Below are positions 1-64,000 of a DNA stretch of 64,000 nucleotides, piece after piece. The notes below the pieces were generated by a model. That model made no database searches, was not told the DNA's origin, and worked only from the letters and a program-made list of their open reading frames with translations. Location: assembly GCA_965661855.1 (NCBI GenBank), contig CBFIFL010000003.1, forward strand, positions 4,614 to 68,613, read 5' to 3'. The translations under genes were made by a program, and so were the position numbers. Numbering within the stretch: the stretch's first letter is position 1; the number at the start of each line of letters is the position of its first letter. This DNA is from Flavobacteriales bacterium (GTDB taxonomy: Bacteria; Bacteroidota; Bacteroidia; Flavobacteriales_C; CBFIFL01).

Positions 1-682
1 GAATGGTTTTATGATTTTAAAATCATTTTTAACTAAAGCTGAAGTTGATGAGGCCAATGCTGAACTTCAAAGGTTAATTGATGAAGGAATTGTTGACTAT
101 AACTTTACGGGAAGAAAAGTAATGTTTGCTTTTCAAAAATCGGAATTGCTGAGATCAATAGTTGAGAAAATGGAAATCATTGAGATTCTTCAGTTTATTC
201 TGGAGAAGAAAGTGAAGCCATTTCAAACGATCAATTTTATACAGCCATCTGAGCAAAGAGCTCATTCTGATATCATTCACATGACCACACAACCGTTAGG
301 ATATATGGTTGCTGCTTGGTTTGCATTAGAAGATATTGGTTTGGATCAAGGTCCGATATTCTATTATCCAGGTTCTCATAAATTACCTTATGTCTTGAAT
401 TCTTCCTACAATCATGGAGGATCCCGTTGGATGATTGGTCCGGAAGCATATTTGAATTACGAAAATTATTTAGAGGCCATTATTAAGAAAGAAAACCTTC
501 AGAAAGAATACTTTACACCAGAAGCTGGAGATGTTTTAATTTGGCATGGAAACCTCATTCATGGAGGTAGTAAATGGAATGATAAACAGCAAACAAGAAA
601 AAGTATGGTATGCCATTACTTTACAGAAGATGTTGTTTGTTATCATGAGTTAACGCAGCGATTCGCGTATATAAAACAGTAA
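1..682 (+). CDS. Phytanoyl-CoA dioxygenase (PhyH) family Fe(II)/2-oxoglutarate oxygenase. The 5' end is probably truncated by the window edge: the frame is open to position 2.
   Basis: HxD (AHSDI) ... H (HGG) facial-triad spacing and a PhyH-like core. The ORF has no stop upstream of the first Met at position 11. Confidence 0.5.
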   Translation, partial: NGFMILKSFLTKAEVDEANAELQRLIDEGIVDYNFTGRKVMFAFQKSELLRSIVEKMEIIEILQFILEKKVKPFQTINFIQPSEQRAHSDIIHMTTQPLGYMVAAWFALEDIGLDQGPIFYYPGSHKLPYVLNSSYNHGGSRWMIGPEAYLNYENYLEAIIKKENLQKEYFTPEAGDVLIWHGNLIHGGSKWNDKQQTRKSMVCHYFTEDVVCYHELTQRFAYIKQ

Positions 683-684
683 AC

Positions 685-2823
685 ATGTTAGAAGAAAGAA
701 TAAGTAAAGCATTGAATATTTCAAGTGCGGGGGTTAAGGCGGTTGTTAGTTTATACGATGCCGATGCAACCATTCCGTTTATTGCTCGATATCGAAAAGA
801 AATGACGGGAGGATTGGATGAAGTTCAGATTGGAAATATTGTTGATGAATATGAATCTTTAAAGACTTTACTTAAAAGACGAGAGGCGATTTTAAAGTCA
901 ATGTCTGAACAAGATGTTTTAAGTCAAGACTTAAAAAAACAAATAGAATCTACGTGGGATTTAAATGAATTAGAAGATATATATCTTCCGTTTAAACCTA
1001 AAAAGAAGACAAGAGCAAGTATTGCAAGGGACCTAGGTCTTGAAACATTGGCCAAAATTATAATGTCACAAAATGACGGAGACCTAATCAATCAGGCGAA
1101 GCGTTTTGTAAAAGGAGATTTAAAAACTCCAGAAGAGGCAATCGAAAAGTCATTGGATATCATATCCGAATGGGTGTCAGAGAGTAAAGCTTCCAGAGAT
1201 ATAATAAGAAAAGCATTTAGCTCAACAGCTAAAATCACTTCTAAAAAGAAGAAAGCTACGGTAGAAAATGAGGATAAGTATTCAGCCTATTTTGACTGGA
1301 GTGAATTGTTAAAGAAATGTGCTAGTCATCGTTTTTTGGCAATCAAAAGGGGAGAAGCAGAAGGTGTTTTAAGTAGTAAGATTGAGGTAGATCAAAAAGA
1401 GTTGCAATTGCGTTTAGAACGCGTTTTTGTAAAACAGAATAATGAAGCTGGTAACTATATTAAGTTAGCGGTGAAAGATGCGATAAAGCGATTGTTGCTT
1501 CCATCTATTTCCAAAGAGTTTGAGCAGAATCATAAACTAAAATCAGATCAAGAGGCTATCAAAGTTTTTTCGCAGAATCTACGACAGCTACTGCTTGCGG
1601 CTCCTTTAGGGAATAAAAAGATTTTGGCGATTGATCCCGGTTTCAGATCAGGATGTAAGTTGGTCTGTTTAAATGAAAATGGAGAACTAAAACACAACGA
1701 GACTATCTATCCACATCCTCCTAAAAAGGATGCAAAAAAGGCCATGAATAAAATTGGTCAATTGGTAGAGGCTTATAAGATTGAAGCTATTGCCATTGGA
1801 AATGGAACGGCTGGAAGAGAGACGGAGAATTTGGTAAGTAGAATGAAGTTTAAGACAGATGTTCAGGTTTTTGTAGTTAATGAAGCAGGAGCATCTATAT
1901 ATTCAGCTAGTTCGGTTGCTCGTAAAGAATTTCCGAATTATGACGTTACCGTAAGAGGTTCAGTTTCCATTGGAAGAAGATTAATGGATCCAATGGCTGA
2001 GTTGGTTAAAATTGATCCAAAATCAATTGGGGTTGGTCAATATCAGCACGATGTAAACCAAAAGTTGTTGGAAGAAGCACTTGGTAGAGATGTTGAGTTT
2101 TGTGTAAACAAAGTAGGAGTAGATTTAAATACAGCATCAGAATATTTACTCGCTCATGTATCTGGTTTAAATGCTACCATTGCACAAAATATAGTTGCTT
2201 ATAGGTCAGCCAATGGTGCATTCTCTTCAAGAAATGAATTATTGAAAGTAGATCGATTGGGGAAAAAGTCCTTTGAGCAATCAGCAGGGTTTTTACGAAT
2301 TAAAGAAGCTAAACATCCTTTAGATAATAGTGCTGTACATCCAGAGGTTTATAAATTGGTGGAGTCAATTGCAAAAGCGTATAAGGTTCAATTAAAAGAT
2401 TTAGTAGGTAACGATAGTTTGTTGGAGGAAATAGAATGGAGTAATTTTGTTTCTGCAACTGTCGGTCTGCCAACCTTAATGGATATCAAGGAAGAATTGA
2501 AAAAGCCGGGTAGAGATCCTCGTAAAGCGGCTAAAGTGTTGAAGTTTGATGAGAATGTTAGAAGTATTAAAGATTTAAGTGAAGGACAAATACTTCCTGG
2601 AGTGGTAAGTAACATTACAAATTTCGGAGCATTTGTAGATGTTGGAGCCAAGCAAGACGGATTGGTACATATCTCTCAAATCACAGAGCAGTTCATTTCT
2701 AATCCTGCCGATGTACTTCACTTGAATCAACCTGTGAAAGTGAAAGTAGTAAGTATCGATATAGCTAAGAATCGCGTTGGTTTTTCAATGAAAGGAATCG
2801 ATCAACCCAGATATGCTTGGTAG
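685..2823 (+). CDS. tex: Tex, RNA-binding transcription accessory protein (YqgF/RuvC-like, HhH and S1 domains).
   Basis: N-terminal ...IARYRKEMTGGLDEVQI..., a central YqgF region and a C-terminal S1 domain. 712 aa is typical for Tex. Confidence 0.88.
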   Translation: MLEERISKALNISSAGVKAVVSLYDADATIPFIARYRKEMTGGLDEVQIGNIVDEYESLKTLLKRREAILKSMSEQDVLSQDLKKQIESTWDLNELEDIYLPFKPKKKTRASIARDLGLETLAKIIMSQNDGDLINQAKRFVKGDLKTPEEAIEKSLDIISEWVSESKASRDIIRKAFSSTAKITSKKKKATVENEDKYSAYFDWSELLKKCASHRFLAIKRGEAEGVLSSKIEVDQKELQLRLERVFVKQNNEAGNYIKLAVKDAIKRLLLPSISKEFEQNHKLKSDQEAIKVFSQNLRQLLLAAPLGNKKILAIDPGFRSGCKLVCLNENGELKHNETIYPHPPKKDAKKAMNKIGQLVEAYKIEAIAIGNGTAGRETENLVSRMKFKTDVQVFVVNEAGASIYSASSVARKEFPNYDVTVRGSVSIGRRLMDPMAELVKIDPKSIGVGQYQHDVNQKLLEEALGRDVEFCVNKVGVDLNTASEYLLAHVSGLNATIAQNIVAYRSANGAFSSRNELLKVDRLGKKSFEQSAGFLRIKEAKHPLDNSAVHPEVYKLVESIAKAYKVQLKDLVGNDSLLEEIEWSNFVSATVGLPTLMDIKEELKKPGRDPRKAAKVLKFDENVRSIKDLSEGQILPGVVSNITNFGAFVDVGAKQDGLVHISQITEQFISNPADVLHLNQPVKVKVVSIDIAKNRVGFSMKGIDQPRYAW

Positions 2824-2898
2824 TTTGAAAATGGATTGAAAGATATGCTCCTCGATGTAAGAGAATTACTTATTTTTGTGTCTTAAAATTTAGGAATT

Positions 2899-3741
2899 AT
2901 GTTCAGTCAGAAAGACGTTGCAGACTACTATAATACTACTCAGAATCATTATGAAAGCTGGTGGAATTTGAAAGAAGGACACTCTTTACATTATGGTATT
3001 TGGGAAGATGGAATTAAAACATTCACAGAGTCTTTAAAGAACACGAATAAAACAATGTTCGAGAAAGCAGAAATTAAGGCAACAGATGTTGTGTTAGATG
3101 CTGGATGTGGAGTAGGTGGTGCGGCTATCTTTATGGCAAAGAATGCAGGTGCTGATGTTACTGGAATTACACTAAGTTCAAGACAAGTAGAATTCGGAAA
3201 TCAGTTAATCGCGGATAATGGTGTAGCTGATAAAGCTAGATTAGAAGTAGGTGATTACACTCAAATGAGATTTGAAGATGAGAGCTTTGATGTAGTTTGG
3301 GCATGTGAATCTGTATCTAGTGCACCAGATAAAAAAGACTTCATTAAAGAAGCTTTCAGAGTATTAAAGCCAGGAGGAAGATTGATCATGAGTGATTGTT
3401 TTAAAACAACAAATGATCAAAAAGATCCTAAAGAATGGATCAAGAAATGGGGAGCAACTTGGGGTGTTTCTAACCTAGTTACTGGTGATGACTTTGTTAA
3501 CTGGTTAAAGGAGAAAGGGTTCTCTTCAGCTGAAAAAAAAGACTATACAGAAGAAGTAACTAAGAGTGCAAAGAGAATGTACTATGCTGCTATCGGTGGA
3601 GCTTTACCTTCAGAGTTATACAACATAACACATCCGAAAGTATCAAGATTCGCTAAACATCATTACAGAAGCGGATACTATCAGTATAAAGCATTAAAAG
3701 TTGATTTATGGAAGTACTTTATAGTTCACGCTGTAAAGTAG
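2899..3741 (+). CDS. Class I SAM-dependent methyltransferase, similar to the sterol/cyclopropane-fatty-acid methyltransferase family.
   Basis: Motif I VLDAGCGVGG and a post-I acidic residue; 280 aa. Confidence 0.65.
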   Translation: MFSQKDVADYYNTTQNHYESWWNLKEGHSLHYGIWEDGIKTFTESLKNTNKTMFEKAEIKATDVVLDAGCGVGGAAIFMAKNAGADVTGITLSSRQVEFGNQLIADNGVADKARLEVGDYTQMRFEDESFDVVWACESVSSAPDKKDFIKEAFRVLKPGGRLIMSDCFKTTNDQKDPKEWIKKWGATWGVSNLVTGDDFVNWLKEKGFSSAEKKDYTEEVTKSAKRMYYAAIGGALPSELYNITHPKVSRFAKHHYRSGYYQYKALKVDLWKYFIVHAVK

Positions 3742-3761
3742 TATTCTTGAAATACAATATT

Positions 3762-3799
3762 AAAAAAGGCACTTACTTATGTAGTAAGTGCCTTTTTTG
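3762..3799. terminator. Bidirectional rho-independent terminator between the convergent methyltransferase (+) and higA (-) genes.
   Basis: aaaaaaGGCACTTACTtatgTAGTAAGTGCCttttttg: perfect 11-bp stem flanked by A-run and T-run. Confidence 0.7.
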
Positions 3800-4165
3800 T
3801 TACAGCAAGTTATAAGGCTTAACCAAGATACTGGCCGAAATATGTAACAGTTTTTCAAGCTTAGCTATCATTTCAACAGTCAGCTTTTTTTTGCGATTTA
3901 ATATTTCCGATACACGACTTTTTCCGCCAATGACTCCAATTAGATCCTTTTGTTTTAAGTCCAGCTCTTCCATTCTGATCTTTATGGCTTCTATTGGATC
4001 AGGACTTTCGATTGGGAAATGGGTGTTCTCAAAATTTTCAATTAATAGTGATAAAATTTCTGCTTCATCTCCTTCAATAGAGTTAATAGGAGCATCAAAA
4101 ATATCTTCTAGTCTGTTAATAGCCGAATTATAATCTTCTATATTTTTTATTGGTTTTATATTCAT
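3800..4165 (-). CDS. higA: HigA antitoxin (HTH-XRE family). The likely start is the Met of MNIKPIKNIEDY at 4165, not the longer ORF reaching 4261.
   Basis: N-terminus and C-terminal HTH (KQKDLIGVIGGKSRVSEILNRKKKLTVEMIAKLEKLL) match the HigA/antidote architecture. It starts 4 nt downstream of the higB stop. Confidence 0.75.
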   Translation of the reverse strand: MNIKPIKNIEDYNSAINRLEDIFDAPINSIEGDEAEILSLLIENFENTHFPIESPDPIEAIKIRMEELDLKQKDLIGVIGGKSRVSEILNRKKKLTVEMIAKLEKLLHISASILVKPYNLL

Positions 4166-4169
4166 GGCT

Positions 4170-4466
4170 CTAAATTTTAGTCGCATCAATTCTATCGTAT
4201 TCCTTATGTGTACCAATGAATCGAATAAAAGCCCATTGCCTTTCAAAATTGAACTTAACAATAAGTCTGTACGAATTTCCCTTAATGTTAAATACTATTC
4301 TGTTTTCCTTTAGGATACTAGCATGAGTGTAACTGTTCTTAACGTCATTGGGTGTTAACCAATTAGACTTTTTAGCTGTTTCGTACCAGGTTTTTAAATA
4401 GTTTTCAGAGTCTGGATATTGTTCCCAGAACTCTCTAAGCACCTTTTTGGCGATTATTCTTTTCAT
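4170..4466 (-). CDS. higB: HigB-family type II toxin (mRNA interferase).
   Basis: ...IKGNSYRLIVKFNFERQWAFIRFIGTHKEYDRI... matches the HigB/RelE-fold signature. 98 aa; toxin-first gene order as in higBA. Confidence 0.75.
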   Translation of the reverse strand: MKRIIAKKVLREFWEQYPDSENYLKTWYETAKKSNWLTPNDVKNSYTHASILKENRIVFNIKGNSYRLIVKFNFERQWAFIRFIGTHKEYDRIDATKI

Positions 4467-4477
4467 TCAATGGTTTT

Positions 4478-4508
4478 ATAAAAATACAAAAGTTCTCTAA
4501 AAGAGAAC
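4478..4508 (-). terminator. Rho-independent terminator downstream of the DUF3817 gene (minus strand).
   Basis: Minus-strand GTTCTCttttaGAGAAC followed by ttttgtattttta. Confidence 0.5.
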
Positions 4509-4577
4509 TAGTTTTTAGAGATATAAAACTAATTGATATTCAGAAGAGAAATGAAAAGACTTAGGAAACGTAGAGAT

Positions 4578-4871
4578 CTAATTATACTTCCTAAAAATCT
4601 TTTTATCTGCAACAAAGGTTCCAAATGGTAGAAGAGATGCAATAAAACTTAATACTGCATCAATGAATTTCCACTTGTGTTTAGTTAATAGAATTAAAAG
4701 ATAGATGCAGTAAGCGATGAACAAAACACCATGAGCCATTCCGACTATTTTATTAGGACCAGGCATGTCGTAAGAATACTTTAATACCATGGTGATAGCC
4801 AAAAGTAAATAGCTAATTCCTTCTAATACAGCAATTAATCGGAATTGTTTAAGTGTTTTGTTGCTTGACAT
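4578..4871 (-). CDS. DUF3817-like small integral membrane protein.
   Basis: Three predicted TM helices, 97 aa. Its start overlaps the stop of the upstream gene (ATGA). Confidence 0.45.
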   Translation of the reverse strand: MSSNKTLKQFRLIAVLEGISYLLLAITMVLKYSYDMPGPNKIVGMAHGVLFIAYCIYLLILLTKHKWKFIDAVLSFIASLLPFGTFVADKKIFRKYN

Positions 4872-5266
4872 TATTTTAATTTTTTGATTAAATCATCCAT
4901 GTATTCTTCCCAAGATTTCAAAAGGGGAGAGTCTAAGAATAACTCTCTTATTTCTGAGTCTTTTTTTATTGACTTTGCTAATTGGGCAGCTGCTTTTATT
5001 TCCGTTTCTGAAAAAGAATACTCGCTTTTGGTAAGCCAATCCACTTTATCTGCTGGAAAAGTCTTGAAGTTATCCGTCTTTGCACTGGCTACTAATTCTA
5101 TAGCTGCTAAAGCTTCTGTGCATTCTTTTAATACAACATCATCTAAATCAGATAAGTCATTTAGGCTTTTGATAAGATTATTCACCGATTTGAAATCGTT
5201 GTTAGCTTCAATGTTCTTTAGCCATTCAATGGCGTCGTTATTGTCGAATGTGTTTACTCCCCACAT
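4871..5266 (-). CDS. Hypothetical protein (DUF4259-like), downstream of mutB in the same orientation.
   Basis: 131-aa ORF with good codon structure; 24-nt gap after the mutB stop. Confidence 0.4.
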   Translation of the reverse strand: MWGVNTFDNNDAIEWLKNIEANNDFKSVNNLIKSLNDLSDLDDVVLKECTEALAAIELVASAKTDNFKTFPADKVDWLTKSEYSFSETEIKAAAQLAKSIKKDSEIRELFLDSPLLKSWEEYMDDLIKKLK

Positions 5267-5290
5267 AAATTTTGTTTTATAGATTGAATT

Positions 5291-7417
5291 TTAGTCTTCT
5301 AATAAGATTTCTAAAATTTGGCAAGCTGCTTTAGCTATTACAGTTCCAGGGCCAAATACGGCTGCAACGCCATGATCAAAAAGGTAATCATAATCTTGCC
5401 TTGGAATAACTCCTCCTGCAACTACCATGATGTCTTCTCTTCCATATGCTGCTAGTTCCTTGATTACCTCAGGAACCAATGTCTTGTGTCCTGCCGCTAA
5501 TGAACTAACACCTAAAATATGAACGTCATTTTCGATTGCTTGTTTTGCTGCTTCTTTAGGAGTTTGAAATAATGGACCTATATCCACATCAAAACCTAAA
5601 TCTGCGAAAGATGTTGAAATTACTTTTGCTCCTCTATCATGTCCGTCCTGACCCATTTTAGCAACCATAATTCTTGGTCTTCTACCTTCTTCTTTTTCGA
5701 AAGTATCGCTTAATTCCTGAGCCTTTTTAAAATATTCGTCGTTCTGTGTCATCTCTGAAGAGTATACTCCGTTGATTGATTTAATTACTGCTTTGTATCT
5801 ACCAAAGTGTTTTTCCAAAGCATCAGAAATTTCACCAAGAGAAGCTCTAGCTCTGGCTGCATTTACAGCTAACTCCAGAAGGTTCCCTTCTCCTGTCTCA
5901 GCTGCAACACTTAAGGCAGCTAAGCAAGCAAAAACTTCCGTTTGATTTCTGTTGTCTTTTAAGTCTTTAAGTCTTTCGATTTGAGCCGTCCTAACCTTGG
6001 TGTTATCTACCTCAAGTGTTTCGATATCGTCTTCCTTTTCTAATTGGAATCGATTAACTCCAACAATCACATCTTGACCTGAATCGATTCTAGCTTGCTT
6101 TCTAGCTGCTGCTTCCTCAATTCTCATTTTCGGAATTCCTGTTTCAATAGCCTTCGCCATTCCACCAAGCTTATCAATTTCTTGAATATGCTCCCAAGCT
6201 CTGTCTGCAATGTCTTTTGTCAGTGATTCTACGTAATGTGAACCAGCCCAAGGATCAACTACTTTACAGATATCGGTTTCTTGTTGTAAGAATATTTGAG
6301 TGTTCCTTGCTATTCTAGCTGAAAAATCGGTTGGCAAAGCAATTGCTTCATCTAATGCATTGGTGTGTAAAGATTGTGTATGTCCAAGCGCAGCAGCACT
6401 GGCTTCAACACATGTTCTTGCCACGTTGTTAAAAGGATCTTGTTCTGTTAATGACCAACCAGAAGTTTGACAATGTGTACGCAAAGCCAAAGACTTTTCA
6501 TTTTTCGGATTAAATTGTTTTACCATTTTAGCCCACAACATTCTCGCAGCTCTCATCTTAGCAATTTCCATGAAATGATTCATTCCAATTGCCCAGAAAA
6601 AACTTAGTCTTGGCGCAAAAGTATCAATATCCATTCCAGCTTCGATTCCAGCTTTAATGTATTCTAATCCATCTGCTAGGGTATATGCCAATTCAATATC
6701 GGCAGTTGCACCAGCTTCTTGCATGTGGTATCCAGATATCGAAATGGAATTAAACTTCGGCATGTTCGCTGAAGTGTATTCAAAAATATCAGAGATAATT
6801 CTCATGGAAGGAGCAGGAGGGTATATGTAGGTGTTTCTAACCATGAATTCCTTTAGGATATCATTTTGGATAGTTCCACTCAATTGATCCTTACTTACTC
6901 CTTGTTCTTCAGCAGCAACAATATAGAATGCTAAGATGGGTAAAACAGCACCGTTCATAGTCATCGAAACAGACATCTTATCTAAAGGAATCTGATCGAA
7001 CAAGATTTTCATGTCAAGAATTGAATCTATTGCAACACCGGCTTTACCAACATCACCTAGTACTCTTTCATTGTCAGAATCGTATCCTCTATGCGTTGCT
7101 AAATCGAAAGCAACTGAAAGACCTTTTTGTCCGGCAGCTAAGTTTCTTCTGTAAAAAGCATTTGACTCTTCCGCTGTAGAAAATCCTGCATATTGTCTTA
7201 TCGTCCACGGACGCATAACATACATAGTGGCATAAGGACCTCTTAAAAAAGGAGGTACACCTGCAGCAAAATCTAAATGATCTAAGTCTTTAGAATCAGC
7301 TGAGTCATAAAACTTTTTGATCTGAATTTTTTCTGGTGTTAACCAAGAGCCTTCTTCTATTTGAACAGAAGAGTTAAATTCAGATTTTATATCGATGTTC
7401 TCAAAATTCGTTCTCAT
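5291..7417 (-). CDS. scpA: Methylmalonyl-CoA mutase large (catalytic, B12-binding) subunit.
   Basis: ...[47 protein letters not shown]... and a C-terminal B12-binding domain with ...GHDRGAKV... (DxHxxG). 708 aa. Confidence 0.9.
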
Positions 7418-8871
7418 TAAGCATTGATTTTTTCGTTCGCCAATCTTTCTGTTTCTAAATTTTCACTCCATCTTATTTTACTAAGAGGAGTAAATGTTTT
7501 AGAAATTTGATTGTCTAAAACTGGTTTGAAATCAGACTTGTTGATTTTATCACCCATTTGTTCGTCCTTATTCGGGTGAATGTTTGTTCCTAGCAATACA
7601 ACAGAACCATCAGCAACTTTCGCTACCATTTTGTCTTGCTCTTCTTTTAATTCAGATTGAACAGAACCATTTTCTAGTGCTCTTAAGAATCCACCTTCTT
7701 TTTCCGTAAGAAGAAATAAACTCCAAGCTTTATCAATTAATTGTTCAGTAAGGTGTTCTAGATAGTAAGAACCAGAAGCGGGATCAACAACATTATTTAA
7801 GAAAGACTCCTCCTGGATAATTAATTGAATATTTCTCGCAATTCTTCCACCAAATTCATTGTTATCTGTATAAGTTGTATCGAACGGAAGGATGGAAATG
7901 TTTTCGTATCCAGCTATTGCTGCAGACATTGCTTCTTTCGTTCCTCTTAGCATGTTCACATAAGGATCAAAAAGAGTTTTGTTAACCGTAGAGCTAATTG
8001 CTGAAAATTCAGGAAATGAAAGCACCTCTGAATCATATGCTTCTCCTAGCTTTTTAAGCATGTAAGTGAAAGACTTAAGCTTAGCTATTTCGAAGAAGTA
8101 GTTTGATGTAATTCCAAAAGTAATCTCCGTATTCTTCAATAAGTCATTAATCTCCATGTCTGAAGCTTCGATACACTCAACCAAGATGGATAATGTATAT
8201 CCTAATTCTTGAGTGAAGTTTGCCGATGCATCTTTCAAATGATTTGCTTTAATAGCCAATTTTCCACCAGCAGCTATGAATACAGCTAATTGGTCAAGAT
8301 TGTCATCAGGAGAAACATTTGCTCTACCTGAAAGCGTATCTCCAATCGGATCTATATAAACACCACCATCAGCATTCTTATTCCACTCCTTGAATTGTCC
8401 CGCTAGGTCCATGTCCAATTGCTCGATATAAATGTAAACCGGAGCGTATTCAGAATCGATGTCTTTTACCAGTTCGCTTAAATTGATTTCCATTTCAGCC
8501 GGAATATCAAAGCTAACCGAAGTAGCCCCTTTCATTAAAGCATTTAAGGCCTCCTTATTAGCAGAAGAGCTATCCGTAACTTGGATGTATTCTCTAATTT
8601 CCCATTGATTGTTAGTTCTATGGATGTTGCTATATGCTGTGTTTGGTAAATCTTCTTTTCTGTAGTACGGACGAATATCGAATCCTTCGTTCGTTTTCCA
8701 TACTAAAGTATCATCGTAATTTTTTCCTTTTAAAAGCTTATCAATAGCCTGTTCCCACTGTTCAGTGGATACTTTAGGAAAGTCTTGAAATAATGAACTC
8801 ATAATTAGTGTTAAAAGTACCTTGCAAATATAATGAAAAGGGCTCCTGAGCGTTGTGGAGTTTGTTAACAA
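7417..8871 (-). CDS. mutA: Methylmalonyl-CoA mutase small subunit.
   Basis: Mutase-fold similarity without the B12 motif. Its stop overlaps the scpA start (ATGA). Confidence 0.75.
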
Positions 8872-8926
8872 AAGCCGTATAAGAGACCAATAAAAAAGAA
8901 TATCTTTACAGCGCTAAAAACTTATT

Positions 8927-10816
8927 ATGGAAGGATTTATTTATCTAGTACCGTTTATCATTTTATCATGGTTTGGTACTTCTTTCTTTTTTAAAGCTGC
9001 CGGAGAAAAACAATGGAAAGCTTTTATCCCTGTATACAATGTAATTGTATGGTTAAAGCTGATTAAAAAACCTACTTGGTGGGTGTTGTTGTCGTTTATT
9101 CCTGTAGTAAATATTGTTCTGTTTATAGGGATGGTGGTGGAGTTGTTAAACTCGTTTGGAATTAGAAACAAAGCTCAGCATGTAATAGCGGCAGTGGTGC
9201 CTTATATCTATTTACCTTATTTAGGTATGAAAGGTGGGTTGGCTCATACCGGACCAGTTGATTATTCAAATCAAAAGAAAGGTATCGCTAGAGAGTGGTC
9301 AGAAGCTTTGTTTTTCGCGATTATAGCTGCTACAGCAATTCGTGCCTTTGTTATTGAAGCGTTTGTGATTCCTACAGGATCGATGGAAAGAACTCTAAGA
9401 GTTTATGATTGTTTATTCGTTAATAAAATGAGTTACGGAACAAGATTTACAATGACTCCTTTATCGGTTCCATTTTCTCATCAAACAATCATGGGAACAA
9501 GCATTAAATCTTATACTGATTTTGTAAAAATTCCATACTTCCGTTTCCCTGCCTTTGAGGATATTGATAATGGGGATATGGTTGTTTTTAATTATCCGCA
9601 AGAAGACTATCATCCTATTGATAAGAGATCTCACTATATCAAAAGATGTCTTGGAACTCCAGGAGATTCTTTGGCTATTATTGATGGAGTGGTAAAAGTA
9701 AATGGGGAAGATTTTGTTAATGCAGATACTTATCAATTATCATATACTGTTTCAAGTTCTGTGATGCTTGGCGAACAGTTCTTTGAATTGTATGAAGTTG
9801 CACCTGATGATCGAAGGTATGTTCCTCATGGAAATACTTTTGTTTATGATATAGCTATGCCAGATAATATCGCTGAGCAAATGAAAAGCGAATCAGGAAT
9901 TACAGGTATTGTTAAAAATATTAAGCCAAGGGGAGCAGGAGGAGCAGTTTTTTATGATGAGTCTAAAACTGGAGAATGGACAGTAGATAACTTTGGTCCA
10001 ATTTACATGCCTCAAGCAGGAGACGTAATTAATATTAATGAAGATAACTTTGGTCAGTATAAGCGTTTGATTAATGTTTATGAGCATGGAGAGATCATTC
10101 GTTCTGAAGATTTATTAGTTCAAGCGGAGAAAATAAAAGAGCTTAATCAAGCTGTTAATAGTATCAATGTTACAGAGCTGTTTGTAAATGCAAATAAGGA
10201 TTATCGACTATTTAACGGTAGCAAAGGATCTTTCGGACAACTATATTCTATAGTGAACGGAGTTAAGGATAATTTTATTCACGTAGAGCTTCCAGGTGGA
10301 GTCTTAAAGTTAGCGGATCAGTTTTACTGGAAGGATAATGCTAACTACTCTGACGCTGATATGATAAACTTAGCTGATGACTTTAAATCATTTTTCGAAG
10401 AGAATTACAAGTCTCAATTAGAAGAATTAAAATCACTATATGCTCAATTTGAAAATGCTGGAGAAGACGTGTTTTTGATCAATGGTGAAATGACTAATAA
10501 GTACGAGGTAAAGCAAGGTTACTTTTTCATGATCGGAGATAACCGTCATCGTTCAGCAGATAGTAGAATGTGGGGGTATGTTCCAGAAAATCATATTGTT
10601 GGTAAGCCTGTTTTTGTATGGATGTCTTTGTCTAACACAACCGATGGTAATATTTTCGATAGAGTTCGTTGGGATAGAGTTTGTTCATTTGTAGATAGAG
10701 ACGGTTTGTCTAGATCTTATAAAATTGAAGTACTGATATTAATCTTACTTTGGACTGGATTCAATCAATTGTATTGGAAGCCGAAAAAGGCTAAAAAGAA
10801 GAAGCAATTGAACTAA
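8927..10816 (+). CDS. lepB: Signal peptidase I, long Bacteroidota form with an N-terminal multi-TM extension.
   Basis: Box E-type ...GDNRHRSADSRMWGYVPENHIVGKPVFVW..., SM (Ser) in ...PTGSMERTL..., and catalytic Lys in ...YIKRCLG... Confidence 0.8.
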   Translation: MEGFIYLVPFIILSWFGTSFFFKAAGEKQWKAFIPVYNVIVWLKLIKKPTWWVLLSFIPVVNIVLFIGMVVELLNSFGIRNKAQHVIAAVVPYIYLPYLGMKGGLAHTGPVDYSNQKKGIAREWSEALFFAIIAATAIRAFVIEAFVIPTGSMERTLRVYDCLFVNKMSYGTRFTMTPLSVPFSHQTIMGTSIKSYTDFVKIPYFRFPAFEDIDNGDMVVFNYPQEDYHPIDKRSHYIKRCLGTPGDSLAIIDGVVKVNGEDFVNADTYQLSYTVSSSVMLGEQFFELYEVAPDDRRYVPHGNTFVYDIAMPDNIAEQMKSESGITGIVKNIKPRGAGGAVFYDESKTGEWTVDNFGPIYMPQAGDVININEDNFGQYKRLINVYEHGEIIRSEDLLVQAEKIKELNQAVNSINVTELFVNANKDYRLFNGSKGSFGQLYSIVNGVKDNFIHVELPGGVLKLADQFYWKDNANYSDADMINLADDFKSFFEENYKSQLEELKSLYAQFENAGEDVFLINGEMTNKYEVKQGYFFMIGDNRHRSADSRMWGYVPENHIVGKPVFVWMSLSNTTDGNIFDRVRWDRVCSFVDRDGLSRSYKIEVLILILLWTGFNQLYWKPKKAKKKKQLN

Positions 10817-11415
10817 TGAAAGGATTGTTTTCTACAGCTTATTTTGGACCTGTTTCTTATTATCAAAAGCTTTTTCTGTCAGCAGATAAAAGACTTTTGG
10901 AGATAAACGAGTTTTTCGAAAAGCAATCATATAGAAATCGAGCGGTAATTCTAGGTGCTAATGGAAGGATGAACTTGATCATTCCGTTGGAAAAGCAAAT
11001 TCGAAATACCTTGATAAAAGATAGACGAATTGATCACCGAGAATCATGGCAATCTCAACATTTAAAAGGAATTATTTCAGCTTATAGATCGTCTCCATAT
11101 TTTGAGTTTTATGAAGAGGATTTTATGAAGCTTTTCGAAAAGAAAGACGAGTTCTTGCTTGATTTTAATTTAAGGTGTCATGATTTTATTGCGAGTGAAT
11201 TAGAGGAAGATTTATTTTTTGAAAAGACTACGGCTTTTGTAGAAGATTTTGATGGAGAAGTTTTCAAGAATACGATTCATCCAAAGAAAGAGTCTTTGTT
11301 GGAAGAAGTTCCTTATTATCAGGTGTTTGAAGAGAAACATGGTTTCCAATCCGATTTATCCATTTTAGATTTGTTATTTAGTCAAGGTCCGAATGCTATC
11401 AGTTATTTATATTAG
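10816..11415 (+). CDS. WbqC-family protein.
   Basis: N-terminus ...YFGPVSYYQKLF... is typical of WbqC-like proteins. TAATG-coupled to lepB. Confidence 0.6.
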   Translation: MKGLFSTAYFGPVSYYQKLFLSADKRLLEINEFFEKQSYRNRAVILGANGRMNLIIPLEKQIRNTLIKDRRIDHRESWQSQHLKGIISAYRSSPYFEFYEEDFMKLFEKKDEFLLDFNLRCHDFIASELEEDLFFEKTTAFVEDFDGEVFKNTIHPKKESLLEEVPYYQVFEEKHGFQSDLSILDLLFSQGPNAISYLY

Positions 11416-11522
11416 TGGATAGTGCATAGTGTGTGGGGTAAAGGGGACAAATTGCTTAAATAAAAGACCTTGTTTCCCAGATCTTTTTCCTAATCACTAA
11501 TCCCTACCTACTAAGCACTAAT
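11412..11522. repeat. Second copy of the inverted (TAGTG)n...(CACTAA)n element, upstream of accC.
   Basis: ttagtggatagtgcatagtgtgtgg ... ~50 nt ... cctaatcactaatccctacctactaagcactaat. Confidence 0.5.
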
Positions 11523-11528
11523 AAAAAG

Positions 11529-11536
11529 TATATTTG
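11529..11536 (+). promoter_or_regulatory. Candidate Bacteroidota sigma-A -7 box (TAnnTTTG) for the biotin carboxylase gene.
   Basis: TATATTTG lies 21 nt upstream of the ATG at 11557. It sits immediately downstream of the ACTAAGCACTAA repeat motif. Confidence 0.35.
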
Positions 11537-11556
11537 TGAATCAGAACACTTGATCA

Positions 11557-13035
11557 ATGAAAAAGATATTAATTGCTAATAGAGGAGAGATTGCGTTAAG
11601 AGTAATGCGTTCTGCTCGTGAAATGAATATTAAAACAGTTGCTATTTATTCAGAAGTAGATAGAACTGCACCTCATGTTAAATATGCAGATGAAGCGGTT
11701 TGTGTTGGACCAGCAGCATCATCAGAATCGTATTTAAGAGGAGATAAAATTATAGAAGTTTGTAAGGAACTTAACGTGGATGGAATACACCCAGGTTACG
11801 GTTTTTTAAGTGAAAATGCAGATTTCGCAAGAGCTGTAAGTAAGGCTGGATTAATATTAATTGGTCCGTCACCAGAAGCAATGGAAGTAATGGGAGATAA
11901 GTTAGCAGCAAAAACTGCTGTTAAAGCTTATGATATTCCGATGGTTCCAGGAACTGATGAGGCTATTACTGATGTTCCAGCGGCAAAGAAAATCGCAGAA
12001 GGAATCGGTTTCCCAATTTTGATCAAAGCATCTGCCGGTGGTGGAGGTAAAGGGATGAGAATTGTAGAGAATGCTGGTGAGTTTGAAGAACAAATGGATT
12101 TGGCTGTTTCAGAGGCAACCTCAGCATTTGGAGATGGTTCTGTTTTTATTGAAAAATACGTTGGATCACCAAGACATATTGAAATTCAAGTTTTAGCTGA
12201 TAACCATGGAAATGTGGTTCATTTATTTGAAAGAGAATGTTCTGTTCAAAGAAGACATCAAAAGGTTATTGAGGAAGCTCCTTCAGCTGTATTAACAGAT
12301 GAGATCAGAGAAGAAATGGGTCAATGTGCTGTTCGTGTTGCAAAAGCTTGTGACTATAGAGGAGCAGGTACTGTTGAGTTCTTATTGGATGAAGAAAAGA
12401 ATTTCTATTTCTTAGAGATGAACACGCGTTTACAAGTAGAACATCCTGTAACAGAAATGATCACAGGAGTTGATTTAGTGAAAGAGCAAATCAATGTTGC
12501 AAGAGGTGAGGAATTAAGCTTCAAACAAGAAGATTTAAAGATCAACGGACATGCAATGGAAGTTAGAGTTTACGCAGAGGATGCGAAAAACAACTTCTTA
12601 CCAGATATCGGAACACTTCAAACCTATTCAATTCCGAAAGGAAATGGTGTTAGAGTGGATGATGGATTAGAGCAAGGAATGGAGATTCCAATCTATTATG
12701 ATCCAATGATTGCTAAGCTAATTACTCACGGAGATACTCGTGAGGAAGCAATGGATCGAATGATTAGAGCTTGTGATGAATATGTGATTTCAGGATTAGA
12801 AACTACGCTTCCATTTGGAAAGTATGTTATGGAGCATGAAGCCTTCCGTTCAGGTAATTTCGATACTCACTTTGTTAAGAAGCATTTTGATGCTGATAAA
12901 TTAACAAACATGTCTGAGAAAGAAGCAGAAGTAGCAGCAATGGTTTTAGGTGGATTACTTAAAGAAAAATCAGAAGAAATTGTAGTTGCTAACAGTGATA
13001 TGGATTCAAACTGGCAGCAGAATAGAATGTTATAA
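11557..13035 (+). CDS. accC: Biotin carboxylase subunit of acetyl-/propionyl-CoA carboxylase (ATP-grasp).
   Basis: MKKILIANRGEIALRV..., ...GGGGKGMRIV..., ...EMNTRLQVEHPVTE... Confidence 0.85.
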   Translation: MKKILIANRGEIALRVMRSAREMNIKTVAIYSEVDRTAPHVKYADEAVCVGPAASSESYLRGDKIIEVCKELNVDGIHPGYGFLSENADFARAVSKAGLILIGPSPEAMEVMGDKLAAKTAVKAYDIPMVPGTDEAITDVPAAKKIAEGIGFPILIKASAGGGGKGMRIVENAGEFEEQMDLAVSEATSAFGDGSVFIEKYVGSPRHIEIQVLADNHGNVVHLFERECSVQRRHQKVIEEAPSAVLTDEIREEMGQCAVRVAKACDYRGAGTVEFLLDEEKNFYFLEMNTRLQVEHPVTEMITGVDLVKEQINVARGEELSFKQEDLKINGHAMEVRVYAEDAKNNFLPDIGTLQTYSIPKGNGVRVDDGLEQGMEIPIYYDPMIAKLITHGDTREEAMDRMIRACDEYVISGLETTLPFGKYVMEHEAFRSGNFDTHFVKKHFDADKLTNMSEKEAEVAAMVLGGLLKEKSEEIVVANSDMDSNWQQNRML

Positions 13036-13059
13036 TAGACTTTAAATAGTTGTAATAGT

Positions 13060-13092
13060 AAAAGCGCATCTTTTTTAGGTGCGTTTTTTTTG
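13060..13092 (+). terminator. Probable intrinsic terminator of accC.
   Basis: AAAAGCGCA-tcttttttagg-TGCGTTTTT: 9-bp stem including one G·U, followed by a U-run. Confidence 0.4.
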
Positions 13093-13300
13093 TGGTTATA
13101 TGGGAGGTTGAGGTTTAATAGATCCAAGATGCGGATCAAATGAAGGGGGATGGTTGGGCTACCATTATGTAAACCGCGATGTGGTTTGTACAACTCTTGT
13201 TAATTTACGGTACGCGTTAAATATTAAAACAAATCTGTGGAACCTGTGAAATCTGTGGACAAAAAAATAACCCAGTTTAATTGAGTAAAGGTTGGTTAGG

Positions 13301-13376
13301 AGTATTAATTGTTCGGGTGACCGCAAGGGTAGCCCCTACCATGATTGTAACATCACCGTAGGGGCTACCCTTGCGG
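13301..13376 (+). repeat. Long near-perfect inverted repeat: 29-bp arms, 18-nt loop, single T/C difference giving a U·G pair on the + strand.
   Basis: GTTCGGGTGACCGCAAGGGTAGCCCCTAC ... GTAGGGGCTACCCTTGCGGTCGCCCGAAC. The region is GC-rich relative to its surroundings and has no adjacent U-run. Confidence 0.6.
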
Positions 13377-13555
13377 TCGCCCGAACCAAACAACGAAAAT
13401 CTCCGATTTTCCCTCCGTGATATCCAATTGAAATAATTAACAGACGAGATTAGTCTATCCTTGTATCCGTGGTTAAACTTTAATGTGATTCGTTGAACTA
13501 AGGTAGTCTCTAAATAACAGACGGATGGTTCGACTCGGCTCACCAAGCGAGTAGT

Positions 13556-14623
13556 CTACCTACTATACTCAAACACAACAGATTTTACTCTCTTTGTATT
13601 TATACCATCGACTTGTTCTTCTATGATCAAATCTTGTGCTGATTGATTACTAAAGACTTCATCCATAGATTTAATAATTCCTGCAGGAACGTTTGCTTCT
13701 ACAAATAACGCATTCCATTCATCAGAAGTTTTTGTCAGGAAAGCTGGAGACAAGGCTGTTTCTAAATCGTTTCGGTTTGATACTCGTGACTGATTAGTAG
13801 CGAATTTAGGTTCCTTAGTAAGTTCTATTAATCCCAAAATATCACAAAGTAGCTTAAACTGTTTATCTGTGCCAACAGCCAGTACCATATGCTTTCCATC
13901 TTTACATTTGAAATATTCTCCATAGGGAGCAATGTTAGGATGTATACTTCCTTTACGAGAAGGAATGGAATCTCCCATTAGATAGTTCGTTGCTTGATTT
14001 GCTAAAGAGGCAATTCCAGAGTTGATTAAAGAAGCTTCAATTAATCCTCCTTTACCAGTTTTCTCCCGTTCTAATAAAGCACAAAGAATACCTTCCTTTA
14101 TTTGATGAGCGGCCAAGACATCCATAAGCGCAACAGGCATTTTTGTTGCAGGACCTTCACTTTGTCCGTTCATGTGCATAAAACCTGCTTCAGCTTGAAT
14201 AACAACGTCAAAAGCAGCTCTTGGAATATCAGAACCATAACCACTTAAATGAGCATATATTAACTTTGGATTCTCTTCTTTCAAGGATTTATATGCAAGG
14301 TTGAACTTTTCAGCATCACCGTATTTGAAGTTAGATATGAGTATATCGCTTTCAGCAATCCACTGTCTAACTTTTTTATTGTCATCAGGATCTTTAAGGT
14401 TTAAAAAATGGACTTCCTTACCCCAGTTTACAGAACAGTAATATCCGGAAATATTAGCTTCTTTATCTTCCTTAGGAAGCTTCCATTTTCTGGTCATGTC
14501 ACCAGATGGATGTTCTACTTTTTTGACCTCACAACCTAATTCAGCAAAGAACATTCCTACCGATGGTCCAGCTAAAACAGAGGCTAACTCAACAATCTTA
14601 AGATCCTGAAAAAAGCTAAACAT
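13556..14623 (-). CDS. Family III CoA-transferase (CaiB/BaiF/Frc-like).
   Basis: N-terminus ...LKIVELASVLAGPSVGMFFAELGCEVKKVE... and a family-III fold. 355 aa. Confidence 0.7.
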   Translation of the reverse strand: MFSFFQDLKIVELASVLAGPSVGMFFAELGCEVKKVEHPSGDMTRKWKLPKEDKEANISGYYCSVNWGKEVHFLNLKDPDDNKKVRQWIAESDILISNFKYGDAEKFNLAYKSLKEENPKLIYAHLSGYGSDIPRAAFDVVIQAEAGFMHMNGQSEGPATKMPVALMDVLAAHQIKEGILCALLEREKTGKGGLIEASLINSGIASLANQATNYLMGDSIPSRKGSIHPNIAPYGEYFKCKDGKHMVLAVGTDKQFKLLCDILGLIELTKEPKFATNQSRVSNRNDLETALSPAFLTKTSDEWNALFVEANVPAGIIKSMDEVFSNQSAQDLIIEEQVDGINTKRVKSVVFEYSR

Positions 14624-15429
14624 TATACTACTTGATGGATCGTTACTAGCTTTTCTAGAAGAGCTTCTAGATTATCAAGATGCAACATGTTTGCTCCATC
14701 TGATTTTGCGTTTGCAGGATCTGGATGCGTTTCAATAAATATTCCATCTAAACCAGCGGCAACTCCTGCTTTTGCAATAGTTCCAATTAATTCTGGTTGT
14801 CCTCCTGTAACACCCGATGCTTGATTCGGTTGTTGAAGGGAGTGAGTGATGTCTAAAACCACCGGTGCATGATTTCTCATTGCAGGTAAGTTTTTGAAAT
14901 CAACCACCATTTCTTGGTAGCCAAATGAGTTACCTCTTTCAGTAAGCCAAACTTTATTATTTCCAGAATCTTTTACTTTTTTAACGGCATGTTTCATACT
15001 ATCTCCAGAAAGAAATTGTCCTTTCTTGATATTCACAACCTTACCTGTATTCGCAGCAGCTACTAATAAATCTGTTTGTCTACATAAAAATGCAGGGATT
15101 TGCAAAACATCAACGTACTGCGCAGCCATTTCAGCTTCATGGGATTCGTGTATATCCGTAACAGTTGGTACGTCTAACTCTTTTCCAATTTTCTGTAAAA
15201 TTTGTAATGCTTTTTCATCACCAATTCCAGTAAACGAATCTAATCGAGATCTATTTGCCTTTCTATATGAACCTTTGAAAATGAATGGAATTTCAAGTTT
15301 ATCGGTGATGGACTTAATTTTCCTAGCTATTTCAAATGCGATATCTTCTCCTTCTATGGCACAAGGACCAGCTAAAAGAAAGAAGTTTTTATTATTTCCG
15401 TTGACAATGTTTTCTAAAGTAGGATGCAT
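14623..15429 (-). CDS. kdsA: 3-deoxy-8-phosphooctulonate (KDO-8-P) synthase.
   Basis: ...FIFKGSYRKANRS..., ...QIPAFLCRQTDLL..., ...FIETHPDPANAKSDGANML... Confidence 0.9.
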   Translation of the reverse strand: MHPTLENIVNGNNKNFFLLAGPCAIEGEDIAFEIARKIKSITDKLEIPFIFKGSYRKANRSRLDSFTGIGDEKALQILQKIGKELDVPTVTDIHESHEAEMAAQYVDVLQIPAFLCRQTDLLVAAANTGKVVNIKKGQFLSGDSMKHAVKKVKDSGNNKVWLTERGNSFGYQEMVVDFKNLPAMRNHAPVVLDITHSLQQPNQASGVTGGQPELIGTIAKAGVAAGLDGIFIETHPDPANAKSDGANMLHLDNLEALLEKLVTIHQVV

Positions 15430-15430
15430 G

Positions 15431-16615
15431 CTAAATATTCCATTTTAACTGTCCGAAAAAGGTATGACTCAATCCGCTTGGACCAATCAAGCCTTGTATC
15501 GCACGAGCTTGTAAGTTAATGTCAAATTTACTTTGACTAAAGTTAATACCCAAGCCAAAATGTTCGTTTGTAAATCCACCATAACCAATATGGAAAGAAG
15601 GTTTGATTAGCTCATTAACCTTATACACATAATTCAACTGAAGGTGAGGGAAGTAAACAGCATTTAACACCTGATCAAAGCTTATCTGAATTTCAGATTT
15701 AGATACTTTCTTTACATAATACAAGGTAAGTTTAGCCGGTGTTAATCTCATTTGAGATCCCGTTTCTGCATTAGGAATTAAACTGTCTACATCTGTAGTT
15801 AAGTTGAGCATTGAATCACTAGGTGATAGTAGGTTGTTTATTTCTATACCAGTAAATGAGTAGCTACTATCCAATGTGTAATCGAGAGATTGTTTATTGA
15901 ATGAGATAAAGCCTAAGTCATTAATTGATCCACCAATTTGATCACCATTTTTTAATGTCTTTTCATAAAAAAAGTCACCTTTTAATCCTGTCCCATTCCA
16001 TGCTGAAAGATTCGTTTTACTAGTGTCAGATGTCTTCATTGAGCCACTTAGTATAAAATCTAATTGACTAGCATTAGTACTCGTAAATAAAGAAGATTGT
16101 GGACTATCTAAATCAATAAACTGTGAACCTTTAACTATTCCTAAGCTAAATCCAATCTTTTGATTTTCTGTTAAACGATACAGACCAAAGTCAATACTTT
16201 GATAGGCCAAGTAGTTCATTTTAAGTCCATCAAACGAAGCTGTATTATTAGCAAACATTCCGTTTCCATAAAAGACCGTATTAAATAGGTCATCAGAAAA
16301 AGAGCTAGCTACAAACTGTCGGTGGCTAAGTCCGATTGACGGTTTCCAATCATGGTAGATAGAGTCTTTACCAAACCAAGTGGATTTAAGAGAAATATCG
16401 ACTCCAAATCTATTTTTATCAGACAAGTTGGCACGCGTGTTATTTTTCAATTCATTCGTAATAAACTCGCCTTGATAGAAGGCTTTAATAAAATCAGATC
16501 GAATAGCCGAAGAAGACAGATCGATATAAGATTCAATTACAACTTGATGACTTGAGTCGTCTTGAGCTTTAAGTTGGAATCCAATTAAAGCTATAAGTAT
16601 AATTATAAGTTTCAT
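15431..16615 (-). CDS. Hypothetical outer-membrane β-barrel protein: signal peptide, alternating amphipathic strands, C-terminal aromatic residue.
   Basis: MKLIIILIALIGFQLKAQ signal peptide, ends ...QLKWNI. Overlaps the upstream lipoprotein gene by 4 nt. Confidence 0.45.
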   Translation of the reverse strand: MKLIIILIALIGFQLKAQDDSSHQVVIESYIDLSSSAIRSDFIKAFYQGEFITNELKNNTRANLSDKNRFGVDISLKSTWFGKDSIYHDWKPSIGLSHRQFVASSFSDDLFNTVFYGNGMFANNTASFDGLKMNYLAYQSIDFGLYRLTENQKIGFSLGIVKGSQFIDLDSPQSSLFTSTNASQLDFILSGSMKTSDTSKTNLSAWNGTGLKGDFFYEKTLKNGDQIGGSINDLGFISFNKQSLDYTLDSSYSFTGIEINNLLSPSDSMLNLTTDVDSLIPNAETGSQMRLTPAKLTLYYVKKVSKSEIQISFDQVLNAVYFPHLQLNYVYKVNELIKPSFHIGYGGFTNEHFGLGINFSQSKFDINLQARAIQGLIGPSGLSHTFFGQLKWNI

Positions 16616-18765
16616 TGATTGATGATATAGTTGAAGTCAGCAGTTAACTGAAGGTCAATTGAATAATAATCGTAGATTTTTGCAGTCGGATGATCTAATT
16701 GAACCTGAATCAAAAGTTGACTAGCTTCAAATATTTGACTTAAATCAGCAGAAGTAAAAGAGAAGTGAATTTCTGAAGAAGCACTTTGACTCACTTTTCC
16801 ATTCGATCCCAGTACTCCAGAGGCAATAGTTTCGTCAGAAATTAAATCAAGTAAAGGACTTCCTAATTCGTCTAACAAAGTTAAACTACTAACTGCTTCA
16901 ATTGGAAAGCCATTATCAATTAATAGGGTAAAGGTTCCTGATTGAATAGCGGTTTGATTTTCTTGGTTGATTGAGAACTCTGTCGTATCTACCAATGTTA
17001 ATTGGTTAGAAGCGAAATGTAAAGGTATTTCAACATTCATACTTGCAGAAAGTACTCCATCAAAATAAATGAAGTTTGGAGGAGTCGCAACAATATCTGC
17101 AATAGAAGGGTCGGAGGCAATTAAGCTGTTTTGTTCAATCTCAACATTGTAGCTTAGTTGATTAGGTAGATTTTCAATAAATTCTTCAATATTTGAGTTT
17201 GAAGCATCAAGCGTTAAAGAGCTGGTTTCAGTTGTAAATGGTGGAGTACCTCCAGTCAATTGAGCAGGATTCACTAGGAAGCCATTATTTAAATCTGCAC
17301 TAACTAAATCAACTTCTGATCCTGTTGATGAGTTAATTGATTTTAACTGACTTAGTCGCATATTAGCATCAGCTCCAATTTGGTTGTTTACCTCAAGATT
17401 AACGGAAACGTCATTCAGATCAATACTTCCTCCAGTGATGTTAGATAGTAAATCGAAATCAATTATTTCAGGACCAAATTGGACTGTATCCTTACCTAAG
17501 TATCCAATACCATAGTCTCCAATAAGATTTAATATTTTAACCTCAAACCTTAAGCTATCCGATAAAGCAAGAGAAACGATTTGTCCGGTAGAATCAATTC
17601 TACCAGTTAAGTACTGGCAGTATGTATTGACAGTGTCCGTATCGATAATTTCATTACCATTAATATCCATTCCAGCATCTCTTTCAATAGGAGCAAATCC
17701 TCTTAAGTCTAATACGTAGTCATCAAATGGAACTTGGAAAACCGAAATAGAAGCATCACTAGGAGTAGCAGGAGGAATGGTATTGTCCATGTTTAAATGC
17801 ATTCCATCTTTAAGCGCTCCAGGCATTTGTAAATTAAAGAACATTGAGTCTTCAATTGTTGAAATAGCGGTTACTTCTAAAAGCCCGGTTTTAACCCTCA
17901 TAGAAGATAACTTGATTTCACCTAAACCTTTCATAGGACTGTAATCCCATTTGTCAACAATATTTTGTTCTGGGAAAATAGCTGTAGCAGATAAAGGAGT
18001 GATATCTCTAATCGAAATGGTCGGAATTAAAGCATCAGATGTATCAATGGTGATAAATCCACCAGAACCTGGGCTAGACATTTCAACGATTTGGGCTACA
18101 ATATTCCCTTGAATCGTTTGTCCGTGAAGTTCATAGGTAGCAGACACTGATGATCCAGAGGCGATTAAAGGAAAAGTGTCTTGTGCGATGAAGTTAACAG
18201 AACCTTGGTTTTTCAATTGGAAAACAATATTGGTAATGTCCATCGGAAGTTCATTCAGTATATGAAGGTCCATATAACCAGAGTCGATCTCAATAGACTC
18301 AAAGTAAGAGGAAGCATCGATGGTTATTTCTCCAGTAGAAAGAGGTGTAGGGTCACCAAGAGGAGGTATAATTCCAATTCCTCCATTGTTCAAAATGATA
18401 GCATTACCTAAAACTCCTAAATCAGGATTAGAAGCAATTTGTCCCAAGCTAATAGGGTATACAATGGTTTGATCTCCAAGTTCAAGATTCTCAACGCTGG
18501 CAGAATAAGCCATGGTGGTATCTCTAAATTTGATCATTGAATCCAATCCATAATTATAGATTGTATTTCTGAAGACCATGCTAATAGAGCTGTCACCAGC
18601 AATGTTTACGATTGAATCAGAAAGGATGTTTTGAATGCTAAGAGAAGATGATGCAATTGGTGCGAGTGCATTAATTTCCCAAGATGCTTCCTCATAGTTT
18701 GGTCGACAAGAGAAAACAAAAACAGAGCACAGCCAAATGGCTAGCAATAATTTTAAGTACTTCAT
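16612..18765 (-). CDS. Hypothetical large lipoprotein (717 aa), Ser/Thr/Asn/Gly-rich and β-rich.
   Basis: Lipobox-type signal MKYLKLLLAIWLCSVFVFSC. No recognisable catalytic motif. Confidence 0.45.
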   Translation of the reverse strand: MKYLKLLLAIWLCSVFVFSCRPNYEEASWEINALAPIASSSLSIQNILSDSIVNIAGDSSISMVFRNTIYNYGLDSMIKFRDTTMAYSASVENLELGDQTIVYPISLGQIASNPDLGVLGNAIILNNGGIGIIPPLGDPTPLSTGEITIDASSYFESIEIDSGYMDLHILNELPMDITNIVFQLKNQGSVNFIAQDTFPLIASGSSVSATYELHGQTIQGNIVAQIVEMSSPGSGGFITIDTSDALIPTISIRDITPLSATAIFPEQNIVDKWDYSPMKGLGEIKLSSMRVKTGLLEVTAISTIEDSMFFNLQMPGALKDGMHLNMDNTIPPATPSDASISVFQVPFDDYVLDLRGFAPIERDAGMDINGNEIIDTDTVNTYCQYLTGRIDSTGQIVSLALSDSLRFEVKILNLIGDYGIGYLGKDTVQFGPEIIDFDLLSNITGGSIDLNDVSVNLEVNNQIGADANMRLSQLKSINSSTGSEVDLVSADLNNGFLVNPAQLTGGTPPFTTETSSLTLDASNSNIEEFIENLPNQLSYNVEIEQNSLIASDPSIADIVATPPNFIYFDGVLSASMNVEIPLHFASNQLTLVDTTEFSINQENQTAIQSGTFTLLIDNGFPIEAVSSLTLLDELGSPLLDLISDETIASGVLGSNGKVSQSASSEIHFSFTSADLSQIFEASQLLIQVQLDHPTAKIYDYYSIDLQLTADFNYIINQ

Positions 18766-18848
18766 AGTTAGGATAGTTATACTAAATGTACTGATAATTT
18801 CAGACTCTTAATAATGTTTTAATTAACTTAGAACCAACAAGTAGAACT

Positions 18849-19373
18849 ATGGAGACTTTCTTAGAAATATTAAAATTCACGATCCCATCATTGATCACCT
18901 TTGGTGTTGCATTTGTAATCTTAAACAAGTTCATGCAAGATCAACAGGAGAAAAGAATGTTTGAATTAAAGAAGCAACAGCAAGATTATATGACTCCAAT
19001 TAAGCTTCAAGCTTATGAGCGTTTAACCTTGTTTTTGGAGAGAGTAAATCCTACCAATTTGATTCCTAGAATCAACCGAAATGGAATGACGGCTAAGCAG
19101 CTTCACCAAGGTATTCTAAAGAATATTAGATCAGAGTATGAGCATAACTTGGCACAGCAGATATATGTTTCGCCACAGGTATGGGCAATGATAGGAAGAA
19201 GTAAAGAGGAGTTGGTGAAAATGGTAAACGTAGCTTCTTCTAAAGTTGATCCTAACGGACCAGCAATTGATCTAACAAAAGTGCTTTACGAAATTCTGAA
19301 ATCAGCGCAGGGAGCTCCAACTCAGAAGGCGTTGAACGTAATGAAGCAAGAAATTAACAAGCAGTTCAGATAA
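18849..19373 (+). CDS. Hypothetical protein with one N-terminal TM helix, translationally coupled to meaB.
   Basis: Its stop TAA overlaps the meaB ATG (TAATG at 19371-19375). Confidence 0.45.
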   Translation: METFLEILKFTIPSLITFGVAFVILNKFMQDQQEKRMFELKKQQQDYMTPIKLQAYERLTLFLERVNPTNLIPRINRNGMTAKQLHQGILKNIRSEYEHNLAQQIYVSPQVWAMIGRSKEELVKMVNVASSKVDPNGPAIDLTKVLYEILKSAQGAPTQKALNVMKQEINKQFR

Positions 19374-20386
19374 TGTCTGATACAGGAATTAATACCTTCT
19401 TCAAAAGAAATAAGCGACCTCAAGAGTCTCCGAAAGAAATAGCTGAGAAGTTATTGGCAGGAGATCGTAGTGCTTTGTCTCGAGCCATAACATTTGTTGA
19501 GTCGAACAAGAAATCGCATCAAAAAGTAGCCGCTGAAATATTGAAAATATGTCTTCCACATTCTGGTAAGTCATTGCGAATAGGAATTACAGGAGTCCCT
19601 GGAGTAGGGAAAAGTACTTTCATCGAAGCTTTTGGATGTAAAGTGGTGAAAGACTATAATAAGAAAGTAGCTGTGTTAGCGGTTGATCCATCTAGTCAAA
19701 AATCAAAAGGAAGTATTCTTGGTGATAAGACAAGAATGGAAGAGTTGGTCACTTTGGAGGATGCATTTGTTAGGCCTTCTCCAGCGGGAGCAACACTTGG
19801 AGGTGTAGCCCAGAAGACCAGAGAAGCAATCTTTTTATGTGAAGCAGCGGGTTATGAAATTATTCTTATTGAAACAGTAGGAGTAGGACAATCTGAAACG
19901 GCGGTTAAGTCAATGGTTGATTACTTTCTGCTACTAATGCTAGCCGGAGCAGGAGATGAACTTCAAGGAATAAAGAGAGGTATCATGGAAATGGCTGATA
20001 CTATAGTGATCACAAAAGCTGATAGTGGAAATGAAAACAATGCCATCAAGGCTAAAGTTTCTTATCAAAATGCGGTTCACTTATTTCCTCCTCATGAAAG
20101 TAACTGGACCACAAAGGTCTTGAGTTCGTCGTCATTAGAAGGAAGAGGTTTAGATAGGATATGGGAAGAAGTTGTAAAATATGAGGACCATGTTACTTCT
20201 AACGGATTCATCGAAGCGAATAGAGAGGAGCAATCATTAAACTGGTTTCATGAAAGTGTAAAATCAGAGTTGATTGGAAAATTCTACGATCGTCCGGAAG
20301 TGATGCAAAAAATAGTGGACTTAGAGAAAGCGATAAAAGAGAAAAGAATATCCTCTTTTGCAGCAGCTCGAGCTCTTTTGGAATAA
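19373..20386 (+). CDS. meaB: Methylmalonyl-CoA mutase-associated G-protein chaperone MeaB/ArgK.
   Basis: P-loop GITGVPGVGKST and a SIMIBI GTPase core. 337 aa. Confidence 0.85.
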   Translation: MSDTGINTFFKRNKRPQESPKEIAEKLLAGDRSALSRAITFVESNKKSHQKVAAEILKICLPHSGKSLRIGITGVPGVGKSTFIEAFGCKVVKDYNKKVAVLAVDPSSQKSKGSILGDKTRMEELVTLEDAFVRPSPAGATLGGVAQKTREAIFLCEAAGYEIILIETVGVGQSETAVKSMVDYFLLLMLAGAGDELQGIKRGIMEMADTIVITKADSGNENNAIKAKVSYQNAVHLFPPHESNWTTKVLSSSSLEGRGLDRIWEEVVKYEDHVTSNGFIEANREEQSLNWFHESVKSELIGKFYDRPEVMQKIVDLEKAIKEKRISSFAAARALLE

Positions 20387-20466
20387 AATTTTCAGGAAAT
20401 TGATAAAAAGCTAGTCAAAATCAGAAACCTCTGAAGGATATCTCCGTTCTAGAAGTTTATAAATTC

Positions 20467-20673
20467 ATGACAATGAAAATCGTTTTAGCCTTAGCATTTG
20501 TCTTAATATCCTTAATTGCTTGTAATAAGTATGGTGAAGATCATCCTTGTTACGATGAGACACTTGTCCATCAAAATGCTTGTACAACCGATTGCGAAGG
20601 TTTCGAAGGGTGTGATGGTATCATTTATTGTAATGAATGTGAAGCTGCCAAACAAGGCATCAGCGCTAAGTAG
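20467..20673 (+). CDS. Small cysteine-rich lipoprotein (68 aa, 10 Cys).
   Basis: Signal plus lipobox ...LISLIAC, then CYDE...CTTDCEGFEGCDGIIYCNEC.... Confidence 0.4.
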   Translation: MTMKIVLALAFVLISLIACNKYGEDHPCYDETLVHQNACTTDCEGFEGCDGIIYCNECEAAKQGISAK

Positions 20674-20677
20674 TCAA

Positions 20678-21841
20678 CTAACGTTTTCTTCTCTCGATTT
20701 CCGATTTAATCAAGGCTAACTCTCTTGGAGTTTGTCCTGCCACAGATGTGTTTTCTTCAGCTCTTCTAATTAAGTATGGCATTACGTCTTTAACTGGGCC
20801 GTAAGGAACGTATTTAGCAACGTTGTATCCTTTATCCGATAGGGTAAACGAGATCTGGTCACTCATTCCATAAAGCTGTGCAAAATAACAAGCGGCTTCG
20901 TTTTTAGATAAACCTTTAGATTCTAATAAATCCATTGCTTTAACCGTGCTTTCCTCGTTATGGGTAGCCACACAAAAAGAAATGGATTCGTGTTGTTCAA
21001 AGCAAAAATCAATTGCAGCATTGAAATCTGAATCTGTGCTAGCTTTGTCTTTTTGAATAGGAGAAGGGTAGCCTTTTTCTTCTGCTCTTTCTCGTTCAAT
21101 TTCCATGTAAGCTCCTCGAACCAGTTTAACTCCCAGGTTAAACTTCTGTTGTTGAGATTGTTGGAATGATTGTTTTAGATAATCTAAACGATCGTGACGA
21201 TACAATTGAATCGTGTTGAATACAATGGCTTTTTCTTTATTGAATTGAGCCATCATTGACATGGTCATTTGGTCAACAGCATCCTGAATCCATGATTTTT
21301 CAGCATCAACAAATAAAGGAATATCATTTTCGAAAGCTTTCTTACAGATAGCTCTGAAACGTTCCATTACTTTCAGGTAGTCTTCTCTTTCTTGATTGCT
21401 TAGCTCAACTTTATCATTGATCTTATGTAATAAGTCGAATTCAGCAATTCCGGTCAGTTTAATAACACAAAAAGGAATGTTGTCATCTGCTTTAGCTATG
21501 TCGATTGTTCTCAGTGTTTCCTCAAAACAATTTTTGAAATCTGCCTCACTCTCTTTTCCTTCAATGGAGTAATCTAGAATGGTTCCGATTTTATATTTCG
21601 ATAATTTATCGATGGTTTTCTGACAGTCTTGTAAGTTTTCTCCTCCACAAAATTGTTTAAATATAGTTTGCTTGAAAAGGAATGATACCGGTAGTTTTAG
21701 AGAGAAAGCTAAGTTTGCCATCTTCCCTCCAAATGAAACTAACTTCGGATTTTCTAGCATTTTAAATAACCAATAAGACTGCTTCAAGTCCTTATTCGAT
21801 TTACTAGCGAAAGCCACAGAAGTATCATTAAAGTATTTCAT
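20678..21841 (-). CDS. Proline dehydrogenase (monofunctional PutA-like PRODH).
   Basis: PRODH TIM-barrel similarity (...IKLTGIA..., ...LVRGAYMEIERERA..., ...ATHNEESTVKAM...). Confidence 0.75.
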   Translation of the reverse strand: MKYFNDTSVAFASKSNKDLKQSYWLFKMLENPKLVSFGGKMANLAFSLKLPVSFLFKQTIFKQFCGGENLQDCQKTIDKLSKYKIGTILDYSIEGKESEADFKNCFEETLRTIDIAKADDNIPFCVIKLTGIAEFDLLHKINDKVELSNQEREDYLKVMERFRAICKKAFENDIPLFVDAEKSWIQDAVDQMTMSMMAQFNKEKAIVFNTIQLYRHDRLDYLKQSFQQSQQQKFNLGVKLVRGAYMEIERERAEEKGYPSPIQKDKASTDSDFNAAIDFCFEQHESISFCVATHNEESTVKAMDLLESKGLSKNEAACYFAQLYGMSDQISFTLSDKGYNVAKYVPYGPVKDVMPYLIRRAEENTSVAGQTPRELALIKSEIERRKR

Positions 21842-21934
21842 TGATCCTATATTAATTAGCTTGACAAAAGTAACGGCTATATCTAATTAATCCAATAACT
21901 TTGAATACGTACAACTAGTAAGTCTATTTCAGTC

Positions 21935-23005
21935 ATGAGTATTTTTCAAGCACAAGATTATCAGATTCACATTGGGGGATCAGAGGTATTAAAAGAATTA
22001 AATGATTTTATACTGGGGCATTATGCTGATCGAAAGAAAATTATTTTAGTAGATGAAAATACAATGGAGCATTGTTATCCATTGTTTATGCAGTCTGTAC
22101 CAAATTTAGAAGATGTTGAGGTTTTGGAGATTCCTTCAGGTGAAGAGAATAAAACAATAGAGATTTGTACGCAATTATGGATGGCTCTGAATGAGTTGGC
22201 TGTTGATAGAAAAGCTGTCTTTATAAACCTTGGAGGAGGAGTGATTGGTGATATGGGAGGTTTTGTAGCTTCTACTTTTAAAAGAGGAATCGATTTCATC
22301 AATGTACCAACAACTTTACTATCTCAAGTAGATGCATCAGTTGGAGGTAAGCTGGGTGTTGATTTAGAAAAAGGGAAAAACTTAGTTGGTTTATTTCAAA
22401 ACCCAAAAGCAGTGTTTATTAATACAGATTTCTTATCTACTTTGGATGCTAGACAAGTGAAGTCAGGATTTGCGGAAGTAATTAAGCATGGACTGATTGC
22501 TGATCTATCTTATTTTCAAAAGTTGAAGTCCACTGAGCCAGGAGATTTAGATTGGAATGAAATTGTTCATACAAGTGTTCGCATAAAAGGAGCTGTTGTT
22601 GCTCAGGATCCGACTGAGCAGGGTTTAAGAAAGAATTTGAATTTCGGTCATACCATTGGTCACGCTGTTGAATCTTATTATTTAGAGAAAGAGAATTTCT
22701 TGTTGCATGGTGAAGCGGTTGTAGTCGGAATGATTGCAGAGGCTTATTTATCCTTTCAATACGGGGAACTGAGAGAAGCTAGTTTGGAAGAAATTATCGC
22801 TTTTTTAAAGACTTACTACGAGTTTCAGAAAGTTGAAGAATCAGGAATTGATTTGATGTTAGATTACATGAAGATGGATAAGAAAAATGAGGAAGGAAGT
22901 ATTCAATATGTTCAATTAAGGTCTATTGGAGAACCTTCGTACGGACATCAAGCTACAAGAGAACAATTGAAAGAAGCTATTCTTTATTATAATTCTTTAG
23001 TGTAA
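21935..23005 (+). CDS. aroB: 3-dehydroquinate synthase.
   Basis: ...NLGGGVIGDMGGFVASTFKRGIDFINVPTTLLSQVDASVGGKLGVD... Confidence 0.85.
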   Translation: MSIFQAQDYQIHIGGSEVLKELNDFILGHYADRKKIILVDENTMEHCYPLFMQSVPNLEDVEVLEIPSGEENKTIEICTQLWMALNELAVDRKAVFINLGGGVIGDMGGFVASTFKRGIDFINVPTTLLSQVDASVGGKLGVDLEKGKNLVGLFQNPKAVFINTDFLSTLDARQVKSGFAEVIKHGLIADLSYFQKLKSTEPGDLDWNEIVHTSVRIKGAVVAQDPTEQGLRKNLNFGHTIGHAVESYYLEKENFLLHGEAVVVGMIAEAYLSFQYGELREASLEEIIAFLKTYYEFQKVEESGIDLMLDYMKMDKKNEEGSIQYVQLRSIGEPSYGHQATREQLKEAILYYNSLV

Positions 23006-24222
23006 TGAAGTATTCTGTTTCTAGAAAATCGAAAACGCTAAAAGGCGAGGTGGTTTTAACTTCATCAAAAAGTTTAGCGAATAGACTATTGCTAGTAAAA
23101 GCTTTGTGCGAGACTGATTTTGAAATTCAGAATCTTGCTAAGGCAAAGGATACACAAACCCTGCAAAGGATTCTTGAAAATACCAGTGAGTCCGTTTGGG
23201 ATGTTGGTCCGGCAGGAACTACTATGCGATTCCTATGCGCTTATGCTTCTTCTCAAGAAGGATTAAGTGTTGAATTATGTGGGACGAAAAGAATGCATGA
23301 AAGACCAATTGGGATTTTGGTGGATGCGCTTAGATCATTAGGTGCTGAAATTAGCTATTTGGAAAAGGAAGGATATCCTCCTCTAAAAATAAACGGAAAG
23401 CAGTTGAATGGAGGGAAGGTTGTTGTTGATGGAAGTGTATCTAGTCAATTTATTTCAGCCTTATTGTTAATCGCTCCTAGTTTAAAAGATGGAATACAAC
23501 TTCAGTTTGAAGGAAAAGTAGCTTCCAAACCTTATATAGAAATGACATTGAAAACCATGGAAGCATATGGCGCTTCATATACATGGGGGGGAGATACAAT
23601 TGCTGTTGATTCAGGGAGTTATATCGAGAAGCCTTCGTACGTAGAAGCCGATTGGAGTGCTGCTTCATACTGGTATGAAATAGCCTCTTTATGTGAAGAG
23701 GTTGATTTTAAGATTGTTGGTCTGACAGAAAACTCATTGCAGTCCGATTCAGCTTGTGTTGCCATTTATAATTCATTTGGAATTGAGAGTGTCTTTGAAG
23801 AAGGTGGAGTTCGATTAATCAAAAATTCTAGCTCGCTTAAAACGTTTAACTACGATTTTACTGCGTGTCCAGATATAGCTCAAACCGTAGCTTGTACTAT
23901 GTTTGCTTTGGGTGTTACAGGTAAGTTGACTGGTTTAGAATCTTTACGAATTAAAGAGACAGATAGAATTGCGGCTCTGAAAGAAGAATTAGAAAAGCTT
24001 GGGGCGAGTATAAAGGTAGAAGGCGATGATTTATTTATTCTTGAAAGTAAGGAGCTTAAATCAGCGTTAATTGATACTTATGAAGACCATCGTATGGCAA
24101 TGGCATATGCACCTTTGGCAATTGTTCAAACATTGGAAATTGATGATCCAGAAGTTGTAGTGAAGTCTTATCCAGAATATTGGAAAGATTTAAAGCAAAA
24201 TGGATTTGAAATTCAGTCTTAG
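23005..24222 (+). CDS. aroA: 3-phosphoshikimate 1-carboxyvinyltransferase (EPSP synthase).
   Basis: ...SSKSLANRLLLVKALCE... and the EPSPS two-domain fold. Translationally coupled to aroB. Confidence 0.85.
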   Translation: MKYSVSRKSKTLKGEVVLTSSKSLANRLLLVKALCETDFEIQNLAKAKDTQTLQRILENTSESVWDVGPAGTTMRFLCAYASSQEGLSVELCGTKRMHERPIGILVDALRSLGAEISYLEKEGYPPLKINGKQLNGGKVVVDGSVSSQFISALLLIAPSLKDGIQLQFEGKVASKPYIEMTLKTMEAYGASYTWGGDTIAVDSGSYIEKPSYVEADWSAASYWYEIASLCEEVDFKIVGLTENSLQSDSACVAIYNSFGIESVFEEGGVRLIKNSSSLKTFNYDFTACPDIAQTVACTMFALGVTGKLTGLESLRIKETDRIAALKEELEKLGASIKVEGDDLFILESKELKSALIDTYEDHRMAMAYAPLAIVQTLEIDDPEVVVKSYPEYWKDLKQNGFEIQS

Positions 24223-24776
24223 TTAACCAGTTTATACTTGTTAAATAAGTCTTCCCAGTTCCAAACAAAGAAAGTAGTGATTTCTTCTAATTCCTTTAAA
24301 ACTATTGGATTTGGTTCGTTGATCTTTTGGAAGTTGTCGTTTTGATATTGAGTCAAGTTTAACTTTTGGAAGATTGCTTTAGCCATTAACTTATTCAAGT
24401 TTCCACTTGGATTTTTAACGCTTAAAATGAATTCCATATAATCGTCAACCTGATCAATTACATCTTCAGTTGTTTTGTCTTCTAATGATTCAGCGAATTC
24501 ATTAATGATTTCTATTCTGATTCTGTCTAATTGATCTTTTTCGAAGTAATCTTCCAGGTATTTCAAGTTTGCTGTGAATACAGTAAATAAGAATCCTTCT
24601 AGGCTTGATTTAGAAGTCAGGTCTGGAGAGAAATTGAAATGAGAATCAGTCTTAACAAAATCTAAAATCTCGTTAAACCCACTGATAGCAACCTCGTTGA
24701 TTGTTCCAACAAATATTTTAGCAATTTCTCTTTCTTTAATTTTCTTTTTTCCAAATAGACCTAACATACCACACAA
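24219..24776 (-). CDS. Hypothetical acidic protein (185 aa).
   Basis: Clean ORF convergent on aroA; no recognisable motif. Confidence 0.35.
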   Translation of the reverse strand: MCGMLGLFGKKKIKEREIAKIFVGTINEVAISGFNEILDFVKTDSHFNFSPDLTSKSSLEGFLFTVFTANLKYLEDYFEKDQLDRIRIEIINEFAESLEDKTTEDVIDQVDDYMEFILSVKNPSGNLNKLMAKAIFQKLNLTQYQNDNFQKINEPNPIVLKELEEITTFFVWNWEDLFNKYKLVN

Positions 24777-24914
24777 TTTACCTTAAATCAAAGATACAGA
24801 CGGACTTGAGATAAGATTCAATGAAGGATTGGAAGTTATTAACGTGGTTTTTTTGATTTCTGTGATCAAAAGCTAAAATACAGGAAAACCTTGATAGACT
24901 TGATGTGAGAAAGT

Positions 24915-24959
24915 TTTCTAAAATAAAAGAGGCTGAACTCATATGAGTCAGCCTCTTTT
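24915..24959 (-). terminator. Rho-independent terminator (minus strand) after the 25105..25452 gene.
   Basis: AGAGGCTGAcTCATATGAgtTCAGCCTCT palindrome followed by ttttatttt on the minus strand. Confidence 0.6.
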
Positions 24960-25104
24960 GAAGGATTGGAACCAATTATAACACACTACCTAATTGGTAA
25001 CTAAATAAGAACGTGTTAGTAAGATATGCGATTAAATCCTTGACTTATGGACTTGTCGATAAGCCGCGCTTATAATCGTTAAGTGAAACTTGTAATCCCT
25101 TTAA

Positions 25105-25452
25105 TTAAAATGCATTTTCTTCCTGATGGTGCAGAGTCCATTCATCAGTTGTCGTTGTCAGTAGCCAAACATCTCCAGATTTACGGAAGATTTGTACTCC
25201 AGCGTTGAATTGATTTTGCATCCACTCTTCAAGGTTTTTAACCTTAGAATTTCCCTGGATGTGATGTTGAGTTTCTGTATCTAAACCGATTACACCCAAT
25301 AAAGTGTTCGCATCAATTTCATCTTTCAACATAGAACCTTCACCAGTTGTGTGGCTATGGTTGAAGAATCTAAACTTCAATGTTGGATAAACAGACATGA
25401 ACTGTGCGTTCAATTCCTTGATTGTATCAGTTGGTTTCAATAATAAATTCAT
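25105..25452 (-). CDS. Hypothetical protein (115 aa), His-rich.
   Basis: Separated by 1 nt from the upstream ORF, so an operon pair. Confidence 0.4.
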   Translation of the reverse strand: MNLLLKPTDTIKELNAQFMSVYPTLKFRFFNHSHTTGEGSMLKDEIDANTLLGVIGLDTETQHHIQGNSKVKNLEEWMQNQFNAGVQIFRKSGDVWLLTTTTDEWTLHHQEENAF

Positions 25453-25453
25453 A

Positions 25454-25846
25454 TTACATGTATTTTCTTAAAAACTTCGTGAAGTCTGTTTTCAATTCGT
25501 TGTAAATTTTTCTTTCCGTTAAGATTTTTTCTTCATGTTCTTCATGTTCTTCGTGAGATTCAAATCTTACTTTGTCGTTGGCAACTGGGTTAGCCAAAAC
25601 AATAGCTTCGAATTTTAATTCATGTTCTTTGATTTCATCAATCAATCCATCAATAACAGAGTTGTGGTGCATGAATGTATTTTGGAAATGTTCTAACTCT
25701 GCTAGCATTTCTTTATTCGTGTATTTAACCACTAATTCTTCTAATCTTCCAGTATAGATTTTTAACTCATCCTTGTAAAAGTCTAATTCGTTTTTCCAAA
25801 GCTTGTGATCTTCGTGAAGCTCTGTCATGTGTAGTATCTCTTTCAT
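25454..25846 (-). CDS. Hypothetical protein with repeated HE motifs (HEEHEEHEE), possibly metal-binding. Start chosen at the Met of MKEILHMTELHED.
   Basis: Clean ORF. The longer N-terminus of the track ORF (to 25915) lacks support. Confidence 0.35.
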   Translation of the reverse strand: MKEILHMTELHEDHKLWKNELDFYKDELKIYTGRLEELVVKYTNKEMLAELEHFQNTFMHHNSVIDGLIDEIKEHELKFEAIVLANPVANDKVRFESHEEHEEHEEKILTERKIYNELKTDFTKFLRKYM

Positions 25847-25982
25847 AGCGTTTGTTTTATTCAAAGGTAGTTGGGAGGGGCAAGAATGGAATTGACTTGA
25901 GTCAGACAAAACCATGATATATCACCATGTTTTTTAACCGACTGATTTAAATTCCCTATCTTATAAATTCAACCTAATACTA

Positions 25983-28301
25983 ATGAAGAATTTACTAACC
26001 ATTTTAAGCGTGTTCTTATGCGCTTCTGTTTTCGCTCAAATCAATACTGAACTTTTAGGATCCTTTTCCTACGAATCATCACTAAGTGATATTTGGGGAT
26101 ATATAGATGAAGATGGAAATGAATATGCTTTGGTAGGAAAAAGGAATGGAGTTTCAGTAGTTGATGTTAGTGACCCAGCTAATCTTGATGAAGTATTTGT
26201 TGTGGATGGACCTAGTTCTATTTGGAGAGATTTGAAAGTGTGGAATGATCATGCTTATGTAACAAATGAAACAGGGAATGGACTTTTGATAATTGATTTA
26301 TCTCCATTACCAACAAGTCATGATTTACCTGTGGTCAGATATACTGATGGAGGTTGGGACAATGCACATAACTTATACATTGATGAAAATGGAATCTGTT
26401 ATATTTTTGGAGCGGATAGAGATAATGGTGGAGTTATAATGTATGACTTAACGCAACATGCTACGGAATTAGTTGAAGTAGGAAAGTTTGAGAATTGGTA
26501 CGTTCATGATGGCATGGCAAGAGGAGACACTTTGTACTTGGGGCATATTAATGACGGAATTTTTTCGATAGTTGATGTGTCAGATAAACAAAATCCAGTT
26601 TTACTAGGGACGAAAGTAACCTCATTCAACTTCACTCATAATGTGTGGGTATCTGATGATGGTGATTATTTGTTTACAACGGATGAGAGAAGTGATGCGT
26701 ATATCGGCGCATATGACATCACGGACTTAAACGATATTGAGGAAGTAGATTTATATCAATCGAGTGAGGGTGGTGTTATACCACATAATGTTCATTATCT
26801 AGACGGTTTTTTGGTTACATCATATTATCGTGATGGATTAGATATTACAGATGTTTCAAGACCGAATAATATCATTAGAGTTGGTTCTTATGATACCGCT
26901 GATGATATGGAAGGGAATGGATTTAACGGAGCTTGGGGTGCTTATCCTTATTTGCCTTCTGGAAACATTTTAGTATCTGATATTGAAAAAGGTTTGTTTG
27001 TCATTGGATTCAATTACGAGAGAGCTTGTTTTTTAGAAGGACGGGTATTCAGAGAAGGAAGCAGTGTTCCTTTAAATCAAATTAACGTCAATGTGGCAGA
27101 TTTTTCTACTCAAACCGATATTTCAGGAGAGTTTTTGACAGGTACACCAAACGCAGGGAATTACGATGTGACTTTTTCAAGACAAGGATATTTACCAAAA
27201 ACCTTAAATCTTGATTTAGTAAATGGAGAGCTAATTGATACCACCGTTTATTTGGAACTGGATACTCGATTTGGAATAACTATCGAAGTAGTTGATCAAG
27301 ATGGAATAGCGCTTTCTGATGTGAATGTCCACCTTTATGCTCAAGTAGATACATTTAATACCGTATCTAATGATTCTGGGTATGCTTTCGTGGATAATGT
27401 ATTTCCTGCGGATTATATTGTCCATACAGGAAAATGGGGATATCAAACTACCTGTGATTCCGTTTATTTTGATGAGCTAGATTCCATGGAGACAGTTACC
27501 ATTGAAGAAAGGTATTATGATGATTTTTCAATGGATTTTTCATGGGAGATTAATAGCACAGCGAGTAAAGGAGCTTTTGTAAGAGAAAAGCCAAATCCTA
27601 CATTTGATGATGGAAGCAGTGTACAGCCTGGTTATGATGCTTACGGTGATTGTTTTGATTTCGCATTTATTACAGGGAACTCCGATACGGAAGAAATTGC
27701 AGAGGATGATATTGACGATGGAATGACAAGTATTTCATCCCCAATAATGGATTTGTCATCAAACACGAATACATTTATTAACTATTACCATTGGCTTTAT
27801 TTAAAAAGCTTTGGTTCTCAAAATCCGAATGATTCTTTAAATGTTTGGGTAACAAATGGAGCGGATAGTGTGATGATTGAATCGTTTGATCATTCTTCAG
27901 CTCAAAGAGATTGGGTTTATTCATCCATACAAATTGATGGTCTGATTGATGTTACAGATGAAATGCGTGTTCACTTCATTGCTGCAGATAACAGTCCTGG
28001 ACACGTTTTCGAGGTAGGAATAGATGTATTTAGCGTTTCAGAGGAGGAGTTACAGAGCACAACAGATAAAGTATCAAGCAAAAATAGAATCCTGCTATAC
28101 CCAAACCCGATGTTAACAGGAGAACAAATGAATTTCAATCGTATACTTTCCAGGGTTGAGGTTTACAACATGACTGGTCAGTTGGTTTTAGAGAATGAAA
28201 ATCAATCTGGTATTTCGACAAAAGGACTTAAATCAGGAATGTATATAGTTAAGCTTATCGACGGAAGTTATGAACAGATCGATAAGGTGATTTTGAAGTA
28301 G
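25983..28301 (+). CDS. Secreted T9SS substrate: N-terminal LVIVD-repeat β-propeller-like region plus a C-terminal T9SS type-A sorting domain.
   Basis: Signal peptide; repeated ...GLLIIDLS / GGVIMYDLT / GIFSIVDVS / GLDITDVS... motifs; C-terminal ...ILLYPNPMLTGEQMNFN...VEVYNMTGQLV...GMYIVKLIDG... CTD. Confidence 0.7.
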   Translation: MKNLLTILSVFLCASVFAQINTELLGSFSYESSLSDIWGYIDEDGNEYALVGKRNGVSVVDVSDPANLDEVFVVDGPSSIWRDLKVWNDHAYVTNETGNGLLIIDLSPLPTSHDLPVVRYTDGGWDNAHNLYIDENGICYIFGADRDNGGVIMYDLTQHATELVEVGKFENWYVHDGMARGDTLYLGHINDGIFSIVDVSDKQNPVLLGTKVTSFNFTHNVWVSDDGDYLFTTDERSDAYIGAYDITDLNDIEEVDLYQSSEGGVIPHNVHYLDGFLVTSYYRDGLDITDVSRPNNIIRVGSYDTADDMEGNGFNGAWGAYPYLPSGNILVSDIEKGLFVIGFNYERACFLEGRVFREGSSVPLNQINVNVADFSTQTDISGEFLTGTPNAGNYDVTFSRQGYLPKTLNLDLVNGELIDTTVYLELDTRFGITIEVVDQDGIALSDVNVHLYAQVDTFNTVSNDSGYAFVDNVFPADYIVHTGKWGYQTTCDSVYFDELDSMETVTIEERYYDDFSMDFSWEINSTASKGAFVREKPNPTFDDGSSVQPGYDAYGDCFDFAFITGNSDTEEIAEDDIDDGMTSISSPIMDLSSNTNTFINYYHWLYLKSFGSQNPNDSLNVWVTNGADSVMIESFDHSSAQRDWVYSSIQIDGLIDVTDEMRVHFIAADNSPGHVFEVGIDVFSVSEEELQSTTDKVSSKNRILLYPNPMLTGEQMNFNRILSRVEVYNMTGQLVLENENQSGISTKGLKSGMYIVKLIDGSYEQIDKVILK

Positions 28302-28382
28302 AACTTTAAGAATAACAACTTCTTATCGATTTTCACATGCATTCGCTAAGAATGCGCTGTTGATATCTACTTCATTCAAAAA

Positions 28383-28406
28383 GTACATAAGCTAGATATA
28401 TGTACT
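28383..28406. promoter_or_regulatory. Inverted repeat (AGTACATA-N9-TATGTACT) about 40 nt upstream of the TPR gene, a possible operator.
   Basis: 8-bp perfect arms, seen directly in the sequence. Confidence 0.25.
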
Positions 28407-28444
28407 AAATTGAATTAAATAGAACATTAATACGTTCAAGTATT

Positions 28445-29848
28445 ATGAGATTAGAAGACGATAATCAATCTACTGAGAACCTAAAAGAGCACTTGAAGAG
28501 AATCGAACAGATGCTTTCATCTGGAAACGAATACTACTTTGATACTGATGTTCTGTTAGAAATAGTAGAACACTTTCTAGATCAGGATGATGTGAAAAAA
28601 GCGAATAAGGTTATAGCTTATTCTAGAAATTTACATCCTACTAATGCTGACTTAATGTTGAAAGAAGCCGAGATTTTAATTGGCTCTTTTGCTTTTCAAA
28701 AAGCTTTAAGTCTGTTGAATCAAATAGAAAAAATAGAACCTTGGTCTGAAGATGTACATGTTTTAAAAGCAGAAGTATACGGTTACTTAAAAAGAGAAGA
28801 TAGTTGTATCGACTCGTATAAGAAGGCCTATGAGCTATCTGATGAAAAAGTTGATGTACTTTTCAGTGTCGCAAGGGCTTATCAGGATTTTGGTAAAATA
28901 GAAAAGTCTATCACGATTCTAAAGCAGATCTTGCATAAGGAACCGTTGAATGAACTTGCAATCAGTGAAATTACTTTTTGCTACGAGATTTTAGATCAAG
29001 CAAGGAAGGCGATTCCATTTCATCAGAATTATGTGGATGAGAAGCCTTTTTCAGATATCGCTTGGTATAACCTTGGAGGAGTTTTTAGTAGAGTAGAAGA
29101 GTATGAGAAGTCTATTGAAGCATATGAATATGCAATAGCTCTTTCACCAGAATTTGCTTCAGCATATTTCAATAAAGCGAATAGTTTATTTCATGTTGCC
29201 AAATATGAGGAAGCGTTAACGACTTATTTTGAAACATTCGAATACGAGACTCCTGATGATGTGACTTATTGTTATATCGGAGAGTGTTATGAAAGATTAG
29301 ATAGATTGGACGAAGCAGAAATATATTTTGATAAATCTGTTGCAGCCAACGAACACAATCCTGGGTCGTGGGCTGGAAAAGCAATTTGCTTATCTGCTAA
29401 AGATGAAAATGCTAAAGCTTTATTATGTTCTGCTAAGGCCTTAGAATTGGATGAATTGAATGTTGAGTTCTTGAAAATCCATGGAGAGGTACTGGAAAAA
29501 TTAGAACGTCATGATGACGCATTGGATGTTTTCAGAAAGATGATTGATGTAGAGCCAGAAGATCCAGATGCTTGGTTAGACTATGCAGCATTCTTTTACA
29601 GAAATAATTTACTAGAAGAGGCTTGTGAAGTATTGAAAGAAGGACTAATGATCTGTGATGATTGTGCTTCTGTTATGTATACATATGCTTCTTACCAGCA
29701 TTTAAGAGGTAATGAACAAACGGCAAAAGAGTATTTCGAAAAAGGACTATTAAGTGATTTTAATCAGCGTCAAGTATTCTTTGATTTGCTGCCTTATTCG
29801 AAATCAAATACTACCTTTGCTAACTTAGTTGAACTTTATAAAAAGTAA
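28445..29848 (+). CDS. Tetratricopeptide-repeat protein.
   Basis: Multiple W/LG/Y/A/F/A/P TPR-like heptad patterns; 467 aa. Confidence 0.55.
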   Translation: MRLEDDNQSTENLKEHLKRIEQMLSSGNEYYFDTDVLLEIVEHFLDQDDVKKANKVIAYSRNLHPTNADLMLKEAEILIGSFAFQKALSLLNQIEKIEPWSEDVHVLKAEVYGYLKREDSCIDSYKKAYELSDEKVDVLFSVARAYQDFGKIEKSITILKQILHKEPLNELAISEITFCYEILDQARKAIPFHQNYVDEKPFSDIAWYNLGGVFSRVEEYEKSIEAYEYAIALSPEFASAYFNKANSLFHVAKYEEALTTYFETFEYETPDDVTYCYIGECYERLDRLDEAEIYFDKSVAANEHNPGSWAGKAICLSAKDENAKALLCSAKALELDELNVEFLKIHGEVLEKLERHDDALDVFRKMIDVEPEDPDAWLDYAAFFYRNNLLEEACEVLKEGLMICDDCASVMYTYASYQHLRGNEQTAKEYFEKGLLSDFNQRQVFFDLLPYSKSNTTFANLVELYKK

Positions 29849-29850
29849 TC

Positions 29851-30648
29851 GTGAACAATTTTGAACTTCCTTTCATTCCAGAAAGATCTACAAAGCCAAG
29901 AAACAATGGTTTAACGATGATGATGGACAAGGGGTTAAGCTTGAGAGAAACAGAAGATATGTTATCTCGATCTGAAGACCTTATCGATATCGCTAAACTT
30001 GGATTTGGTACGTCATACGTGACGAAGAACCTGGAAGAGAAAATCAAATTATATAAAGACGCAGGAATTAAGTGTTACTTCGGTGGTACTTTGTTTGAAG
30101 CATTTATTGTTAGAGACATGTTTGATGACTATAGAAGGTTATTGGATAAGTATAACATGGAAATGTGTGAAGTTTCTGATGGATCAATTGAAATTCCTCA
30201 TGACTTGAAATGCGACATGATCAGCAATTTAAGTAAGGATTTCACTGTTTTGTCTGAAGTTGGATCTAAAGAAGAAGGAATCATTATTCATCCAAATAAA
30301 TGGGTGTCTATGATGAATACTGAATTGGAAGCAGGATCTTGGAAGGTTATTGCTGAAGCAAGAGAAAGCGGAAATGTAGGTATCTACAGATCTTCAGGTA
30401 ATGCACATACTGTATTGGTTAATAAGATATTAGCACAGGTTAATGGTGATGATATCCTTTGGGAGGCTCCTAAAAAGCCACAACAAGTTTGGTTCATTAA
30501 ATTACTTGGTTCTAATGTGAACTTAGGAAATATTGCTCCAAATGAAGTTATTCCTTTAGAGACATTGAGATTAGGTTTAAGAGGAGATACTTTCTTTTCT
30601 TTTCTACCTGAAGAGATGCAAGAAATGATTCAAAAACCTATAGAATAA
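29851..30648 (+). CDS. Phosphosulfolactate synthase (ComA/YitD family) homolog.
   Basis: N-terminus ...PERSTKPRNNGLTMMMDKGLSL...IDIAKLGFGTSYVT... is typical of (2R)-phospho-3-sulfolactate synthase. Confidence 0.65.
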   Translation: MNNFELPFIPERSTKPRNNGLTMMMDKGLSLRETEDMLSRSEDLIDIAKLGFGTSYVTKNLEEKIKLYKDAGIKCYFGGTLFEAFIVRDMFDDYRRLLDKYNMEMCEVSDGSIEIPHDLKCDMISNLSKDFTVLSEVGSKEEGIIIHPNKWVSMMNTELEAGSWKVIAEARESGNVGIYRSSGNAHTVLVNKILAQVNGDDILWEAPKKPQQVWFIKLLGSNVNLGNIAPNEVIPLETLRLGLRGDTFFSFLPEEMQEMIQKPIE

Positions 30649-30649
30649 A

Positions 30650-30973
30650 TTGACCATGAAAGAAATTTCAGTTGCTGAATTAAAAGCAAAAATAGACGCA
30701 AAAGAAGATTTTCAATTAATCGATATTAGAGAACAACATGAGATAGATATTGCAGAGATTGGTGGGGAGCATATTCCTATGAATGATGTAATGACTAGTT
30801 TGGATAAGATTTCAAAAGAGAAGCCAGTGATCATTCATTGTCGTTCAGGACAAAGATCAGGAGCTGTTGTTCAAGCTTTGGAATCTCAAATGGGATTCAG
30901 TAATCTGTACAACCTAGTTGGTGGAATATTAGCTTGGTCTGATGAGATCGATTCGTCTGTTGTAAAATACTAG
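30650..30973 (+). CDS. Single-domain rhodanese (sulfurtransferase).
   Basis: Active-site loop ...IIHCRSGQRSG... Confidence 0.75.
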   Translation: MTMKEISVAELKAKIDAKEDFQLIDIREQHEIDIAEIGGEHIPMNDVMTSLDKISKEKPVIIHCRSGQRSGAVVQALESQMGFSNLYNLVGGILAWSDEIDSSVVKY

Positions 30974-30974
30974 T

Positions 30975-31976
30975 ATGTCCAAAAAAAGAAGTTTTAAAGA
31001 AGGCTTAGGATTAAGCTTGAGAGGAATTCTTATGGGAAGTGCTGACGTTGTTCCTGGAGTTTCAGGAGGTACGATTGCATTTATTACAGGGATATATCAA
31101 GAATTATTGGATAGCATCAGTTCGGTAAATCTATCTGCATTCAAATTGTTATTAAAAGGTAAAGTCAAAGATTTTGCTGAGGCGATTAACTTTAAGTTTT
31201 TCGCTTTTTTATTGGCAGGAATTGCGATTAGTGTAGTCAGCTTGTCTAAAGTTATTTCAGGTATTGTTAATGAGCCAAAAGAAACGCAAGCCAAAGTGTT
31301 ATTATGGGCTTTCTTTTTTGGTTTAATTATTTCGTCTATCAACTATATGGGTAGACAAATAAAGATCTGGAATTGGAAAACGATATTGTCCGTTGCGCTA
31401 GGAGCAGTGTTTGCATATTGGATTACAATTGCTTCACCTGCTAGTGGAATAGAAGCTTCTTGGTATTACTTCTTGGCTGGGTTTATAGCTATTTGTGCAA
31501 TGATTTTACCAGGCATCTCAGGGAGTTTTATTTTGCTTTTAATGGGAGCTTATCCTGTTATTATGAAAAGTATTTCAGGATTGGTAGACGGACTAAAAGC
31601 TGCCGATATGGAAATGATTACTGGTCCATTAATGATCGTTGGGTTATTTGGATTAGGTTGTATTTCTGGTTTGTTGAGTTTTGCAAGGTTAGTTTCTTTC
31701 CTTTTCAAAAAAGCTCCTCAAGTTACATTGGCTGTGTTAACAGGTTTCTTAATTGGATCGTTAAACAAGGTATGGCCTTGGAAGGAAACAACTGAGTTCA
31801 GAACGAATTCTCATGGAGAAGAAGTTCCTTATTTACAAGCTAATTTATTACCAAGTGAGTTCATGGAGATACACGACGTGAATTACTTGACAATGGCTAT
31901 CGTATTGATGATACTAGGGTATGCCTTAGTAATTGGGATTGAGTTATTAGGTAAGAAAATGAACAAAGATGCCTAA
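30975..31976 (+). CDS. DUF368-family polytopic membrane protein.
   Basis: ...VVPGVSGGTIAFITGIY... and a repeated ...LPGISGSFILLLMG... motif. Confidence 0.55.
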   Translation: MSKKRSFKEGLGLSLRGILMGSADVVPGVSGGTIAFITGIYQELLDSISSVNLSAFKLLLKGKVKDFAEAINFKFFAFLLAGIAISVVSLSKVISGIVNEPKETQAKVLLWAFFFGLIISSINYMGRQIKIWNWKTILSVALGAVFAYWITIASPASGIEASWYYFLAGFIAICAMILPGISGSFILLLMGAYPVIMKSISGLVDGLKAADMEMITGPLMIVGLFGLGCISGLLSFARLVSFLFKKAPQVTLAVLTGFLIGSLNKVWPWKETTEFRTNSHGEEVPYLQANLLPSEFMEIHDVNYLTMAIVLMILGYALVIGIELLGKKMNKDA

Positions 31977-32718
31977 GTTCGGACTGATAGGAAAGTCGCT
32001 TTCGCATTCATTTTCACAGAAATATTTTGAAGCTAAGTTTCTTGAATTAGGATTGAATGATCATTCTTATGAGAACTTTGAGATTCCAAAGATTGAAAAT
32101 ATTCAAAATATCATTAAATCAAACCCTGATTTAAAGGGTTTAAATGTTACCATTCCTTATAAGACGGAAGTTATTCCATTTCTAGACGAATTAAGTGATG
32201 CTGCTCAAAAGATTGGTGCAGTAAATACAATTGAGATTCGGAGAAAAGGAGATAAAGTTTATTTAGTCGGACACAATACAGATGTTATTGGATTTAAAGA
32301 GTCAATACGTCCAGTTTTAAAAGGCTTTCAGCATAAAGCGTTAATCCTGGGTACAGGAGGAGCTTCTAAAGCTATTGAATATGTTTTTACTAATCTAGGT
32401 TTAGATGTACTATTTGTATCTAGAAATCCAAGTAAATCAAATGAAGTAGCTTATTCAGACTTGAATGAAATTGCTCTTCAACAGTTTTTGGTAGTAGCCA
32501 ATACAAGTCCTTTAGGAACATATCCTAAGGTAAATGAATATCCGGAAATCCCTTATCAGTTTTTAGGAGAAAGACATTTACTGTTAGACTTAGTCTATAA
32601 TCCTGAAGAAACGCTTTTCATGAAAAAAGGAAAAGAACAAGGAGCTTCTGTTAGAAACGGATACGCAATGTTGGTAGGTCAAGCCGAAGCGGCTTGGGGG
32701 ATTTGGACTAAAGGTTAA
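31969..32718 (+). CDS. aroE: Shikimate 5-dehydrogenase.
   Basis: ...FGLIGKSLSHSFS..., ...GAVNTI..., ...ILGTGGASKAI... Confidence 0.8.
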   Translation: MPKFGLIGKSLSHSFSQKYFEAKFLELGLNDHSYENFEIPKIENIQNIIKSNPDLKGLNVTIPYKTEVIPFLDELSDAAQKIGAVNTIEIRRKGDKVYLVGHNTDVIGFKESIRPVLKGFQHKALILGTGGASKAIEYVFTNLGLDVLFVSRNPSKSNEVAYSDLNEIALQQFLVVANTSPLGTYPKVNEYPEIPYQFLGERHLLLDLVYNPEETLFMKKGKEQGASVRNGYAMLVGQAEAAWGIWTKG

Positions 32719-32724
32719 GCAAAA

Positions 32725-33774
32725 CTATTTACCCGACTCTTTCTCGTCAATTATTCCTTTTTCAGATAATAAAATAGCAACACCTCTAGTAGAATCAAAC
32801 TGAGAGAATATCAAGATCATAATCATAGTGATTGGCACAGATAAAATCATTCCCGTAATACCCCATATAGCTCCCCAAAGTGTCAAAGATAAAATCGTAA
32901 CCAAAGCACTAATGTTCATAGAATTCCCCATAATCTTAGGTTCAATGAAGTTTCCTACTAAACCTTGAATTGAACCAACTAAAGCAAGTACGATTAAAGC
33001 TTCCTCGTAACCTCCGAATTGTAAAAGACAATATATTGCAGGAAATACGGTAGCAGCTAAAGATCCAACGTTAGGAATGAAGTTTAAAATCAGGATTAAG
33101 AAAGACCAAAAGACTGGAGAATCGACTCCAATTATTTGAAGGACAATAAAGCTTAAAAAGCTGGTGATGAAGCTGACGAAAGTTTTAAGTCCTAAATACT
33201 TTGCAACAGAACGTTCAATTCGAGTAAGTATACCATTAAAGGCCTCGTACTTCTCTTCTTCTTTAAACAATAAGTGAATCTTGTTTTTGAAGTTTGATTC
33301 TTCAAGAAAAACAAAGATGGTGTAAAGAAGAATCATGAATGCACTACCAAGAATATCTGTAATAGAGTTTAATATGGAACCCAGAATACTACCGAAATCG
33401 AAGTCTTGAACCTGAGCTTCCACTTTGTCCATGATATTAATGTCCAGAGTGGTGTTTAATGTATTAATCAGCTTGTCAATATTACTCTCGTATTTGTAGT
33501 ACGATTGGGCAATATCATTAATGTTTTCTGTAAGGATATTAGCTGCCAGACTAAGTATTCCGAAAAGGAAAACGGATACCAGCACGGTTTTAATTCCTGA
33601 AGGAATATACTTTTTGATGAAAGCAATCTTGTTCAATTGCTTTTTACATTGTCTTACAATGAACCAAAGTAATAGTGCAAATATGAATGGAATTAGTAAT
33701 TCTTGTCCGTAAATCAGTATAACAACGATTGAAATAACCGCAATGAAGAAATTGGATAATTTACTTATTTGCAT
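32725..33774 (-). CDS. AI-2E (PerM/YhhT) family transporter.
   Basis: Eight TM helices with the characteristic ...NFIPNVGSL... region. Confidence 0.7.
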   Translation of the reverse strand: MQISKLSNFFIAVISIVVILIYGQELLIPFIFALLLWFIVRQCKKQLNKIAFIKKYIPSGIKTVLVSVFLFGILSLAANILTENINDIAQSYYKYESNIDKLINTLNTTLDINIMDKVEAQVQDFDFGSILGSILNSITDILGSAFMILLYTIFVFLEESNFKNKIHLLFKEEEKYEAFNGILTRIERSVAKYLGLKTFVSFITSFLSFIVLQIIGVDSPVFWSFLILILNFIPNVGSLAATVFPAIYCLLQFGGYEEALIVLALVGSIQGLVGNFIEPKIMGNSMNISALVTILSLTLWGAIWGITGMILSVPITMIMILIFSQFDSTRGVAILLSEKGIIDEKESGK

Positions 33775-33943
33775 ATTCTTGAGTTTTCTTAAAGCGAAAG
33801 TAAGCGCTTAGACTCAAAAAAAATAAAAAAACTCATCCTTATTTAATTGAAACCCCGATTGTATTAGTTTACCATAAAAAAGATTTCAGAGAGGTCTGAA
33901 TAGAGGCTAGTCTTTTACTAACTTTGTATTTCACTCTATTATC

Positions 33944-35146
33944 ATGTCAAAAGGGAAAGTTGTTGTTGGTTTATCTGGAGGAGTTGATTCCTCTGTAGCT
34001 GCATACTTGTTGCAAGAACAAGGTTATGAAGTAATCGGTCTGTTTATGAAAAACTGGCACGATGACTCTGTTATCCTGGATACGGAGTGTCCTTGGGTTG
34101 AAGATTCAACGGATGCTTTATTAGTAGCACAAAAATTAAACATTCCATATCAAGTTTTAGATTTTGCTGCTGAATACAAAGAGCGAATTGTAGACTATAT
34201 GTTTGACGAATACGAAAAGGGTAGGACTCCTAACCCTGATGTATTATGTAATAGAGAGGTGAAGTTTGATTTGTTTTTGGAAGAAGCGTTGAAGCTTGGT
34301 GTTGACTATGTTGCGACTGGACACTATTGTCAGAAAGCAGAATCTGTTGTGGATGGCGAAACGATTTATCATCTAAAGGCTGGAGCTGACAACAATAAAG
34401 ATCAGAGTTATTTCTTATGTCAGTTAAATCAAAAACAATTGTCAAAAGCTCTTTTTCCGATAGGACATTTAGAAAAGTCTGAGGTAAGAAAGATTGCCAA
34501 AGAACAAGATTTAATCACTGCTGATAAAAAGGATTCTCAAGGATTGTGCTTTATAGGTAAGATACATCTACCAGATTTCTTAAAACAAAAACTAGCTCCT
34601 AAAACGGGTCCGATTGTAGAGATAGCTGCAGATCATTCCAAGTTTATTCAAAGACAGGATGAAATATCGACTGCTTCTGATTTGGACGGTTTAAGAATTG
34701 ATGCAGTTCCGTTTCATTATGAAATGGAAGATGGTAAATTAGTTGGAGAGCATACTGGTGCTCATTACTTTACTCCAGGACAAAGGAAAGGTATTGGGGT
34801 AGGAGGAACGAAGGAGGCTCTTTTTGTTTTAGAAAAGGATGTAGAAAATAATATACTTTTTGTTGGTCAAGCATCATCTCATCCAGGATTACACCGATCC
34901 GTGTTAAAAATTCAAAATAGTGACGAGCATTGGCTTCGTTCAGATTTAAAGATTATGGAAGGAGAAACATTAGCTGTAGAAGCTAGAATTAGATACCGTC
35001 AACAACTGGTTCCATCTCAATTACATCGCATTGATGGTGAGCTGTATATACACTTTTCTGAAAGTCAAAATGGTATAGCTGGCGGACAGTTTGCTGCTTG
35101 GTATATGGGTGATGAATTAATCGGAAGTGGAGTGATTCATGCTTAA
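33944..35146 (+). CDS. mnmA: tRNA-specific 2-thiouridylase.
   Basis: PP-loop [17 protein letters not shown]..., ...ATGHYCQ... Confidence 0.9.
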
Positions 35147-35227
35147 AGTCTAGGTTAATTCTCCTTTAAAGACTTCAATAATCGTTCAATTTTCAGTAGG
35201 TTTACGACGGTTTTTAAAACTTAGGAT

Positions 35228-35899
35228 TTGAATATTGTCATATTATTATTTGCTTATCTGTTAGGATCTATACCCAGTGCTATATGGGTGGGTAAGCGAT
35301 TTTATAATATTGATGTAAGAGAATACGGTAGCGGAAACGCTGGAGCAACCAATACTTTCAGGGTTTTAGGAAAGAAGGCAGGTATTCCGGTTTTGATCAT
35401 GGATATTATCAAAGGCTTTGTTGCTGTTAACTTCGTTAGACTTCAAGATTTTTACACAGTTGATGATTTAGGGTACACCAATTTACAGTTGATGTTGGGG
35501 ATTCTAGCTGTTGTCGGACATATATTCCCTGTATTTGCAGGATTTAGAGGAGGTAAAGGTATTGCAACCTTATTAGGTATTATCATTGCTGTTCACCCAG
35601 TTGGAGCAGGTGTTGCAATCGCCCTTTTCTTAGTCATTTTACTATTAACAAAGTATGTAAGTTTAGGATCGATGTTAGGGGCTGTGTCATTTCCTTTAAC
35701 AGTTATTTTAGGTCATGATGCTGTTGACGGAAGACTTGCGCCAGCCTTAATTATCTTTTCAATACTTATTGCCATTCTTGTATTACTGACACATCAGAAA
35801 AATATAGCACGCTTATTGCGTAACGAAGAGTCAAAAACTTATTTATTTGGTAAAAGGGATAAAGCGAGTGTCTTCGATTCAGAGGAAGATAATGATTAG
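35228..35899 (+). CDS. plsY: Glycerol-3-phosphate acyltransferase PlsY.
   Basis: ...GSGNAGATNTFRVLG... and ...GGKGIAT... Confidence 0.85.
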   Translation: MNIVILLFAYLLGSIPSAIWVGKRFYNIDVREYGSGNAGATNTFRVLGKKAGIPVLIMDIIKGFVAVNFVRLQDFYTVDDLGYTNLQLMLGILAVVGHIFPVFAGFRGGKGIATLLGIIIAVHPVGAGVAIALFLVILLLTKYVSLGSMLGAVSFPLTVILGHDAVDGRLAPALIIFSILIAILVLLTHQKNIARLLRNEESKTYLFGKRDKASVFDSEEDND

Positions 35900-35955
35900 T
35901 AACTATTTTCCGAAAGCCTCGTTATACAAGCCTAAATTGAACGTAAATTTTAAAA

Positions 35956-38900
35956 ATGCATAAAAAGCTATATCATATAGTGTTTTTGTGCCTTTTTGTT
36001 ATATCCTTAATTCCTAGTGAATTGAGGGGACAGGGTACTCAAGATTTTGAGAACGAAAAGGAACTCATAAAGGTAGCGGACAAACACTTCGAAAAAGAAG
36101 AGTTTGTATCGGCGCTTTTTATGTACTCTCAATTGGCGTCAACATATCCAAAAAATTACGAATACAATTATCGCTACGGAGTCTGTTTATTATACGGTTC
36201 TGAGGATAAATCAAGTCCCATTATTTTCCTGAATTATGCTCTTGAAGGTCCTGATGTTTCTCCTAAAGTCTATTATTACTTAGGAAAGTCTTATCATCTA
36301 AGCTATCGCTTTGATCAAGCCATTAAATACTATAAACTATTTGAATTGAAGTATGCTGAGAAAGACTTTATGAGGTTTGAAACCGATCGATTGATCCAAC
36401 AATGTGAGACGGCTAAGTCGATGTTGGATAATATCAAGGAAATCAATGTTTACGATAAAAAGACATTGGATGATAAGGAATTCTTTAGAGCTTATCGTTT
36501 AGAAGGTTTTAAAGGAAATATACTTGTTGTACCTGTTGAAATTCAGTCTGATTATGATATCAAGAAGGAGTTTAAAACAGTAACCTTCCATAATCCAAAT
36601 TATGAGTCCATTTACTTTGCTTCTAAAGGAAAGAAAGGAAGTGGAGGTTCTGATATATATAAGAGGAATAAACTGGTTACAGGTGTTTGGGGAGAACCAA
36701 TAGCTCTTGGAATGAATGTTAACACTCGTTACGATGAGAACTATCCTTTCTTACATCCGGATGGAGTAACGCTTTATTTCTGTTCGAAAGGACATAATTC
36801 AATTGGTGGATATGATGTGTTTAAATCGAAGTTAGATACTGCCACTAATATCTGGGGTAAACCAAGCAACGTAGGTTTTGCTATTAACTCACCTGGGGAT
36901 GATATTATGTATGTGACCGATGAGTTTAAGAACGCAGCTTATTTTGCCTCTAATCGTTCGAACAGACAAGGAGAGATTACAATTTATAAGATAACGAGTG
37001 ATAAGAAAACGAAGAATTATAAGGTTATCAAAGGTTTACTTAATCAGGATGAACAACCTTTAGCTAATTCAGAGATTACAGTATTTGATTCAAAGACAGG
37101 GGAAGTTGTCGGAGTTTATCAATCTGATTTTGACGGTGAGTACTATATAACCATTCCGGAAGATGTTACAGAAATCGTTTATGAAGTCAAACTGAGAGGA
37201 GAGAAAACGGTGAGACAAGAAATAAGCGGATTAAGCGATGAAGGCTACGAACAGAAAATATCAATTGATTCAGAGTCTTTATCAATGATCATTACAGAAT
37301 CTGAACCAATTGAAATTTCAGCTGATGATAAGGCCAATGCTTTAGCTCAGAACTCATCTCTGAATGTTAATCAAGCTGAAGATATCGCATTTAACACCAA
37401 GCCTATTAATTATAACGCTAATGAGGAGGAAGAGGAGGAAGAGGCTGAAGCGGTTGAGGAAGTCGAACAATCTGCCTTTTCTGCAGATACGGATTATACT
37501 ATTGATACCGATTCTGATTCTGATAATGAATCAGAATCAGAGTTTGTAGCTTCTAATACACAAATAGTTGACGATGCCTATCAAGATGCTGAAGAATCAA
37601 GGCTAGATGTTGAGAATATTAAAAAGCAGTTGGACGTTGCATACATGATTGCATCGGATAAGAATGAGAAAGCGAAAAGACTAGCTAGTGATATTCAAAA
37701 GTTAAACAAGGACTTAGAAGCAGGGTACGACGAAGAAAAGGCGATGGAAGTTTCTGCTAAAGAAGCAGAGCTTACGAAGCTTAAACAAGAGGTTTTGGTT
37801 ACTTATAATGTAGCTAAGAATCTAGAAGAGAACTACAAGAATAAAGAGGAAGAGGCTGTATTTGCACAGAAGTATGCAGACGATTTAAAGGAGGCTATTT
37901 CATTATCAAGTGCAGAAAAAGCAATTGAGATGTTAGAGTCGACTCGAGAAGAGTTAGACCGTATCTATAAAAAGAACAAGGATGCTTTTAATATTGATGA
38001 TTTAGGTGGTGATGCTGATGAGAAAATTGTATCTCTAAAACAATTGTCTCAAGATGTGGATTCTGAAATTAGTGCTATCGTAGAGGAGCAAACAGCTATT
38101 AAGCAAAGAGCTGAAGAAGAAACAGAGGATTATGTGAAGCAGTCTATTTTACTGGAGGCAGAAGACTTAGAAGAAGAGTTGATTACTTTAAGATCAAAGA
38201 AGTCCAAAATCGACGGAGAGTTAGCTTCTATTGAATCGGAACAACAACAATTTACGGAGAACCAAGAAATATTTGATGAGATTGCTTCAGCTGAATCAAG
38301 AAACTTCAGTATGGAAGAGATTCAAAAGGCTGAAGAGGCTAAGAGTGATTTAAGTAAGGATGTTGAAATCTACGCGAATAGTGAAACAACTGAAGACATG
38401 ATTGAGAGTTTAGCTGATGAAAATGAAGGAGAATTAGCAATAACATCGGATGATGAGAATCCAAGTTTGGATGAAATAAATGAGCATTTTGATGAGATAG
38501 AGGAGAAGGAAGAATTCAGTCCGGTTGAAAAACTTGCAGAGTTAAACGGTAAAGTGAAAATTCAGGAAAGAAGGTTGAGGTCTAAAAAGGAAGAATTGGA
38601 TATTTTGGAAAGTACACTTGAAAACGAAACAGACTTGAATGTTAAATCTGATATCTACAAACAATTGGTGATTCTAGTGAACAAGACAGAAGAAGAGATG
38701 GATCGTTTGAAGGAATTACAAGGGGATTACAATGCTTACAATGAACAGGAAGGTTTGAATCAGCCTGACTTAGAAATTAAGGAGACAGTCGTTGAATCGG
38801 TTGTTCTGAGTGATTCAGGGGAAATGATCGATTTTGATACTTTCTTAGAAGAAATAGAGGCAGAGCAATTAGCATCAGCGAATGCTGAAGAAAGTGAGAG

Positions 38901-41900
38901 TGGAAGCGATGATGCAATTGTAGCTGTGAGTCCTGATGTCACGGAAGTAATTGAAGTAGAGGCAGACGAGTTAAATGGTAATACGGATTCGGTGGATTTA
39001 GCAACGGAAATAGATGAGCCTTCAGACGAGGAGGAAGCTGTTGAACTGAGTGATGAAGAAATTGCCAGTAGTTCTTTTGAAACGTTAAATGAAGAGCAAC
39101 AGCTTTATAAATTGGAGCTTGAATTCGATATGGATTCATCAAGTAATGAAGATGTTCAACGAGGTTTAGAGTTAGCTTTCGGACTTAAAACGGATCCGAA
39201 TTTTGAATACGGTCCTAATGCAATTGTTCAAGCAAACGTAAATAACGCTAGAAGATTGGAACGTCAAGCCTTAAATACTTATCTACTGTTTAAAAAGAAA
39301 AGAAAAGAGGCGGATGAGCAAATAAAAGCATCTAAGGCCAAGAAGATGATTGAGGAAGCGATTGAATTAGAAAGTGAATCTAAACGTTTACAAGAAAGTG
39401 CTTCAGCTAATTACGCTATTGCAAACAAGGAGGAGTTCAAGTACAACCAAACTCAATTGAGAACAGCAATTGCAACGTTTAAATTTGAAGAGACACCAGA
39501 ATACTCCGTTGATAGAAAAGCTGGAGAGGTTTTGATTGAAGAAACAACAAGAATCAGATCAGCTTTAATGACAACTTATGATGCTGATGAAAGAATTAAA
39601 AAAATCAATGATGCTTATAATAAAGAGTTAGCGGCGATCGCAGGACAAAAGAAGTATGTGGAGCGTTTAGGTCAAGAAGAGGACGTGGAAGAGTCGTTTG
39701 TTTACTTGAATGAAGGAGAAAGTAACCCGACAAATGAAGACTTAGAAAGTGGTCAATCAGAAACGGAGAATACTGACGAAATCGAGAGTGTGAGTGCAGA
39801 AGAAGGTCCGTTTATAGCTGGGACAGATGAGGAGGTTTTATCAATGGAAGAAGTTAATTCAATGAGTGATGAAGAGTTGTTGACAAAAGCGGATAATCAA
39901 ACGATTGAAGGAATCGCGAGTACTGCTTTAAATATCAGATCAAATATTTCTACAGCTCCAGAAGAAGATAAAGCTAAGTTGATGCAACGAGCGGCTTTGT
40001 TAGAAGAAGTTGCTAGAACGAAAAGATTGAAGTTTGTTCAGAAAGAATACAACGATTACTTGTTGATGCTGAAGAAGAATGAAGAGGTTAGAAGAAGAAT
40101 GGCTATGCGTGATGAAAATAGCGAGGCTTTATTCTTAGTAGGATTGGTAGAAAGAGACATTAAAACTCAAACGGAGGCATTAGAGAAAAGTAAGGAAGAT
40201 TTAGATTTGTATTCTGGAGAAACACAGATCAGTGCATATAAAACAGCCTTGTTAAACCAACAAATGATAATCAATAAGCAAACTCAGGTATTAAAGACAT
40301 ACGCCGAGAAAAATCCTGCAGTAAGTACTGAGGATTTGGCTTATGTAAATGCTTTACCAGATACGATTCAGAATGTATCATCTAATTTTGTAATCGTCGA
40401 TTCAAATGACCCAGATTTACTGATTACTGATAGTCCTGAAGAAGTAAGTCCTGAAGTAGAAGTTGTTGAACCAGAAATTGCTTCAACTGAAATACCAGAA
40501 CCTGCTGTTATAAGTGGTGAAGAAGAAGGTGAAGGTGATGAAGAAGCTAATGAGGAATTGGCTTTAAACATCCAAACAGAGAACAATACAGAGGAAGGCG
40601 AGGAGCTAACTGTTGGTGATAGTGATGAGTCGGATGAAAATAACGAGCTTGTTAATGAGGAGATAGCTAGTGAAGTAGTTTCTGAAACTGCTGTTGATTC
40701 AAATGAAGAAATTCAGAGTCCTGTTGTTGAAGAAGTTGCAGTAGCACCAGTTACTGAAGAGGAAGAAGCCTTGAGTCCAGAGGTTCAAGAGCAACTGAAA
40801 ATATACACGCAGTTAAAAGCGAAGTCACTTAAAGAGTATACGGTAGTTGAATCGGATATTCAAAAAGCTCAAGAGATTCAGAATGAAGCAATAGAATTAG
40901 AGAATGAGGCAGATAATAAATTAAGACAAACAGAGTCTGCTCAAACTGAAGCTGAAATTGAGGCATTGATTGCAGAATCAGATAAGTTAAGAGCTAAAGC
41001 AATTGACAAAAGAAAGAAAGCAAATCGTTTGGCGGCTAAAGTGGATAACGATTTAGCTTCAGCTAAAAGCGTTTATAGAGAAGCTCAGAAAGTATTGAAT
41101 TCTGATGTGGTTCAAGCAAATGTTGAAGATGGAGATCGTATTGATATTGATTACACCAGTATTGAAAGACAAAGAGAGTCCATTGAGGCAGTAGATGAGT
41201 TTGTTGCTGAGTTAGAATCAAACAGAGCGGCAAATCAAAACACAAGTTCATCAAGAACCATAACAGCTCCATTTGAAAGTGAATATATTGTTTTGAATGG
41301 TGACGCGAAATATTCTGATGCGAATCCAATACCTATAGATCCAGCTATGCCAGAAGGTTTAGTGTTTAAGGTTCAGGTAGGAGCATTTAGAAATAAGATT
41401 CCACAAGACTTGTTTAAAGGAATTGCTCCATTACAAGGGGAGTCTACTCCTCAAGGATTTATTAGATATACAGCTGGAGCATTTAGTGGATTTGAGCCAG
41501 CCAATATGGCTAAGCGAGAGATTAGAAAAATTGGATATAAAGATGCTTTTGTTGTTGTTTACTTAAATGGTAGACGAATTTCATTAGGAGAAGCATTTGC
41601 CATGATGGATAATGAATCTCCAAATGATAAGTCTGTTAGATCAACACAAATTAACAAAGAAGTACAAGAGTTAAATGGAGCGGGAATAGGAGAGTCTTAC
41701 AGAGATCCAAGCATAGCAGAGTTAGTTCAAGATATCAATGAGACTAAAGGTGTAATGTATACGGTGCAGATTGGTTATTACTCTGAGTCTATTCAACCTG
41801 AGAACTTATTCAATTTAGATCCAATTTACGAAGACGATAATGATGGAGGTTATAGATACATGCATGGGATTTATAAGGATTTGAAAGCTGCTTCTAATCG

Positions 41901-42303
41901 TAAGACAGAAGTTAGAGCAATTGGAATCGAAGATGCATTCGTAATAGCTTATAAGGACGGTAATAAGATTTCAGTGGCCGATGCTAATCGTTTGATTGAT
42001 GAAGGAGCCTCTACTGTGGATGGCTCAAAGGAGTATAAGTTGAATACGGAGAATACTTCTGGAATTGTCTATAAAGTTCAAGTAGGTGCCTACTCTCAGC
42101 AAGTACCATTAGAAAGAGCTATGATATTTGTTCAGTTTGCGGATCAGGGCATAGAGCACTTCCAAAATGCAAATGGACTTACAATCTATAGTATTGGTGG
42201 CATGGATTCATACCAAGCTGCCCAATCGTTGAAAGAAACAATTCAAGCAGCTGGTATCGTAGATGCTTTCATTACTAAATACAGTAACGGGAAGAGGTTG
42301 TAA
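35956..42303 (+). CDS. Giant (2115 aa) cell-envelope protein: signal peptide, TPR-like helical region, PD40/TolB-like β-propeller repeats, ~1400-aa acidic (E/D-rich) coiled-coil/low-complexity spacer, three C-terminal SPOR domains.
   Basis: Signal MHKKLYHIVFLCLFVISLIPSELRGQ; PD40-like ...SDIYKRNKLVTGVWGEPIALGMNVNTRYDENYPFLHPDGVTLYFCS...GGYDVFKS...; SPOR-like ...LVFKVQVGAF..., ...YTVQIGYY..., ...IVYKVQVGAY... each followed by ...DAFV... segments. Confidence 0.7.
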   Translation: MHKKLYHIVFLCLFVISLIPSELRGQGTQDFENEKELIKVADKHFEKEEFVSALFMYSQLASTYPKNYEYNYRYGVCLLYGSEDKSSPIIFLNYALEGPDVSPKVYYYLGKSYHLSYRFDQAIKYYKLFELKYAEKDFMRFETDRLIQQCETAKSMLDNIKEINVYDKKTLDDKEFFRAYRLEGFKGNILVVPVEIQSDYDIKKEFKTVTFHNPNYESIYFASKGKKGSGGSDIYKRNKLVTGVWGEPIALGMNVNTRYDENYPFLHPDGVTLYFCSKGHNSIGGYDVFKSKLDTATNIWGKPSNVGFAINSPGDDIMYVTDEFKNAAYFASNRSNRQGEITIYKITSDKKTKNYKVIKGLLNQDEQPLANSEITVFDSKTGEVVGVYQSDFDGEYYITIPEDVTEIVYEVKLRGEKTVRQEISGLSDEGYEQKISIDSESLSMIITESEPIEISADDKANALAQNSSLNVNQAEDIAFNTKPINYNANEEEEEEEAEAVEEVEQSAFSADTDYTIDTDSDSDNESESEFVASNTQIVDDAYQDAEESRLDVENIKKQLDVAYMIASDKNEKAKRLASDIQKLNKDLEAGYDEEKAMEVSAKEAELTKLKQEVLVTYNVAKNLEENYKNKEEEAVFAQKYADDLKEAISLSSAEKAIEMLESTREELDRIYKKNKDAFNIDDLGGDADEKIVSLKQLSQDVDSEISAIVEEQTAIKQRAEEETEDYVKQSILLEAEDLEEELITLRSKKSKIDGELASIESEQQQFTENQEIFDEIASAESRNFSMEEIQKAEEAKSDLSKDVEIYANSETTEDMIESLADENEGELAITSDDENPSLDEINEHFDEIEEKEEFSPVEKLAELNGKVKIQERRLRSKKEELDILESTLENETDLNVKSDIYKQLVILVNKTEEEMDRLKELQGDYNAYNEQEGLNQPDLEIKETVVESVVLSDSGEMIDFDTFLEEIEAEQLASANAEESESGSDDAIVAVSPDVTEVIEVEADELNGNTDSVDLATEIDEPSDEEEAVELSDEEIASSSFETLNEEQQLYKLELEFDMDSSSNEDVQRGLELAFGLKTDPNFEYGPNAIVQANVNNARRLERQALNTYLLFKKKRKEADEQIKASKAKKMIEEAIELESESKRLQESASANYAIANKEEFKYNQTQLRTAIATFKFEETPEYSVDRKAGEVLIEETTRIRSALMTTYDADERIKKINDAYNKELAAIAGQKKYVERLGQEEDVEESFVYLNEGESNPTNEDLESGQSETENTDEIESVSAEEGPFIAGTDEEVLSMEEVNSMSDEELLTKADNQTIEGIASTALNIRSNISTAPEEDKAKLMQRAALLEEVARTKRLKFVQKEYNDYLLMLKKNEEVRRRMAMRDENSEALFLVGLVERDIKTQTEALEKSKEDLDLYSGETQISAYKTALLNQQMIINKQTQVLKTYAEKNPAVSTEDLAYVNALPDTIQNVSSNFVIVDSNDPDLLITDSPEEVSPEVEVVEPEIASTEIPEPAVISGEEEGEGDEEANEELALNIQTENNTEEGEELTVGDSDESDENNELVNEEIASEVVSETAVDSNEEIQSPVVEEVAVAPVTEEEEALSPEVQEQLKIYTQLKAKSLKEYTVVESDIQKAQEIQNEAIELENEADNKLRQTESAQTEAEIEALIAESDKLRAKAIDKRKKANRLAAKVDNDLASAKSVYREAQKVLNSDVVQANVEDGDRIDIDYTSIERQRESIEAVDEFVAELESNRAANQNTSSSRTITAPFESEYIVLNGDAKYSDANPIPIDPAMPEGLVFKVQVGAFRNKIPQDLFKGIAPLQGESTPQGFIRYTAGAFSGFEPANMAKREIRKIGYKDAFVVVYLNGRRISLGEAFAMMDNESPNDKSVRSTQINKEVQELNGAGIGESYRDPSIAELVQDINETKGVMYTVQIGYYSESIQPENLFNLDPIYEDDNDGGYRYMHGIYKDLKAASNRKTEVRAIGIEDAFVIAYKDGNKISVADANRLIDEGASTVDGSKEYKLNTENTSGIVYKVQVGAYSQQVPLERAMIFVQFADQGIEHFQNANGLTIYSIGGMDSYQAAQSLKETIQAAGIVDAFITKYSNGKRL

Positions 42304-42310
42304 TGTCTAT

Positions 42311-42550
42311 TTATTCAGTAAAATGTTTCTTCCAATCTAGATCCATTTCTTTGAAGCGTTCCAAACATTTCATCATATACTCATTAATAACGAATTGATC
42401 TATTTCTTCTGTTCCTTTTGGAAGTTCTGATTGATCTATTTTGAAGCCTTGAACATATGGTCCGTATTCCACTTGAAGTAGGTATTTCTCTGATAGACTG
42501 AACAATGAAATCTTGAAAGCTGGATGTGGAATGTTTTTTACTAATCTCAT
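42311..42550 (-). CDS. Hypothetical small protein (79 aa).
   Basis: Clean ORF convergent on the giant gene; no motif. Confidence 0.3.
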   Translation of the reverse strand: MRLVKNIPHPAFKISLFSLSEKYLLQVEYGPYVQGFKIDQSELPKGTEEIDQFVINEYMMKCLERFKEMDLDWKKHFTE

Positions 42551-42612
42551 ACTATTTTTTTAAAACAAAATTTGACAGACAGCGTATAAAGCGCCTACGT
42601 TAAAGCAAAGGT

Positions 42613-44817
42613 ATGCAAGAAATAGACTTAGAAGCAGAGAAAAAGGAAATACTTAGACGATATAAAAAATTATTGCGTTCAGCTAAGAGAGTTAAGGGGA
42701 AAGTGGATTCGAAAAGAATCCGTAAAGCTTTTGATTTAGCTCTTGATGCGCATTCTCATATGAGACGTAAGTCTGGTGAGCCGTATATCTATCACCCAAT
42801 TGAGGTGGCTCAGATTTGTGCTGAGGAAATTGGACTTGGTACAACTTCTATCATTTGTGCCTTGCTGCATGATACGGTGGAAGATACAGATGTAACGTTA
42901 GAGGATCTAGATCAAATGTTTGGTCCGAAGGTGGCTAATATTGTTGATGGTCTTACTAAACTGTCTGAGGTTATTGATCACAATGATCCAAATGCTTCCA
43001 TGCAAGCAGAGAATTTTAGAAAGATGCTTTTAACTCTTTCTGATGACTTGCGAGTTATCTTGATTAAACTTGCTGATAGGCTGCATAACATGCGTACGAT
43101 GGAGTTTATGCCTCGTAACAAGCAGCTGAAGATTTCTTATGAAACATTGGAAATTTATGCGCCACTTGCGCACCGTTTAGGATTGAATACGGTTAAGCAA
43201 GACTTAGAAAGTTTAGGTTTAAGGTATACTGAAACGGAAATATTTAATGAGATTCAAGATAAGCTTAAGAAAGGGGAGAAGGGTAGAACGCGTTTCATTA
43301 ATAAGTTTAGTTTGCCTGTTATTACAGAACTGGATTCAAACGGATTCGATTTTGATATTAAGGGAAGACCAAAATCGGTATTCTCCATTTATAATAAGAT
43401 TAAAAACAAAGGGGTAAAGTTTGAAGAGATTTATGATCTCTTTGCTATACGAATCATTTTAGATTCTGCTCCTGAAAACGAAAAGTCGGATTGCTGGAAA
43501 GTTTACTCCATAGTAACCGATTTGTATACACCACGTCCTGATCGATTAAGAGATTGGATTTCTACGCCAAAGGCAAACGGATATGAATCTTTACATACTA
43601 CTGTTATGGGACCAAATGGTCAATGGGTAGAAGTACAGATTCGAACAAAAAGAATGAATGACATTGCTGAACGTGGTTTAGCAGCACATTGGAAGTATAA
43701 AGCCAATGACGAGAACTATAAAGAGAGTCAAATTGACGATTGGGTAAAAAAGGTAACAGAGTTACTTGAAGATCCATCTCCAGGGGCTTTGGATTTTATA
43801 GACGACTTCAAAATGAACGTTTTCTCTGATGATGTTTATTGTTTTACTCCGAAAGGTGAATTGAAACGTCTACCAAAAGGAGCAAGTGCATTAGACTTTG
43901 CTTTTGAAATTCATTCCCAGGTTGGAAGTCAATGTATTGGAGCTAAAGTAAATCATAAACTAGTTCCTTTAGGATATAAGTTACAAAGTGGAGAGCAACT
44001 AGAGATTATAACATCGAAAAAACAAAAGCCCAAAGAAGATTGGCTTAAACTAGTTGTTACAGCTAAAGCTAAGAGTGCGATTAAGGATTACCTGAAAAAG
44101 GAAAAGAGAAAATTATCGACAGAAGGAAAAGAGATTTTCCTTGAAGATTTAAGGAAGTTGAAAATATCAGGTTCGGAGAGAATTATCAATGGCTTAATGA
44201 AGTACTTGAAGTTGCCAAATGTACATGAGTTGTACTATAGAGCGGCAATGGGGAATATTGATAAGAAGCGAATCAAGAAATTCTTAGAATGGGAAGTTCA
44301 GCAGAATGCTAAAAAACAAGAGCCAGAAAAAGAGACGGATGTAGTAAAGTCTAACATGATTGGTAGCAAGCAAACGCTGGTAATAGGAGACGGATCCCAA
44401 GAGTTGGATTACACTCTATCCAGTTGTTGTAATGCTATTCCTGGAGATGAAGTGTTTGGATTCATTACAATTAATCAAGGAATTAAAATCCATAAATCAA
44501 ATTGCCCTAACGCAAAGAATTTGATGTCCAAGTTTGCTTATAGAACAATAAAAGCACAATGGAGTAATCAAGAATTGGTTGAGTTTAGAGCCGATATAAT
44601 TCTCGCAGGAGTAGATAATATGGGAATAGTAAACAAGGTAACTTCTATATTATCACATGAGCAAGAGGTGAACATTAAAGAAATTAACTTTAAGACAGAT
44701 GATGGAGTTTTTGAAGGCTCCATCGGTTTGTTGGTTCACGATACTTATCACCTGAACCATTTAATTGGTAAACTGAATATGGTAGACGGTATTAATAAAG
44801 TGGAAAGAAGTTATTAA
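42613..44817 (+). CDS. Bifunctional (p)ppGpp synthetase/hydrolase (RelA/SpoT family) with HD, synthetase, TGS and ACT domains.
   Basis: HD motif ...LLHDTVEDT..., synthetase ...RPKSVFSIYNKI..., ...YESLHTTV... Confidence 0.9.
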   Translation: MQEIDLEAEKKEILRRYKKLLRSAKRVKGKVDSKRIRKAFDLALDAHSHMRRKSGEPYIYHPIEVAQICAEEIGLGTTSIICALLHDTVEDTDVTLEDLDQMFGPKVANIVDGLTKLSEVIDHNDPNASMQAENFRKMLLTLSDDLRVILIKLADRLHNMRTMEFMPRNKQLKISYETLEIYAPLAHRLGLNTVKQDLESLGLRYTETEIFNEIQDKLKKGEKGRTRFINKFSLPVITELDSNGFDFDIKGRPKSVFSIYNKIKNKGVKFEEIYDLFAIRIILDSAPENEKSDCWKVYSIVTDLYTPRPDRLRDWISTPKANGYESLHTTVMGPNGQWVEVQIRTKRMNDIAERGLAAHWKYKANDENYKESQIDDWVKKVTELLEDPSPGALDFIDDFKMNVFSDDVYCFTPKGELKRLPKGASALDFAFEIHSQVGSQCIGAKVNHKLVPLGYKLQSGEQLEIITSKKQKPKEDWLKLVVTAKAKSAIKDYLKKEKRKLSTEGKEIFLEDLRKLKISGSERIINGLMKYLKLPNVHELYYRAAMGNIDKKRIKKFLEWEVQQNAKKQEPEKETDVVKSNMIGSKQTLVIGDGSQELDYTLSSCCNAIPGDEVFGFITINQGIKIHKSNCPNAKNLMSKFAYRTIKAQWSNQELVEFRADIILAGVDNMGIVNKVTSILSHEQEVNIKEINFKTDDGVFEGSIGLLVHDTYHLNHLIGKLNMVDGINKVERSY

Positions 44818-44820
44818 AAG

Positions 44821-44860
44821 AAAAGGGACGCAATCCTAAGAAGAGATTGCGTCCTTTTTA
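44821..44860. terminator. Bidirectional terminator between the relA/spoT gene (+) and the DUF5686 gene (-).
   Basis: aaaaGGGACGCAATCctaagaagaGATTGCGTCCttttt. Confidence 0.7.
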
Positions 44861-47464
44861 TTACCACATCCATCGACGTGAATTTCTAAAGTAAGTGTTA
44901 AACCCGACTTTTATTCTCGTATCAAATACATTATCGGTATTGCCTAGTTTAAATACTTGATAAATTCCTATTTTATTCCTCGACCCGAAGATTTTGTATT
45001 CCCTTGAAATTCCAGCGAATGCTTCAACATGTAAAAGGTCTTGTTCTTTAGTATATAAGAATGAACCTCCTACATCCGTTTTCAGTTTTAATTTTTTGAA
45101 TAGCGGGATTTGATTTAAAATAGCTCCATTAAAATGGTGAAGGTAATGACCTTGGAACGTCCAATCTCTTGTGAAAATAGTCGTGTCTAATAAGCTATAT
45201 GCGTTGATAGGGTGTTGTAGAAAATAATTATCTGATGCTATGAACGATTTTCTAGCCAGGAAAATTTCACTTGCTTCACCATAAGATTTACTCATATCAA
45301 ATGCGTACCTGCTTTCACCCACAACACCAGTGGTAATGGTTTGGTCAAAACCAAAACTAAGTTTGGTGTAATTGAAAGCACTACCGGCAAAATCCGGAAT
45401 ACCTTGATGAATAGATCCATAGAACTCAGGCCATTTTGAACCTAAGATAACTTTTCGCTTAGGCTCCATGTAATATTTTTGTTTAGGTCTAAACAAGAGT
45501 CGAAACCCTGTTTCAAATTGGTTAAAAGGGTCGAAAGCAAGAGGTGTTATGTTATTGAAAGCCATGTTTACCCATTCGTAGCTTTCCATTTCATGAACGG
45601 AAGTGATTTTTGAATAGGATATTTGACCTCTAATATAAAAGCCATTTACTATTTCTCTCATGGCTGCGATATATCCACCTTCATTTCGATAGTAATTAGC
45701 AATGCTGGCCTGTTCTAAACTCATACTAAAGGATCCATTTATAAACTGGTATTCTTTAGCAATATCTGCATAGATCCAAGTGGGCTTCACGGCATCAATC
45801 ATCGAAGCTCCCGCAAAGTTATAGGTTATATCCTCATTTAAATACCCATAACTAGCTTGTCCTTCAAGGTTTAACTTCTTTTCATTTTTAAAGGTCTTTT
45901 GTGATCCAAAATATAGTCCGTTTCTATATCCTCCTATTTGCAGGATCGATTCGATATCGAATATGTCAGTCAACGTAGGGAACAAAAATCGAATGTTTTT
46001 CTCTCTGTTATAATACTCGAAGTTGTATATAATATTATCAGGGGTAAAAGTATTGTTTGCCGAGTCAAGGGAGTCTAAATAAACTTTAGAATTCTGTACT
46101 TGAAAGAGCGAGTCTCTGTACGCGATGACTTTTATTTCGGCTTTAGACAATGGTTCTGGACGGATGTTCTCCCAATAGGAACTGTCTTGGTCAACAGCCT
46201 CTTGGCTAGTGATTAGTAAAGCATTATTAAAAAACTTTTTACCGTAATCTTTATTGAATTCGAAGTCTGAATACCTAACAGTGGTGTTCCCAACCAGCTT
46301 ACTTGCTCTTAAATAGTAAGTGAATTCTTGACGATTTACCAACCACATGCTGTCATTAATCCATTCGTATTCTTGTTGAATTCTAAATTTATCGTAATAG
46401 TTTAAAGCGTAATTGTTCAACTTTAAATCTATTTTATAGATAGCAAAGGAACCGTCCAAAATATGAATTTCACCTTCAAACAAAGCCGTTTGATTTCTTC
46501 TTGGTGTTACTTTTATGTGGTGTATGTATCGACCATTTTCTCCATAAGATTTAATCAACTTAAACTTATACGGTAGGGCAGAGCCTTTGCTTAAAGGACT
46601 CACGATTGGGAAGTCACTAAGAATTTCAACATGAACTAGGTTTTCATAAAAATCAAAATGACCTTCTGCAGTGGTTAGGTAAAAAAGATTCCAGTAATTA
46701 CCTGCCGTTTTAAAACCTTCACGTATTTCCTTTACATCCTTTCCGGCTTCATAATACCGCTTAGCATAAACTTCTGCAAAGCTCATACGAGCTTCGGCTT
46801 TAGGACTGTAAGTCTTTTGAGGGACGCTGTCTTTTTGCAGTGAATCTACTTTAGAAGTATCTTTTTTTTCGAAAAGTTTCTTTAACCAACGTTCTCTGTT
46901 CTTCTCTTTTTCGGCTCTTAAGGCTGTTTTGACGGAGTCTTTTTCAAGTTTTTGTGCGTATCTACCATAATTGTCTTTCAGCTCCTCCCGATTCATTGGT
47001 CTCATTACCCCTTTGATGTAAATATTTGACTCAGTTGTTGAGAATTGAAATTGATTGGATTCCTTGTTTTCTATTGCTTGCTTAATTATAGCATAAGCTG
47101 GGTCTCGTCTTTTCTTCTTTATGGTTACCTCTTCCAGCTCAACAGACTTCTCTTTTAAATAGACGTTTTGAACTTGATCTTTATTAATAACTGTAATCTC
47201 GAACTTTTTAGTTTCATAACCGATTGCAGAGAAAACAATGCTGTAAAATCCATTCTCCAGTTTTAATTCGTATTTCCCATCTAGCTCACTGGATACTCCG
47301 TATTGCATTTCAGTATGGGATGACCTATCTGCATTAAAGACTTGAATGGAAGCGAAAGGAATAGCTTCATTGTTTTCATTTAATACAAAGCCTCTTACAA
47401 AACGATATTGTGAGAAACTCGAAAAAGCAAAAAGCAAGAAGCTAAGGATAAGAGTCGTTTTCAT
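44861..47464 (-). CDS. DUF5686 family protein with an N-terminal carboxypeptidase-regulatory-like domain.
   Basis: Signal peptide, then ...VRGFVLNENNEAIPFASIQV... (CarbopepD_reg-like), and a long β-rich C-terminal region. Confidence 0.65.
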   Translation of the reverse strand: MKTTLILSFLLFAFSSFSQYRFVRGFVLNENNEAIPFASIQVFNADRSSHTEMQYGVSSELDGKYELKLENGFYSIVFSAIGYETKKFEITVINKDQVQNVYLKEKSVELEEVTIKKKRRDPAYAIIKQAIENKESNQFQFSTTESNIYIKGVMRPMNREELKDNYGRYAQKLEKDSVKTALRAEKEKNRERWLKKLFEKKDTSKVDSLQKDSVPQKTYSPKAEARMSFAEVYAKRYYEAGKDVKEIREGFKTAGNYWNLFYLTTAEGHFDFYENLVHVEILSDFPIVSPLSKGSALPYKFKLIKSYGENGRYIHHIKVTPRRNQTALFEGEIHILDGSFAIYKIDLKLNNYALNYYDKFRIQQEYEWINDSMWLVNRQEFTYYLRASKLVGNTTVRYSDFEFNKDYGKKFFNNALLITSQEAVDQDSSYWENIRPEPLSKAEIKVIAYRDSLFQVQNSKVYLDSLDSANNTFTPDNIIYNFEYYNREKNIRFLFPTLTDIFDIESILQIGGYRNGLYFGSQKTFKNEKKLNLEGQASYGYLNEDITYNFAGASMIDAVKPTWIYADIAKEYQFINGSFSMSLEQASIANYYRNEGGYIAAMREIVNGFYIRGQISYSKITSVHEMESYEWVNMAFNNITPLAFDPFNQFETGFRLLFRPKQKYYMEPKRKVILGSKWPEFYGSIHQGIPDFAGSAFNYTKLSFGFDQTITTGVVGESRYAFDMSKSYGEASEIFLARKSFIASDNYFLQHPINAYSLLDTTIFTRDWTFQGHYLHHFNGAILNQIPLFKKLKLKTDVGGSFLYTKEQDLLHVEAFAGISREYKIFGSRNKIGIYQVFKLGNTDNVFDTRIKVGFNTYFRNSRRWMW

Positions 47465-47493
47465 CAGGTTAGTTTAGGAGTAATAGCAACGAA

Positions 47494-48162
47494 TTAGCTT
47501 TTGTTTAATTGTCCACCCAACACGTATTGAACAATGTTAGCTCCCATCTGAAGAGCTTCTTGTCTTTTGGCTGAACTATCTTTATGAACAGATGAATCTT
47601 CCCATCCATCACCTAAATCACTTTCTGAAGTATAGTATAATACTATTCTTCCCTCATGGATAATAGCTAAGCCTTGTGGCGCTTTTTTATCGTGTTCATG
47701 AATCTTTGGTAATCCTTTCGGGAATTTAAACTTCTGATGGTATATCGGATGATTAGCAGGAAGCTCAATAAGTTTATATTCAGGGAACACTTTTTTTATT
47801 TCAGCTTTAACAAAAGCGTCCATACCATAGTTGTCATCGATGTGAAGAAAACCACCTCCTAAAAGGTACTTTCTTATATTTTCTCTTTCCTGTGAGTTGA
47901 ATACGACATTTCCATGTCCTGTCATATGAATAAAAGGGTAGTTGAATATGTCGCTACTACCCACAGCAACGGTTGCTACACTTTTATTGATATTACTTTT
48001 TAACTCTTTGTTACAAAACTTAACCAGGTTAGGAACGGAGGTAGGGTTGGCATACCAGTCACCACCACCATTGTATTTTAATACGGCAAACGAATAAGAG
48101 CTTTTGATTTGTAAAGCTGAAAAGCCTAAAGCTAATAATAAGACGAATAGTAATCTAATCAT
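47494..48162 (-). CDS. DUF4159 family protein.
   Basis: ...FAVLKYNGGGDWYANPTSVPNL... Overlaps rsmE by 8 nt. Confidence 0.55.
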   Translation of the reverse strand: MIRLLFVLLLALGFSALQIKSSYSFAVLKYNGGGDWYANPTSVPNLVKFCNKELKSNINKSVATVAVGSSDIFNYPFIHMTGHGNVVFNSQERENIRKYLLGGGFLHIDDNYGMDAFVKAEIKKVFPEYKLIELPANHPIYHQKFKFPKGLPKIHEHDKKAPQGLAIIHEGRIVLYYTSESDLGDGWEDSSVHKDSSAKRQEALQMGANIVQYVLGGQLNKS

Positions 48163-48859
48163 TGTTTATCATATGAAATGCGTGAACACTAACTATACCA
48201 GCTGTTTCATTTCTCAATCTAGTTTTTCCTAGGTCAATACCTTGAAATCCCTTTTCGTATGCCTGCTTGATTTCGGGAGAACTGAAATCTCCTTCAGGAC
48301 CAATTAACAACACCGCGTCACCTCCTTTTTTATAGCTGGCTTTTATGGATAGTTTAGGAAGGTCTTCACAATGCGCTATCAATTTTTGTCCCTGCCAATC
48401 CTTTGACATAAAATCTTTAAATGATATCATCGGATGAAGAATAGGTTTTTTAGCTTTCAGGCATTGCTTCATTGCAGCAATTACTTTTTTCTCCGCTCTT
48501 TCCAAGTTGACTTTATTTTTAATGCAATGATCACTTAAAATAAAACTGATTTCTGACACTCCAATTTCCGTTACTTTTTCAAGCATAAATTCTAAACGGT
48601 CTAAGCTTTTAATTGGAGCAATGGCTAAATGAAGATGAAAACCCATATCATCATCGTTCATGAATCGCTCTATTATATTTAGCTCACACTTTTTTGGATG
48701 GTCGGATAGGATAGAACAAATGAATCTATTCCCCTTTCCATCTACAACTTGTACTTGATCACCTACAGATTTTCTCAAAACACGAACAGCGTGCTTAGAA
48801 TCATTTTCATCTAAGAAAAACGTATCACCAGTGATATTAGGACAGTAAAATGAGTTCAT
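48155..48859 (-). CDS. rsmE: 16S rRNA (uracil1498-N3)-methyltransferase.
   Basis: N-terminal PUA-like domain ...HAVRVLRKSVGDQVQVVDGKGN... and a SPOUT C-terminus ...LLIGPEGDFS... Confidence 0.8.
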   Translation of the reverse strand: MNSFYCPNITGDTFFLDENDSKHAVRVLRKSVGDQVQVVDGKGNRFICSILSDHPKKCELNIIERFMNDDDMGFHLHLAIAPIKSLDRLEFMLEKVTEIGVSEISFILSDHCIKNKVNLERAEKKVIAAMKQCLKAKKPILHPMISFKDFMSKDWQGQKLIAHCEDLPKLSIKASYKKGGDAVLLIGPEGDFSSPEIKQAYEKGFQGIDLGKTRLRNETAGIVSVHAFHMINND

Positions 48860-48881
48860 ATACGTAAAATTATGAATTTTA

Positions 48882-48988
48882 CTTAGTGCTTAGTGAATAG
48901 TGAGTGGTTATTGACCGAGTGAGGTGTTAAACTGTGTTAATAATATACATTCCACTAACCACTAACCACTAACCATTAACCACTAAAT
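48882..48988. repeat. Inverted heptamer arrays: (NTTAGTG)x3 ... ~45-nt spacer ... (CCACTAA)x5, between the thiolase terminator and the rsmE start.
   Basis: cttagtgcttagtgaatagtgagtgg ... ccactaaccactaaccactaaccattaaccactaa. Shares the 12-mer ACTAAGCACTAA with the accC upstream region (11510-11521). Confidence 0.6.
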
Positions 48989-48994
48989 CATAGA

Positions 48995-49022
48995 CATAAA
49001 AAAGGGACCCAAATGAGTCCCT
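48995..49022 (-). terminator. Rho-independent terminator of the thiolase gene (minus strand).
   Basis: Minus strand GGGACtcatttgGGTCCC followed by ttttttat. Confidence 0.6.
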
Positions 49023-49046
49023 TTTCTGTATATAATTAAAATAAAA

Positions 49047-50225
49047 TTATAGTTTCTCAAGAACTACAGCAGAAGCACCACCACCACCATTACAGATACC
49101 AGCAGCTCCAATTTTAGCATTGTTTTGATCCAATACATTGATTAACGTAACTAAGATTCTCGCACCAGAACATCCAAGTGGGTGACCTAATGAAACAGCT
49201 CCACCATTCACGTTTGTTTTTGTACTGTCAATTCCTAATTCTTTCATATTAGCTAAACCAACAACTGAAAACGCTTCATTTAACTCATAAAAGTCAACGT
49301 CACCAGCAGAGATTCCTGCTTTTTCGATTGCCTTAGGAACAGCTTTTGAAGGAGCAGTAGTAAACCATTCAGGAGCTTGAGCAGCATCAGCATATGATCT
49401 AACCTTAGCGATAGGAGTTAATCCTAACTCTTCCATTTTTTCTTTTGAGCAAAGAACTAAAGCAGCAGCACCATCATTAAGTGTAGACGCATTTGCAGCA
49501 GTTACAGAACCGTCTTTTTGGAATACAGGTCTTAAAGCTGGAATTTTTTCCATCTTCACATTTTTGTATTCTTCATCTTCTGTCATTAATAAAGGATCAC
49601 CTTTTCTTTGAGGGATTTCAACTGGAACGATTTCATTGTTGAATTTTCCAGCTTCCCAAGACTTAGCTGATCTGTTGTAAGATTCGATTGCGAAATTATC
49701 TTGATCTTCTCTAGAGAAGTTATACTCCTTAGCACAAAGCTCAGCAGCATTTCCCATGTGATAGTTATTGTAAACGTCAGTTAAACCATCTAAAACTAAA
49801 CCATCTTTGATTTTAACATCACCTAACTTTGAACCGAATCTTTGGTTCATGTTATAATATGGTACAGCAGACATGTTTTCCATTCCACCAGCAATTACTA
49901 AGTCTTGATCTCCAAGAGCAATAGCTTGAGCAGCTAACATAACAGACTTCATTCCAGAAGAACAAACTTTGTTAATAGTAGTACAAGGAACATCCTGACT
50001 AAGACCAGCGAACATAGCAGCCTGTCTAGCAGGAGCTTGACCTAATCCAGCAGATAATACATTACCCATAAATACTTCATCTACCTGATCAGCAGCGATG
50101 TTTACTTTGTCTAATGCACCCTTAATAGCAGTAGCTCCTAATTTAGTAGCTGAAATTTTTGCCAATTTTCCACCAAAACTTCCCATTGGAGTTCTAACAG
50201 CAGAAACAATATATACTTCTTTCAT
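49047..50225 (-). CDS. Acetyl-CoA C-acetyltransferase (thiolase II).
   Basis: ...VCSSGMKSV... (active Cys), ...NVNGGAVSLGHPLGCSGARI..., ...CNGGGGASA... Confidence 0.9.
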   Translation of the reverse strand: MKEVYIVSAVRTPMGSFGGKLAKISATKLGATAIKGALDKVNIAADQVDEVFMGNVLSAGLGQAPARQAAMFAGLSQDVPCTTINKVCSSGMKSVMLAAQAIALGDQDLVIAGGMENMSAVPYYNMNQRFGSKLGDVKIKDGLVLDGLTDVYNNYHMGNAAELCAKEYNFSREDQDNFAIESYNRSAKSWEAGKFNNEIVPVEIPQRKGDPLLMTEDEEYKNVKMEKIPALRPVFQKDGSVTAANASTLNDGAAALVLCSKEKMEELGLTPIAKVRSYADAAQAPEWFTTAPSKAVPKAIEKAGISAGDVDFYELNEAFSVVGLANMKELGIDSTKTNVNGGAVSLGHPLGCSGARILVTLINVLDQNNAKIGAAGICNGGGGASAVVLEKL

Positions 50226-50553
50226 AATGTTTGATTGCTTAAATTTTGTGAATCTAAGGTAAGGAATTCCTGTAAATCTCAGTCTCCTTTATTCAAGTTT
50301 TACAGACTTTTAAACAGTCAATTTAACGTTTCAATAGAGCTTCTTGCCCTATGTTTAATTGGTGAGAAATATGGAGAGAGGCTTTGTATATAAATAGTTA
50401 CGCCAAGATTAAACAATCTTGTTCCAGATTAACGGAAGTATATACCTTATCAATTAAAGAGCAAGTACTAGACGAAACCTGATTATTCATTTCGTTAATT
50501 GCCTTAGATCACTTACATTTGAATCATAAAATTGAACAAGAAATTTTAATAAT

Positions 50554-51765
50554 ATGAATCTTCACGAATACCAAGGGAAAGCAATCCTTAAATCTTTCGG
50601 AGTAGGAATCCAGGAAGGATTAGTTGCAGATACAGCTGCTGAAGCGGTTGAGGCTGCTAAAAAATTAACTGAGCAAACTGGAACAGAGTGGTTTGTACTT
50701 AAAGCTCAAATCCACGCAGGTGGTAGAGGTAAAGGTACAGTTACTGAAACTGGTTCAAGAGGAGTTGTTTTAGCAAAAGGACTTGATAAAGTTGAAGGTG
50801 TTGCTGAAGGAATCTTAGGAGGACACTTAGTTACTTTACAAACTAGTGAAACTGGTAAAAAAGTAAATAAGGTGTTAATCGCTGAGGATGTATACTATCC
50901 TGGTGAGTCTGAGCCTTCTGAAATTTATATGTCTGTTCTTTTAGACAGAACTACTGGTAAGAATATCGTAATGTATTCTACTGAAGGTGGTATGTCTATT
51001 GAAGATGTTGCAGAGGAAACTCCACATTTAATTTTCAAAGAAGAGATTGATCCTGGTACAGGATTACTTCCTTTCCAAGCTAGAAAAATTGCTTTCAACT
51101 TAGGTTTAAGTGGTGCAGCTTTTAAAGGAATGGTAAAGTTCGTTAATGCATTATACAACGCTTATGTTGGTTGTGATGCTTCAATGTTCGAAATCAACCC
51201 AGTATTAAAAACATCAGATGATAAGATTATCGCTGTTGATGCTAAAGTAACTTTAGATGACAACGCTTTATTCAGACATGCTGATTATGCTGCGTTAAGA
51301 GATAAAACGGAAGAAGACCCTACAGAAGTAGAAGCTGATGAAGCTGGATTAAACTTCGTTAAGTTAGATGGTAACGTTGGTTGTATGGTTAACGGTGCTG
51401 GTTTAGCAATGGCTACTATGGATATCATTAAATTTGCTGGAGGAAATCCTGCAAACTTCTTAGATGTTGGTGGTACCGCTGATGCTGCAAGAGTTGAGAA
51501 GGCTTTTAACATCATCTTAAAGGATGAGAATGTTAAGGCAATCTTAGTTAACATCTTTGGAGGTATTGTAAGATGTGATAGAGTTGCTCAAGGTATTGTT
51601 GATGCATATAAGAGCATCGGTAATGTTAGAGTTCCAATCATCGTTAGATTACAAGGAACAAATGCTGTTGAAGCGAAGAAATTAATCGATGATTCAGGAT
51701 TAGATGTTCACTCTGTAGTATTACTACAAGAGGCTGCTGATAAAGTAGCTGACTTATTAGCTTAA
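50554..51765 (+). CDS. sucC: Succinate--CoA ligase (ADP-forming) β subunit.
   Basis: MNLHEYQGKAILKSFGV..., ...FVLKAQIHAGGRGKG..., ...NIFGGIVRCD... Confidence 0.9.
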   Translation: MNLHEYQGKAILKSFGVGIQEGLVADTAAEAVEAAKKLTEQTGTEWFVLKAQIHAGGRGKGTVTETGSRGVVLAKGLDKVEGVAEGILGGHLVTLQTSETGKKVNKVLIAEDVYYPGESEPSEIYMSVLLDRTTGKNIVMYSTEGGMSIEDVAEETPHLIFKEEIDPGTGLLPFQARKIAFNLGLSGAAFKGMVKFVNALYNAYVGCDASMFEINPVLKTSDDKIIAVDAKVTLDDNALFRHADYAALRDKTEEDPTEVEADEAGLNFVKLDGNVGCMVNGAGLAMATMDIIKFAGGNPANFLDVGGTADAARVEKAFNIILKDENVKAILVNIFGGIVRCDRVAQGIVDAYKSIGNVRVPIIVRLQGTNAVEAKKLIDDSGLDVHSVVLLQEAADKVADLLA

Positions 51766-51786
51766 TATTTAAGTCAATATATTTTT

Positions 51787-51819
51787 AAAGTCCTGCCGAA
51801 AGGCGGGACTTTTTGTTTT
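51787..51819 (+). terminator. Rho-independent terminator of sucC.
   Basis: AAGTCCTGCCgaaaGGCGGGACTTtttgtttt. Confidence 0.65.
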
Positions 51820-51839
51820 ATCAAATACTTGAACGCAAC

Positions 51840-52286
51840 ATGAGAAACTTGTTTTTTGTCATTTTGTTATTGCCGTTTTTATCCACTTCTCAAGAGGATA
51901 GGCCACAACTTGCAGCTAATACTATTTTCACAGAAGGAACAATAGGTCTGTTAGCTCATGCTACATTAAACTATGAAAGAAGGTTAATACAAGGAGCTAA
52001 AACTTCTCTTTTCGGGCGAGCAGGAGTAGGTCCGAGCGGTATTTTCTTTGGATCAAGTGGTTATGGTGGTTTACTGGGAGCAACCTGGTTGACTGGAAAT
52101 CAGAAAAACAGTCATTTTGAATTTTGTTCAGGAGTTTTAATCGGACATGACTCCTATTACAATGATGCGTTTTTCTTGCCATTGTTAAAAGTTGGTTATA
52201 GATTTCAAAAGCCACAAGGCGGTTTTTTGTTTCGTGCTAACCTTGGAATAGTTAATGTTGGAATAAGTTTCGGATATACATTTTAG
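51840..52286 (+). CDS. Hypothetical small secreted/outer-membrane β protein. Start placed at MRNLFFVILLLPF because the upstream Met lies inside the sucC terminator.
   Basis: Signal peptide, Gly-rich β-strand pattern, C-terminal ...FGYTF. Confidence 0.4.
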   Translation: MRNLFFVILLLPFLSTSQEDRPQLAANTIFTEGTIGLLAHATLNYERRLIQGAKTSLFGRAGVGPSGIFFGSSGYGGLLGATWLTGNQKNSHFEFCSGVLIGHDSYYNDAFFLPLLKVGYRFQKPQGGFLFRANLGIVNVGISFGYTF

Positions 52287-52415
52287 TAAGATTCTAGATC
52301 TACAGAATAATACACAATTTAGATTTGAAAAATCGGGTATGACTTCCATTCTTTATCTTAGATAATCCCCACTTAAAATATTACCTTTGCGGCTTGATAT
52401 TTTGATTATTAAGTT

Positions 52416-53945
52416 ATGCAAGAAAAGATCCTAATTGTTGATTTTGGTTCACAGTATACTCAATTGATCGCCAGACGAATCAGAGAGTTAAACGTTTATT
52501 GTGAAATTCATCCGTTTAACAATCTTCCTGAAATGGAGAATGTTAAAGGTGTGATTTTATCGGGTTCTCCTCATTCTGTTAGAAACGAGGATTCTCCAAA
52601 GCCAGATTTATCAGCTTGGAAAGGTAAATTACCTTTAATGGGAGTTTGTTTTGGTGCACAGTATATGGCTCACAATTTTGGTGGGAATGTTGATGCTTCA
52701 GAACATAGAGAATACGGGAGAGCGAATTTATCTTTCGTTGATCATTCTCATAACTTAATGAAAAATGTATCTGATAATTCTCAAGTATGGATGTCTCATG
52801 GAGATACAATTACTCAGTTAGCAGATAATTTTAAGGTAATAGCTTCTACAAAAGATGTTAGAGTTGCTGCTTATCATATTGAAGGTGAAGAGACTTTCGG
52901 AGTTCAGTTTCACCCAGAGGTTTACCATTCAGCAGATGGTAAAGCTTTATTAGAAAACTTTATTGTTGGTTATTGCGGTTGTTCTCAGAACTGGACACCA
53001 TACTCATTCGTTGATAAAACGGTCGCTGAGTTGAAAGCTCAGTTGGGAGACGATAGTGTAATCTTAGGTCTTTCAGGAGGAGTTGATTCTTCAGTTGCTG
53101 CCATGTTATTGCATAAAGCAATCGGAGAGAATCTACACTGTATTTTTGTTAATAACGGATTACTAAGAAAGAATGAGTACGATCAAGTATTAGAACAATA
53201 TCAAGGTTTAGGTTTAAATGTTAAAGGTGTAGATGCTTCACAAAGGTTCTATACGGAATTAGCTGGAGAATCTGATCCGGAGAAGAAAAGAAAGATAATT
53301 GGTAAGGTTTTCGTTGATGTTTTTGATGATGAATCAAAACTAGTTGAAAACGCAAAGTGGTTAGCTCAAGGAACTATATATCCAGATGTTATTGAATCAG
53401 TTTCAGCAACAGGAGGTCCTTCAGCAACTATTAAATCACACCATAACGTAGGAGGTCTTCCTGATTACATGAAGCTTCAAGTTGTAGAGCCTTTAAAAGC
53501 ACTTTTTAAAGATGAGGTTAGACGTGTTGGTACTAGTATGGGAATGAGTCCTGAAATTATCGGAAGACATCCTTTCCCAGGACCAGGTTTAGGTATCAGG
53601 ATTTTAGGAGATATCACAGCTGAAAAAGTAAACCTATTACAAGAGGTAGATCACATCTTTATTCAAGGATTAAAAGATGATGGTTTATACGATGATGTAT
53701 GGCAAGCAGGTTCTATCTTGTTACCAGTTCAGTCTGTAGGGGTTATGGGGGATGAAAGGACATATGAGCAAGCTGTTGCCTTAAGAGCAGTTCAGTCTAC
53801 AGATGGTATGACAGCTGATTGGGTTCATTTACCTTATGAGTTCTTAGGAAAGATTTCAAATCAGATTATCAATAGAGTTAAAGGTGTGAATAGAGTTGTT
53901 TACGATATCTCTTCTAAACCACCAGCAACAATCGAGTGGGAATAA
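52416..53945 (+). CDS. guaA: GMP synthase (glutamine-hydrolysing).
   Basis: GATase ...[11 protein letters not shown]..., PP-loop ...[11 protein letters not shown]..., C-terminal ...PATIEWE. Confidence 0.9.
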
Positions 53946-53964
53946 TTGGAATGAATATTGAATA

Positions 53965-55608
53965 GTGAGAAGTATGAAGTTTCTAATTACATCTGTTTTC
54001 TTTTTATTAATGGGTCTGACTGTAAAGTCTCAGGTTCACGGTGAAGTGAAATGGATTGAAGGGAAGAAGTATACTTATCACCAAGTAAAGACACAAGAAA
54101 CCTTATACGGTATTTCGAAAAAATACGGTGTACGAATCAGTGAAATCCTTTTGAGTAATCCAGAAGCTATTGAAGGGATTAAGCCGGAAATGCTTTTAGT
54201 TATGCCTCCAGTAAAAGTTTTGGAAGATGCTACTGAACGAGTTCAGTTACAAGGAAACTTGTTGTATCATGAAGTAAAAGCTCAAGAAACTATATATGGT
54301 ATTTGCCAAGAATATGGGGTTGAAGAGGATGATCTAAAACGTGTAAACGATTTATCAGACGGTTTGAAAGTCGGAGCTCGATTGATTATTCCTTTTGAGG
54401 ATGAGTTAGCTAAACTTGCTGATGAAGATTCTTTAAGTGGTAAAAAAGTAATCAAGTCAGAAATGTTATGGGGAGCTGATTCAGCAGAATTAGATTCATT
54501 TGATTTGAACGTAGCGTTAATTCTTCCTTTGTATTTAGATGAAAATGATTCGATTGAAATAAATAAAGAAGAGACCGATGATCCTCGTCTACCAAAGTAT
54601 ACTCCCATTTCTTTACAGTTTATGTCTGGAGTTTATATGGCATTGGATAGCATAACCAAGCAAGGCTATGATATAAGATTAAACGTTATAGATTCTAAAC
54701 CAGATGCGCTAGACTTTAAAAAGCAGTTGGATGAAAACAGTTTCTCAACGTATGATTTAGTAATTGGACCGGTTGTGAATGAATACTTTGATCACTTTAT
54801 GCAAAAGAAAGATTCGGGTCAATATGCCATTTTAGCTCCGTTTAGTAAGGATACGAGTATCTTAAATAACCCAAGAATTATTAAGTCTATGGCGAACCGT
54901 CAGTCTGAAATAGACTGCATTGGAAAGTACTTAGGAGAGAATAAAGGTGCTGCTAATATTGTGTTTGTTTATGAAAGCACAACTAAACCTGATTACGCGG
55001 AAGTGGAGTACCTGCAAAAGGAAATGACTTTATCGGCTTTAAGTCATGGTAAAGATTCTTTAATTCGAATGCCTAGAAGAGCCAATTTCAGGTCTTTAGG
55101 TTTAAATGGAATCGTAACAAACTTTACGGATACTCTAGAAAATATTGTAGTTGTACTTAGTCAAAGTCAATCTTTTTTGACTTCAATGATGCAGAAATTA
55201 GAGCCATTTGTGGAGGATTTTGAGATTACCATTTACGGAACATCTCAATTGGCAGGATACCAATCATTTGAACCAGAATTATTTGAATACTTACATGTGC
55301 ATACGAGTTCAATTGGAAATCTGAACTTAAGAGATTCGATGTATTTAGATTTTGAAAGAGATTATTTCTTCAGGTTTGGAGAAATACCTTCTTTACAGGC
55401 TGTACAAGCTTTTGAGCAGACTTTATTTGTTGGAGAGGAAATTGCTAAACATGGATATTATTCTCCTGGAGTAATAGACGGACAATCTTATCAAGGAATC
55501 TATTCGGATTTCAATTTTAAATGGGTGGAAAGTCATAAAGGAGTGGAGAATCAAACTGCTTTTATGATTAAATTTTCAGACTATCAATTCCTAAGAATCA
55601 ATGAGTAA
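53965..55608 (+). CDS. Secreted protein with two N-terminal LysM domains and a periplasmic-binding-protein-like C-terminal region.
   Basis: Two ...Y.V...ETLYGI...YGV....L...N... LysM repeats after a signal peptide. Confidence 0.6.
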   Translation: MRSMKFLITSVFFLLMGLTVKSQVHGEVKWIEGKKYTYHQVKTQETLYGISKKYGVRISEILLSNPEAIEGIKPEMLLVMPPVKVLEDATERVQLQGNLLYHEVKAQETIYGICQEYGVEEDDLKRVNDLSDGLKVGARLIIPFEDELAKLADEDSLSGKKVIKSEMLWGADSAELDSFDLNVALILPLYLDENDSIEINKEETDDPRLPKYTPISLQFMSGVYMALDSITKQGYDIRLNVIDSKPDALDFKKQLDENSFSTYDLVIGPVVNEYFDHFMQKKDSGQYAILAPFSKDTSILNNPRIIKSMANRQSEIDCIGKYLGENKGAANIVFVYESTTKPDYAEVEYLQKEMTLSALSHGKDSLIRMPRRANFRSLGLNGIVTNFTDTLENIVVVLSQSQSFLTSMMQKLEPFVEDFEITIYGTSQLAGYQSFEPELFEYLHVHTSSIGNLNLRDSMYLDFERDYFFRFGEIPSLQAVQAFEQTLFVGEEIAKHGYYSPGVIDGQSYQGIYSDFNFKWVESHKGVENQTAFMIKFSDYQFLRINE

Positions 55609-56524
55609 TTTATCGAAGGAAACCATTGCAGAATGGTTTAAAGGTTTACAAGATAATATCTGTAAGTCCTTAGAAGAATGCGACGGAAAAGCTAAATTTC
55701 AAGAAGATTTATGGACACGGCCAGAAGGTGGCGGAGGTAGAACGCGCGTGATTCAAAAAGGAAATGTTTTTGAAAAAGGAGGCGTAAATTTCTCTGCAGT
55801 TGAAGGAAAGTTACCTGAGAAGATTAAGGAAGCGTTGAAATTACCTGACGCCTATTTTTTTGCAAGTGGAGTTTCGATTGTCATTCATCCAAATAGTCCT
55901 GAAGTACCAATCATTCACATGAATGTTCGTTACTTTGAAATAGCAAAGGATCCGGAGTTTAAAGAGAATATCACGTATTGGTTTGGTGGAGGAATTGATT
56001 TAACTCCTCATTATATCAATAAGGATCAATCTAGCTTTTTCCACAATCAATTAAAATCAGCATGCGATTCTACAGATGAATCTTACTATGATGAGTTTAA
56101 GAAATGGGCTGATGACTATTTCTTTATAAAGCATAGAAAGGAAACTAGAGGAGTAGGTGGGATTTTCTTTGATAGATTAAACGAAGAGTCGAGAGGTTGA
56201 AGTAAGGAAGCAATCTTTGAATTGGTTAAGAATGTAGGAAACACATTCGCTCCAACTTATGTGAAGATTGTCAATGAAAACAAATCTTTATCATATGGGG
56301 AAGAAGAAAAAAGATGGCAGAAAATAAGAAGATCTCGATACGTTGAGTTTAACTTGGTTTACGATAAAGGGACAAAGTTTGGATTAGATACAGATGGTAG
56401 AATTGAATCTATTCTGATGAGTTTACCGTTAGAAACAGGCTGGGAATATAATCCTCAATTTGAAGCTGGGTCTAGAGAGCAAGAGACTTTAGATTTATTG
56501 GTTAAAGGAATTGATTGGGTATAA
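55601..56524 (+). pseudogene. hemF: Oxygen-dependent coproporphyrinogen III oxidase (hemF) interrupted by a single in-frame TGA at 56198-56200. Both halves are in the same frame.
   Basis: Upstream half ...RTRVIQKGNVFEKGGVNFSAVEG...GGIFFDRLNEESRG*; downstream half ...WQKIRRSRYVEFNLVYDKGTKFGLDTDGRIESILMSLPLETGWEY... matches HemF/CPOX end to end. Confidence 0.7.
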
Positions 56525-57228
56525 TGAAGTGTTTTCTTTTTTCTCTGTTTATAATCCCAATTGTATTATTTGGTGATGATGATAGAGTTAAAGGTAAGTA
56601 CTGTATCATACCTGAAGCTAGAAGGCTAGTTATAGGAATGACTACGGGTTCAGCATTTAATGTTGCTGCAAATACTACAATTAGCCAAGCCGGTTTTCCG
56701 GATATTAATTTAAAGGCGAAATGGGCAACTGAAGCTTTTAAAATGCCAATTTATTGGGATTTGCTTGCCGAATATTCCGAAAGAAGATTTCAGGTGGGGG
56801 TTCACTTTATGCATCATAAATTGGTTCTCACCAATGAACATGCTTTACTAGAAAAAATATCAATTACCCATGGCTATAATATCTTTAACCTTTACGGAGG
56901 GTATCGTTTTTTAGCCAATTCAAAGCACTATTCATTTTATGGTTTGATTGGTGTTGGAGTTGCTTTTTCTCATCCTGAAGGAAAAGTTAGAGGTCAAAAT
57001 ATATCACGTTTAGAAGGTGTTCCTTTATTGTCTGGAAATTATGATATGTCTTACCCAAACTTTGAATTAGCTATTCATAAAGATTGGATGTTAAATAAGA
57101 AACTTGCTGTTCGATCAGCTTTTAAGACAACTTATTTCAATGGGAAGATTGAAACCCGCAATGGCTACATAGATTTAAACACCTTAAGTTTTCACGTCAA
57201 TCTAGGTTTATCTTATCAAATACAATAA
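56524..57228 (+). CDS. Hypothetical outer-membrane β-barrel protein. The ATG at 56524 overlaps the hemF stop (TAATG).
   Basis: Signal peptide MKCFLFSLFIIPIVLFG, β-strand periodicity, C-terminal ...LSYQIQ. Confidence 0.4.
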   Translation: MKCFLFSLFIIPIVLFGDDDRVKGKYCIIPEARRLVIGMTTGSAFNVAANTTISQAGFPDINLKAKWATEAFKMPIYWDLLAEYSERRFQVGVHFMHHKLVLTNEHALLEKISITHGYNIFNLYGGYRFLANSKHYSFYGLIGVGVAFSHPEGKVRGQNISRLEGVPLLSGNYDMSYPNFELAIHKDWMLNKKLAVRSAFKTTYFNGKIETRNGYIDLNTLSFHVNLGLSYQIQ

Positions 57229-57262
57229 GGGGACGCAACCCTAAATAGGGTTGCGTCCCCTT
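57227..57262. terminator. Bidirectional terminator hairpin overlapping both convergent stop codons.
   Basis: AAGGGGACGCAACCCTAaataGGGTTGCGTCCCCTT: 15-bp perfect stem. Confidence 0.65.
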
Positions 57263-58346
57263 ATTGTAGAATTCCCAAACGCTCTAATACATTCAGCCTC
57301 TTAATCTTACCCGTTTCAGTTCTTTCAAATTTATTGATGAAGTAAACCCTCTTAGGTTTTTCGTACTTGTTTAAAGATTCCGGAAAGCTTGGTTCGAAAG
57401 TCTTAATAGACTCAATGACTAAAATTACAATCTGACCAAATTTATCATCGGCTTGAGTGGAAATAAAAAATGCTTCCTTGATAGACTCGCTTAGTTTTTC
57501 TTCGATGACTTCAGGAAATAGTTTAACTCCACCTGAATTAATCATATTGTCTTGTCTTCCTAACCATTGAAAACCGTTGCCTGTTATTCTTACAACATCC
57601 TTCGTAGATAAACCTTCTACTCCAATGTCTTTTCCGTCAATATGTAGACAATCATTTTTAATAGAAATATCGATACCTTCTACTGTCTCAAAATATTTGT
57701 TCTCAACAGGAGATACTTGTCGAAGTGCTATGTGAGATAGGGTTTCTGTCATTCCGAAAGTAGAGTAACAGTTTACTTCAAATGATCTTAAATGCTGTAG
57801 TAAGGTAGTATCGACTTTACCACCACCAATGATTAAATTCTTGATTAGCTTAAACTGATCACTATGATTAGAAATGCTTTCTTGGACTTGCATAGGAACC
57901 ATGGCACAGAAATCATATTCCTGATTGATGTATTGTAAAGCTTGGTTGGACGGAGCTAAAACAGTTAGTTTAAGTTTACGTTCAATTGCTCTGATAATCA
58001 TCATTCTTCCCCCAATGTATTGCGGATTCATTACTAAAAGGGAACTATCACCAGCCTTTAAATCGAAAAAGTCATTGGTCTTTTTAGCGCTGGCTAATAA
58101 GTGTTCTTTCTTAACTAGGATGTTCTTTGAGCTTCCAGTAGTACCGGAAGTTGGTATACTAAATTCGTATTCTTTGAAAAAGTCCTCAATTAACTTCAAT
58201 GTTTGAATTTGCCATGGCACAGTGCATTCAGGAATTCCTCCGAATGACTCCTGAAAATCTATAGTAAGCGTATTGTTATCAACCTTAAACATTAAACCTT
58301 GACCTTTAAACTCTTTAGCTGTACTTTTGCTCTGAATTAAAAACAA
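57261..58346 (-). CDS. Short-form AMP-binding acyl-CoA ligase (O-succinylbenzoate-CoA ligase-like).
   Basis: ...IPTSGTTGSSKNI... AMP-binding P-loop; 361 aa. Confidence 0.55.
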   Translation of the reverse strand: MFLIQSKSTAKEFKGQGLMFKVDNNTLTIDFQESFGGIPECTVPWQIQTLKLIEDFFKEYEFSIPTSGTTGSSKNILVKKEHLLASAKKTNDFFDLKAGDSSLLVMNPQYIGGRMMIIRAIERKLKLTVLAPSNQALQYINQEYDFCAMVPMQVQESISNHSDQFKLIKNLIIGGGKVDTTLLQHLRSFEVNCYSTFGMTETLSHIALRQVSPVENKYFETVEGIDISIKNDCLHIDGKDIGVEGLSTKDVVRITGNGFQWLGRQDNMINSGGVKLFPEVIEEKLSESIKEAFFISTQADDKFGQIVILVIESIKTFEPSFPESLNKYEKPKRVYFINKFERTETGKIKRLNVLERLGILQ

Positions 58347-58354
58347 ATATACGA

Positions 58355-58954
58355 ATGAGTAATTCTGAAATGGACAAGTTTAGCTATAGCTTAGGGATGA
58401 ATATCGCTGCAAGCTTAATGAATGACGGTTTAGATAACGTTGTTGTAAAAGATTTAGCATTAGGATTAGAAGATTTATTGAAAAATTCTGATACTAGAGT
58501 TAGTGCAGAAGAAGCACAACAAATCTTACAAACTGGAATTCAAGAAGCACAAAGCAAGAAGTTTGGCGCGGTTAAGGAAGAAGGTGCTGCTTATTTAGCT
58601 GAAAACGCTAAGAAAGAAGGTGTAACAGTTTTAGAGTCAGGATTACAGTATGAAGTAATCACTGCTGGTACTGGTAACAAGCCTGCTGCAACTGATAACG
58701 TAACAGTACATTATAAAGGAACTTTAATTGACGGAACTGTATTTGATTCTTCAATTGAAAGAGGTCAGCCTGCTACATTCCCAGTTAATGGAGTAATTCC
58801 AGGATGGGTTGAAGGTTTACAATTAATGACTGAAGGTTCTAAATGGAACTTACATATCCCTTATAACTTAGCTTATGGTGAGCAAGGTGCTGGTGGATCT
58901 ATTCCTCCATTTGCAACTTTAGTTTTCGAAGTTGAGTTAATCAAAATAGGATAA
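58355..58954 (+). CDS. FKBP-type peptidyl-prolyl cis-trans isomerase.
   Basis: ...GLQYEVITAGTGNKPAATDNVTVHYKGTLIDGTVFDSS...FPVNGVIPGWVEGLQLM... Confidence 0.8.
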   Translation: MSNSEMDKFSYSLGMNIAASLMNDGLDNVVVKDLALGLEDLLKNSDTRVSAEEAQQILQTGIQEAQSKKFGAVKEEGAAYLAENAKKEGVTVLESGLQYEVITAGTGNKPAATDNVTVHYKGTLIDGTVFDSSIERGQPATFPVNGVIPGWVEGLQLMTEGSKWNLHIPYNLAYGEQGAGGSIPPFATLVFEVELIKIG

Positions 58955-58980
58955 TTCTCTTTAACAAGATTTAGTATAGA

Positions 58981-59011
58981 AGGCATTCCTTATTGGAATG
59001 CCTTTTTTTTG
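58981..59011 (+). terminator. Rho-independent terminator after the FKBP gene.
   Basis: AGGCATTCCttattGGAATGCCTtttttttg. Confidence 0.7.
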
Positions 59012-59091
59012 CTCAAATCTTACTGTCAATTTAGGATTATTTAAGACACTCGTAAGGTCCTATTATTGATATTTGAGGAAAGCAAAAATTT

Positions 59092-59592
59092 ATGAAATAC
59101 CTAGTTTTAGTCCTAATTGTATCATTTAGTTCGATAAGCTTTTCTCAAGTCTCTATTCCTGACAATAAACTGGTGAAATCACCGCAAGCCATAGTAAATG
59201 AATTGATGAACATTATTTCTGGAGATACAACAGAGGTGCGTGATTGGGAACATTTTCGATCGTTATTTATTCCTTCGGCACAGTTCATTATTAAGAATCA
59301 TAATCCACGACAAAGACCAATATCAACTCTTTCACTAGAGGATTTTGTTCGTATGTTAGGTCCTACTTATCAAAAGAATGGTTTTCTTGAAGAACAGTTG
59401 GAAGTAAGAGTGGATGAGTACAATGGAATTGCTCAAGTATTCCAAGTTTATCATTGTAAAACGTTAAATGGGGCATACGAAGCTAAAGGAGTAAACTCTT
59501 ATCAACTTGTTTATGGTCAAAATAGATGGTGGATAGCGAGTTTAATGTGGGCAAGTGATGAAAACGGTGTTGAAGTTCCTGAAAAGCTTTAG
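59092..59592 (+). CDS. Hypothetical secreted protein (166 aa).
   Basis: Signal peptide MKYLVLVLIVSFSSISFSQ; no motif. Confidence 0.35.
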   Translation: MKYLVLVLIVSFSSISFSQVSIPDNKLVKSPQAIVNELMNIISGDTTEVRDWEHFRSLFIPSAQFIIKNHNPRQRPISTLSLEDFVRMLGPTYQKNGFLEEQLEVRVDEYNGIAQVFQVYHCKTLNGAYEAKGVNSYQLVYGQNRWWIASLMWASDENGVEVPEKL

Positions 59593-59602
59593 TGCGTCAA
59601 CT

Positions 59603-60796
59603 TTACCTAATTAATAAACTCGAATCACCAAAACTCAAAAATCGATAATCGTTATTCATTGCATAAGCATATACCTTTTTCCAATCGTCTCCAATCCATG
59701 CTGAGACTAAAGAAAGTAAAGTGCTTTTTGGTTGATGAAAGTTCGTAATGATTGCCTTGATCGATTTGAATTGATAACCTGGCATGATGAATAAAGCTGA
59801 ATGAAAATCAATTTCACTGAAGTCATTCGCTTTTAAATAGTTCAAAATGTATTCACAGGCATCTTTATAAGACCATTCTTGATTCAATTGGTAGGCATCT
59901 TCTTGTCCGACAAATCGAATGGAGTCATCTTGTTTTTGAGACATGTTACAAGCTAACCAATAAAGGCTTTCTAAAGATCTAAGGCTTGTTGTACCAACGG
60001 TTACTATAGACTTATGATGTTGAATTAATTGTTCAATTGCTTTATAGCTGATTACTATTCTTTCTGAATGCATTTCATGATCTAAAAGCTTTTCAGCTTT
60101 AACAGGTCTGAAAGTTCCCGCTCCAACATAAAGCGTTAAATAAGATAGTTCATGTCCTTTTGATTGGAGTTCCGATAGTTGACTGTCGACAAAATGTAAT
60201 CCAGCAGTAGGAGCTGCAACTGCACCTTCTGTTTTTGCATAAACGGTCTGATAACTATCAATATCCTTTTCTTCAGTAGATCTATTCAGGTAAGGAGGAA
60301 GAGGGACTTCTCCTGCTTCCATAAGTATCGAAGAAAAGTCAACCTGATGGTCCCAGTCAAATTGAACAAGAATATCATTACTTCTTTTTTCAATCCATTT
60401 CGCTCTCAGTGTAGTTCCAGCTATTTCCAATTCTAAAACATCATCTTCCTTAAATCGTTTTAGATTACCAACCAAGCATTGCCAAGTGCAAGTATCGGTT
60501 GAGCTTAAAGCTTGTTCTGCGGTTGATTGATGTGGTTCTAAACAGAAAATTTCAATCTTAGCTCCAGTTTTCTTTTTAAAGTAAAGTCTAGCAGCCAATA
60601 CTTTAGTGTCATTAAAAACCAGTAAAGATTGATCAGGTAGATGCTTATCTAAATTCTTGAAGACATCATTTGTGATTTTTCCATTTTGATAATGAAGTAA
60701 CTTTGATTCGTTTCTATTACTCAGCGGATATTTAGCAATTCTATCGTCAGCTAGCTCGTAATCGAAATCAGATGCTTTTAGATTGTTTTGAACCAT
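59603..60796 (-). CDS. queA: S-adenosylmethionine:tRNA ribosyltransferase-isomerase.
   Basis: N-terminus ...FDYELADDRIAKYPL..., ...LLVFNDTKVLAARL..., ...AAPTAGLHF... Confidence 0.85.
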   Translation of the reverse strand: MVQNNLKASDFDYELADDRIAKYPLSNRNESKLLHYQNGKITNDVFKNLDKHLPDQSLLVFNDTKVLAARLYFKKKTGAKIEIFCLEPHQSTAEQALSSTDTCTWQCLVGNLKRFKEDDVLELEIAGTTLRAKWIEKRSNDILVQFDWDHQVDFSSILMEAGEVPLPPYLNRSTEEKDIDSYQTVYAKTEGAVAAPTAGLHFVDSQLSELQSKGHELSYLTLYVGAGTFRPVKAEKLLDHEMHSERIVISYKAIEQLIQHHKSIVTVGTTSLRSLESLYWLACNMSQKQDDSIRFVGQEDAYQLNQEWSYKDACEYILNYLKANDFSEIDFHSALFIMPGYQFKSIKAIITNFHQPKSTLLSLVSAWIGDDWKKVYAYAMNNDYRFLSFGDSSLLIR

Positions 60797-60828
60797 CGCA
60801 CAAAGTTAAGAGTTTCTATCTTTGCGCT

Positions 60829-61728
60829 GTGAAATCGGACTACATTAAACTTCATATAATCATTTTAATTCTAGCATTTACTGGATTGCTAGGAGATATC
60901 ATAACCGTGCATGCTTTGGATTTAGTATGGTACAGAACTTTAATAGGTTCTTTCGGTTTGATGGCTTGGGGAATGTTTCTTTCAAAAAAGAAGCATGGGA
61001 GTTATCTGCAGTTCTTCCAATTGAAACGAAAGAACATCATACTGTATTTGATGATAGGTTTGTTTATAGGTCTGCACTGGTATTGCTTTTTTCACTCCAT
61101 TCATTTGTCAAACATTAGTGTAGGTGTGGGATGTTTATCGTCAGCAGCTTTGTTTACCACTGTATTAGAGTCAATTTTCTTTAGAAGGAAAATTCAATTG
61201 CTTGATGTCTTTACATCTTTGCTAATAATAGCAGGACTATATACTATATTTCAGTTTGAAACAAAATTCGTTTGGGGAATTGTTTATGCCTTAGGAGCGG
61301 CATTCTTTGCTAGTCTTTTTACCGTGTTGAACAAGAAGTATGTGAGTAATAATGGAGATTCTTCTTTTTCGGTGACCTTTTATGAAATTGTAGGAGCTTG
61401 GGTTCTGTGTAATATATTATTGATAGGAGAGGGTGATTTGTCTGTTTGGGAGTTCTCATTGAGTCAAAACGATTGGATTAGTCTTTTGATTTTAGGACTC
61501 GTTTGTACTAGCTATACTTTTGTAGCCAACATTGAAATTTTACAAAGATTATCTGCTTTTGTTGTCGTATTAGCCTTTAATCTAGAACCAATTTATGGAA
61601 TGGTATTAGGAGCCTTTCAAGGCGAAGAAATGACTATAGGCTTTTATATTGGAGCTTGTGTGATCTTAAGTGCTGTGTTTTTATATCCTATAGCGAAACG
61701 TAAGTTTTTCGTAACGACAGAAGGATAA
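60829..61728 (+). CDS. DMT/EamA-like polytopic membrane protein. Start uncertain: the GTG at 60829 is proposed because the long ORF would overlap the queA start.
   Basis: About 10 TM helices; 4 nt after the GTG the remaining frame is open to 61728. Confidence 0.45.
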   Translation: MKSDYIKLHIIILILAFTGLLGDIITVHALDLVWYRTLIGSFGLMAWGMFLSKKKHGSYLQFFQLKRKNIILYLMIGLFIGLHWYCFFHSIHLSNISVGVGCLSSAALFTTVLESIFFRRKIQLLDVFTSLLIIAGLYTIFQFETKFVWGIVYALGAAFFASLFTVLNKKYVSNNGDSSFSVTFYEIVGAWVLCNILLIGEGDLSVWEFSLSQNDWISLLILGLVCTSYTFVANIEILQRLSAFVVVLAFNLEPIYGMVLGAFQGEEMTIGFYIGACVILSAVFLYPIAKRKFFVTTEG

Positions 61729-62295
61729 TTATTTTCCTAGAAGGCCTTCTTTCAAATCTTCATCTGCTGGTTCACCGCATAGCCAAATGCCAAATAAAGC
61801 TTGACTAAAAAACGCTCCTGAGATTGTTTTTTTAAGCGTACCGTTTTTCTCGACTTTTACTCCTTTTCCTTGAATACTAATCAATTTAAACTCATCGTTT
61901 TCGACAATAGCTTCGTCTTTAAAAATGGATTTAAACAATGTTATTTGCGGTGCAATTGAATCAATAGAGCTTCCTGCAGATTTAGAAAATCCATCGTTTA
62001 CAGCCGCTATAAATTTTTCAGATGTTACCATTGAGGATATCATCTTAATTCTTAAAACTTTAGTCTCATTATTATTTATGATTTCGGTAGCATTAGTGGA
62101 CTTGTTTTTCAGATATAATCCAGCTACATAAAGATCAAACCAGTATTTTTCACGAAGTCCTAAACCATTAAGAACAAGCTTTTCTTTACCAATGGTTATT
62201 TCATCTTTAAATTCTACACCTTCGATTGATTTATAAGTGGAAGCACTTATGAGGATTGCAAGTATTAACGCTGAACAGATTTTTAAAAACTTCAT
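61729..62295 (-). CDS. Chalcone-isomerase-like family secreted protein.
   Basis: Signal peptide and ...LVLNGLGLREKYWFDLYVAGLYL... (CHI-like fold signature). Confidence 0.55.
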   Translation of the reverse strand: MKFLKICSALILAILISASTYKSIEGVEFKDEITIGKEKLVLNGLGLREKYWFDLYVAGLYLKNKSTNATEIINNNETKVLRIKMISSMVTSEKFIAAVNDGFSKSAGSSIDSIAPQITLFKSIFKDEAIVENDEFKLISIQGKGVKVEKNGTLKKTISGAFFSQALFGIWLCGEPADEDLKEGLLGK

Positions 62296-62348
62296 AAATT
62301 TAACTTTTAGGTATAAGCAACTAGTAAAACCAAGCTTTAAAATACTAA

Positions 62349-63638
62349 TTATAGATTGTCTTGTAAAGCATTCTTATAAGTGTTAATAGCACGTTTTCTG
62401 GCAAAGTCATGATTGATCATTGGGCGGTAGTTTAGGTCATTCCATTCAGGCACCCACTTATTAACGTAGTCAGAAGACGGATCAAATTTTTGATGTTGTG
62501 AACTAGGATTAAATACTCTGAAATATGGAGCTGCGTCACAACCGGTTCCGGCTGCCCATTGCCAATTACCTACGTTTGAAGCTAATTCAAAGTCGAAGAG
62601 TTTTTCTGCGAAGTATCTTTCACCCCATCTCCAATCAATTAATAGATGCTTACAAAGAAAAGAGGCAACAATCATTCTTACTCGGTTATGCATAAAACCA
62701 GTAGTGTTAAGTTCTCTCATTCCTGCATCAACCATTGGAAATCCAGTTAAACCATTACACCACTTTTTAAAATCATCTTGATTATTATTCCACAAGACAG
62801 CTTCATATTTTGATTTAAAACAATGATTCGCTGAATCCGGAAAAAAGAATAGAATATGAATGAAAAACTCTCTCCAGATTAACTCTGATATGAAAACATC
62901 ATTTTCTTGATGAGCTTTAAAAAGTTGTCGGATACTAATACTTCCAAAGCGCAAGTGAGCTCCTAGTTTACTGGTTTTATCCAGTCCTGGAAAGTTTCTG
63001 TTTTCTTCGTAATCGTCCAGATCATTATTTATTGAAGGGACTTTTATTCTTGACTCTTCAAGGTCTATATCGTTTAGACTTGGAAACGTGCTTTCTTGTG
63101 AGTAGAATTGACCTTTTTCTAATTCAACAGGATGTTCTAAAAGTTCAAATTTAGACAAGGATTTTAGATACTGCTTTTTAAACGGAGTGTAAATTTGATA
63201 GGGACTACCATCTTTTTTAACTACGCTCCCTGGTTTTTTTATTAGGTGATCTTGAAATGACTTAAATTCAATTCCCTTTTGTATAGCAAAGTTTGATATT
63301 AGTTGATCCCTCTCCATTCCGTAAGATTCATAATCTTCATTACAATAAATGGATCTTATGGTGAATTTTTCAGAGAGTTTAGTAAATATATCAAGTGGTT
63401 TACCTTTTGATATATTTAGATTGGTATCAAAAGCTTTGAATGTATTTTGCATTTCATTTAGAAGATCGTAAATGAAATTTAAACGGGGATCATTTTTAGG
63501 TAGTTTGGATGTTATTTCCGTATCGAAAATAAAAATAGGGTAAATGTTTTTACCCTTATCATGAATAATTTGAGACAAAGCATGATTGTCAAACAATCTT
63601 AAATCTCGTCTAAACCAGATAATATTAATCTCCTGCAT
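62349..63638 (-). CDS. Deoxyribodipyrimidine photolyase/cryptochrome family flavoprotein.
   Basis: ...IIWFRRDLRLFDNHAL..., FAD-binding ...FPMVDAGMRELNTTGFMHNRVRMIVASFL...WQWAAGTGCDAAPYFRVFNP... Confidence 0.85.
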   Translation of the reverse strand: MQEINIIWFRRDLRLFDNHALSQIIHDKGKNIYPIFIFDTEITSKLPKNDPRLNFIYDLLNEMQNTFKAFDTNLNISKGKPLDIFTKLSEKFTIRSIYCNEDYESYGMERDQLISNFAIQKGIEFKSFQDHLIKKPGSVVKKDGSPYQIYTPFKKQYLKSLSKFELLEHPVELEKGQFYSQESTFPSLNDIDLEESRIKVPSINNDLDDYEENRNFPGLDKTSKLGAHLRFGSISIRQLFKAHQENDVFISELIWREFFIHILFFFPDSANHCFKSKYEAVLWNNNQDDFKKWCNGLTGFPMVDAGMRELNTTGFMHNRVRMIVASFLCKHLLIDWRWGERYFAEKLFDFELASNVGNWQWAAGTGCDAAPYFRVFNPSSQHQKFDPSSDYVNKWVPEWNDLNYRPMINHDFARKRAINTYKNALQDNL

Positions 63639-63669
63639 ATAAATTAAAACAGACAGGAGGTAAATCAGT

Positions 63670-64000
63670 TTATAAATCGGAACGTTTTTCGTTTCGTTGG
63701 TATACTCTGTTCATCATAATCAATAATGGATGTTCAGATTCTCCTAAAAACTCCTCAAAATCAGTCTCTTTTACAAACGATTCCATTTCGTTTATCTCGC
63801 TTTCAGTAGGAGCGATATAACCCATTGACCAATTCTCAAAAGAACGCTCTTCCTCTGTTTTTTTAGCAATGATTACCGCATCAGAATGACGATGATCTTT
63901 TACAATTTTGGTGTACGTTTTATTAACATCTTTTTCTTCGCCCTCAAGCAACTGAATAAATAGTCCGTTAGTTTATAAGAGTAAACCCGATACATTAACA
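63670..64000 (-). pseudogene. BLUF blue-light sensor domain protein: C-terminal part, extending past the window end, interrupted by an in-frame TAA (minus strand, at 63973-63975) in place of the conserved Tyr.
   Basis: Reading through the stop gives ...VNVSGLLL*TNGLFIQLLEGEEKDVNKTYTKIVKDHRHSDAVII...FENWSMGYI..., which matches the BLUF core ...G.LLY..G.F.Q.LEG....Y..I..D.RH.... Confidence 0.55.

Follow-up and report, generated by a model that had tools for sequence, protein, structure and literature searches.

Results

Two inverted heptamer arrays lie upstream of accC and rsmE

The analysed stretch of DNA (the window) comprises 64,000 nucleotides of contig CBFIFL010000003.1 from a Flavobacteriales bacterium, whose population is represented in seawater sequencing projects such as PRJEB26952. 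Two short repeat elements, A and B, were located in it, element A next to an accC-like gene and element B between the terminator of a thiolase gene and rsmE (Table 1). The two gene names, given in an earlier note on this DNA, were supported by the biotin carboxylase domains of the accC product and by PF04452 together with a PUA domain in the rsmE product. The thiolase terminator was read as such from its sequence and because relatives have a matching hairpin; a terminator scan did not report it.

Table 1. Coordinates of the repeat elements and adjacent signals in the window.
Feature	Position	Strand	Description
Element A, whole	11412-11522	.	Between a WbqC-family gene and a biotin carboxylase (accC-like) gene
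Element A, 5' arm	11412-11432	.	TTAGTGG ATAGTGC ATAGTGT, 3 heptamers
Element A, spacer/loop	11433-11487	.	55 nt, begins GTGG
Element A, 3' arm	11488-11522	.	5 degenerate heptamers, TCCTAAT CACTAAT CCCTACC TACTAAG CACTAAT
12-mer ACTAAGCACTAA within the element A 3' arm	11510-11521		35 nt 5' of the accC ATG (11557)
TATATTTG, Bacteroidota-type -7 promoter box of the accC-like gene	11529-11536	+	28 nt 5' of the ATG (11557); outside element A
Element B, whole	48883-48986		Adjoins rsmE (minus strand, ATG 48859)
Element B, three-unit arm	48883-48903	.	TTAGTGC TTAGTGA ATAGTGA; rsmE-proximal
12-mer copy in element B	48883-48894	minus	23 nt from the rsmE ATG (48859)
Element B, spacer/loop	48904-48951	.	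48 nt, begins GTGG
Element B, five-unit arm	48952-48986	.	CCACTAA CCACTAA CCACTAA CCATTAA CCACTAA
G+C-rich hairpin followed by a T run (GGGACTCATTTGGGTCCCTTTTTT, minus strand)	48996-49025	minus	Interpreted as an intrinsic terminator, that of the upstream thiolase gene

Both elements consist of three TAGTG-type heptamers, an unrelated spacer of 48-55 nt and five CACTAA-type heptamers. The units of the three-unit arms are TTAGTGN or ATAGTGN and lack a GTAG head. The inverted arrays that the earlier note had described 5' of accC were thus found, with three TAGTG units and a spacer of 55 nt; the (TTAGTGN)3...(CCACTAA)5 array described at rsmE was also found, except that the fourth of its five units reads CCATTAA. 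The stop codon TAG of the WbqC-family gene (11413-11415) is inside the first heptamer of element A. Apart from this overlap, the arrays are intergenic; CRISPR, tRNA-linked and coding explanations were set aside because of this position and the shortness of the arrays. The 3' arm of element A is followed by TAAAAAG, and the arms of element B are followed by GTAAAAT or ATCATAG.

The 12-mer reported as common to the accC and rsmE upstream regions was present at both sites, at the distance claimed for accC and inside the inverted array at rsmE, where the distance to the ATG was 23 nt and not 24 nt. It amounts to a pair of adjoining CACTAAN heptamers. The 12-mer has the same orientation relative to both genes because it lies inside an inverted repeat; the elements as wholes are oppositely placed, with accC adjoining the five-unit arm and rsmE the three-unit arm.

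Enrichment, promoter context and predicted folding

Enrichment over shuffled sequence, which the earlier note had proposed as a check, was evident in the window. Allowing up to one mismatch, the 12-mer had 4 matches against 0.44 expected, a number that 0 of 100 shuffles reached, and TAGTGNNTAGTGNNTAGTG had 5 matches, all within A or B, against 0.00 expected by shuffling. The hexamer CACTAA alone was not enriched (30 matches against 37 expected). Shuffling predicts 0 three-unit TAGTG arrays, and the window has none other than those of A and B; no extra copy of the element was found in the window or in the 10 kb past its right end, giving two copies in about 74 kb. When A and B were aligned in both orientations, the heptamers alone aligned and the spacers had no similarity, and therefore neither element is a recent copy of the other.

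Promoters of the Bacteroidota type, with a TAnnTTTG (-7) box, were recognized for 12 of 47 genes. The outermost CACTAA-type units of A and B end 7-10 nt 5' of a -7-like box, TATATTTG at accC and TAATTTTA at rsmE, and the CACTAA-type arms may contribute to promoter function. The 12-mer had been said to abut the accC -7 box directly; TATATTTG in fact starts 7 nt after it. The '-35-like position' also assigned to the 12-mer has no clear meaning, because the host uses promoters of the TAnnTTTG type. For the same reason the sigma-70 model is uninformative here, and a sigma-70 scan gave nothing at A. The terminator scan returned no terminator-like site in the region of A or B, although the same scan missed the evident hairpin of the thiolase terminator.

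The inverted arms, 18-33 nt long, are 73-85% complementary. The predicted folding energy of A was -29.1 kcal/mol (z -1.7) on one strand and -31.8 kcal/mol (z -2.7) on the other; for B the two values were -32.0 kcal/mol (z -3.8) and -30.9 kcal/mol (z -3.2). Folding of the sense strand had no energetic advantage over the antisense strand in A, in B or in 45 elements that lie between co-directional genes (21 vs 24, p = 0.33), and there is accordingly no G-U signature of selection on RNA.

In an Rfam scan, the window had no match at the gathering score, and at locus A the matches obtained with E up to 10 were at chance level (E >2). The scan found no rRNA in the window; A and B lie among protein-coding genes and not in a 23S rRNA helix (9, 25 or 45), where intervening sequences are inserted. 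A search of the window ORFs with the PF05635 profile (hmmsearch) gave no match, and the spacers of A and B hold no ORF. Inspection of the flanks of these two sites alone revealed no obvious direct repeat abutting the arms, as a target-site duplication would be, and the related sequences compared included no closely related empty site by which to set the element boundaries.

The arms vary among strains and the elements turn over among relatives

At locus A, the 5' arm in six other strains reads TTAGTGG TTAGTGC ATAGTGT. At locus B, the five-unit arm has six units in strain contig L188, an increase of 7 nt, and five units in nine other same-species contigs and in the window; the units vary from TTAGTGG to TTAATGG among same-species contigs. 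The spacer of B has single-base strain differences, reading CACTCGG, CACTAAG or CACTAGG on the minus strand. The 12-mer was unchanged in six same-species contigs at locus A and in ten at locus B. As in heptameric simple repeats, at least three tandem 7-nt units occur above chance and the step between strains is one unit, as seen in L188.

In a sister species (L177), whose AccC is 94% identical, the TATATTTG -7 box and the 5' leader of accC are kept, and element A and the 12-mer are not. The spacer between WbqC and accC holds a different heptamer hairpin there (z -3.6), whose arms are in the reverse order (CCACTAG...CTAGTGG). The accC orthologues at 77-78% identity were non-syntenic and therefore uninformative on locus A.

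At locus B, relatives with 83-85% RsmE identity carry degenerate 7-periodic versions with decayed hairpins (z +1.0 and -1.0) 3' of the same thiolase terminator; L192 and L274 have such degenerate versions of the rsmE element. The upstream region is arranged differently in a 66% relative (L275): another gene precedes rsmE, and the 15 nt between the two hold no element. In L191 (RsmE 83%), the 78 nt visible 5' of rsmE hold a terminator-like hairpin and no heptamers, which is weak evidence of absence because the contig starts there and the upstream gene is unseen.

Comparison of these sequences showed that the arms gain or lose whole 7-nt units and mutate fast, and that turnover of the element at a single intergenic site falls within genus-level divergence times. 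Conservation in orthologous promoters, as expected of an operator or promoter part, was not seen in L177, L192 or L274. The loss of the hairpin in close relatives fits neutrality as well as any function.

The same architecture occurs in other genomes and in phage-like contigs

A pattern aimed at the host lineage was run against a genome collection, where it mostly matched (TAGTGAG)n arrays of other phyla. TAGTG arrays were found in at least 120 loci of Cyanobacteria, Bacteroidota including Flavobacteriaceae, Alphaproteobacteria, Acidobacteriota, Planctomycetota, Verrucomicrobiota and others. The cultured flavobacterium Mesohalobacter halotolerans WDS2C27 (L114) also carries such arrays. Among the matches listed, an inverted partner lay downstream in 27 of 108 arrays and upstream in none (27:0), an order to which the L177 hairpin is an exception. 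The architecture can be written 5'-(TAGTGNN)n...(NNCACTA)n-3', and most of the paired arrays elsewhere are ORF-less, with spacers of 22-141 nt. Viral contigs also carried it in the pattern scan. The loop sequence is common to at least five copies in one phage-like contig, where the elements occupy most gaps of a one-directional gene array and three of five copies are directly 5' of ribosome-binding sites. These matches showed that an architecture with fixed arm order is widespread in many phyla of bacteria and in phage-like contigs.

The genes flanking 71 such elements were co-directional in 45 cases, divergent in 14 and convergent in 12, indicating no promoter-specific context. The 12-mer was also found in an unrelated heptamer array (L035). 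It had been taken as an independent signal; these results reduce it to two adjacent heptamer units. The earlier proposal of a dispersed element stands as far as a repeat with inverted architecture is concerned, which recurs far beyond the window, and falls as far as a conserved operator or promoter part is concerned.

Heptamer arrays flank PF05635 genes

All five PF05635 genes among the matches listed were bracketed by arrays, in the arrangement array, ORF, inverted array. PF05635 is the family of the 23S rRNA intervening-sequence protein, also called S23p, and is related to the Avd four-helix bundle; a Flavobacteriaceae member is encoded at L173. A separate set of 80 PF05635 loci was picked by protein similarity alone, with a three-sequence alignment as the query. 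Period-7 arrays were present on 77 of 147 flanks of these genes (52%), compared with 3 of 192 distal control segments (1.6%), and arrays of other periods (5, 6, 8, 9 and 10) on 0-7 of the same 147 flanks. The arrays were predominantly G-rich upstream (28:7) and C-rich downstream (36:9), with 3 to 17 units and a mode of 4.

Discussion

Elements A and B are very probably ORF-less members of a class of heptamer-array hairpins related to the intervening sequences of 23S rRNA. They are read in this way because of the slippage, the turnover, the fixed-order architecture and the arms that bracket PF05635 genes. Like the rest of the class, they have a GTG-core, G/T-rich array on the 5' side and a complementary CAC-core array on the 3' side (TAGTG...CACTAA); they have no PF05635 ORF between the arms. 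As an overall explanation we favour, with moderate confidence, slippage-prone intergenic heptamer-array hairpins, with the shared 12-mer as a by-product: it is common to A and B because the heptamer is common to both. The 12-mer and the elements are probably not a gene-specific regulatory site, and this removes the tempting, probably wrong inference that accC and rsmE have a common regulator.

If the intergenic regions are transcribed, pairing of the arms would give a stem that is imperfect and roughly 40 base pairs long, with an energy of -29 to -32 kcal/mol. RNase III or another RNase specific for double strands could accept such a stem as substrate, and cleavage might separate or stabilise the adjacent messages, as in rRNA intervening sequences and the heptamer hairpin of the Haemophilus hmw leader. 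By analogy with these systems, an RNA-level processing or insulating role is possible, and we hold it tentatively. That the elements have no host function, being neutral or selfish repeats, is a serious possibility that we would not quite assert.

In a broader and rather unlikely reading, heptamer-array hairpins and PF05635 (S23p/Avd-like) genes would constitute one ancient, horizontally spreading cassette system. Its polarity would result from recognition as RNA or single-stranded DNA by a PF05635 ring or by RNase III, and A, B and other ORF-less copies would be non-autonomous derivatives. If true, this would account for the surplus of heptamer repeats between bacterial genes, for the way in which rRNA intervening sequences arose and for the role of PF05635, a large protein family with no assigned function. 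We know of no accepted explanation for the heptameric repeat excess, known since 2007, and to our knowledge the S23p family has been without an assigned function for about 30 years. Our literature search found no description of TTAGTGG arrays, nor of heptamer-flanked PF05635 genes apart from the Coxiella intervening sequence. It likewise found none of the following described: the fixed 5'-G/T-rich...C/A-rich-3' order, the period-7 arrays on about half of PF05635 flanks, and ORF-less copies between ordinary genes of a marine Flavobacteriales genome.

The elements could alternatively be MITEs, the heptamer arrays being terminal inverted repeats for a transposase encoded elsewhere and the copies having arrived by transposition. 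The arms of A and B do form terminal inverted repeats; the 27:0 arm order among the matches listed is expected of defined element ends; the same-loop copies in the phage-like contig, at least five in number, suggest copy-and-paste spread; and presence, absence or replacement differs among related species. However, the arms have a variable unit number instead of fixed ends, A and B have unrelated spacers although MITE copies should have a common internal sequence, and the copy number in about 74 kb is just two. Inspection of the two sites revealed no obvious target-site duplication, and no transposase is known to be linked to the class, the sole gene found within such arms encoding a small four-helix-bundle protein. 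We therefore regard transposition as MITEs as unlikely.

Another reading is that the arrays are RNA or single-stranded DNA sites for a ring-forming PF05635 protein, one heptamer per subunit, and that ORF-less copies titrate or recruit the protein. The tight association of gene and array (period-7 arrays on 52% of flanks, compared with 1.6% of controls) points this way, and the five-unit arm in both A and B would match the homopentameric ring of Xanthomonas S23p, as cited in PMC4990558. The most frequent unit number around PF05635 genes is nevertheless 4 and not 5, within a wide range, the window has no PF05635 gene, and the Coxiella S23p is apparently not produced in vivo (PMC4990558). These points make such a role quite improbable.

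A regulatory reading had been suggested by the earlier note: either a dimeric transcription factor would bind the array, or the accC and rsmE promoters would have taken in the repeat as their upstream part, with the 12-mer as the functional site. It agrees with the position of the outer CACTAA-type units 7-10 nt 5' of a -7-like box at both loci and with the invariance of the 12-mer in same-species contigs (6 at A, 10 at B). The sister species, however, keeps the accC -7 box and leader and has neither the element nor the 12-mer; the rsmE element is decayed in relatives and absent in the 66% relative, whose upstream region is differently arranged. The unit number is polymorphic, some 50 nt separate the half-arrays, which differs from the spacing of operator half-sites, the sigma-70 scan was blank at A, and this type of element occurs in convergent, divergent and tandem contexts as well as around PF05635 genes. 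We consider a regulatory function very unlikely.

Plain slippage-made simple repeats, with the inversion and the common 12-mer arising by chance, are extremely improbable: in many bacteria no long simple repeat is more over-represented than the heptamer (Mrazek 2007, as cited in PMC4679880 and PMC4692102) and strains do differ by a 7-nt indel, but the heptamer, the 3+5 layout and the arm order are all common to two loci, the number of three-unit arrays expected by chance is 0.00, the partner order in other genomes is 27:0 among the matches listed, and the folds exceed shuffled-sequence stability (z down to -3.8).

Comparison with known systems

Heptameric hairpins such as A and B, which we favour as slippage-prone members of a wider class, resemble several described systems in part. 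Among long simple repeats, those with a heptameric unit show the strongest over-representation in many bacteria, and a slippage origin has been suggested for them (Mrazek 2007, as cited in PMC4679880 and PMC4692102). Long heptameric repeats, including TAACTGA, of Beggiatoaceae, Cyanobacteria and Bacteroidetes (MacGregor 2015, PMC4679880), and the cyanobacterial STRR, are like A and B in being intergenic tandem 7-nt units that vary in steps of 7 and are missing from the same site in relatives. Such repeats occur in Flavobacteriia (Gramella, Aequorivita and Elizabethkingia) and have been assigned no function, and the Maribeggiatoa genome has 169 direct repeat sets and one indirect set (PMC4679880). 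A and B differ from the TAACTGA and STRR repeats in their unit, TTAGTGN, in their short arrays (3 and 5 units) and in forming an inverted pair around a spacer. The GGGAATC repeats of Xanthomonas (Rehm et al. 2015, PMC4692102) are also intergenic, often form two convergent arrays on opposite strands, can adopt a stem-loop or cruciform, and differ between closely related species in both sequence and length. Unlike those of A and B, the GGGAATC unit is G-rich and a proposed quadruplex former, and it belongs to another phylum, with no PF05635 link described.

Intervening sequences that bear S23p (Coxiella burnetii and Leptospira; PMC4990558) share with A and B complementary ends that give a long stem. 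In Coxiella, the 23S rRNA intervening sequence combines an S23p ORF with tandem heptamers at its 5' end, in strain-variable number, and is cut by RNase III at the first repeat (Warrier et al. 2016, PMC4990558). The protein is apparently not made in vivo there, and Xanthomonas S23p, as cited in the same paper, is a homopentameric ring of four-helix bundles. A and B, by contrast, lie between protein-coding genes, are ORF-less and have a unit different from the Coxiella GACAGAT, and their stems are known from prediction. In the 5'-UTR of H. influenzae hmw, a heptamer array pairs with a partner region, as predicted for A and B, and the repeat number is likewise variable; the (ATCTTTC)n leader forms a long hairpin that is cut by RNase III (Rapun-Araiz et al. 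2025, PMC12721329). Its partner arm differs in being a G-rich region and not an inverted array, and its repeats, at least 11, tune the expression of one adhesin (PMC12721329).

REP/REPIN sequences and MITEs are likewise short, dispersed, intergenic elements with hairpin-capable inverted arms, whose presence varies between relatives. The arms of A and B are built of variable-number 7-nt units and not of a fixed 20-40 nt palindrome, their units are without the GTAG head of REP sequences, their internal sequence is not common to the copies, and no REP-type transposase is known to be linked to them. The early operon of phage T7 carries RNase III processing hairpins between its genes, which are not built of tandem heptamers. 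These sites resemble the heptamer hairpins of the phage-like contig, putative processing sites, in that both are imperfect long hairpins in the gaps of a one-directional gene array.

Results

Two inverted pairs of heptamer arrays lie in the window, element A upstream of the biotin carboxylase gene accC and element B upstream of rsmE (see table). On the plus strand, in both elements GTGG follows the three-unit side and the other side has five units; accC is next to the five-unit arm of A, and rsmE to the three-unit arm of B. The upstream WbqC-family gene ends with a TAG stop codon that is part of the first heptamer of A. Alignment of A with B revealed no similarity outside the heptamers.

Coordinates of elements A and B, their neighbouring genes and related features
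Feature	Position	Strand	Details
WbqC-family gene	10816-11415	+	5' neighbour of element A
Element A, three-unit arm	11412-11432		TTAGTGG ATAGTGC ATAGTGT
Element A, spacer			55 nt
Element A, five-unit arm	11488-11522		TCCTAAT CACTAAT CCCTACC TACTAAG CACTAAT
Biotin carboxylase gene (accC)	11557-13035	+	3' neighbour of element A
rsmE	48155-48859	-	flanks element B opposite the thiolase gene
Element B, three-unit arm	48883-48903		TTAGTGC TTAGTGA ATAGTGA
Element B, spacer			48 nt
Element B, five-unit arm	48952-48986		CCACTAA units
Thiolase gene	49047-50225	-	with terminator-like hairpin; flanks element B
TAnnTTTG boxes (examples)	2871, 11529, 33919, 50514		window
Hairpins of phage-like contig	L040 3037-4187; L047 1238-5528		comparison loci

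An earlier note had described inverted heptamer arrays with a common 12-mer at these two genes, and this observation was borne out. The 12-mer ACTAAGCACTAA occurs exactly twice in the window, and four matches were obtained with at most one mismatch (0.44 expected). Three TAGTG units at 7-nt spacing, again with at most one mismatch, were found five times in the window, always within A or B (0.00 expected). The bare hexamer CACTAA was not enriched in the window, which indicates that the signal is the periodic array and not the word. The 12-mer is two neighbouring CACTAAN units that happen to coincide in the variable base; it was also found within an unrelated array (L035). Both elements, on either strand, are predicted to form long imperfect hairpins (-29 to -32 kcal/mol, z -1.7 to -3.8).

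The window has a G+C content of ~35.5% and derives from an uncultured marine Flavobacteriales bacterium. Proteins identical to AccC and RsmE are encoded on many seawater metagenome contigs, and the nearest named relatives of AccC are Flavobacteriales MAGs (~77% identity). The Bacteroidota-type -7 promoter motif TAnnTTTG lies 12-40 nt before the start codon of 12 of the 47 window genes (expected ~0.08 per 150 nt). At rsmE there is only TAATTTTA, 13 nt before the ATG; a message started from it would have almost no leader. A plus-strand ORF of 2115 aa (35956-42303) lies in a region with strong positive GC and AT skew. At the window end is a photolyase-family gene (62349-63638); directly upstream of it, just past the right end of the window, comparison locus L276 (8910-11290) holds two small BLUF-domain ORFs and a response-regulator/HATPase gene, and together these genes may form a light-sensing cluster.

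The locus A sequence of six conspecific contigs departs from the window at two single bases only, and one of these changes makes the second unit TTAGTGC. In L177, the locus of a sister species with the same gene order and an AccC 94% identical, the WbqC-accC spacer is 193 nt long, compared to 141 nt in the window. Recognisable conservation is confined to the last ~30 nt before the ATG, namely TATATTTG and a leader ending ACTTGATCAATG. The remainder of the L177 spacer holds a different heptamer hairpin (CCACTAG CCACCAG CCACTAG, ~100 nt, CTAGTGG CTTGTGG; z = -3.6). The WbqC protein ends in SYLY* in the window (11407-11415) and in SYLDL* in L177 (2795-2807), so the variable segment starts within the last codons of the WbqC gene. 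More distant AccC orthologues showed no synteny at this locus. Between the biotin carboxylase and CoA-transferase genes, L177 also has two genes that the window lacks; one encodes a protein of 214 aa and the other an Omp28-family protein (L177 4569-6103; window 13036-13555).

Element B is present in ten contigs of the same species; in one of them the five-unit arm has a sixth unit (+7 nt). In nine of the ten the innermost unit is TTAATGG in place of TTAGTGG, and spacer bases also vary. Two more distant loci, L192 (RsmE 85% identical) and L274 (83%), carry degenerate, still 7-periodic versions after the same thiolase terminator, with a common spacer motif AAAAAGTGTTAA; the folds predicted for both are no more stable than those of shuffled sequence (z +1.0 and -1.0). 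The L191 contig (RsmE 83%) begins 78 nt before rsmE, and in that stretch only a terminator-like hairpin was found, without heptamers. In L275 (RsmE 66%), rsmE lies 15 nt after a different gene. At this locus the element is therefore old; it changes by gaining and losing units and through point mutations, and rsmE can do without it.

Viral contigs were searched for two TAGTG units, 35-65 nt and two CTAA..ACTAA units, and 50 stretches matched, many of them long (TTAGTGR)n...(YCACTAA)n hairpins. The phage-like contig IMGVR_UViG_3300006226_000108 (L040/L047), with all genes on one strand, has at least five copies with the same loop, AGAAAAAGCAAAGACCAAAGCAGTCTTTTGTCTTTTAC. Heptamer hairpins occupy most of its intergenic gaps, one 3' arm reaches 25 units, and an AAGGAGG-type ribosome-binding site lies directly 3' of the hairpin in three of the five copies. 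When one genome per species was scanned for TAGTGNNTAGTGNNTAGTGNGTGG, at least 120 loci (L057-L176) matched. Among the matches listed were Cyanobacteria, Bacteroidota (including Flavobacteriaceae, a Cryomorphaceae MAG, Saprospiraceae, Chitinophagaceae), Mesorhizobium, Brevundimonas, Acidobacteriota, Gemmatimonadota, Planctomycetota, Verrucomicrobiota and others. Among the listed matches with arrays away from locus edges, an inverted partner lay within 250 nt downstream in 27 of 108 and upstream in none. A and B have this same 5'-(TAGTGNN)n...(NNCACTA)n-3' order, which reads alike on both strands, so that neither transcription nor replication direction can explain it. The sister-species hairpin (L177:2827-2958) is an exception to this order, with CCACTAG first and CTAGTGG second. 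Genes flanking 71 paired elements were co-directional in 45 cases, divergent in 14 and convergent in 12 by a crude ORF call, indicating no exclusive promoter or terminator context. In Calothrix, Aquibium and a cyanobacterial MAG (L064, L072, L095), some TAGTGAG arrays precede arrays of a second heptamer (CCCTATT, CGCCATT, GGAGTTA) that complements them only in part or not at all; mixed-heptamer intergenic regions thus exist.

Among the matches listed, five ORFs adjoining arrays matched PF05635, the 23S rRNA intervening-sequence protein family of Avd-like four-helix bundles (E 1e-31 to 1e-35). All five (L092, L107, L156, L167, L173), one of them in a Flavobacteriaceae MAG, show the arrangement array, ORF, inverted array. 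As an independent test, 80 metagenome loci (L193-L272) were picked solely by similarity to these proteins. Where at least 200 nt was available on both sides, a period-7 array was present on at least one side in 49 of 67 loci, and the two flanks shared an exact 11-mer inverted match in 36 of 67. Counted by flank, period-7 arrays occurred in 77 of 147, and periods 5, 6, 8, 9 and 10 in 0, 2, 7, 0 and 0; distal control segments had period-7 arrays in 3 of 192. The arrays (median 4.3 units) were G-rich upstream (28:7) and C-rich downstream (36:9). A profile search of the window ORFs found no PF05635 gene; A and B are ORF-less, as are most paired arrays (spacers 22-141 nt).

Discussion

Elements A and B are slippage-prone, fast-evolving inverted pairs of heptamer arrays, and they belong to a widespread class with fixed arm order that also brackets PF05635 genes. 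The earlier note's suggestion of a dispersed repeat element is thereby supported and extended to viral contigs and many phyla. Its regulatory reading, a binding-site array or a MITE co-opted as a promoter, found no support: the element is missing or decayed in L177 and in the rsmE relatives, and its contexts are not exclusive to promoters.

The element would be transcribed together with the neighbouring genes; no terminator lies between WbqC and accC at locus A, and at locus B the element is placed between the terminator and the next start. The transcript would fold into an imperfect stem of ~40 bp. By analogy, this stem may serve as a double-stranded RNA target for cleavage or binding, leaving the adjacent messages uncoupled or stabilised. 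A neutral or selfish repeat is about as likely as such a functional one, because no sense-over-antisense folding advantage was detected in A and B or in the 45 elements between co-directional genes (21 vs 24, p = 0.33) and the hairpin has decayed in relatives, both of which speak against a selected RNA structure. The units may also contribute to promoter function, since at both loci a -7-like box follows the last ones at a distance of 7-10 nt, but the comparative data argue against this.

A and B belong to a kind of repeat that is known but little understood. As relayed in two later papers, heptamers stand out in many bacteria as the most over-represented class of long simple repeat, with slippage proposed as the cause, and these accounts point to little work since (Mrazek 2007, via PMC4679880, PMC4692102). 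Arrays of TAACTGA have been recorded in Beggiatoaceae, in Cyanobacteria and in some Flavobacteriia, are absent from the same sites in relatives and have no known function (PMC4679880), and Xanthomonas GGGAATC arrays frequently form convergent inverted pairs (PMC4692102). The 23S rRNA intervening sequence of Coxiella, a selfish element of 428 nt, has an S23p ORF, complementary ends that form a 28-bp stem, and tandem heptamers in strain-variable number, the first of which is the RNase III cut site (PMC4990558). The hmw leader of Haemophilus influenzae contains a transcribed (ATCTTTC)n array and folds into a long hairpin that is cut by RNase III and required for repeat-number change (PMC12721329).

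Our literature search found no description of TTAGTGG arrays, of a fixed arm order or, the Coxiella intervening sequence excepted, of general heptamer flanking of PF05635 genes. Two by-products merit follow-up: the fixed order of the arms and the flanking of these genes by arrays exclusively of period 7. Phage T7 has RNase III sites between its genes. The likeness of A and B to these sites, to rRNA intervening sequences and to the hmw leader would lie in the uncoupling or stabilising of messages through a double-stranded RNA stem.

Follow-up and report, generated by a model that had tools for sequence, protein, structure and literature searches.

A 29-bp hairpin between convergent genes of a Flavobacteriales bacterium is very probably an inverted pair of GTAG-family REPs

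As described in the portions of Quentin et al. 2018 (PMC6006769) drawn on here, TnpA_REP proteins of subclass 2.4 carry the motifs NH[IFV]H, WQ and YIxNNP, and are abundant in Cyanobacteria and Bacteroidetes and scattered in other phyla. Their REPs belong to the type called there canonical long REPs: GT[AG]G stands at the foot of the hairpin, and the lowest three pairs of the stem are G-C. 'Double-foot' forms occur too, and REPs lying in frame within the tnpA_REP gene are given as unique to this subclass. In the scheme of Bertels et al. 2017 (PMC5581495), subclass 2.4 is Group 4 of the RAYTs, and the corresponding portions of that paper report Group 4 in 17 bacterial classes, an average of about 14 occurrences per replicon for the flanking 16-mers, and RAYTs as usually single-copy genes. 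Two further systems resemble the locus reported here in architecture. In the REPINs of P. fluorescens (Bertels & Rainey 2011, PMC3116915) and the BIMEs of E. coli, inverted REPs with a short spacer likewise form one long hairpin that is intergenic, sits at 3' gene ends and is vertically inherited in a lineage; unlike the present element, however, they belong with RAYT Groups 2 and 3, their sequences are particular to a species, and they number up to hundreds in a genome. The REP of E. coli, whose complex with TnpA_REP has been solved (4ER8; Messing et al. 2012, PMC3479197), also consists of GTAG and an imperfect hairpin, but with longer, bulged stems.

We analysed a stretch of 64,000 nucleotides from contig CBFIFL010000003.1 of a Flavobacteriales bacterium (the window), in which a preliminary description had reported a 29-bp near-perfect stem-loop and had read it mainly as a structured RNA. 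We propose, with a probability of about 0.88, that this hairpin is an inverted head-to-head pair of 25-nt REPs (REPIN/BIME-like) of the GTAG family cognate to RAYT subclass 2.4 / Group 4, which makes it an ordinary doublet within a REP/RAYT group already known rather than a structured RNA of a new kind.

Both arm sequences of the preliminary description are present exactly in the window, as 29-nt arms at 13311-13339 (GTTCGGGTGACCGCAAGGGTAGCCCCTAC) and 13358-13386 (GTAGGGGCTACCCTTGCGGTCGCCCGAAC), so that the hairpin spans 13311-13386 and the coordinates first given for it (13301-13376) were 10 bases too low. The arms are complementary except at one position, T13318 opposite G13379, as had been noted, and enclose a spacer of 18 nt with an inner stem of 4-5 bp. 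The hairpin lies, again as described, in a 520-nt gap between the convergent genes accC (biotin carboxylase, 11557-13035, + strand) and a family III CoA-transferase gene (13556-14623, - strand). Its GC content is 60.5% against 35.6% for the window, and no T/U run adjoins it on either strand; on both points the earlier account was right. As RNA, the + strand of the hairpin folds at -67.4 kcal/mol (z = -11.6, with 0 of 200 shuffles as good) and the - strand at -70.9 kcal/mol, and the DNA folds of the two strands are -39.5 and -39.0 kcal/mol. The 29-mer arm was absent, at up to 3 mismatches, from every shuffle of the window. The hairpin signal is far beyond chance. The canonical intrinsic terminator of accC (stem and T-run, 13060-13088, + strand) stands outside the element, and the remaining spacer sequence (13089-13310 and 13387-13555) is repeated neither elsewhere in the window nor in the fetched loci. 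A tRNA/tmRNA scan gave no match, and no protein with words in common turned up for the 43-aa peptide encoded across the hairpin, which was used to look for spurious ORFs over other copies of it. Elsewhere in the window, an ORF of 2115 aa occupies 35956-42303 on the + strand.

Each arm of the hairpin holds a 25-nt unit of the form GTAG followed by GGGCTACC-CTTGC-GGTCGCCC. REP copy 2, in the right arm (GTAGGGGCTACCCTTGCGGTCGCCC, 13358-13382, + strand), has the GTAG head, an 8-bp stem made by GGGCTACC and GGTCGCCC with a T.C mismatch at pair 5, and the CTTGC loop. REP copy 1, in the left arm (GTAGGGGCTACCCTTGCGGTCACCC, 13315-13339, - strand), differs from copy 2 by one base, a G-to-A change (C to T at 13318 on the + strand) that falls in a CpG and breaks pair 4 of the small hairpin of copy 1. 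The GTAG stands directly at the foot of the hairpin in both copies (13358-13361 on the + strand and 13339-13336 on the - strand), the foot of the stem is GGG/CCC, with three G-C pairs, and the 25-mer as single-stranded DNA is predicted to fold into an 8-bp hairpin. Outside the two units, the doublet is completed by a lineage-specific 4-bp extension (GTTC/GAAC) and by the 18-nt spacer between the two GTAG heads (CATGATTGTAACATCACC, 13340-13357), which differs among related doublets. The whole doublet (13311-13386, assigned to no strand) would be able to form the 29-bp hairpin or a cruciform. Thus, the geometry of a REPIN is present, with inverted REPs, a spacer and one long hairpin, and a comparable doublet among the fetched loci (L100, a metagenome contig) has another spacer.

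To see which of the two nested structures is maintained, the variation of the unit is informative. The covariation set comprised 93 distinct 25-mers from the fetched loci, for which the only anchor was GTAGGGG...CCC. Across these 93 variants the five inner pairs of the small stem are Watson-Crick in 74% of cells, compared with 41% in column shuffles (48% at the maximum in 1000 shuffles) and with 31-48% when the 3' partner is slid by one column. Two to three Watson-Crick types occur per inner pair; pair 12-18, for example, is C-G in 36 variants, G-C in 32 and T-A in 6. The CTTGC loop is conserved over the whole set, in which GTAG and the GGG/CCC foot are fixed as well, as they were anchored. 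By a wide margin, the commonest form in the metagenomes is a fully paired variant (GTAGGGGCAACCCTTGCGGTTGCCC, 128 instances in the fetched loci among the matches listed), and the exact window form, with its T.C mismatch at stem pair 5, recurs in five phyla. Since the small stem covaries and the CTTGC loop is fixed, selection acts on the small REP hairpin and its GTAG, which is what a single-stranded DNA hairpin recognised by a protein would lead one to expect. Read in this way, the 29-bp helix amounts to two REPs placed head-to-head and is not selected as RNA. Covariation, to which the preliminary description had looked for a sign of RNA structure, is thus found for the 8-bp REP hairpin and not for the 29-bp helix. 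REPs of the GTAG superfamily have a conserved GT[AG]G 0-2 nt to the 5' side of a short hairpin, form an imperfect palindrome of 20-40 nt whose stem is kept by compensatory change, lie outside genes and occur as many dispersed copies in one genome. With GTAG at the foot, a covarying short stem and a confirmed extragenic site in the spacer between accC and the CoA-transferase gene, the unit is very probably a member of the GTAG REPs.

The unit is found in other bacteria. A scan for the 21-mer GACCGCAAGGGTAGCCCCTAC in one genome per GTDB species returned 12 loci, in Sphingobacterium, Parapedobacter, Mucilaginibacter, Chitinophagaceae, Ginsengibacter, Peribacteria (CPR), Ardenticatenales, Anaerolineae, Ktedonobacteraceae, Fibrimonas and Desulfobacterium. 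The full 25-mer is exact in 9 of the 12, and the loci belong to Bacteroidota, Chloroflexota, Patescibacteria, Fibrobacterota and Desulfobacterota. In a sixth phylum, Bacillota, there is a variant with one base changed. A degenerate pattern searched in metagenomes gave at least 120 loci, on contigs of 31-72% GC; the metagenome matches listed exclude the window's own locus and hence give no copy count for the source organism. In the window itself, together with 10 kb beyond one of its ends (about 74 kb), there is one doublet, that is, two REP copies. No further copy was found in the window when up to 3 mismatches to the 29-mer or up to 7 to the 25-mer were allowed, nor with GTAGGGGC or a generic scan for GTAG hairpins, and no REP was found in the adjoining 10 kb. 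Viral contigs and phage records had no copy of the arm.

Copies elsewhere are mostly single. Some form inverted pairs, either head-to-head (L006 and L100) or, more often, tail-to-tail; in the window the GTAG heads face the spacer, whereas most of the fetched doublets of the GTAG REP family are of the tail-to-tail ('double foot') kind. Spacers of the doublets measure 7 nt in L100, 15 nt in L006, 18 nt in the window and 21 nt in a strain variant of the source organism (L022). A doublet of the window's subtype was found in L100, a marine-like metagenome contig of 37% GC; it reads TTTCGGGCGACCGCAAGGGTAGCTCCTAC-7 nt-GTAGGGGCTACCCTTGCGGTCGCCCGAAA, shares the TTCGGG/CCCGAA extension with the window doublet and lies in another convergent setting, where an asparaginase gene faces an unknown 129-aa ORF. 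The T variant of the unit seen in copy 1 is present in Ginsengibacter (L003) and Anaerolineae (L010), where it is single or has another partner. In a finished genome, the Vescimonas fastidiosa replicon pMM35_01 has about 30 REPs of the GTAGGGGC type in 40 kb, nearly all of them intergenic, and the REP of the window differs at just one base from GTAGGGGCGACCCTTGCGGTCGCCC, which is among them; a tblastn search of this replicon found no RAYT. We observed that the Vescimonas stretch (L149, NZ_AP023416.1 330587-370630) holds REPs of several stem subfamilies, clustered and none of them annotated, and that pMM35_01 is an 861-kb 'plasmid' with the housekeeping genes glyS, rpsT, rpsO, pnp and mnmE.

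An all-against-all comparison of the ORFs near the motif gave one shared protein, a Y1 (HUH) transposase. A RAYT-like gene lies beside or around the REP in 19 of 132 REP-bearing loci (the 12 GTDB loci and the metagenome matches listed), a co-occurrence that we judge, by estimate, to be far above chance because a genome usually has just one RAYT gene (PMC5581495). The gene of Sphingobacterium psychroaquaticum, at 6950-7498 of L011, scores 30.7 bits against Pfam Y1_Tnp (cutoff 23), and a score above the Pfam cutoff was also obtained in a Peribacteria contig (L002). The best NCBIfam model for the Sphingobacterium gene is REP_Tyr_transpos (REP-associated tyrosine transposase); the RAYT scores against that model, 67 and 56 bits, are below its curated cutoff of 80. 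The only solved structure that this transposase matches is 4ER8, the E. coli TnpA_REP, with an alignment over WQ...EH...Y that covers the GTAG-binding region and the catalytic tyrosine; the sequence relation is remote (E = 0.003). Its motifs NHIH, WQ and YIRDNP fit NH[IFV]H, WQ and YIxNNP of subclass 2.4. The gene stands between inverted REPs, with GTAGGGGCTGGGCTTGTCCCCGCCC upstream and the exact window 25-mer 64 nt downstream.

REPs on both sides of a RAYT gene were found in four loci (L011, L039, L079 and L084), and REPs inside the RAYT ORF in 11 (L002, L026, L039, L044, L048, L079, L084, L124, L132, L140 and L142). In the Peribacteria contig (L002, 4641-4786), two REPs, among them the exact window 25-mer, lie in the ORF between the HUH motif (PDHLHGII) and WQ/Y, and the frame is locally intact. 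Two observations on these genes may be added: the N-terminal part of the Peribacteria gene is in another frame, through a frameshift or an assembly error, and six REP copies lie within one RAYT gene of L084. As judged from sequence comparison, the window unit is identical base for base to REPs that flank RAYT genes of other bacteria or lie inside them.

Taken across the REP-bearing loci, every feature listed for subclass 2.4 has its match here. The 5' GTAG at the hairpin foot and the three G-C pairs at the bottom, the identical REPs that flank RAYTs elsewhere or sit in frame within them, and a patchy spread over several phyla, including Bacteroidetes, at low copy numbers, are all shared with subclass 2.4 / Group 4. 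Unlike those systems, the window has a single doublet and no RAYT: tblastn found none in the 64 kb, and no sign of current RAYT/REP activity was seen in the window. The low density of REPs is nevertheless within the range for Group 4 RAYTs (PMC5581495).

Strain contigs and relatives bear on the history of the locus. Six full-length strain contigs from other seawater metagenomes, with an identical accC protein, carry an identical hairpin; seawater samples in which the stretch is present include ERZ985131, ERZ925107 and JGI 3300028008. In a further strain contig (L021), position 13318 is C, and the arms pair perfectly. The strain variant L022, whose accC protein is also identical, is without the segment 13130-13310 and has a decayed doublet, GTTCGGACAGCCCCTAC-21 nt-GTAGGGGCTCCCCTGCGGTGCCCGAAC, with a 12-nt deletion in one arm. 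In relatives with a CoA-transferase 66-84% identical, the REP is absent downstream of that gene, and other neighbours or other sequence are found there. Absence in relatives, identity in strains and decay in L022 show the element to be a lineage-specific acquisition, passed on vertically and subject to decay, as has been described for REPINs.

The surrounding spacer has some features of its own. The segment of about 180 nt at 13130-13310 carries two copies of AAATCTGTGGA, at 13231 and 13249 (18 nt apart), and holds a REP-like fragment, GGGCTACCATT (13156-13166); no other copy of the segment was found in the window or in any fetched locus. On the other side of the hairpin, just after the CoA-transferase stop on the - strand, about 70 nt at 13485-13555 are 79% identical to positions 4069-4134 of a relative (L143), with GCTTGGTGAGC..AGTCGAACCA.CCGTCTGTTA as the core, and the CoA-transferase of L143 is only 84% identical. 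The fold of this conserved region is no better than that of shuffles (z = -0.2).

Three independent metagenome assemblies end inside the hairpin, at 13361 (L013), 13364 (L020) and 13338 (L021), which shows that REP doublets fragment MAGs. We considered these contig ends as a sign of a multi-copy repeat and rejected that reading, as being inverted is enough for a repeat to break a de Bruijn graph assembly.

Could the main role of the hairpin be factor-independent termination, or stabilisation of the 3' end, for the CoA-transferase/kdsA operon on the - strand, with the REP co-opted or incidental? We consider this unlikely. No canonical terminator for the - strand was found between the CoA-transferase stop (13556) and the hairpin, the doublet stands between convergent genes here as it does in L100, and the portions of PMC6006769 drawn on here mention reports that REPs of E. 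coli can end transcription and protect the mRNA upstream of them from decay, all of which would suit such a role. However, the hairpin is flanked by a U-run on neither side and is 170 nt away from the CoA-transferase stop codon, and the relatives do without it. Other convergent pairs in the window, moreover, have compact terminators of the A-run/stem/T-run type at their stop codons: palindromes, perfect or nearly so, placed exactly between the genes at 3762-3798 and 44818-44862, and a 23-bp perfect palindrome at 57221-57268 that overlaps both stop codons, all three of which look like ordinary bidirectional intrinsic terminators. Terminating or stabilising activity is in any case compatible with a REP doublet, and it does not replace the REP explanation.

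The preliminary description favoured a structured RNA on the + strand, such as an sRNA, a 3'UTR-derived RNA, or a processing site for RNase III or another protein, and it rested this on the U.G wobble that a + strand transcript would have where a - strand transcript has A.C. The hairpin is indeed very stable as RNA, and a 29-bp duplex, if transcribed, would offer RNase III a substrate. The supposed strand asymmetry is not borne out, however: the - strand folds as well as the + strand or better, and the DNA folds are equal. A single wobble site is nearly uninformative because a perfect palindrome that undergoes one transition, whichever it is, will show a wobble in one of its strands and A.C in the opposite one; in addition, position 13318 is polymorphic, with C in one strain contig (L021), and the T variant also occurs in unpaired REP copies in other phyla. 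The wobble thus does not indicate selection on a + strand RNA. The accC terminator lies upstream of the hairpin, so that accC transcription should mostly stop before reaching it, and no promoter-like site reading into the hairpin was found (sigma-70 type or Bacteroidetes TAnnTTTG) on the + strand. An Rfam scan of the whole window gave no match at gathering thresholds, and at a permissive E-value over 12800-13800 it gave only weak sub-threshold matches to generic miRNA hairpin models. Covariation backs the 8-bp REP hairpin and not the long helix, and both the spacer and the arrangement of the doublet vary between loci. We therefore regard a + strand RNA as highly improbable. The evidence favours instead another candidate of the preliminary description, a site for a recombinase or nuclease, or a dispersed REP-like element, in the form of the REP doublet.

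A remnant end of some other mobile element or recombination site (an IS200/IS605 subterminal hairpin, an integron attC or a TIR-type MITE) would also be palindromic, GC-rich on an AT-rich background and missing in relatives, and RAYTs are related to the IS200/IS605 TnpA, but we give this origin scarcely any credence, as no transposase, TnpB/IscB or integrase lies near the hairpin in the window, the flanks of the hairpin are unique sequence with no second end, the unit matches the REPs of REPtrons base for base and not IS ends, and viral contigs and phage records have no copy.

How the proposed REP doublet may have arisen can be outlined by analogy with E. coli TnpA_REP and IS200/IS605 TnpA, whose mechanism is summarised in the portions of PMC6006769 drawn on here. 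The functional form would be single-stranded DNA, in which each 25-nt REP folds into a small hairpin. A monomeric HUH/Y1 enzyme would read this hairpin together with the 5' GTAG and then cleave and rejoin the strand, and such cutting and rejoining would occasionally spread REPs or REP pairs to further intergenic positions, typically those at gene 3' ends. The long 29-bp hairpin would then be a by-product of two REPs lying in inverted orientation, and between convergent genes the doublet would be harmless. If the CoA-transferase operon reads through on the - strand, one may speculate, by the same analogy, that the doublet could act as a stabilising or pausing hairpin at the 3' end.

The proteobacterial REPs are species-specific, whereas GTAGGGGCTACCCTTGCGGTCGCCC, with its variants of one to two bases, is common to at least five phyla. 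The portions of PMC6006769 and PMC5581495 drawn on here contain no explicit statement that an exact 25-mer is common to several phyla; a cross-phylum 25-mer is plausible given the patchy, HGT-like distribution published for subclass 2.4, and the identity may already be known to specialists. Because the exact 25-mer is common to at least five phyla, in hosts of 31-72% GC, we tentatively raise the possibility that the Group 4 / subclass 2.4 RAYT-REP pair spreads horizontally with an almost frozen recognition hairpin, and that the copy here, in the AT-rich genome of a marine member of the Bacteroidota, is perhaps an orphan left after loss of the enzyme; we hold this to be conceivable rather than likely.

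The main value of the REP assignment is for annotation, since long GC-rich hairpins in AT-rich genomes are easily mistaken for sRNAs, riboswitch-like elements or odd terminators. An inverted REP pair also accounts for the fact that several metagenome assemblies break exactly inside the hairpin. Finally, a 25-nt REP that occurs across phyla would offer a handy system in which to study the constraint that a Y1 HUH enzyme places on its DNA hairpin.

Follow-up and report, generated by a model that had tools for sequence, protein, structure and literature searches.

A giant predicted periplasmic protein of Bacteroidota joins a PorE-like head to three SPOR domains through a long, segmented spacer

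What could a bacterial envelope protein do with a head of docking type, a tail of wall-binding domains and some 1300 residues in between? The question is raised by an ORF in a 64,000-nucleotide stretch of Flavobacteriales bacterium DNA (GCA_965661855.1, CBFIFL010000003.1:4614-68613), the whole of which we call the window. The original prediction, made from the DNA alone, described a TPR/PD40 N-terminus, a coiled-coil spacer and three SPOR domains, and suggested a division-site tether or ruler. We analyzed the protein by profile searches, structure prediction and comparison with its homologues, and the features are collected in Table 1.

Table 1. Features of the ORF, with residue numbers of the encoded protein and nucleotide positions in the window
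Feature	Residues	Position	Strand	Basis or remark
Whole ORF	2115 aa + stop codon	35956..42303	+	ATG start; frame open throughout
Sec signal peptide	1 to about 25	35956..36030	+	Sole hydrophobic segment of the protein; AF2 helix 2-21
TPR domain, about 3 TPRs and a capping helix	34-159	36055..36432	+	AF2 helices; Cys77 and Cys150 nearly invariant
PD40-type beta-propeller-like module, roughly 4 blades by strand count	164-350	36445..37005	+	Pfam, NCBIfam, AF2
CRD, carboxypeptidase-regulatory-like (transthyretin-like) beta-sandwich	355-452	37018..37311	+	AF2, Foldseek, sub-threshold Pfam
L1, polyacidic disordered linker (EEEEEEEAEAVEEVEQ, DSDSDNESESE)	480-533	37393..37554	+	AF2 pLDDT below 50 at 480-531; K/R-free
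H1, helical block	534-800	37555..38355	+	AF2 pLDDT 80-93, antiparallel hairpins
L2, acidic linker	807-848	38374..38499	+	Composition scan
H2, helical block	849-929	38500..38742	+	Heptad signal 857-890; classifier helix 852-888, 897-925
L3, acidic linker, net charge -45	930-1066	38743..39153	+	Composition scan
H3, helical block	1067-1243	39154..39684	+	Classifier helix 1095-1158, 1214-1241; conservation island 1126-1150
L4, acidic linker	1244-1309	39685..39882	+	Composition scan
H4, helical block	1310-1466	39883..40353	+	Classifier helix 1335-1449; heptad signal 1395-1422; conservation island 1376-1450
L5, acidic Pro-containing linker, net charge about -47	1467-1607	40354..40776	+	Composition scan; no K/R in 1501-1600
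H5, helical block	1608-1760	40777..41235	+	AF2 pLDDT 93-96; hairpin 1608-1661/1665-1714 and helix 1734-1760
SPOR1	1796-1890	41341..41625	+	Gln1807, Arg1837 at glycan-contact positions
SPOR2	1924-2018	41725..42009	+	Gln1938, Arg1967
SPOR3	2037-2115	42064..42300	+	Gln2042; Arg equivalent absent

An ORF of this kind could be an assembly or annotation artefact in which two genes were joined across a low-complexity region, and low-complexity acidic runs do exist in the protein. However, the open frame contains no collapsible DNA-level repeat, its only tandem repeat being one 22-bp GAGGAGGAA run, and an identical protein (P0001) was found in a JGI metagenome. The head, long spacer and three SPOR domains were common to all 120 of the 120 best homologues, and the same architecture was carried by at least 537 GTDB species, with 65 complete ORFs among the GTDB homologues ranging from 1255 to 2671 aa (median 2081). 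The SPOR block was matched by 814 clusters (50% identity; E <= 1e-30). A cultured isolate is among the carriers, and Aurantibacillus circumpalustris has a family copy on its 4.6-Mb chromosome. Hundreds of independent assemblies, complete chromosomes included, thus share the architecture along with a similar spacer length, and the chimeric assembly that the original prediction had raised as a concern has practically no probability left. We conclude that the 2115-aa ORF is genuine. The architecture had also been claimed as a new one, and our literature search found no publication on the protein family and no paper describing the architecture. The family is a widely conserved, unstudied envelope protein of uncultured Bacteroidota.

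Where the protein resides is suggested by its N-terminus. The anticipated signal peptide was found to be of the Sec/signal peptidase I type, with a predicted cut before Gln26 (LRG/QG) that follows the Bacteroidota "Q-rule", and signal endings in the family are mostly AQ (also GQ). A lipobox was absent from the query, a loose lipobox pattern was matched in just 13 of 185 family members, and no further hydrophobic or transmembrane-like segment was detected in 185 homologues. By Pfam, the query has no Por_Secre_tail domain, the C-terminal domain (CTD) of type IX secretion system (T9SS) cargo, and its C-terminal end is SPOR3; the CTD was detectable in a neighbouring gene (25983-28301), which indicates that the test works in this genome. 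Sec would accordingly export the giant protein, and cleavage by signal peptidase I would leave it soluble in the periplasm. The two conserved cysteines of the TPR domain would fit such an oxidising compartment.

The N-terminus had been likened to the periplasmic module of Bacteroidota OmpA-family proteins, and both profile searches and structure prediction bear this out. Pfam PD40 scored 34-40 bits (34.3 versus a gathering score of 20.9), TPR_2 and CarboxypepD_reg gave sub-threshold matches (E 0.026 for the latter), and conservation across the family was highest in the PD40 module. In an AF2 model covering residues 1-800 (pLDDT 81.6), TPR helices, an all-beta region (pLDDT 85-92) and a beta-sandwich occupied the positions listed in Table 1. 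In Foldseek searches the all-beta region gave weak matches to the tricorn and CRTAC1 propellers, and the beta-sandwich matched transthyretin-like folds with probability 1.0. Among NCBIfam models, CHU_0125_OmpA (NF053607) scored 98.3 bits over residues 164-403, below its cut-off of 620, and PorE (NF052230) scored 89.1 bits, below its cut-off of 600, with residues 213-405 falling on model positions 287-471 of 648. We conclude that the head is an assembly of TPR, PD40 propeller-like module and CRD of the PorE/CHU_0125 type.

PorE (PG1058), a T9SS protein, is arranged as TPR-WD40-CRD-OmpA_C, and its WD40 domain is required for pull-down of PorP (PMC12773672). Like PorE and CHU_0125, the query would be periplasmic and runs from TPR through a PD40/WD40 propeller-like module and CRD to a C-terminal peptidoglycan-binding module, with sequence homology detectable over the propeller region and CRD. 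It differs from both in lacking a lipoprotein signal, in its inserted spacer of about 1300 aa, and in its triple SPOR block, which would bind peptide-free glycan, whereas their OmpA_C binds the stem peptide. No Pfam match to OmpA_C was found in the query at E <= 1, and three SPOR domains stand in that place, as had been proposed. The propeller region is also shorter, about 190 aa compared with the roughly 260 aa implied for the PorE WD40 domain. PorE and CHU_0125 have a lipid anchor that is missing here, so it is purely by analogy that the head would associate with the outer membrane.

The partial PorE match could mean that the protein is an accessory of type IX secretion or gliding, its head binding a PorP/SprF-family barrel and its SPOR block attaching the bound barrel to the wall over a long distance. 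The host does encode T9SS cargo, as seen in the neighbouring gene mentioned above. However, the PorE score lies far under the cut-off, OmpA_C and the lipid anchor are missing, neither the window nor the related loci examined have T9SS or gliding genes next to this one, and GldJ/K/N already account for the gliding track (PMC12635249). We consider a role in this system improbable.

We then asked how well the C-terminal repeats are identified as SPOR domains. With Pfam SPOR (PF05036, gathering score 21), SPOR3 passed at 28.1, and SPOR1 (18.7-20) and SPOR2 (17.1-17.5) fell slightly under; at E <= 0.01, the Pfam model matched SPOR1 in 23 of 24 orthologues and SPOR2 in 8 of 24. The three repeats were homologous to one another by hhalign (probability 99.7-100%), and family profiles matched the CwlC SPOR structure 1x60 (E 9.6e-5 and 1.4e-3). 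The AF2 model of the block (pLDDT 86.7) consisted of three beta-alpha-beta-beta-alpha-beta units, of which SPOR3 was canonical and SPOR1 had no clear alpha1, and its best Foldseek match in the PDB was again 1x60 (probability 1.0, TM 0.66). These searches and the model agree with the earlier call of three SPOR domains. That call also held that the repeats are not a recent duplication. Identity between repeats within the query is 31-33%, below the 44-60% found for SPOR1 between orthologues, and the triplication is ancient.

The residues expected to contact glycan are retained. Among family members, Gln1807 and Gln1938 were each kept in 120/120 and Gln2042 in 97/120, and the arginines of SPOR1 and SPOR2 were kept in 118/120 and 111/120, respectively; SPOR3 has no Arg there. 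In our own alignment these residues correspond, as sequence-motif positions, to RlpA Q270/R309 and FtsN Q251/R285, the residues by which those proteins touch denuded glycan (PMC6895207). Among Bacteroidota, the SPOR domain of CHU2221 has a Kd of about 0.8 uM for denuded glycan and is found at the septum in E. coli (bioRxiv 10.1101/2022.07.01.498525). Characterised SPOR domains all concentrate at septa because denuded glycans are enriched there (PMC6895207; bioRxiv 10.1101/2022.07.01.498525).

Loss of CHU_0125, to which the head is related, impairs outer-membrane integrity, with hypervesiculation and a permeability defect, and the mutant showed no defect in division (PMC5891637). A role in division therefore does not follow from a PorE-like head alone. 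The protein could thus be a general stabiliser between outer membrane and peptidoglycan, a CHU_0125- or Pal-like paralogue of the OmpA family that uses SPOR in place of OmpA_C, binds denuded glycan all round the sacculus and keeps the outer membrane intact. Its location among housekeeping genes would suit such a role, as would the homology of the head to CHU_0125_OmpA. This reading is harder to reconcile with the septal concentration of SPOR domains and the missing lipid anchor, and a gap of 10-15 nm needs no spacer of 1300 aa. We view a non-division stabiliser as rather unlikely.

The spacer spans approximately residues 476-1775 (1300 aa, net charge -203). Its length is kept across the family (median about 1300 aa, CV 0.14), and its sequence is not. 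About 63% of it consists of helical blocks and about 37% of five polyacidic linkers free of K and R. Helicity of H2-H4 was assigned by a crude composition classifier with an accuracy of 74-78%, which also reported short helix-like stretches inside L3; the AF2 hairpins refer to the first and last blocks. Modelled helices are 23-57 residues long and divided by turns; helices of 42-57 residues with turns of 3-4 residues between them form the hairpins, as in H1 (534-589, 593-649, 653-675, 680-721, 725-779 and 786-799). H1 is the sole moderately conserved part of the spacer in the conservation profile, has heptad signal at 566-603 and 679-771, and its family profile matches SMC, BICD and tropomyosin coiled coils. 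H5 matches antiparallel coiled coils in Foldseek (p85 iSH2 and CT398, probability 1.0) and is weakly homologous to H1a (79% probability in hhalign). In a heptad test, just 19% of spacer residues exceeded the 95th percentile of shuffles, and the spacer is interrupted by 29 Pro, 31 Gly and the five disordered linkers. The original prediction was right that the spacer is acidic and mostly helical, but a single coiled coil of more than 1000 residues is contradicted by the heptad test and the modelled hairpins. A continuous rod like SMC or tropomyosin is ruled out by that test, the short helices with their turns and the acidic linkers.

The charge of the spacer, about -203 to -210, suggests yet another possibility, in which the protein is mainly a wall-anchored periplasmic polyanion, a space-filling brush or a buffer for divalent cations, with the head secondary. 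The five K/R-free linkers would agree with this. However, the query's net charge of -210 compares with a family median of only -48, and certain members are almost neutral, whereas length and both end modules are conserved. Extreme acidity is a trait of the query's lineage and not of the family, and we find the polyanion explanation even less probable than a part in type IX secretion.

With the Tol-Pal system (TolB PD40 propeller, CpoB/YbgF TPR, Pal OmpA_C) the query shares only generic TPR and PD40 folds, and it differs in fusing all domains in one polypeptide and in having no TolA/Q/R context. FtsN, DamX, DedD, RlpA, CwlC and CHU2221 share the RNP-like SPOR fold with its conserved beta1 Gln and basic residue, and SPOR division proteins likewise carry SPOR at the C-terminus after a long low-complexity linker (PMC6895207). 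These proteins have one SPOR domain and an N-terminal transmembrane helix or lipid, whereas the query has three, a cleaved signal and a folded head. We estimate that its linker is roughly ten times longer than theirs. HubP, FimV and TspA are also giants with a peptidoglycan-binding domain and a very acidic low-complexity region of more than 1000 aa; in them the wall binder is LysM, followed by a transmembrane helix and a cytoplasmic acidic region, whereas the query is predicted to be wholly periplasmic and would bind the wall by SPOR. Braun's lipoprotein Lpp, a 58-residue parallel trimer that is lipid-anchored and covalently bound to peptidoglycan, is likewise helical, joins the outer membrane to peptidoglycan and depends on its length. 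The query has about 35 times its length and is broken up into hairpins and disordered linkers, and hence could not be accommodated upright in the periplasm. Nor is it likely to be a simple ruler from one side of the periplasm to the other: the reach, by our rough inferred estimate, is 80-100 nm, several times the periplasm width.

With a head of docking type, a long flexible middle and three SPOR domains, the protein is probably a link between an outer-membrane partner and the wall of the division site. The reading we favour, with a little less than even confidence, is a soluble periplasmic long-range tether. Its triple SPOR block would bind peptide-free, amidase-processed glycan with avidity and so be anchored at septal and new-pole peptidoglycan. 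At the other end, the head would engage a partner in the outer membrane, in the way that the propeller of PorE docks the PorP barrel, and thanks to the spacer such partners could lie tens of nanometres away from the anchor. The genes beside it in the related loci examined include no conserved functional one that would point to a partner. In effect, the outer membrane, or a machine within it, would be coupled to the division-site cell wall, a coupling similar to that provided by Pal/Tol and PorE-type OmpA proteins through other wall-binding domains. The division-site tether first suggested for the locus is plausible.

A bolder form of the tether is that these proteins are an unrecognised class of wall-anchored periplasmic long-range organisers that extend for about 100 nm along the sacculus, with length under selection, and determine where outer-membrane machines or Pal-like proteins are placed with respect to the septum or the new pole. 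We think it unlikely that so much is true. If it were, the family could be how Bacteroidota couple outer-membrane constriction to wall synthesis, as Tol-Pal does in Proteobacteria.

The giant gene, which encodes a 2115-aa envelope protein, is one open frame. GC content runs from 0.35 to 0.39 along it, its composition is ordinary, and the excess of G and A on the coding strand is expected from a product rich in Glu, Asp and Lys. The only DNA tandem repeat within the gene is one 22-bp GAGGAGGAA run. We found the same 2115-aa protein, identical, in an independent JGI metagenome, and the N-terminal module and C-terminal triple repeat were present in all of the best 120 homologs (1613-3209 aa). A scan of GTDB with one genome per species, using two motifs of the first C-terminal repeat (SPOR1) as query, gave at least 537 confirmed loci, that is, at least 537 species. 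Among the best 80 GTDB loci, 65 contained complete ORFs of 1255-2671 aa (median 2081). Shorter architectural variants were rejected, since the four ORFs that looked short in the GTDB scan are broken or truncated genes. With the C-terminal 340 aa as query, an exhaustive HMMER search returned 814 clusters (50% identity) at E <= 1e-30; its short entries match at the extreme C-terminus and are probably contig-end fragments. The gene is carried by uncultured Flavobacteriales-like Bacteroidia (Vicingaceae, Salibacteraceae and others) and by the cultured Aurantibacillus circumpalustris, in which it sits on a 4.6-Mb chromosome. By its RelA protein, the window's organism belongs to an uncultured Bacteroidia lineage, with closest relatives 72-77% identical and the next at ~62%. 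Family members are labeled in databases as hypothetical or "PD40 domain-containing". The metagenome twin, the architecture of the homologs, the occurrence in at least 537 species and the lack of collapsible repeats effectively rule out an assembly artifact or gene fusion, and together with the chromosomal copy they remove the earlier doubt about a chimeric assembly.

The N-terminal signal is the only hydrophobic segment of the protein. Cleavage is placed between LRG and QG in the query and in an AQ context in most homologs, and signals ending in AQ, or in G followed by Q, fit the "Q-rule" pattern of signal peptidase I in Bacteroidota. The query has no lipobox, only 13 of 185 family proteins fit even a loose lipobox pattern, and no further transmembrane-like segment was detected in the 185; a lipoprotein or membrane anchor was rejected. 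A T9SS C-terminal sorting domain is absent from the giant protein, though one was detected in a neighboring gene, whose product is a T9SS cargo; the host therefore possesses a type IX secretion system. Because the protein has a signal peptide and lacks a lipobox, other transmembrane-like segments and a T9SS sorting domain, the mature form is predicted to be a soluble periplasmic protein. In contrast, the literature describes the OmpA-family proteins PorE and CHU_0125 as lipoproteins (PMC7192894, PMC5891637).

The tail (residues 1796-2115) contains three mutually homologous repeats (hhalign probability 99.7-100%). AF2 modeled residues 1601-2115 at pLDDT 86.7, with three beta-alpha-beta-beta-alpha-beta units, and the best Foldseek PDB match to the tail was the CwlC SPOR domain. 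CwlC SPOR was also matched by the family profiles for repeats 1 and 2 (E 9.6e-5 and 1.4e-3), with FtsN weaker, and Pfam SPOR was matched by 23 of 24 SPOR1 orthologs and 8 of 24 SPOR2 orthologs. SPOR1 and SPOR2 carry the beta1 Gln without exception, and 97 of 120 SPOR3 copies have it; the equivalent Gln in RlpA and FtsN forms a hydrogen bond with the lactyl group exposed on denuded glycan (PMC6895207). An Arg that matches FtsN R285 and RlpA R309 is a conserved feature of SPOR1 and SPOR2 but is missing from SPOR3. Within the protein the repeats are 31-33% identical, versus 44-60% for SPOR1 between orthologs, and the triplication is therefore older than the family. In the same phylum, the SPOR domain of the Cytophaga hutchinsonii protein CHU2221 recognizes denuded glycan with a Kd of ~0.8 uM and localizes to the septum in E. 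coli (bioRxiv 10.1101/2022.07.01.498525).

Conservation within the family peaks in the head (residues ~26-475). Pfam placed PD40 above its gathering score and TPR_2 and CarboxypepD_reg below threshold, and two NCBIfam models matched in part, over the propeller and CRD only: CHU_0125_OmpA at 98 bits (cut-off 620) and PorE at 89 bits (cut-off 600). The AF2 model of residues 1-800 (35 homologs in the alignment; pLDDT 81.6) comprises TPR helices (34-159), an all-beta module (164-350) and a beta-sandwich (355-452). In Foldseek, matches to TPR and transthyretin-like sandwich folds reached probability 1.0, and the propeller region matched tricorn and CRTAC1 propellers more weakly. The order TPR-propeller-CRD is common to PorE, in which the WD40 domain is required for pull-down of the outer-membrane barrel PorP (PMC12773672). 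Two cysteines of the TPR domain, Cys77 and Cys150, hardly vary among family members; apart from them the mature giant protein has a single Cys, and the pair may form a periplasmic disulfide, intramolecular or with a partner. The original prediction of a TPR and PD40 N-terminus akin to OmpA-family proteins, and of three C-terminal SPOR domains that did not arise by recent duplication, is thus borne out at both ends.

Between them lies the spacer (residues ~476-1775), which is 18% Glu and 8% Asp with a net charge of about -203. A composition scan identified five K/R-free acidic linkers (483-545, 807-848, 930-1066, 1244-1309 and 1467-1610) that make up ~37% of it, and AF2 pLDDT falls below 50 across the acidic stretch 480-531. 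Elsewhere AF2 modeled helices 23-57 residues long, with turns of 3-4 residues between them (pLDDT 80-96), paired as 534-589/593-649, 680-721/725-779 and 1608-1661/1665-1714; in Foldseek the last hairpin matches antiparallel coiled coils, among them p85 iSH2 and CT398. For residues 801-1600, outside the AF2 models, we used a crude classifier that had AF2 secondary structure as its training set and was 74-78% accurate across fragments; it predicted 54% helix there, and ~63% for the whole spacer. Matches of the family profile to SMC, BICD and tropomyosin mark the spacer as coiled-coil-like in composition. In a heptad test, only 19% of spacer residues scored above the 95th percentile of shuffled sequence. 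The expected acidic coiled-coil spacer therefore stands as an acidic and mostly helical region, but the heptad test and the AF2 hairpins rule out a single continuous coiled coil. Obvious sequence repeats are ruled out as well: hhalign with reversed-sequence controls revealed no clear repeats among the five helical blocks, and the sole relation, between part of the first block and the fifth, is weak (probability 79%), the remainder not being significant.

The relatives do keep the spacer's length, a point the original prediction had put up for comparison. Across 181 family proteins it measures 912-2415 aa (median 1284, CV 0.14), and its sequence is scarcely alignable except at residues 526-775. 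Net charge in the family ranges from -275 to +21 (median -48), with the query at -210, near the 5th percentile. From these comparisons, spacer length and helical character look to be under selection. The extreme acidity is a trait of the query's lineage, and it may have more to do with habitat, perhaps a saline one, than with function.

The giant gene lies in the order mnmA, plsY, giant gene, relA/spoT among housekeeping neighbors, with a DUF5686 gene on the opposite strand. In 18 of 83 related loci plsY again precedes the giant gene in this way, so synteny is conserved in part. Scans for sigma-70 promoters, terminators and Rfam families gave nothing relevant, and the gap before relA has no terminator-like hairpin, sigma-70-like promoter or Rfam match. 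A conserved operon partner was rejected, with no neighbors common to the window and two complete-genome loci. By flank clustering, 44 of 83 related loci have genes for a ClpS adaptor (~95 aa) and an M48 metallopeptidase lipoprotein (~266 aa) 3' of the giant gene on the same strand (for example at 11298-11600 and 11617-12420 in locus L004). No homolog of either was found anywhere in the 64-kb window. Because both genes are absent there and ClpS is cytoplasmic, we read this adjacency as lineage synteny rather than obligate partnership, and conclude that gene context points to no partner.

Features of the window, with the giant gene and its surroundings
Feature	Coordinates	Strand	Remarks
DUF5684-signal peptidase I (Peptidase_S26) fusion	8927-10816	+	629 aa; long for a signal peptidase I
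ORF	16612-18765	-	717 aa; no Pfam family at E <= 1e-5
T9SS cargo	25983-28301	+	772 aa; LVIVD repeats, CarboxypepD_reg, Por_Secre_tail
plsY	35228-35899	+	directly upstream, 56 bp from giant gene
Giant gene	35956-42303	+	ATG start, 2115 codons
Cys77 codon	36184-36186	+	TPR domain
Cys150 codon	36403-36405	+	TPR domain
Gap, giant gene to relA	42304-42612		309 bp
DUF5686 protein	44861-47464	-	867 aa; CarboxypepD_reg at N-terminus; convergent with relA
LysM protein	53965-55608	+	547 aa; single LysM is sole Pfam match; another wall-binding protein

We tentatively propose, at slightly under even chances and by analogy with characterized proteins, a tether with the SPOR block on the wall, the head on an outer-membrane partner and the long spacer between. 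The triple SPOR would attach avidly to peptide-free glycan strands, which would mark septa and young poles here as in all studied cases, and the head would hold its partner as PorE holds PorP. Spacer reach may be ~80-100 nm, a rough estimate from five ~8-nm helical bundles and five expanded linkers rather than a model computation. As this exceeds the outer-membrane-to-wall distance several-fold, the molecule would lie along the envelope, as a long leash or lateral organizer and not a perpendicular ruler. The main rival, which we consider less likely, is a non-septal role in outer-membrane integrity like that of CHU_0125. The head is common to PorE and CHU_0125, but the giant protein falls short of both in score, OmpA_C domain and lipid anchor. 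A gliding-track role is superfluous, as GldJ/K/N now account for the track (PMC12635249).

Each domain is individually of a known kind, and the combination, as originally supposed, is without description in the literature searched; for SPOR domains in Bacteroidota or such an architecture, we found CHU2221 alone. Its anchoring, the number of SPOR copies (three) and the presence of a folded head set the giant protein apart from SPOR proteins of the FtsN/DamX type. Outer membrane-wall coupling at division in Bacteroidota is poorly understood, as is the partner choice of PorE-type heads. This large unannotated family (537 species or more; 814 clusters at 50% identity) links such a head, via a length-conserved spacer, to three copies of the best-established septal targeting domain. 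Should the tether model fail, what remains is a new and well-defined architecture that merits a database family and a name. If the tether model is true, it would open a direct way into outer-membrane-to-septum coupling in this phylum, and the family would lend itself naturally to testing how the length and charge of a linker tune its reach within the periplasm.
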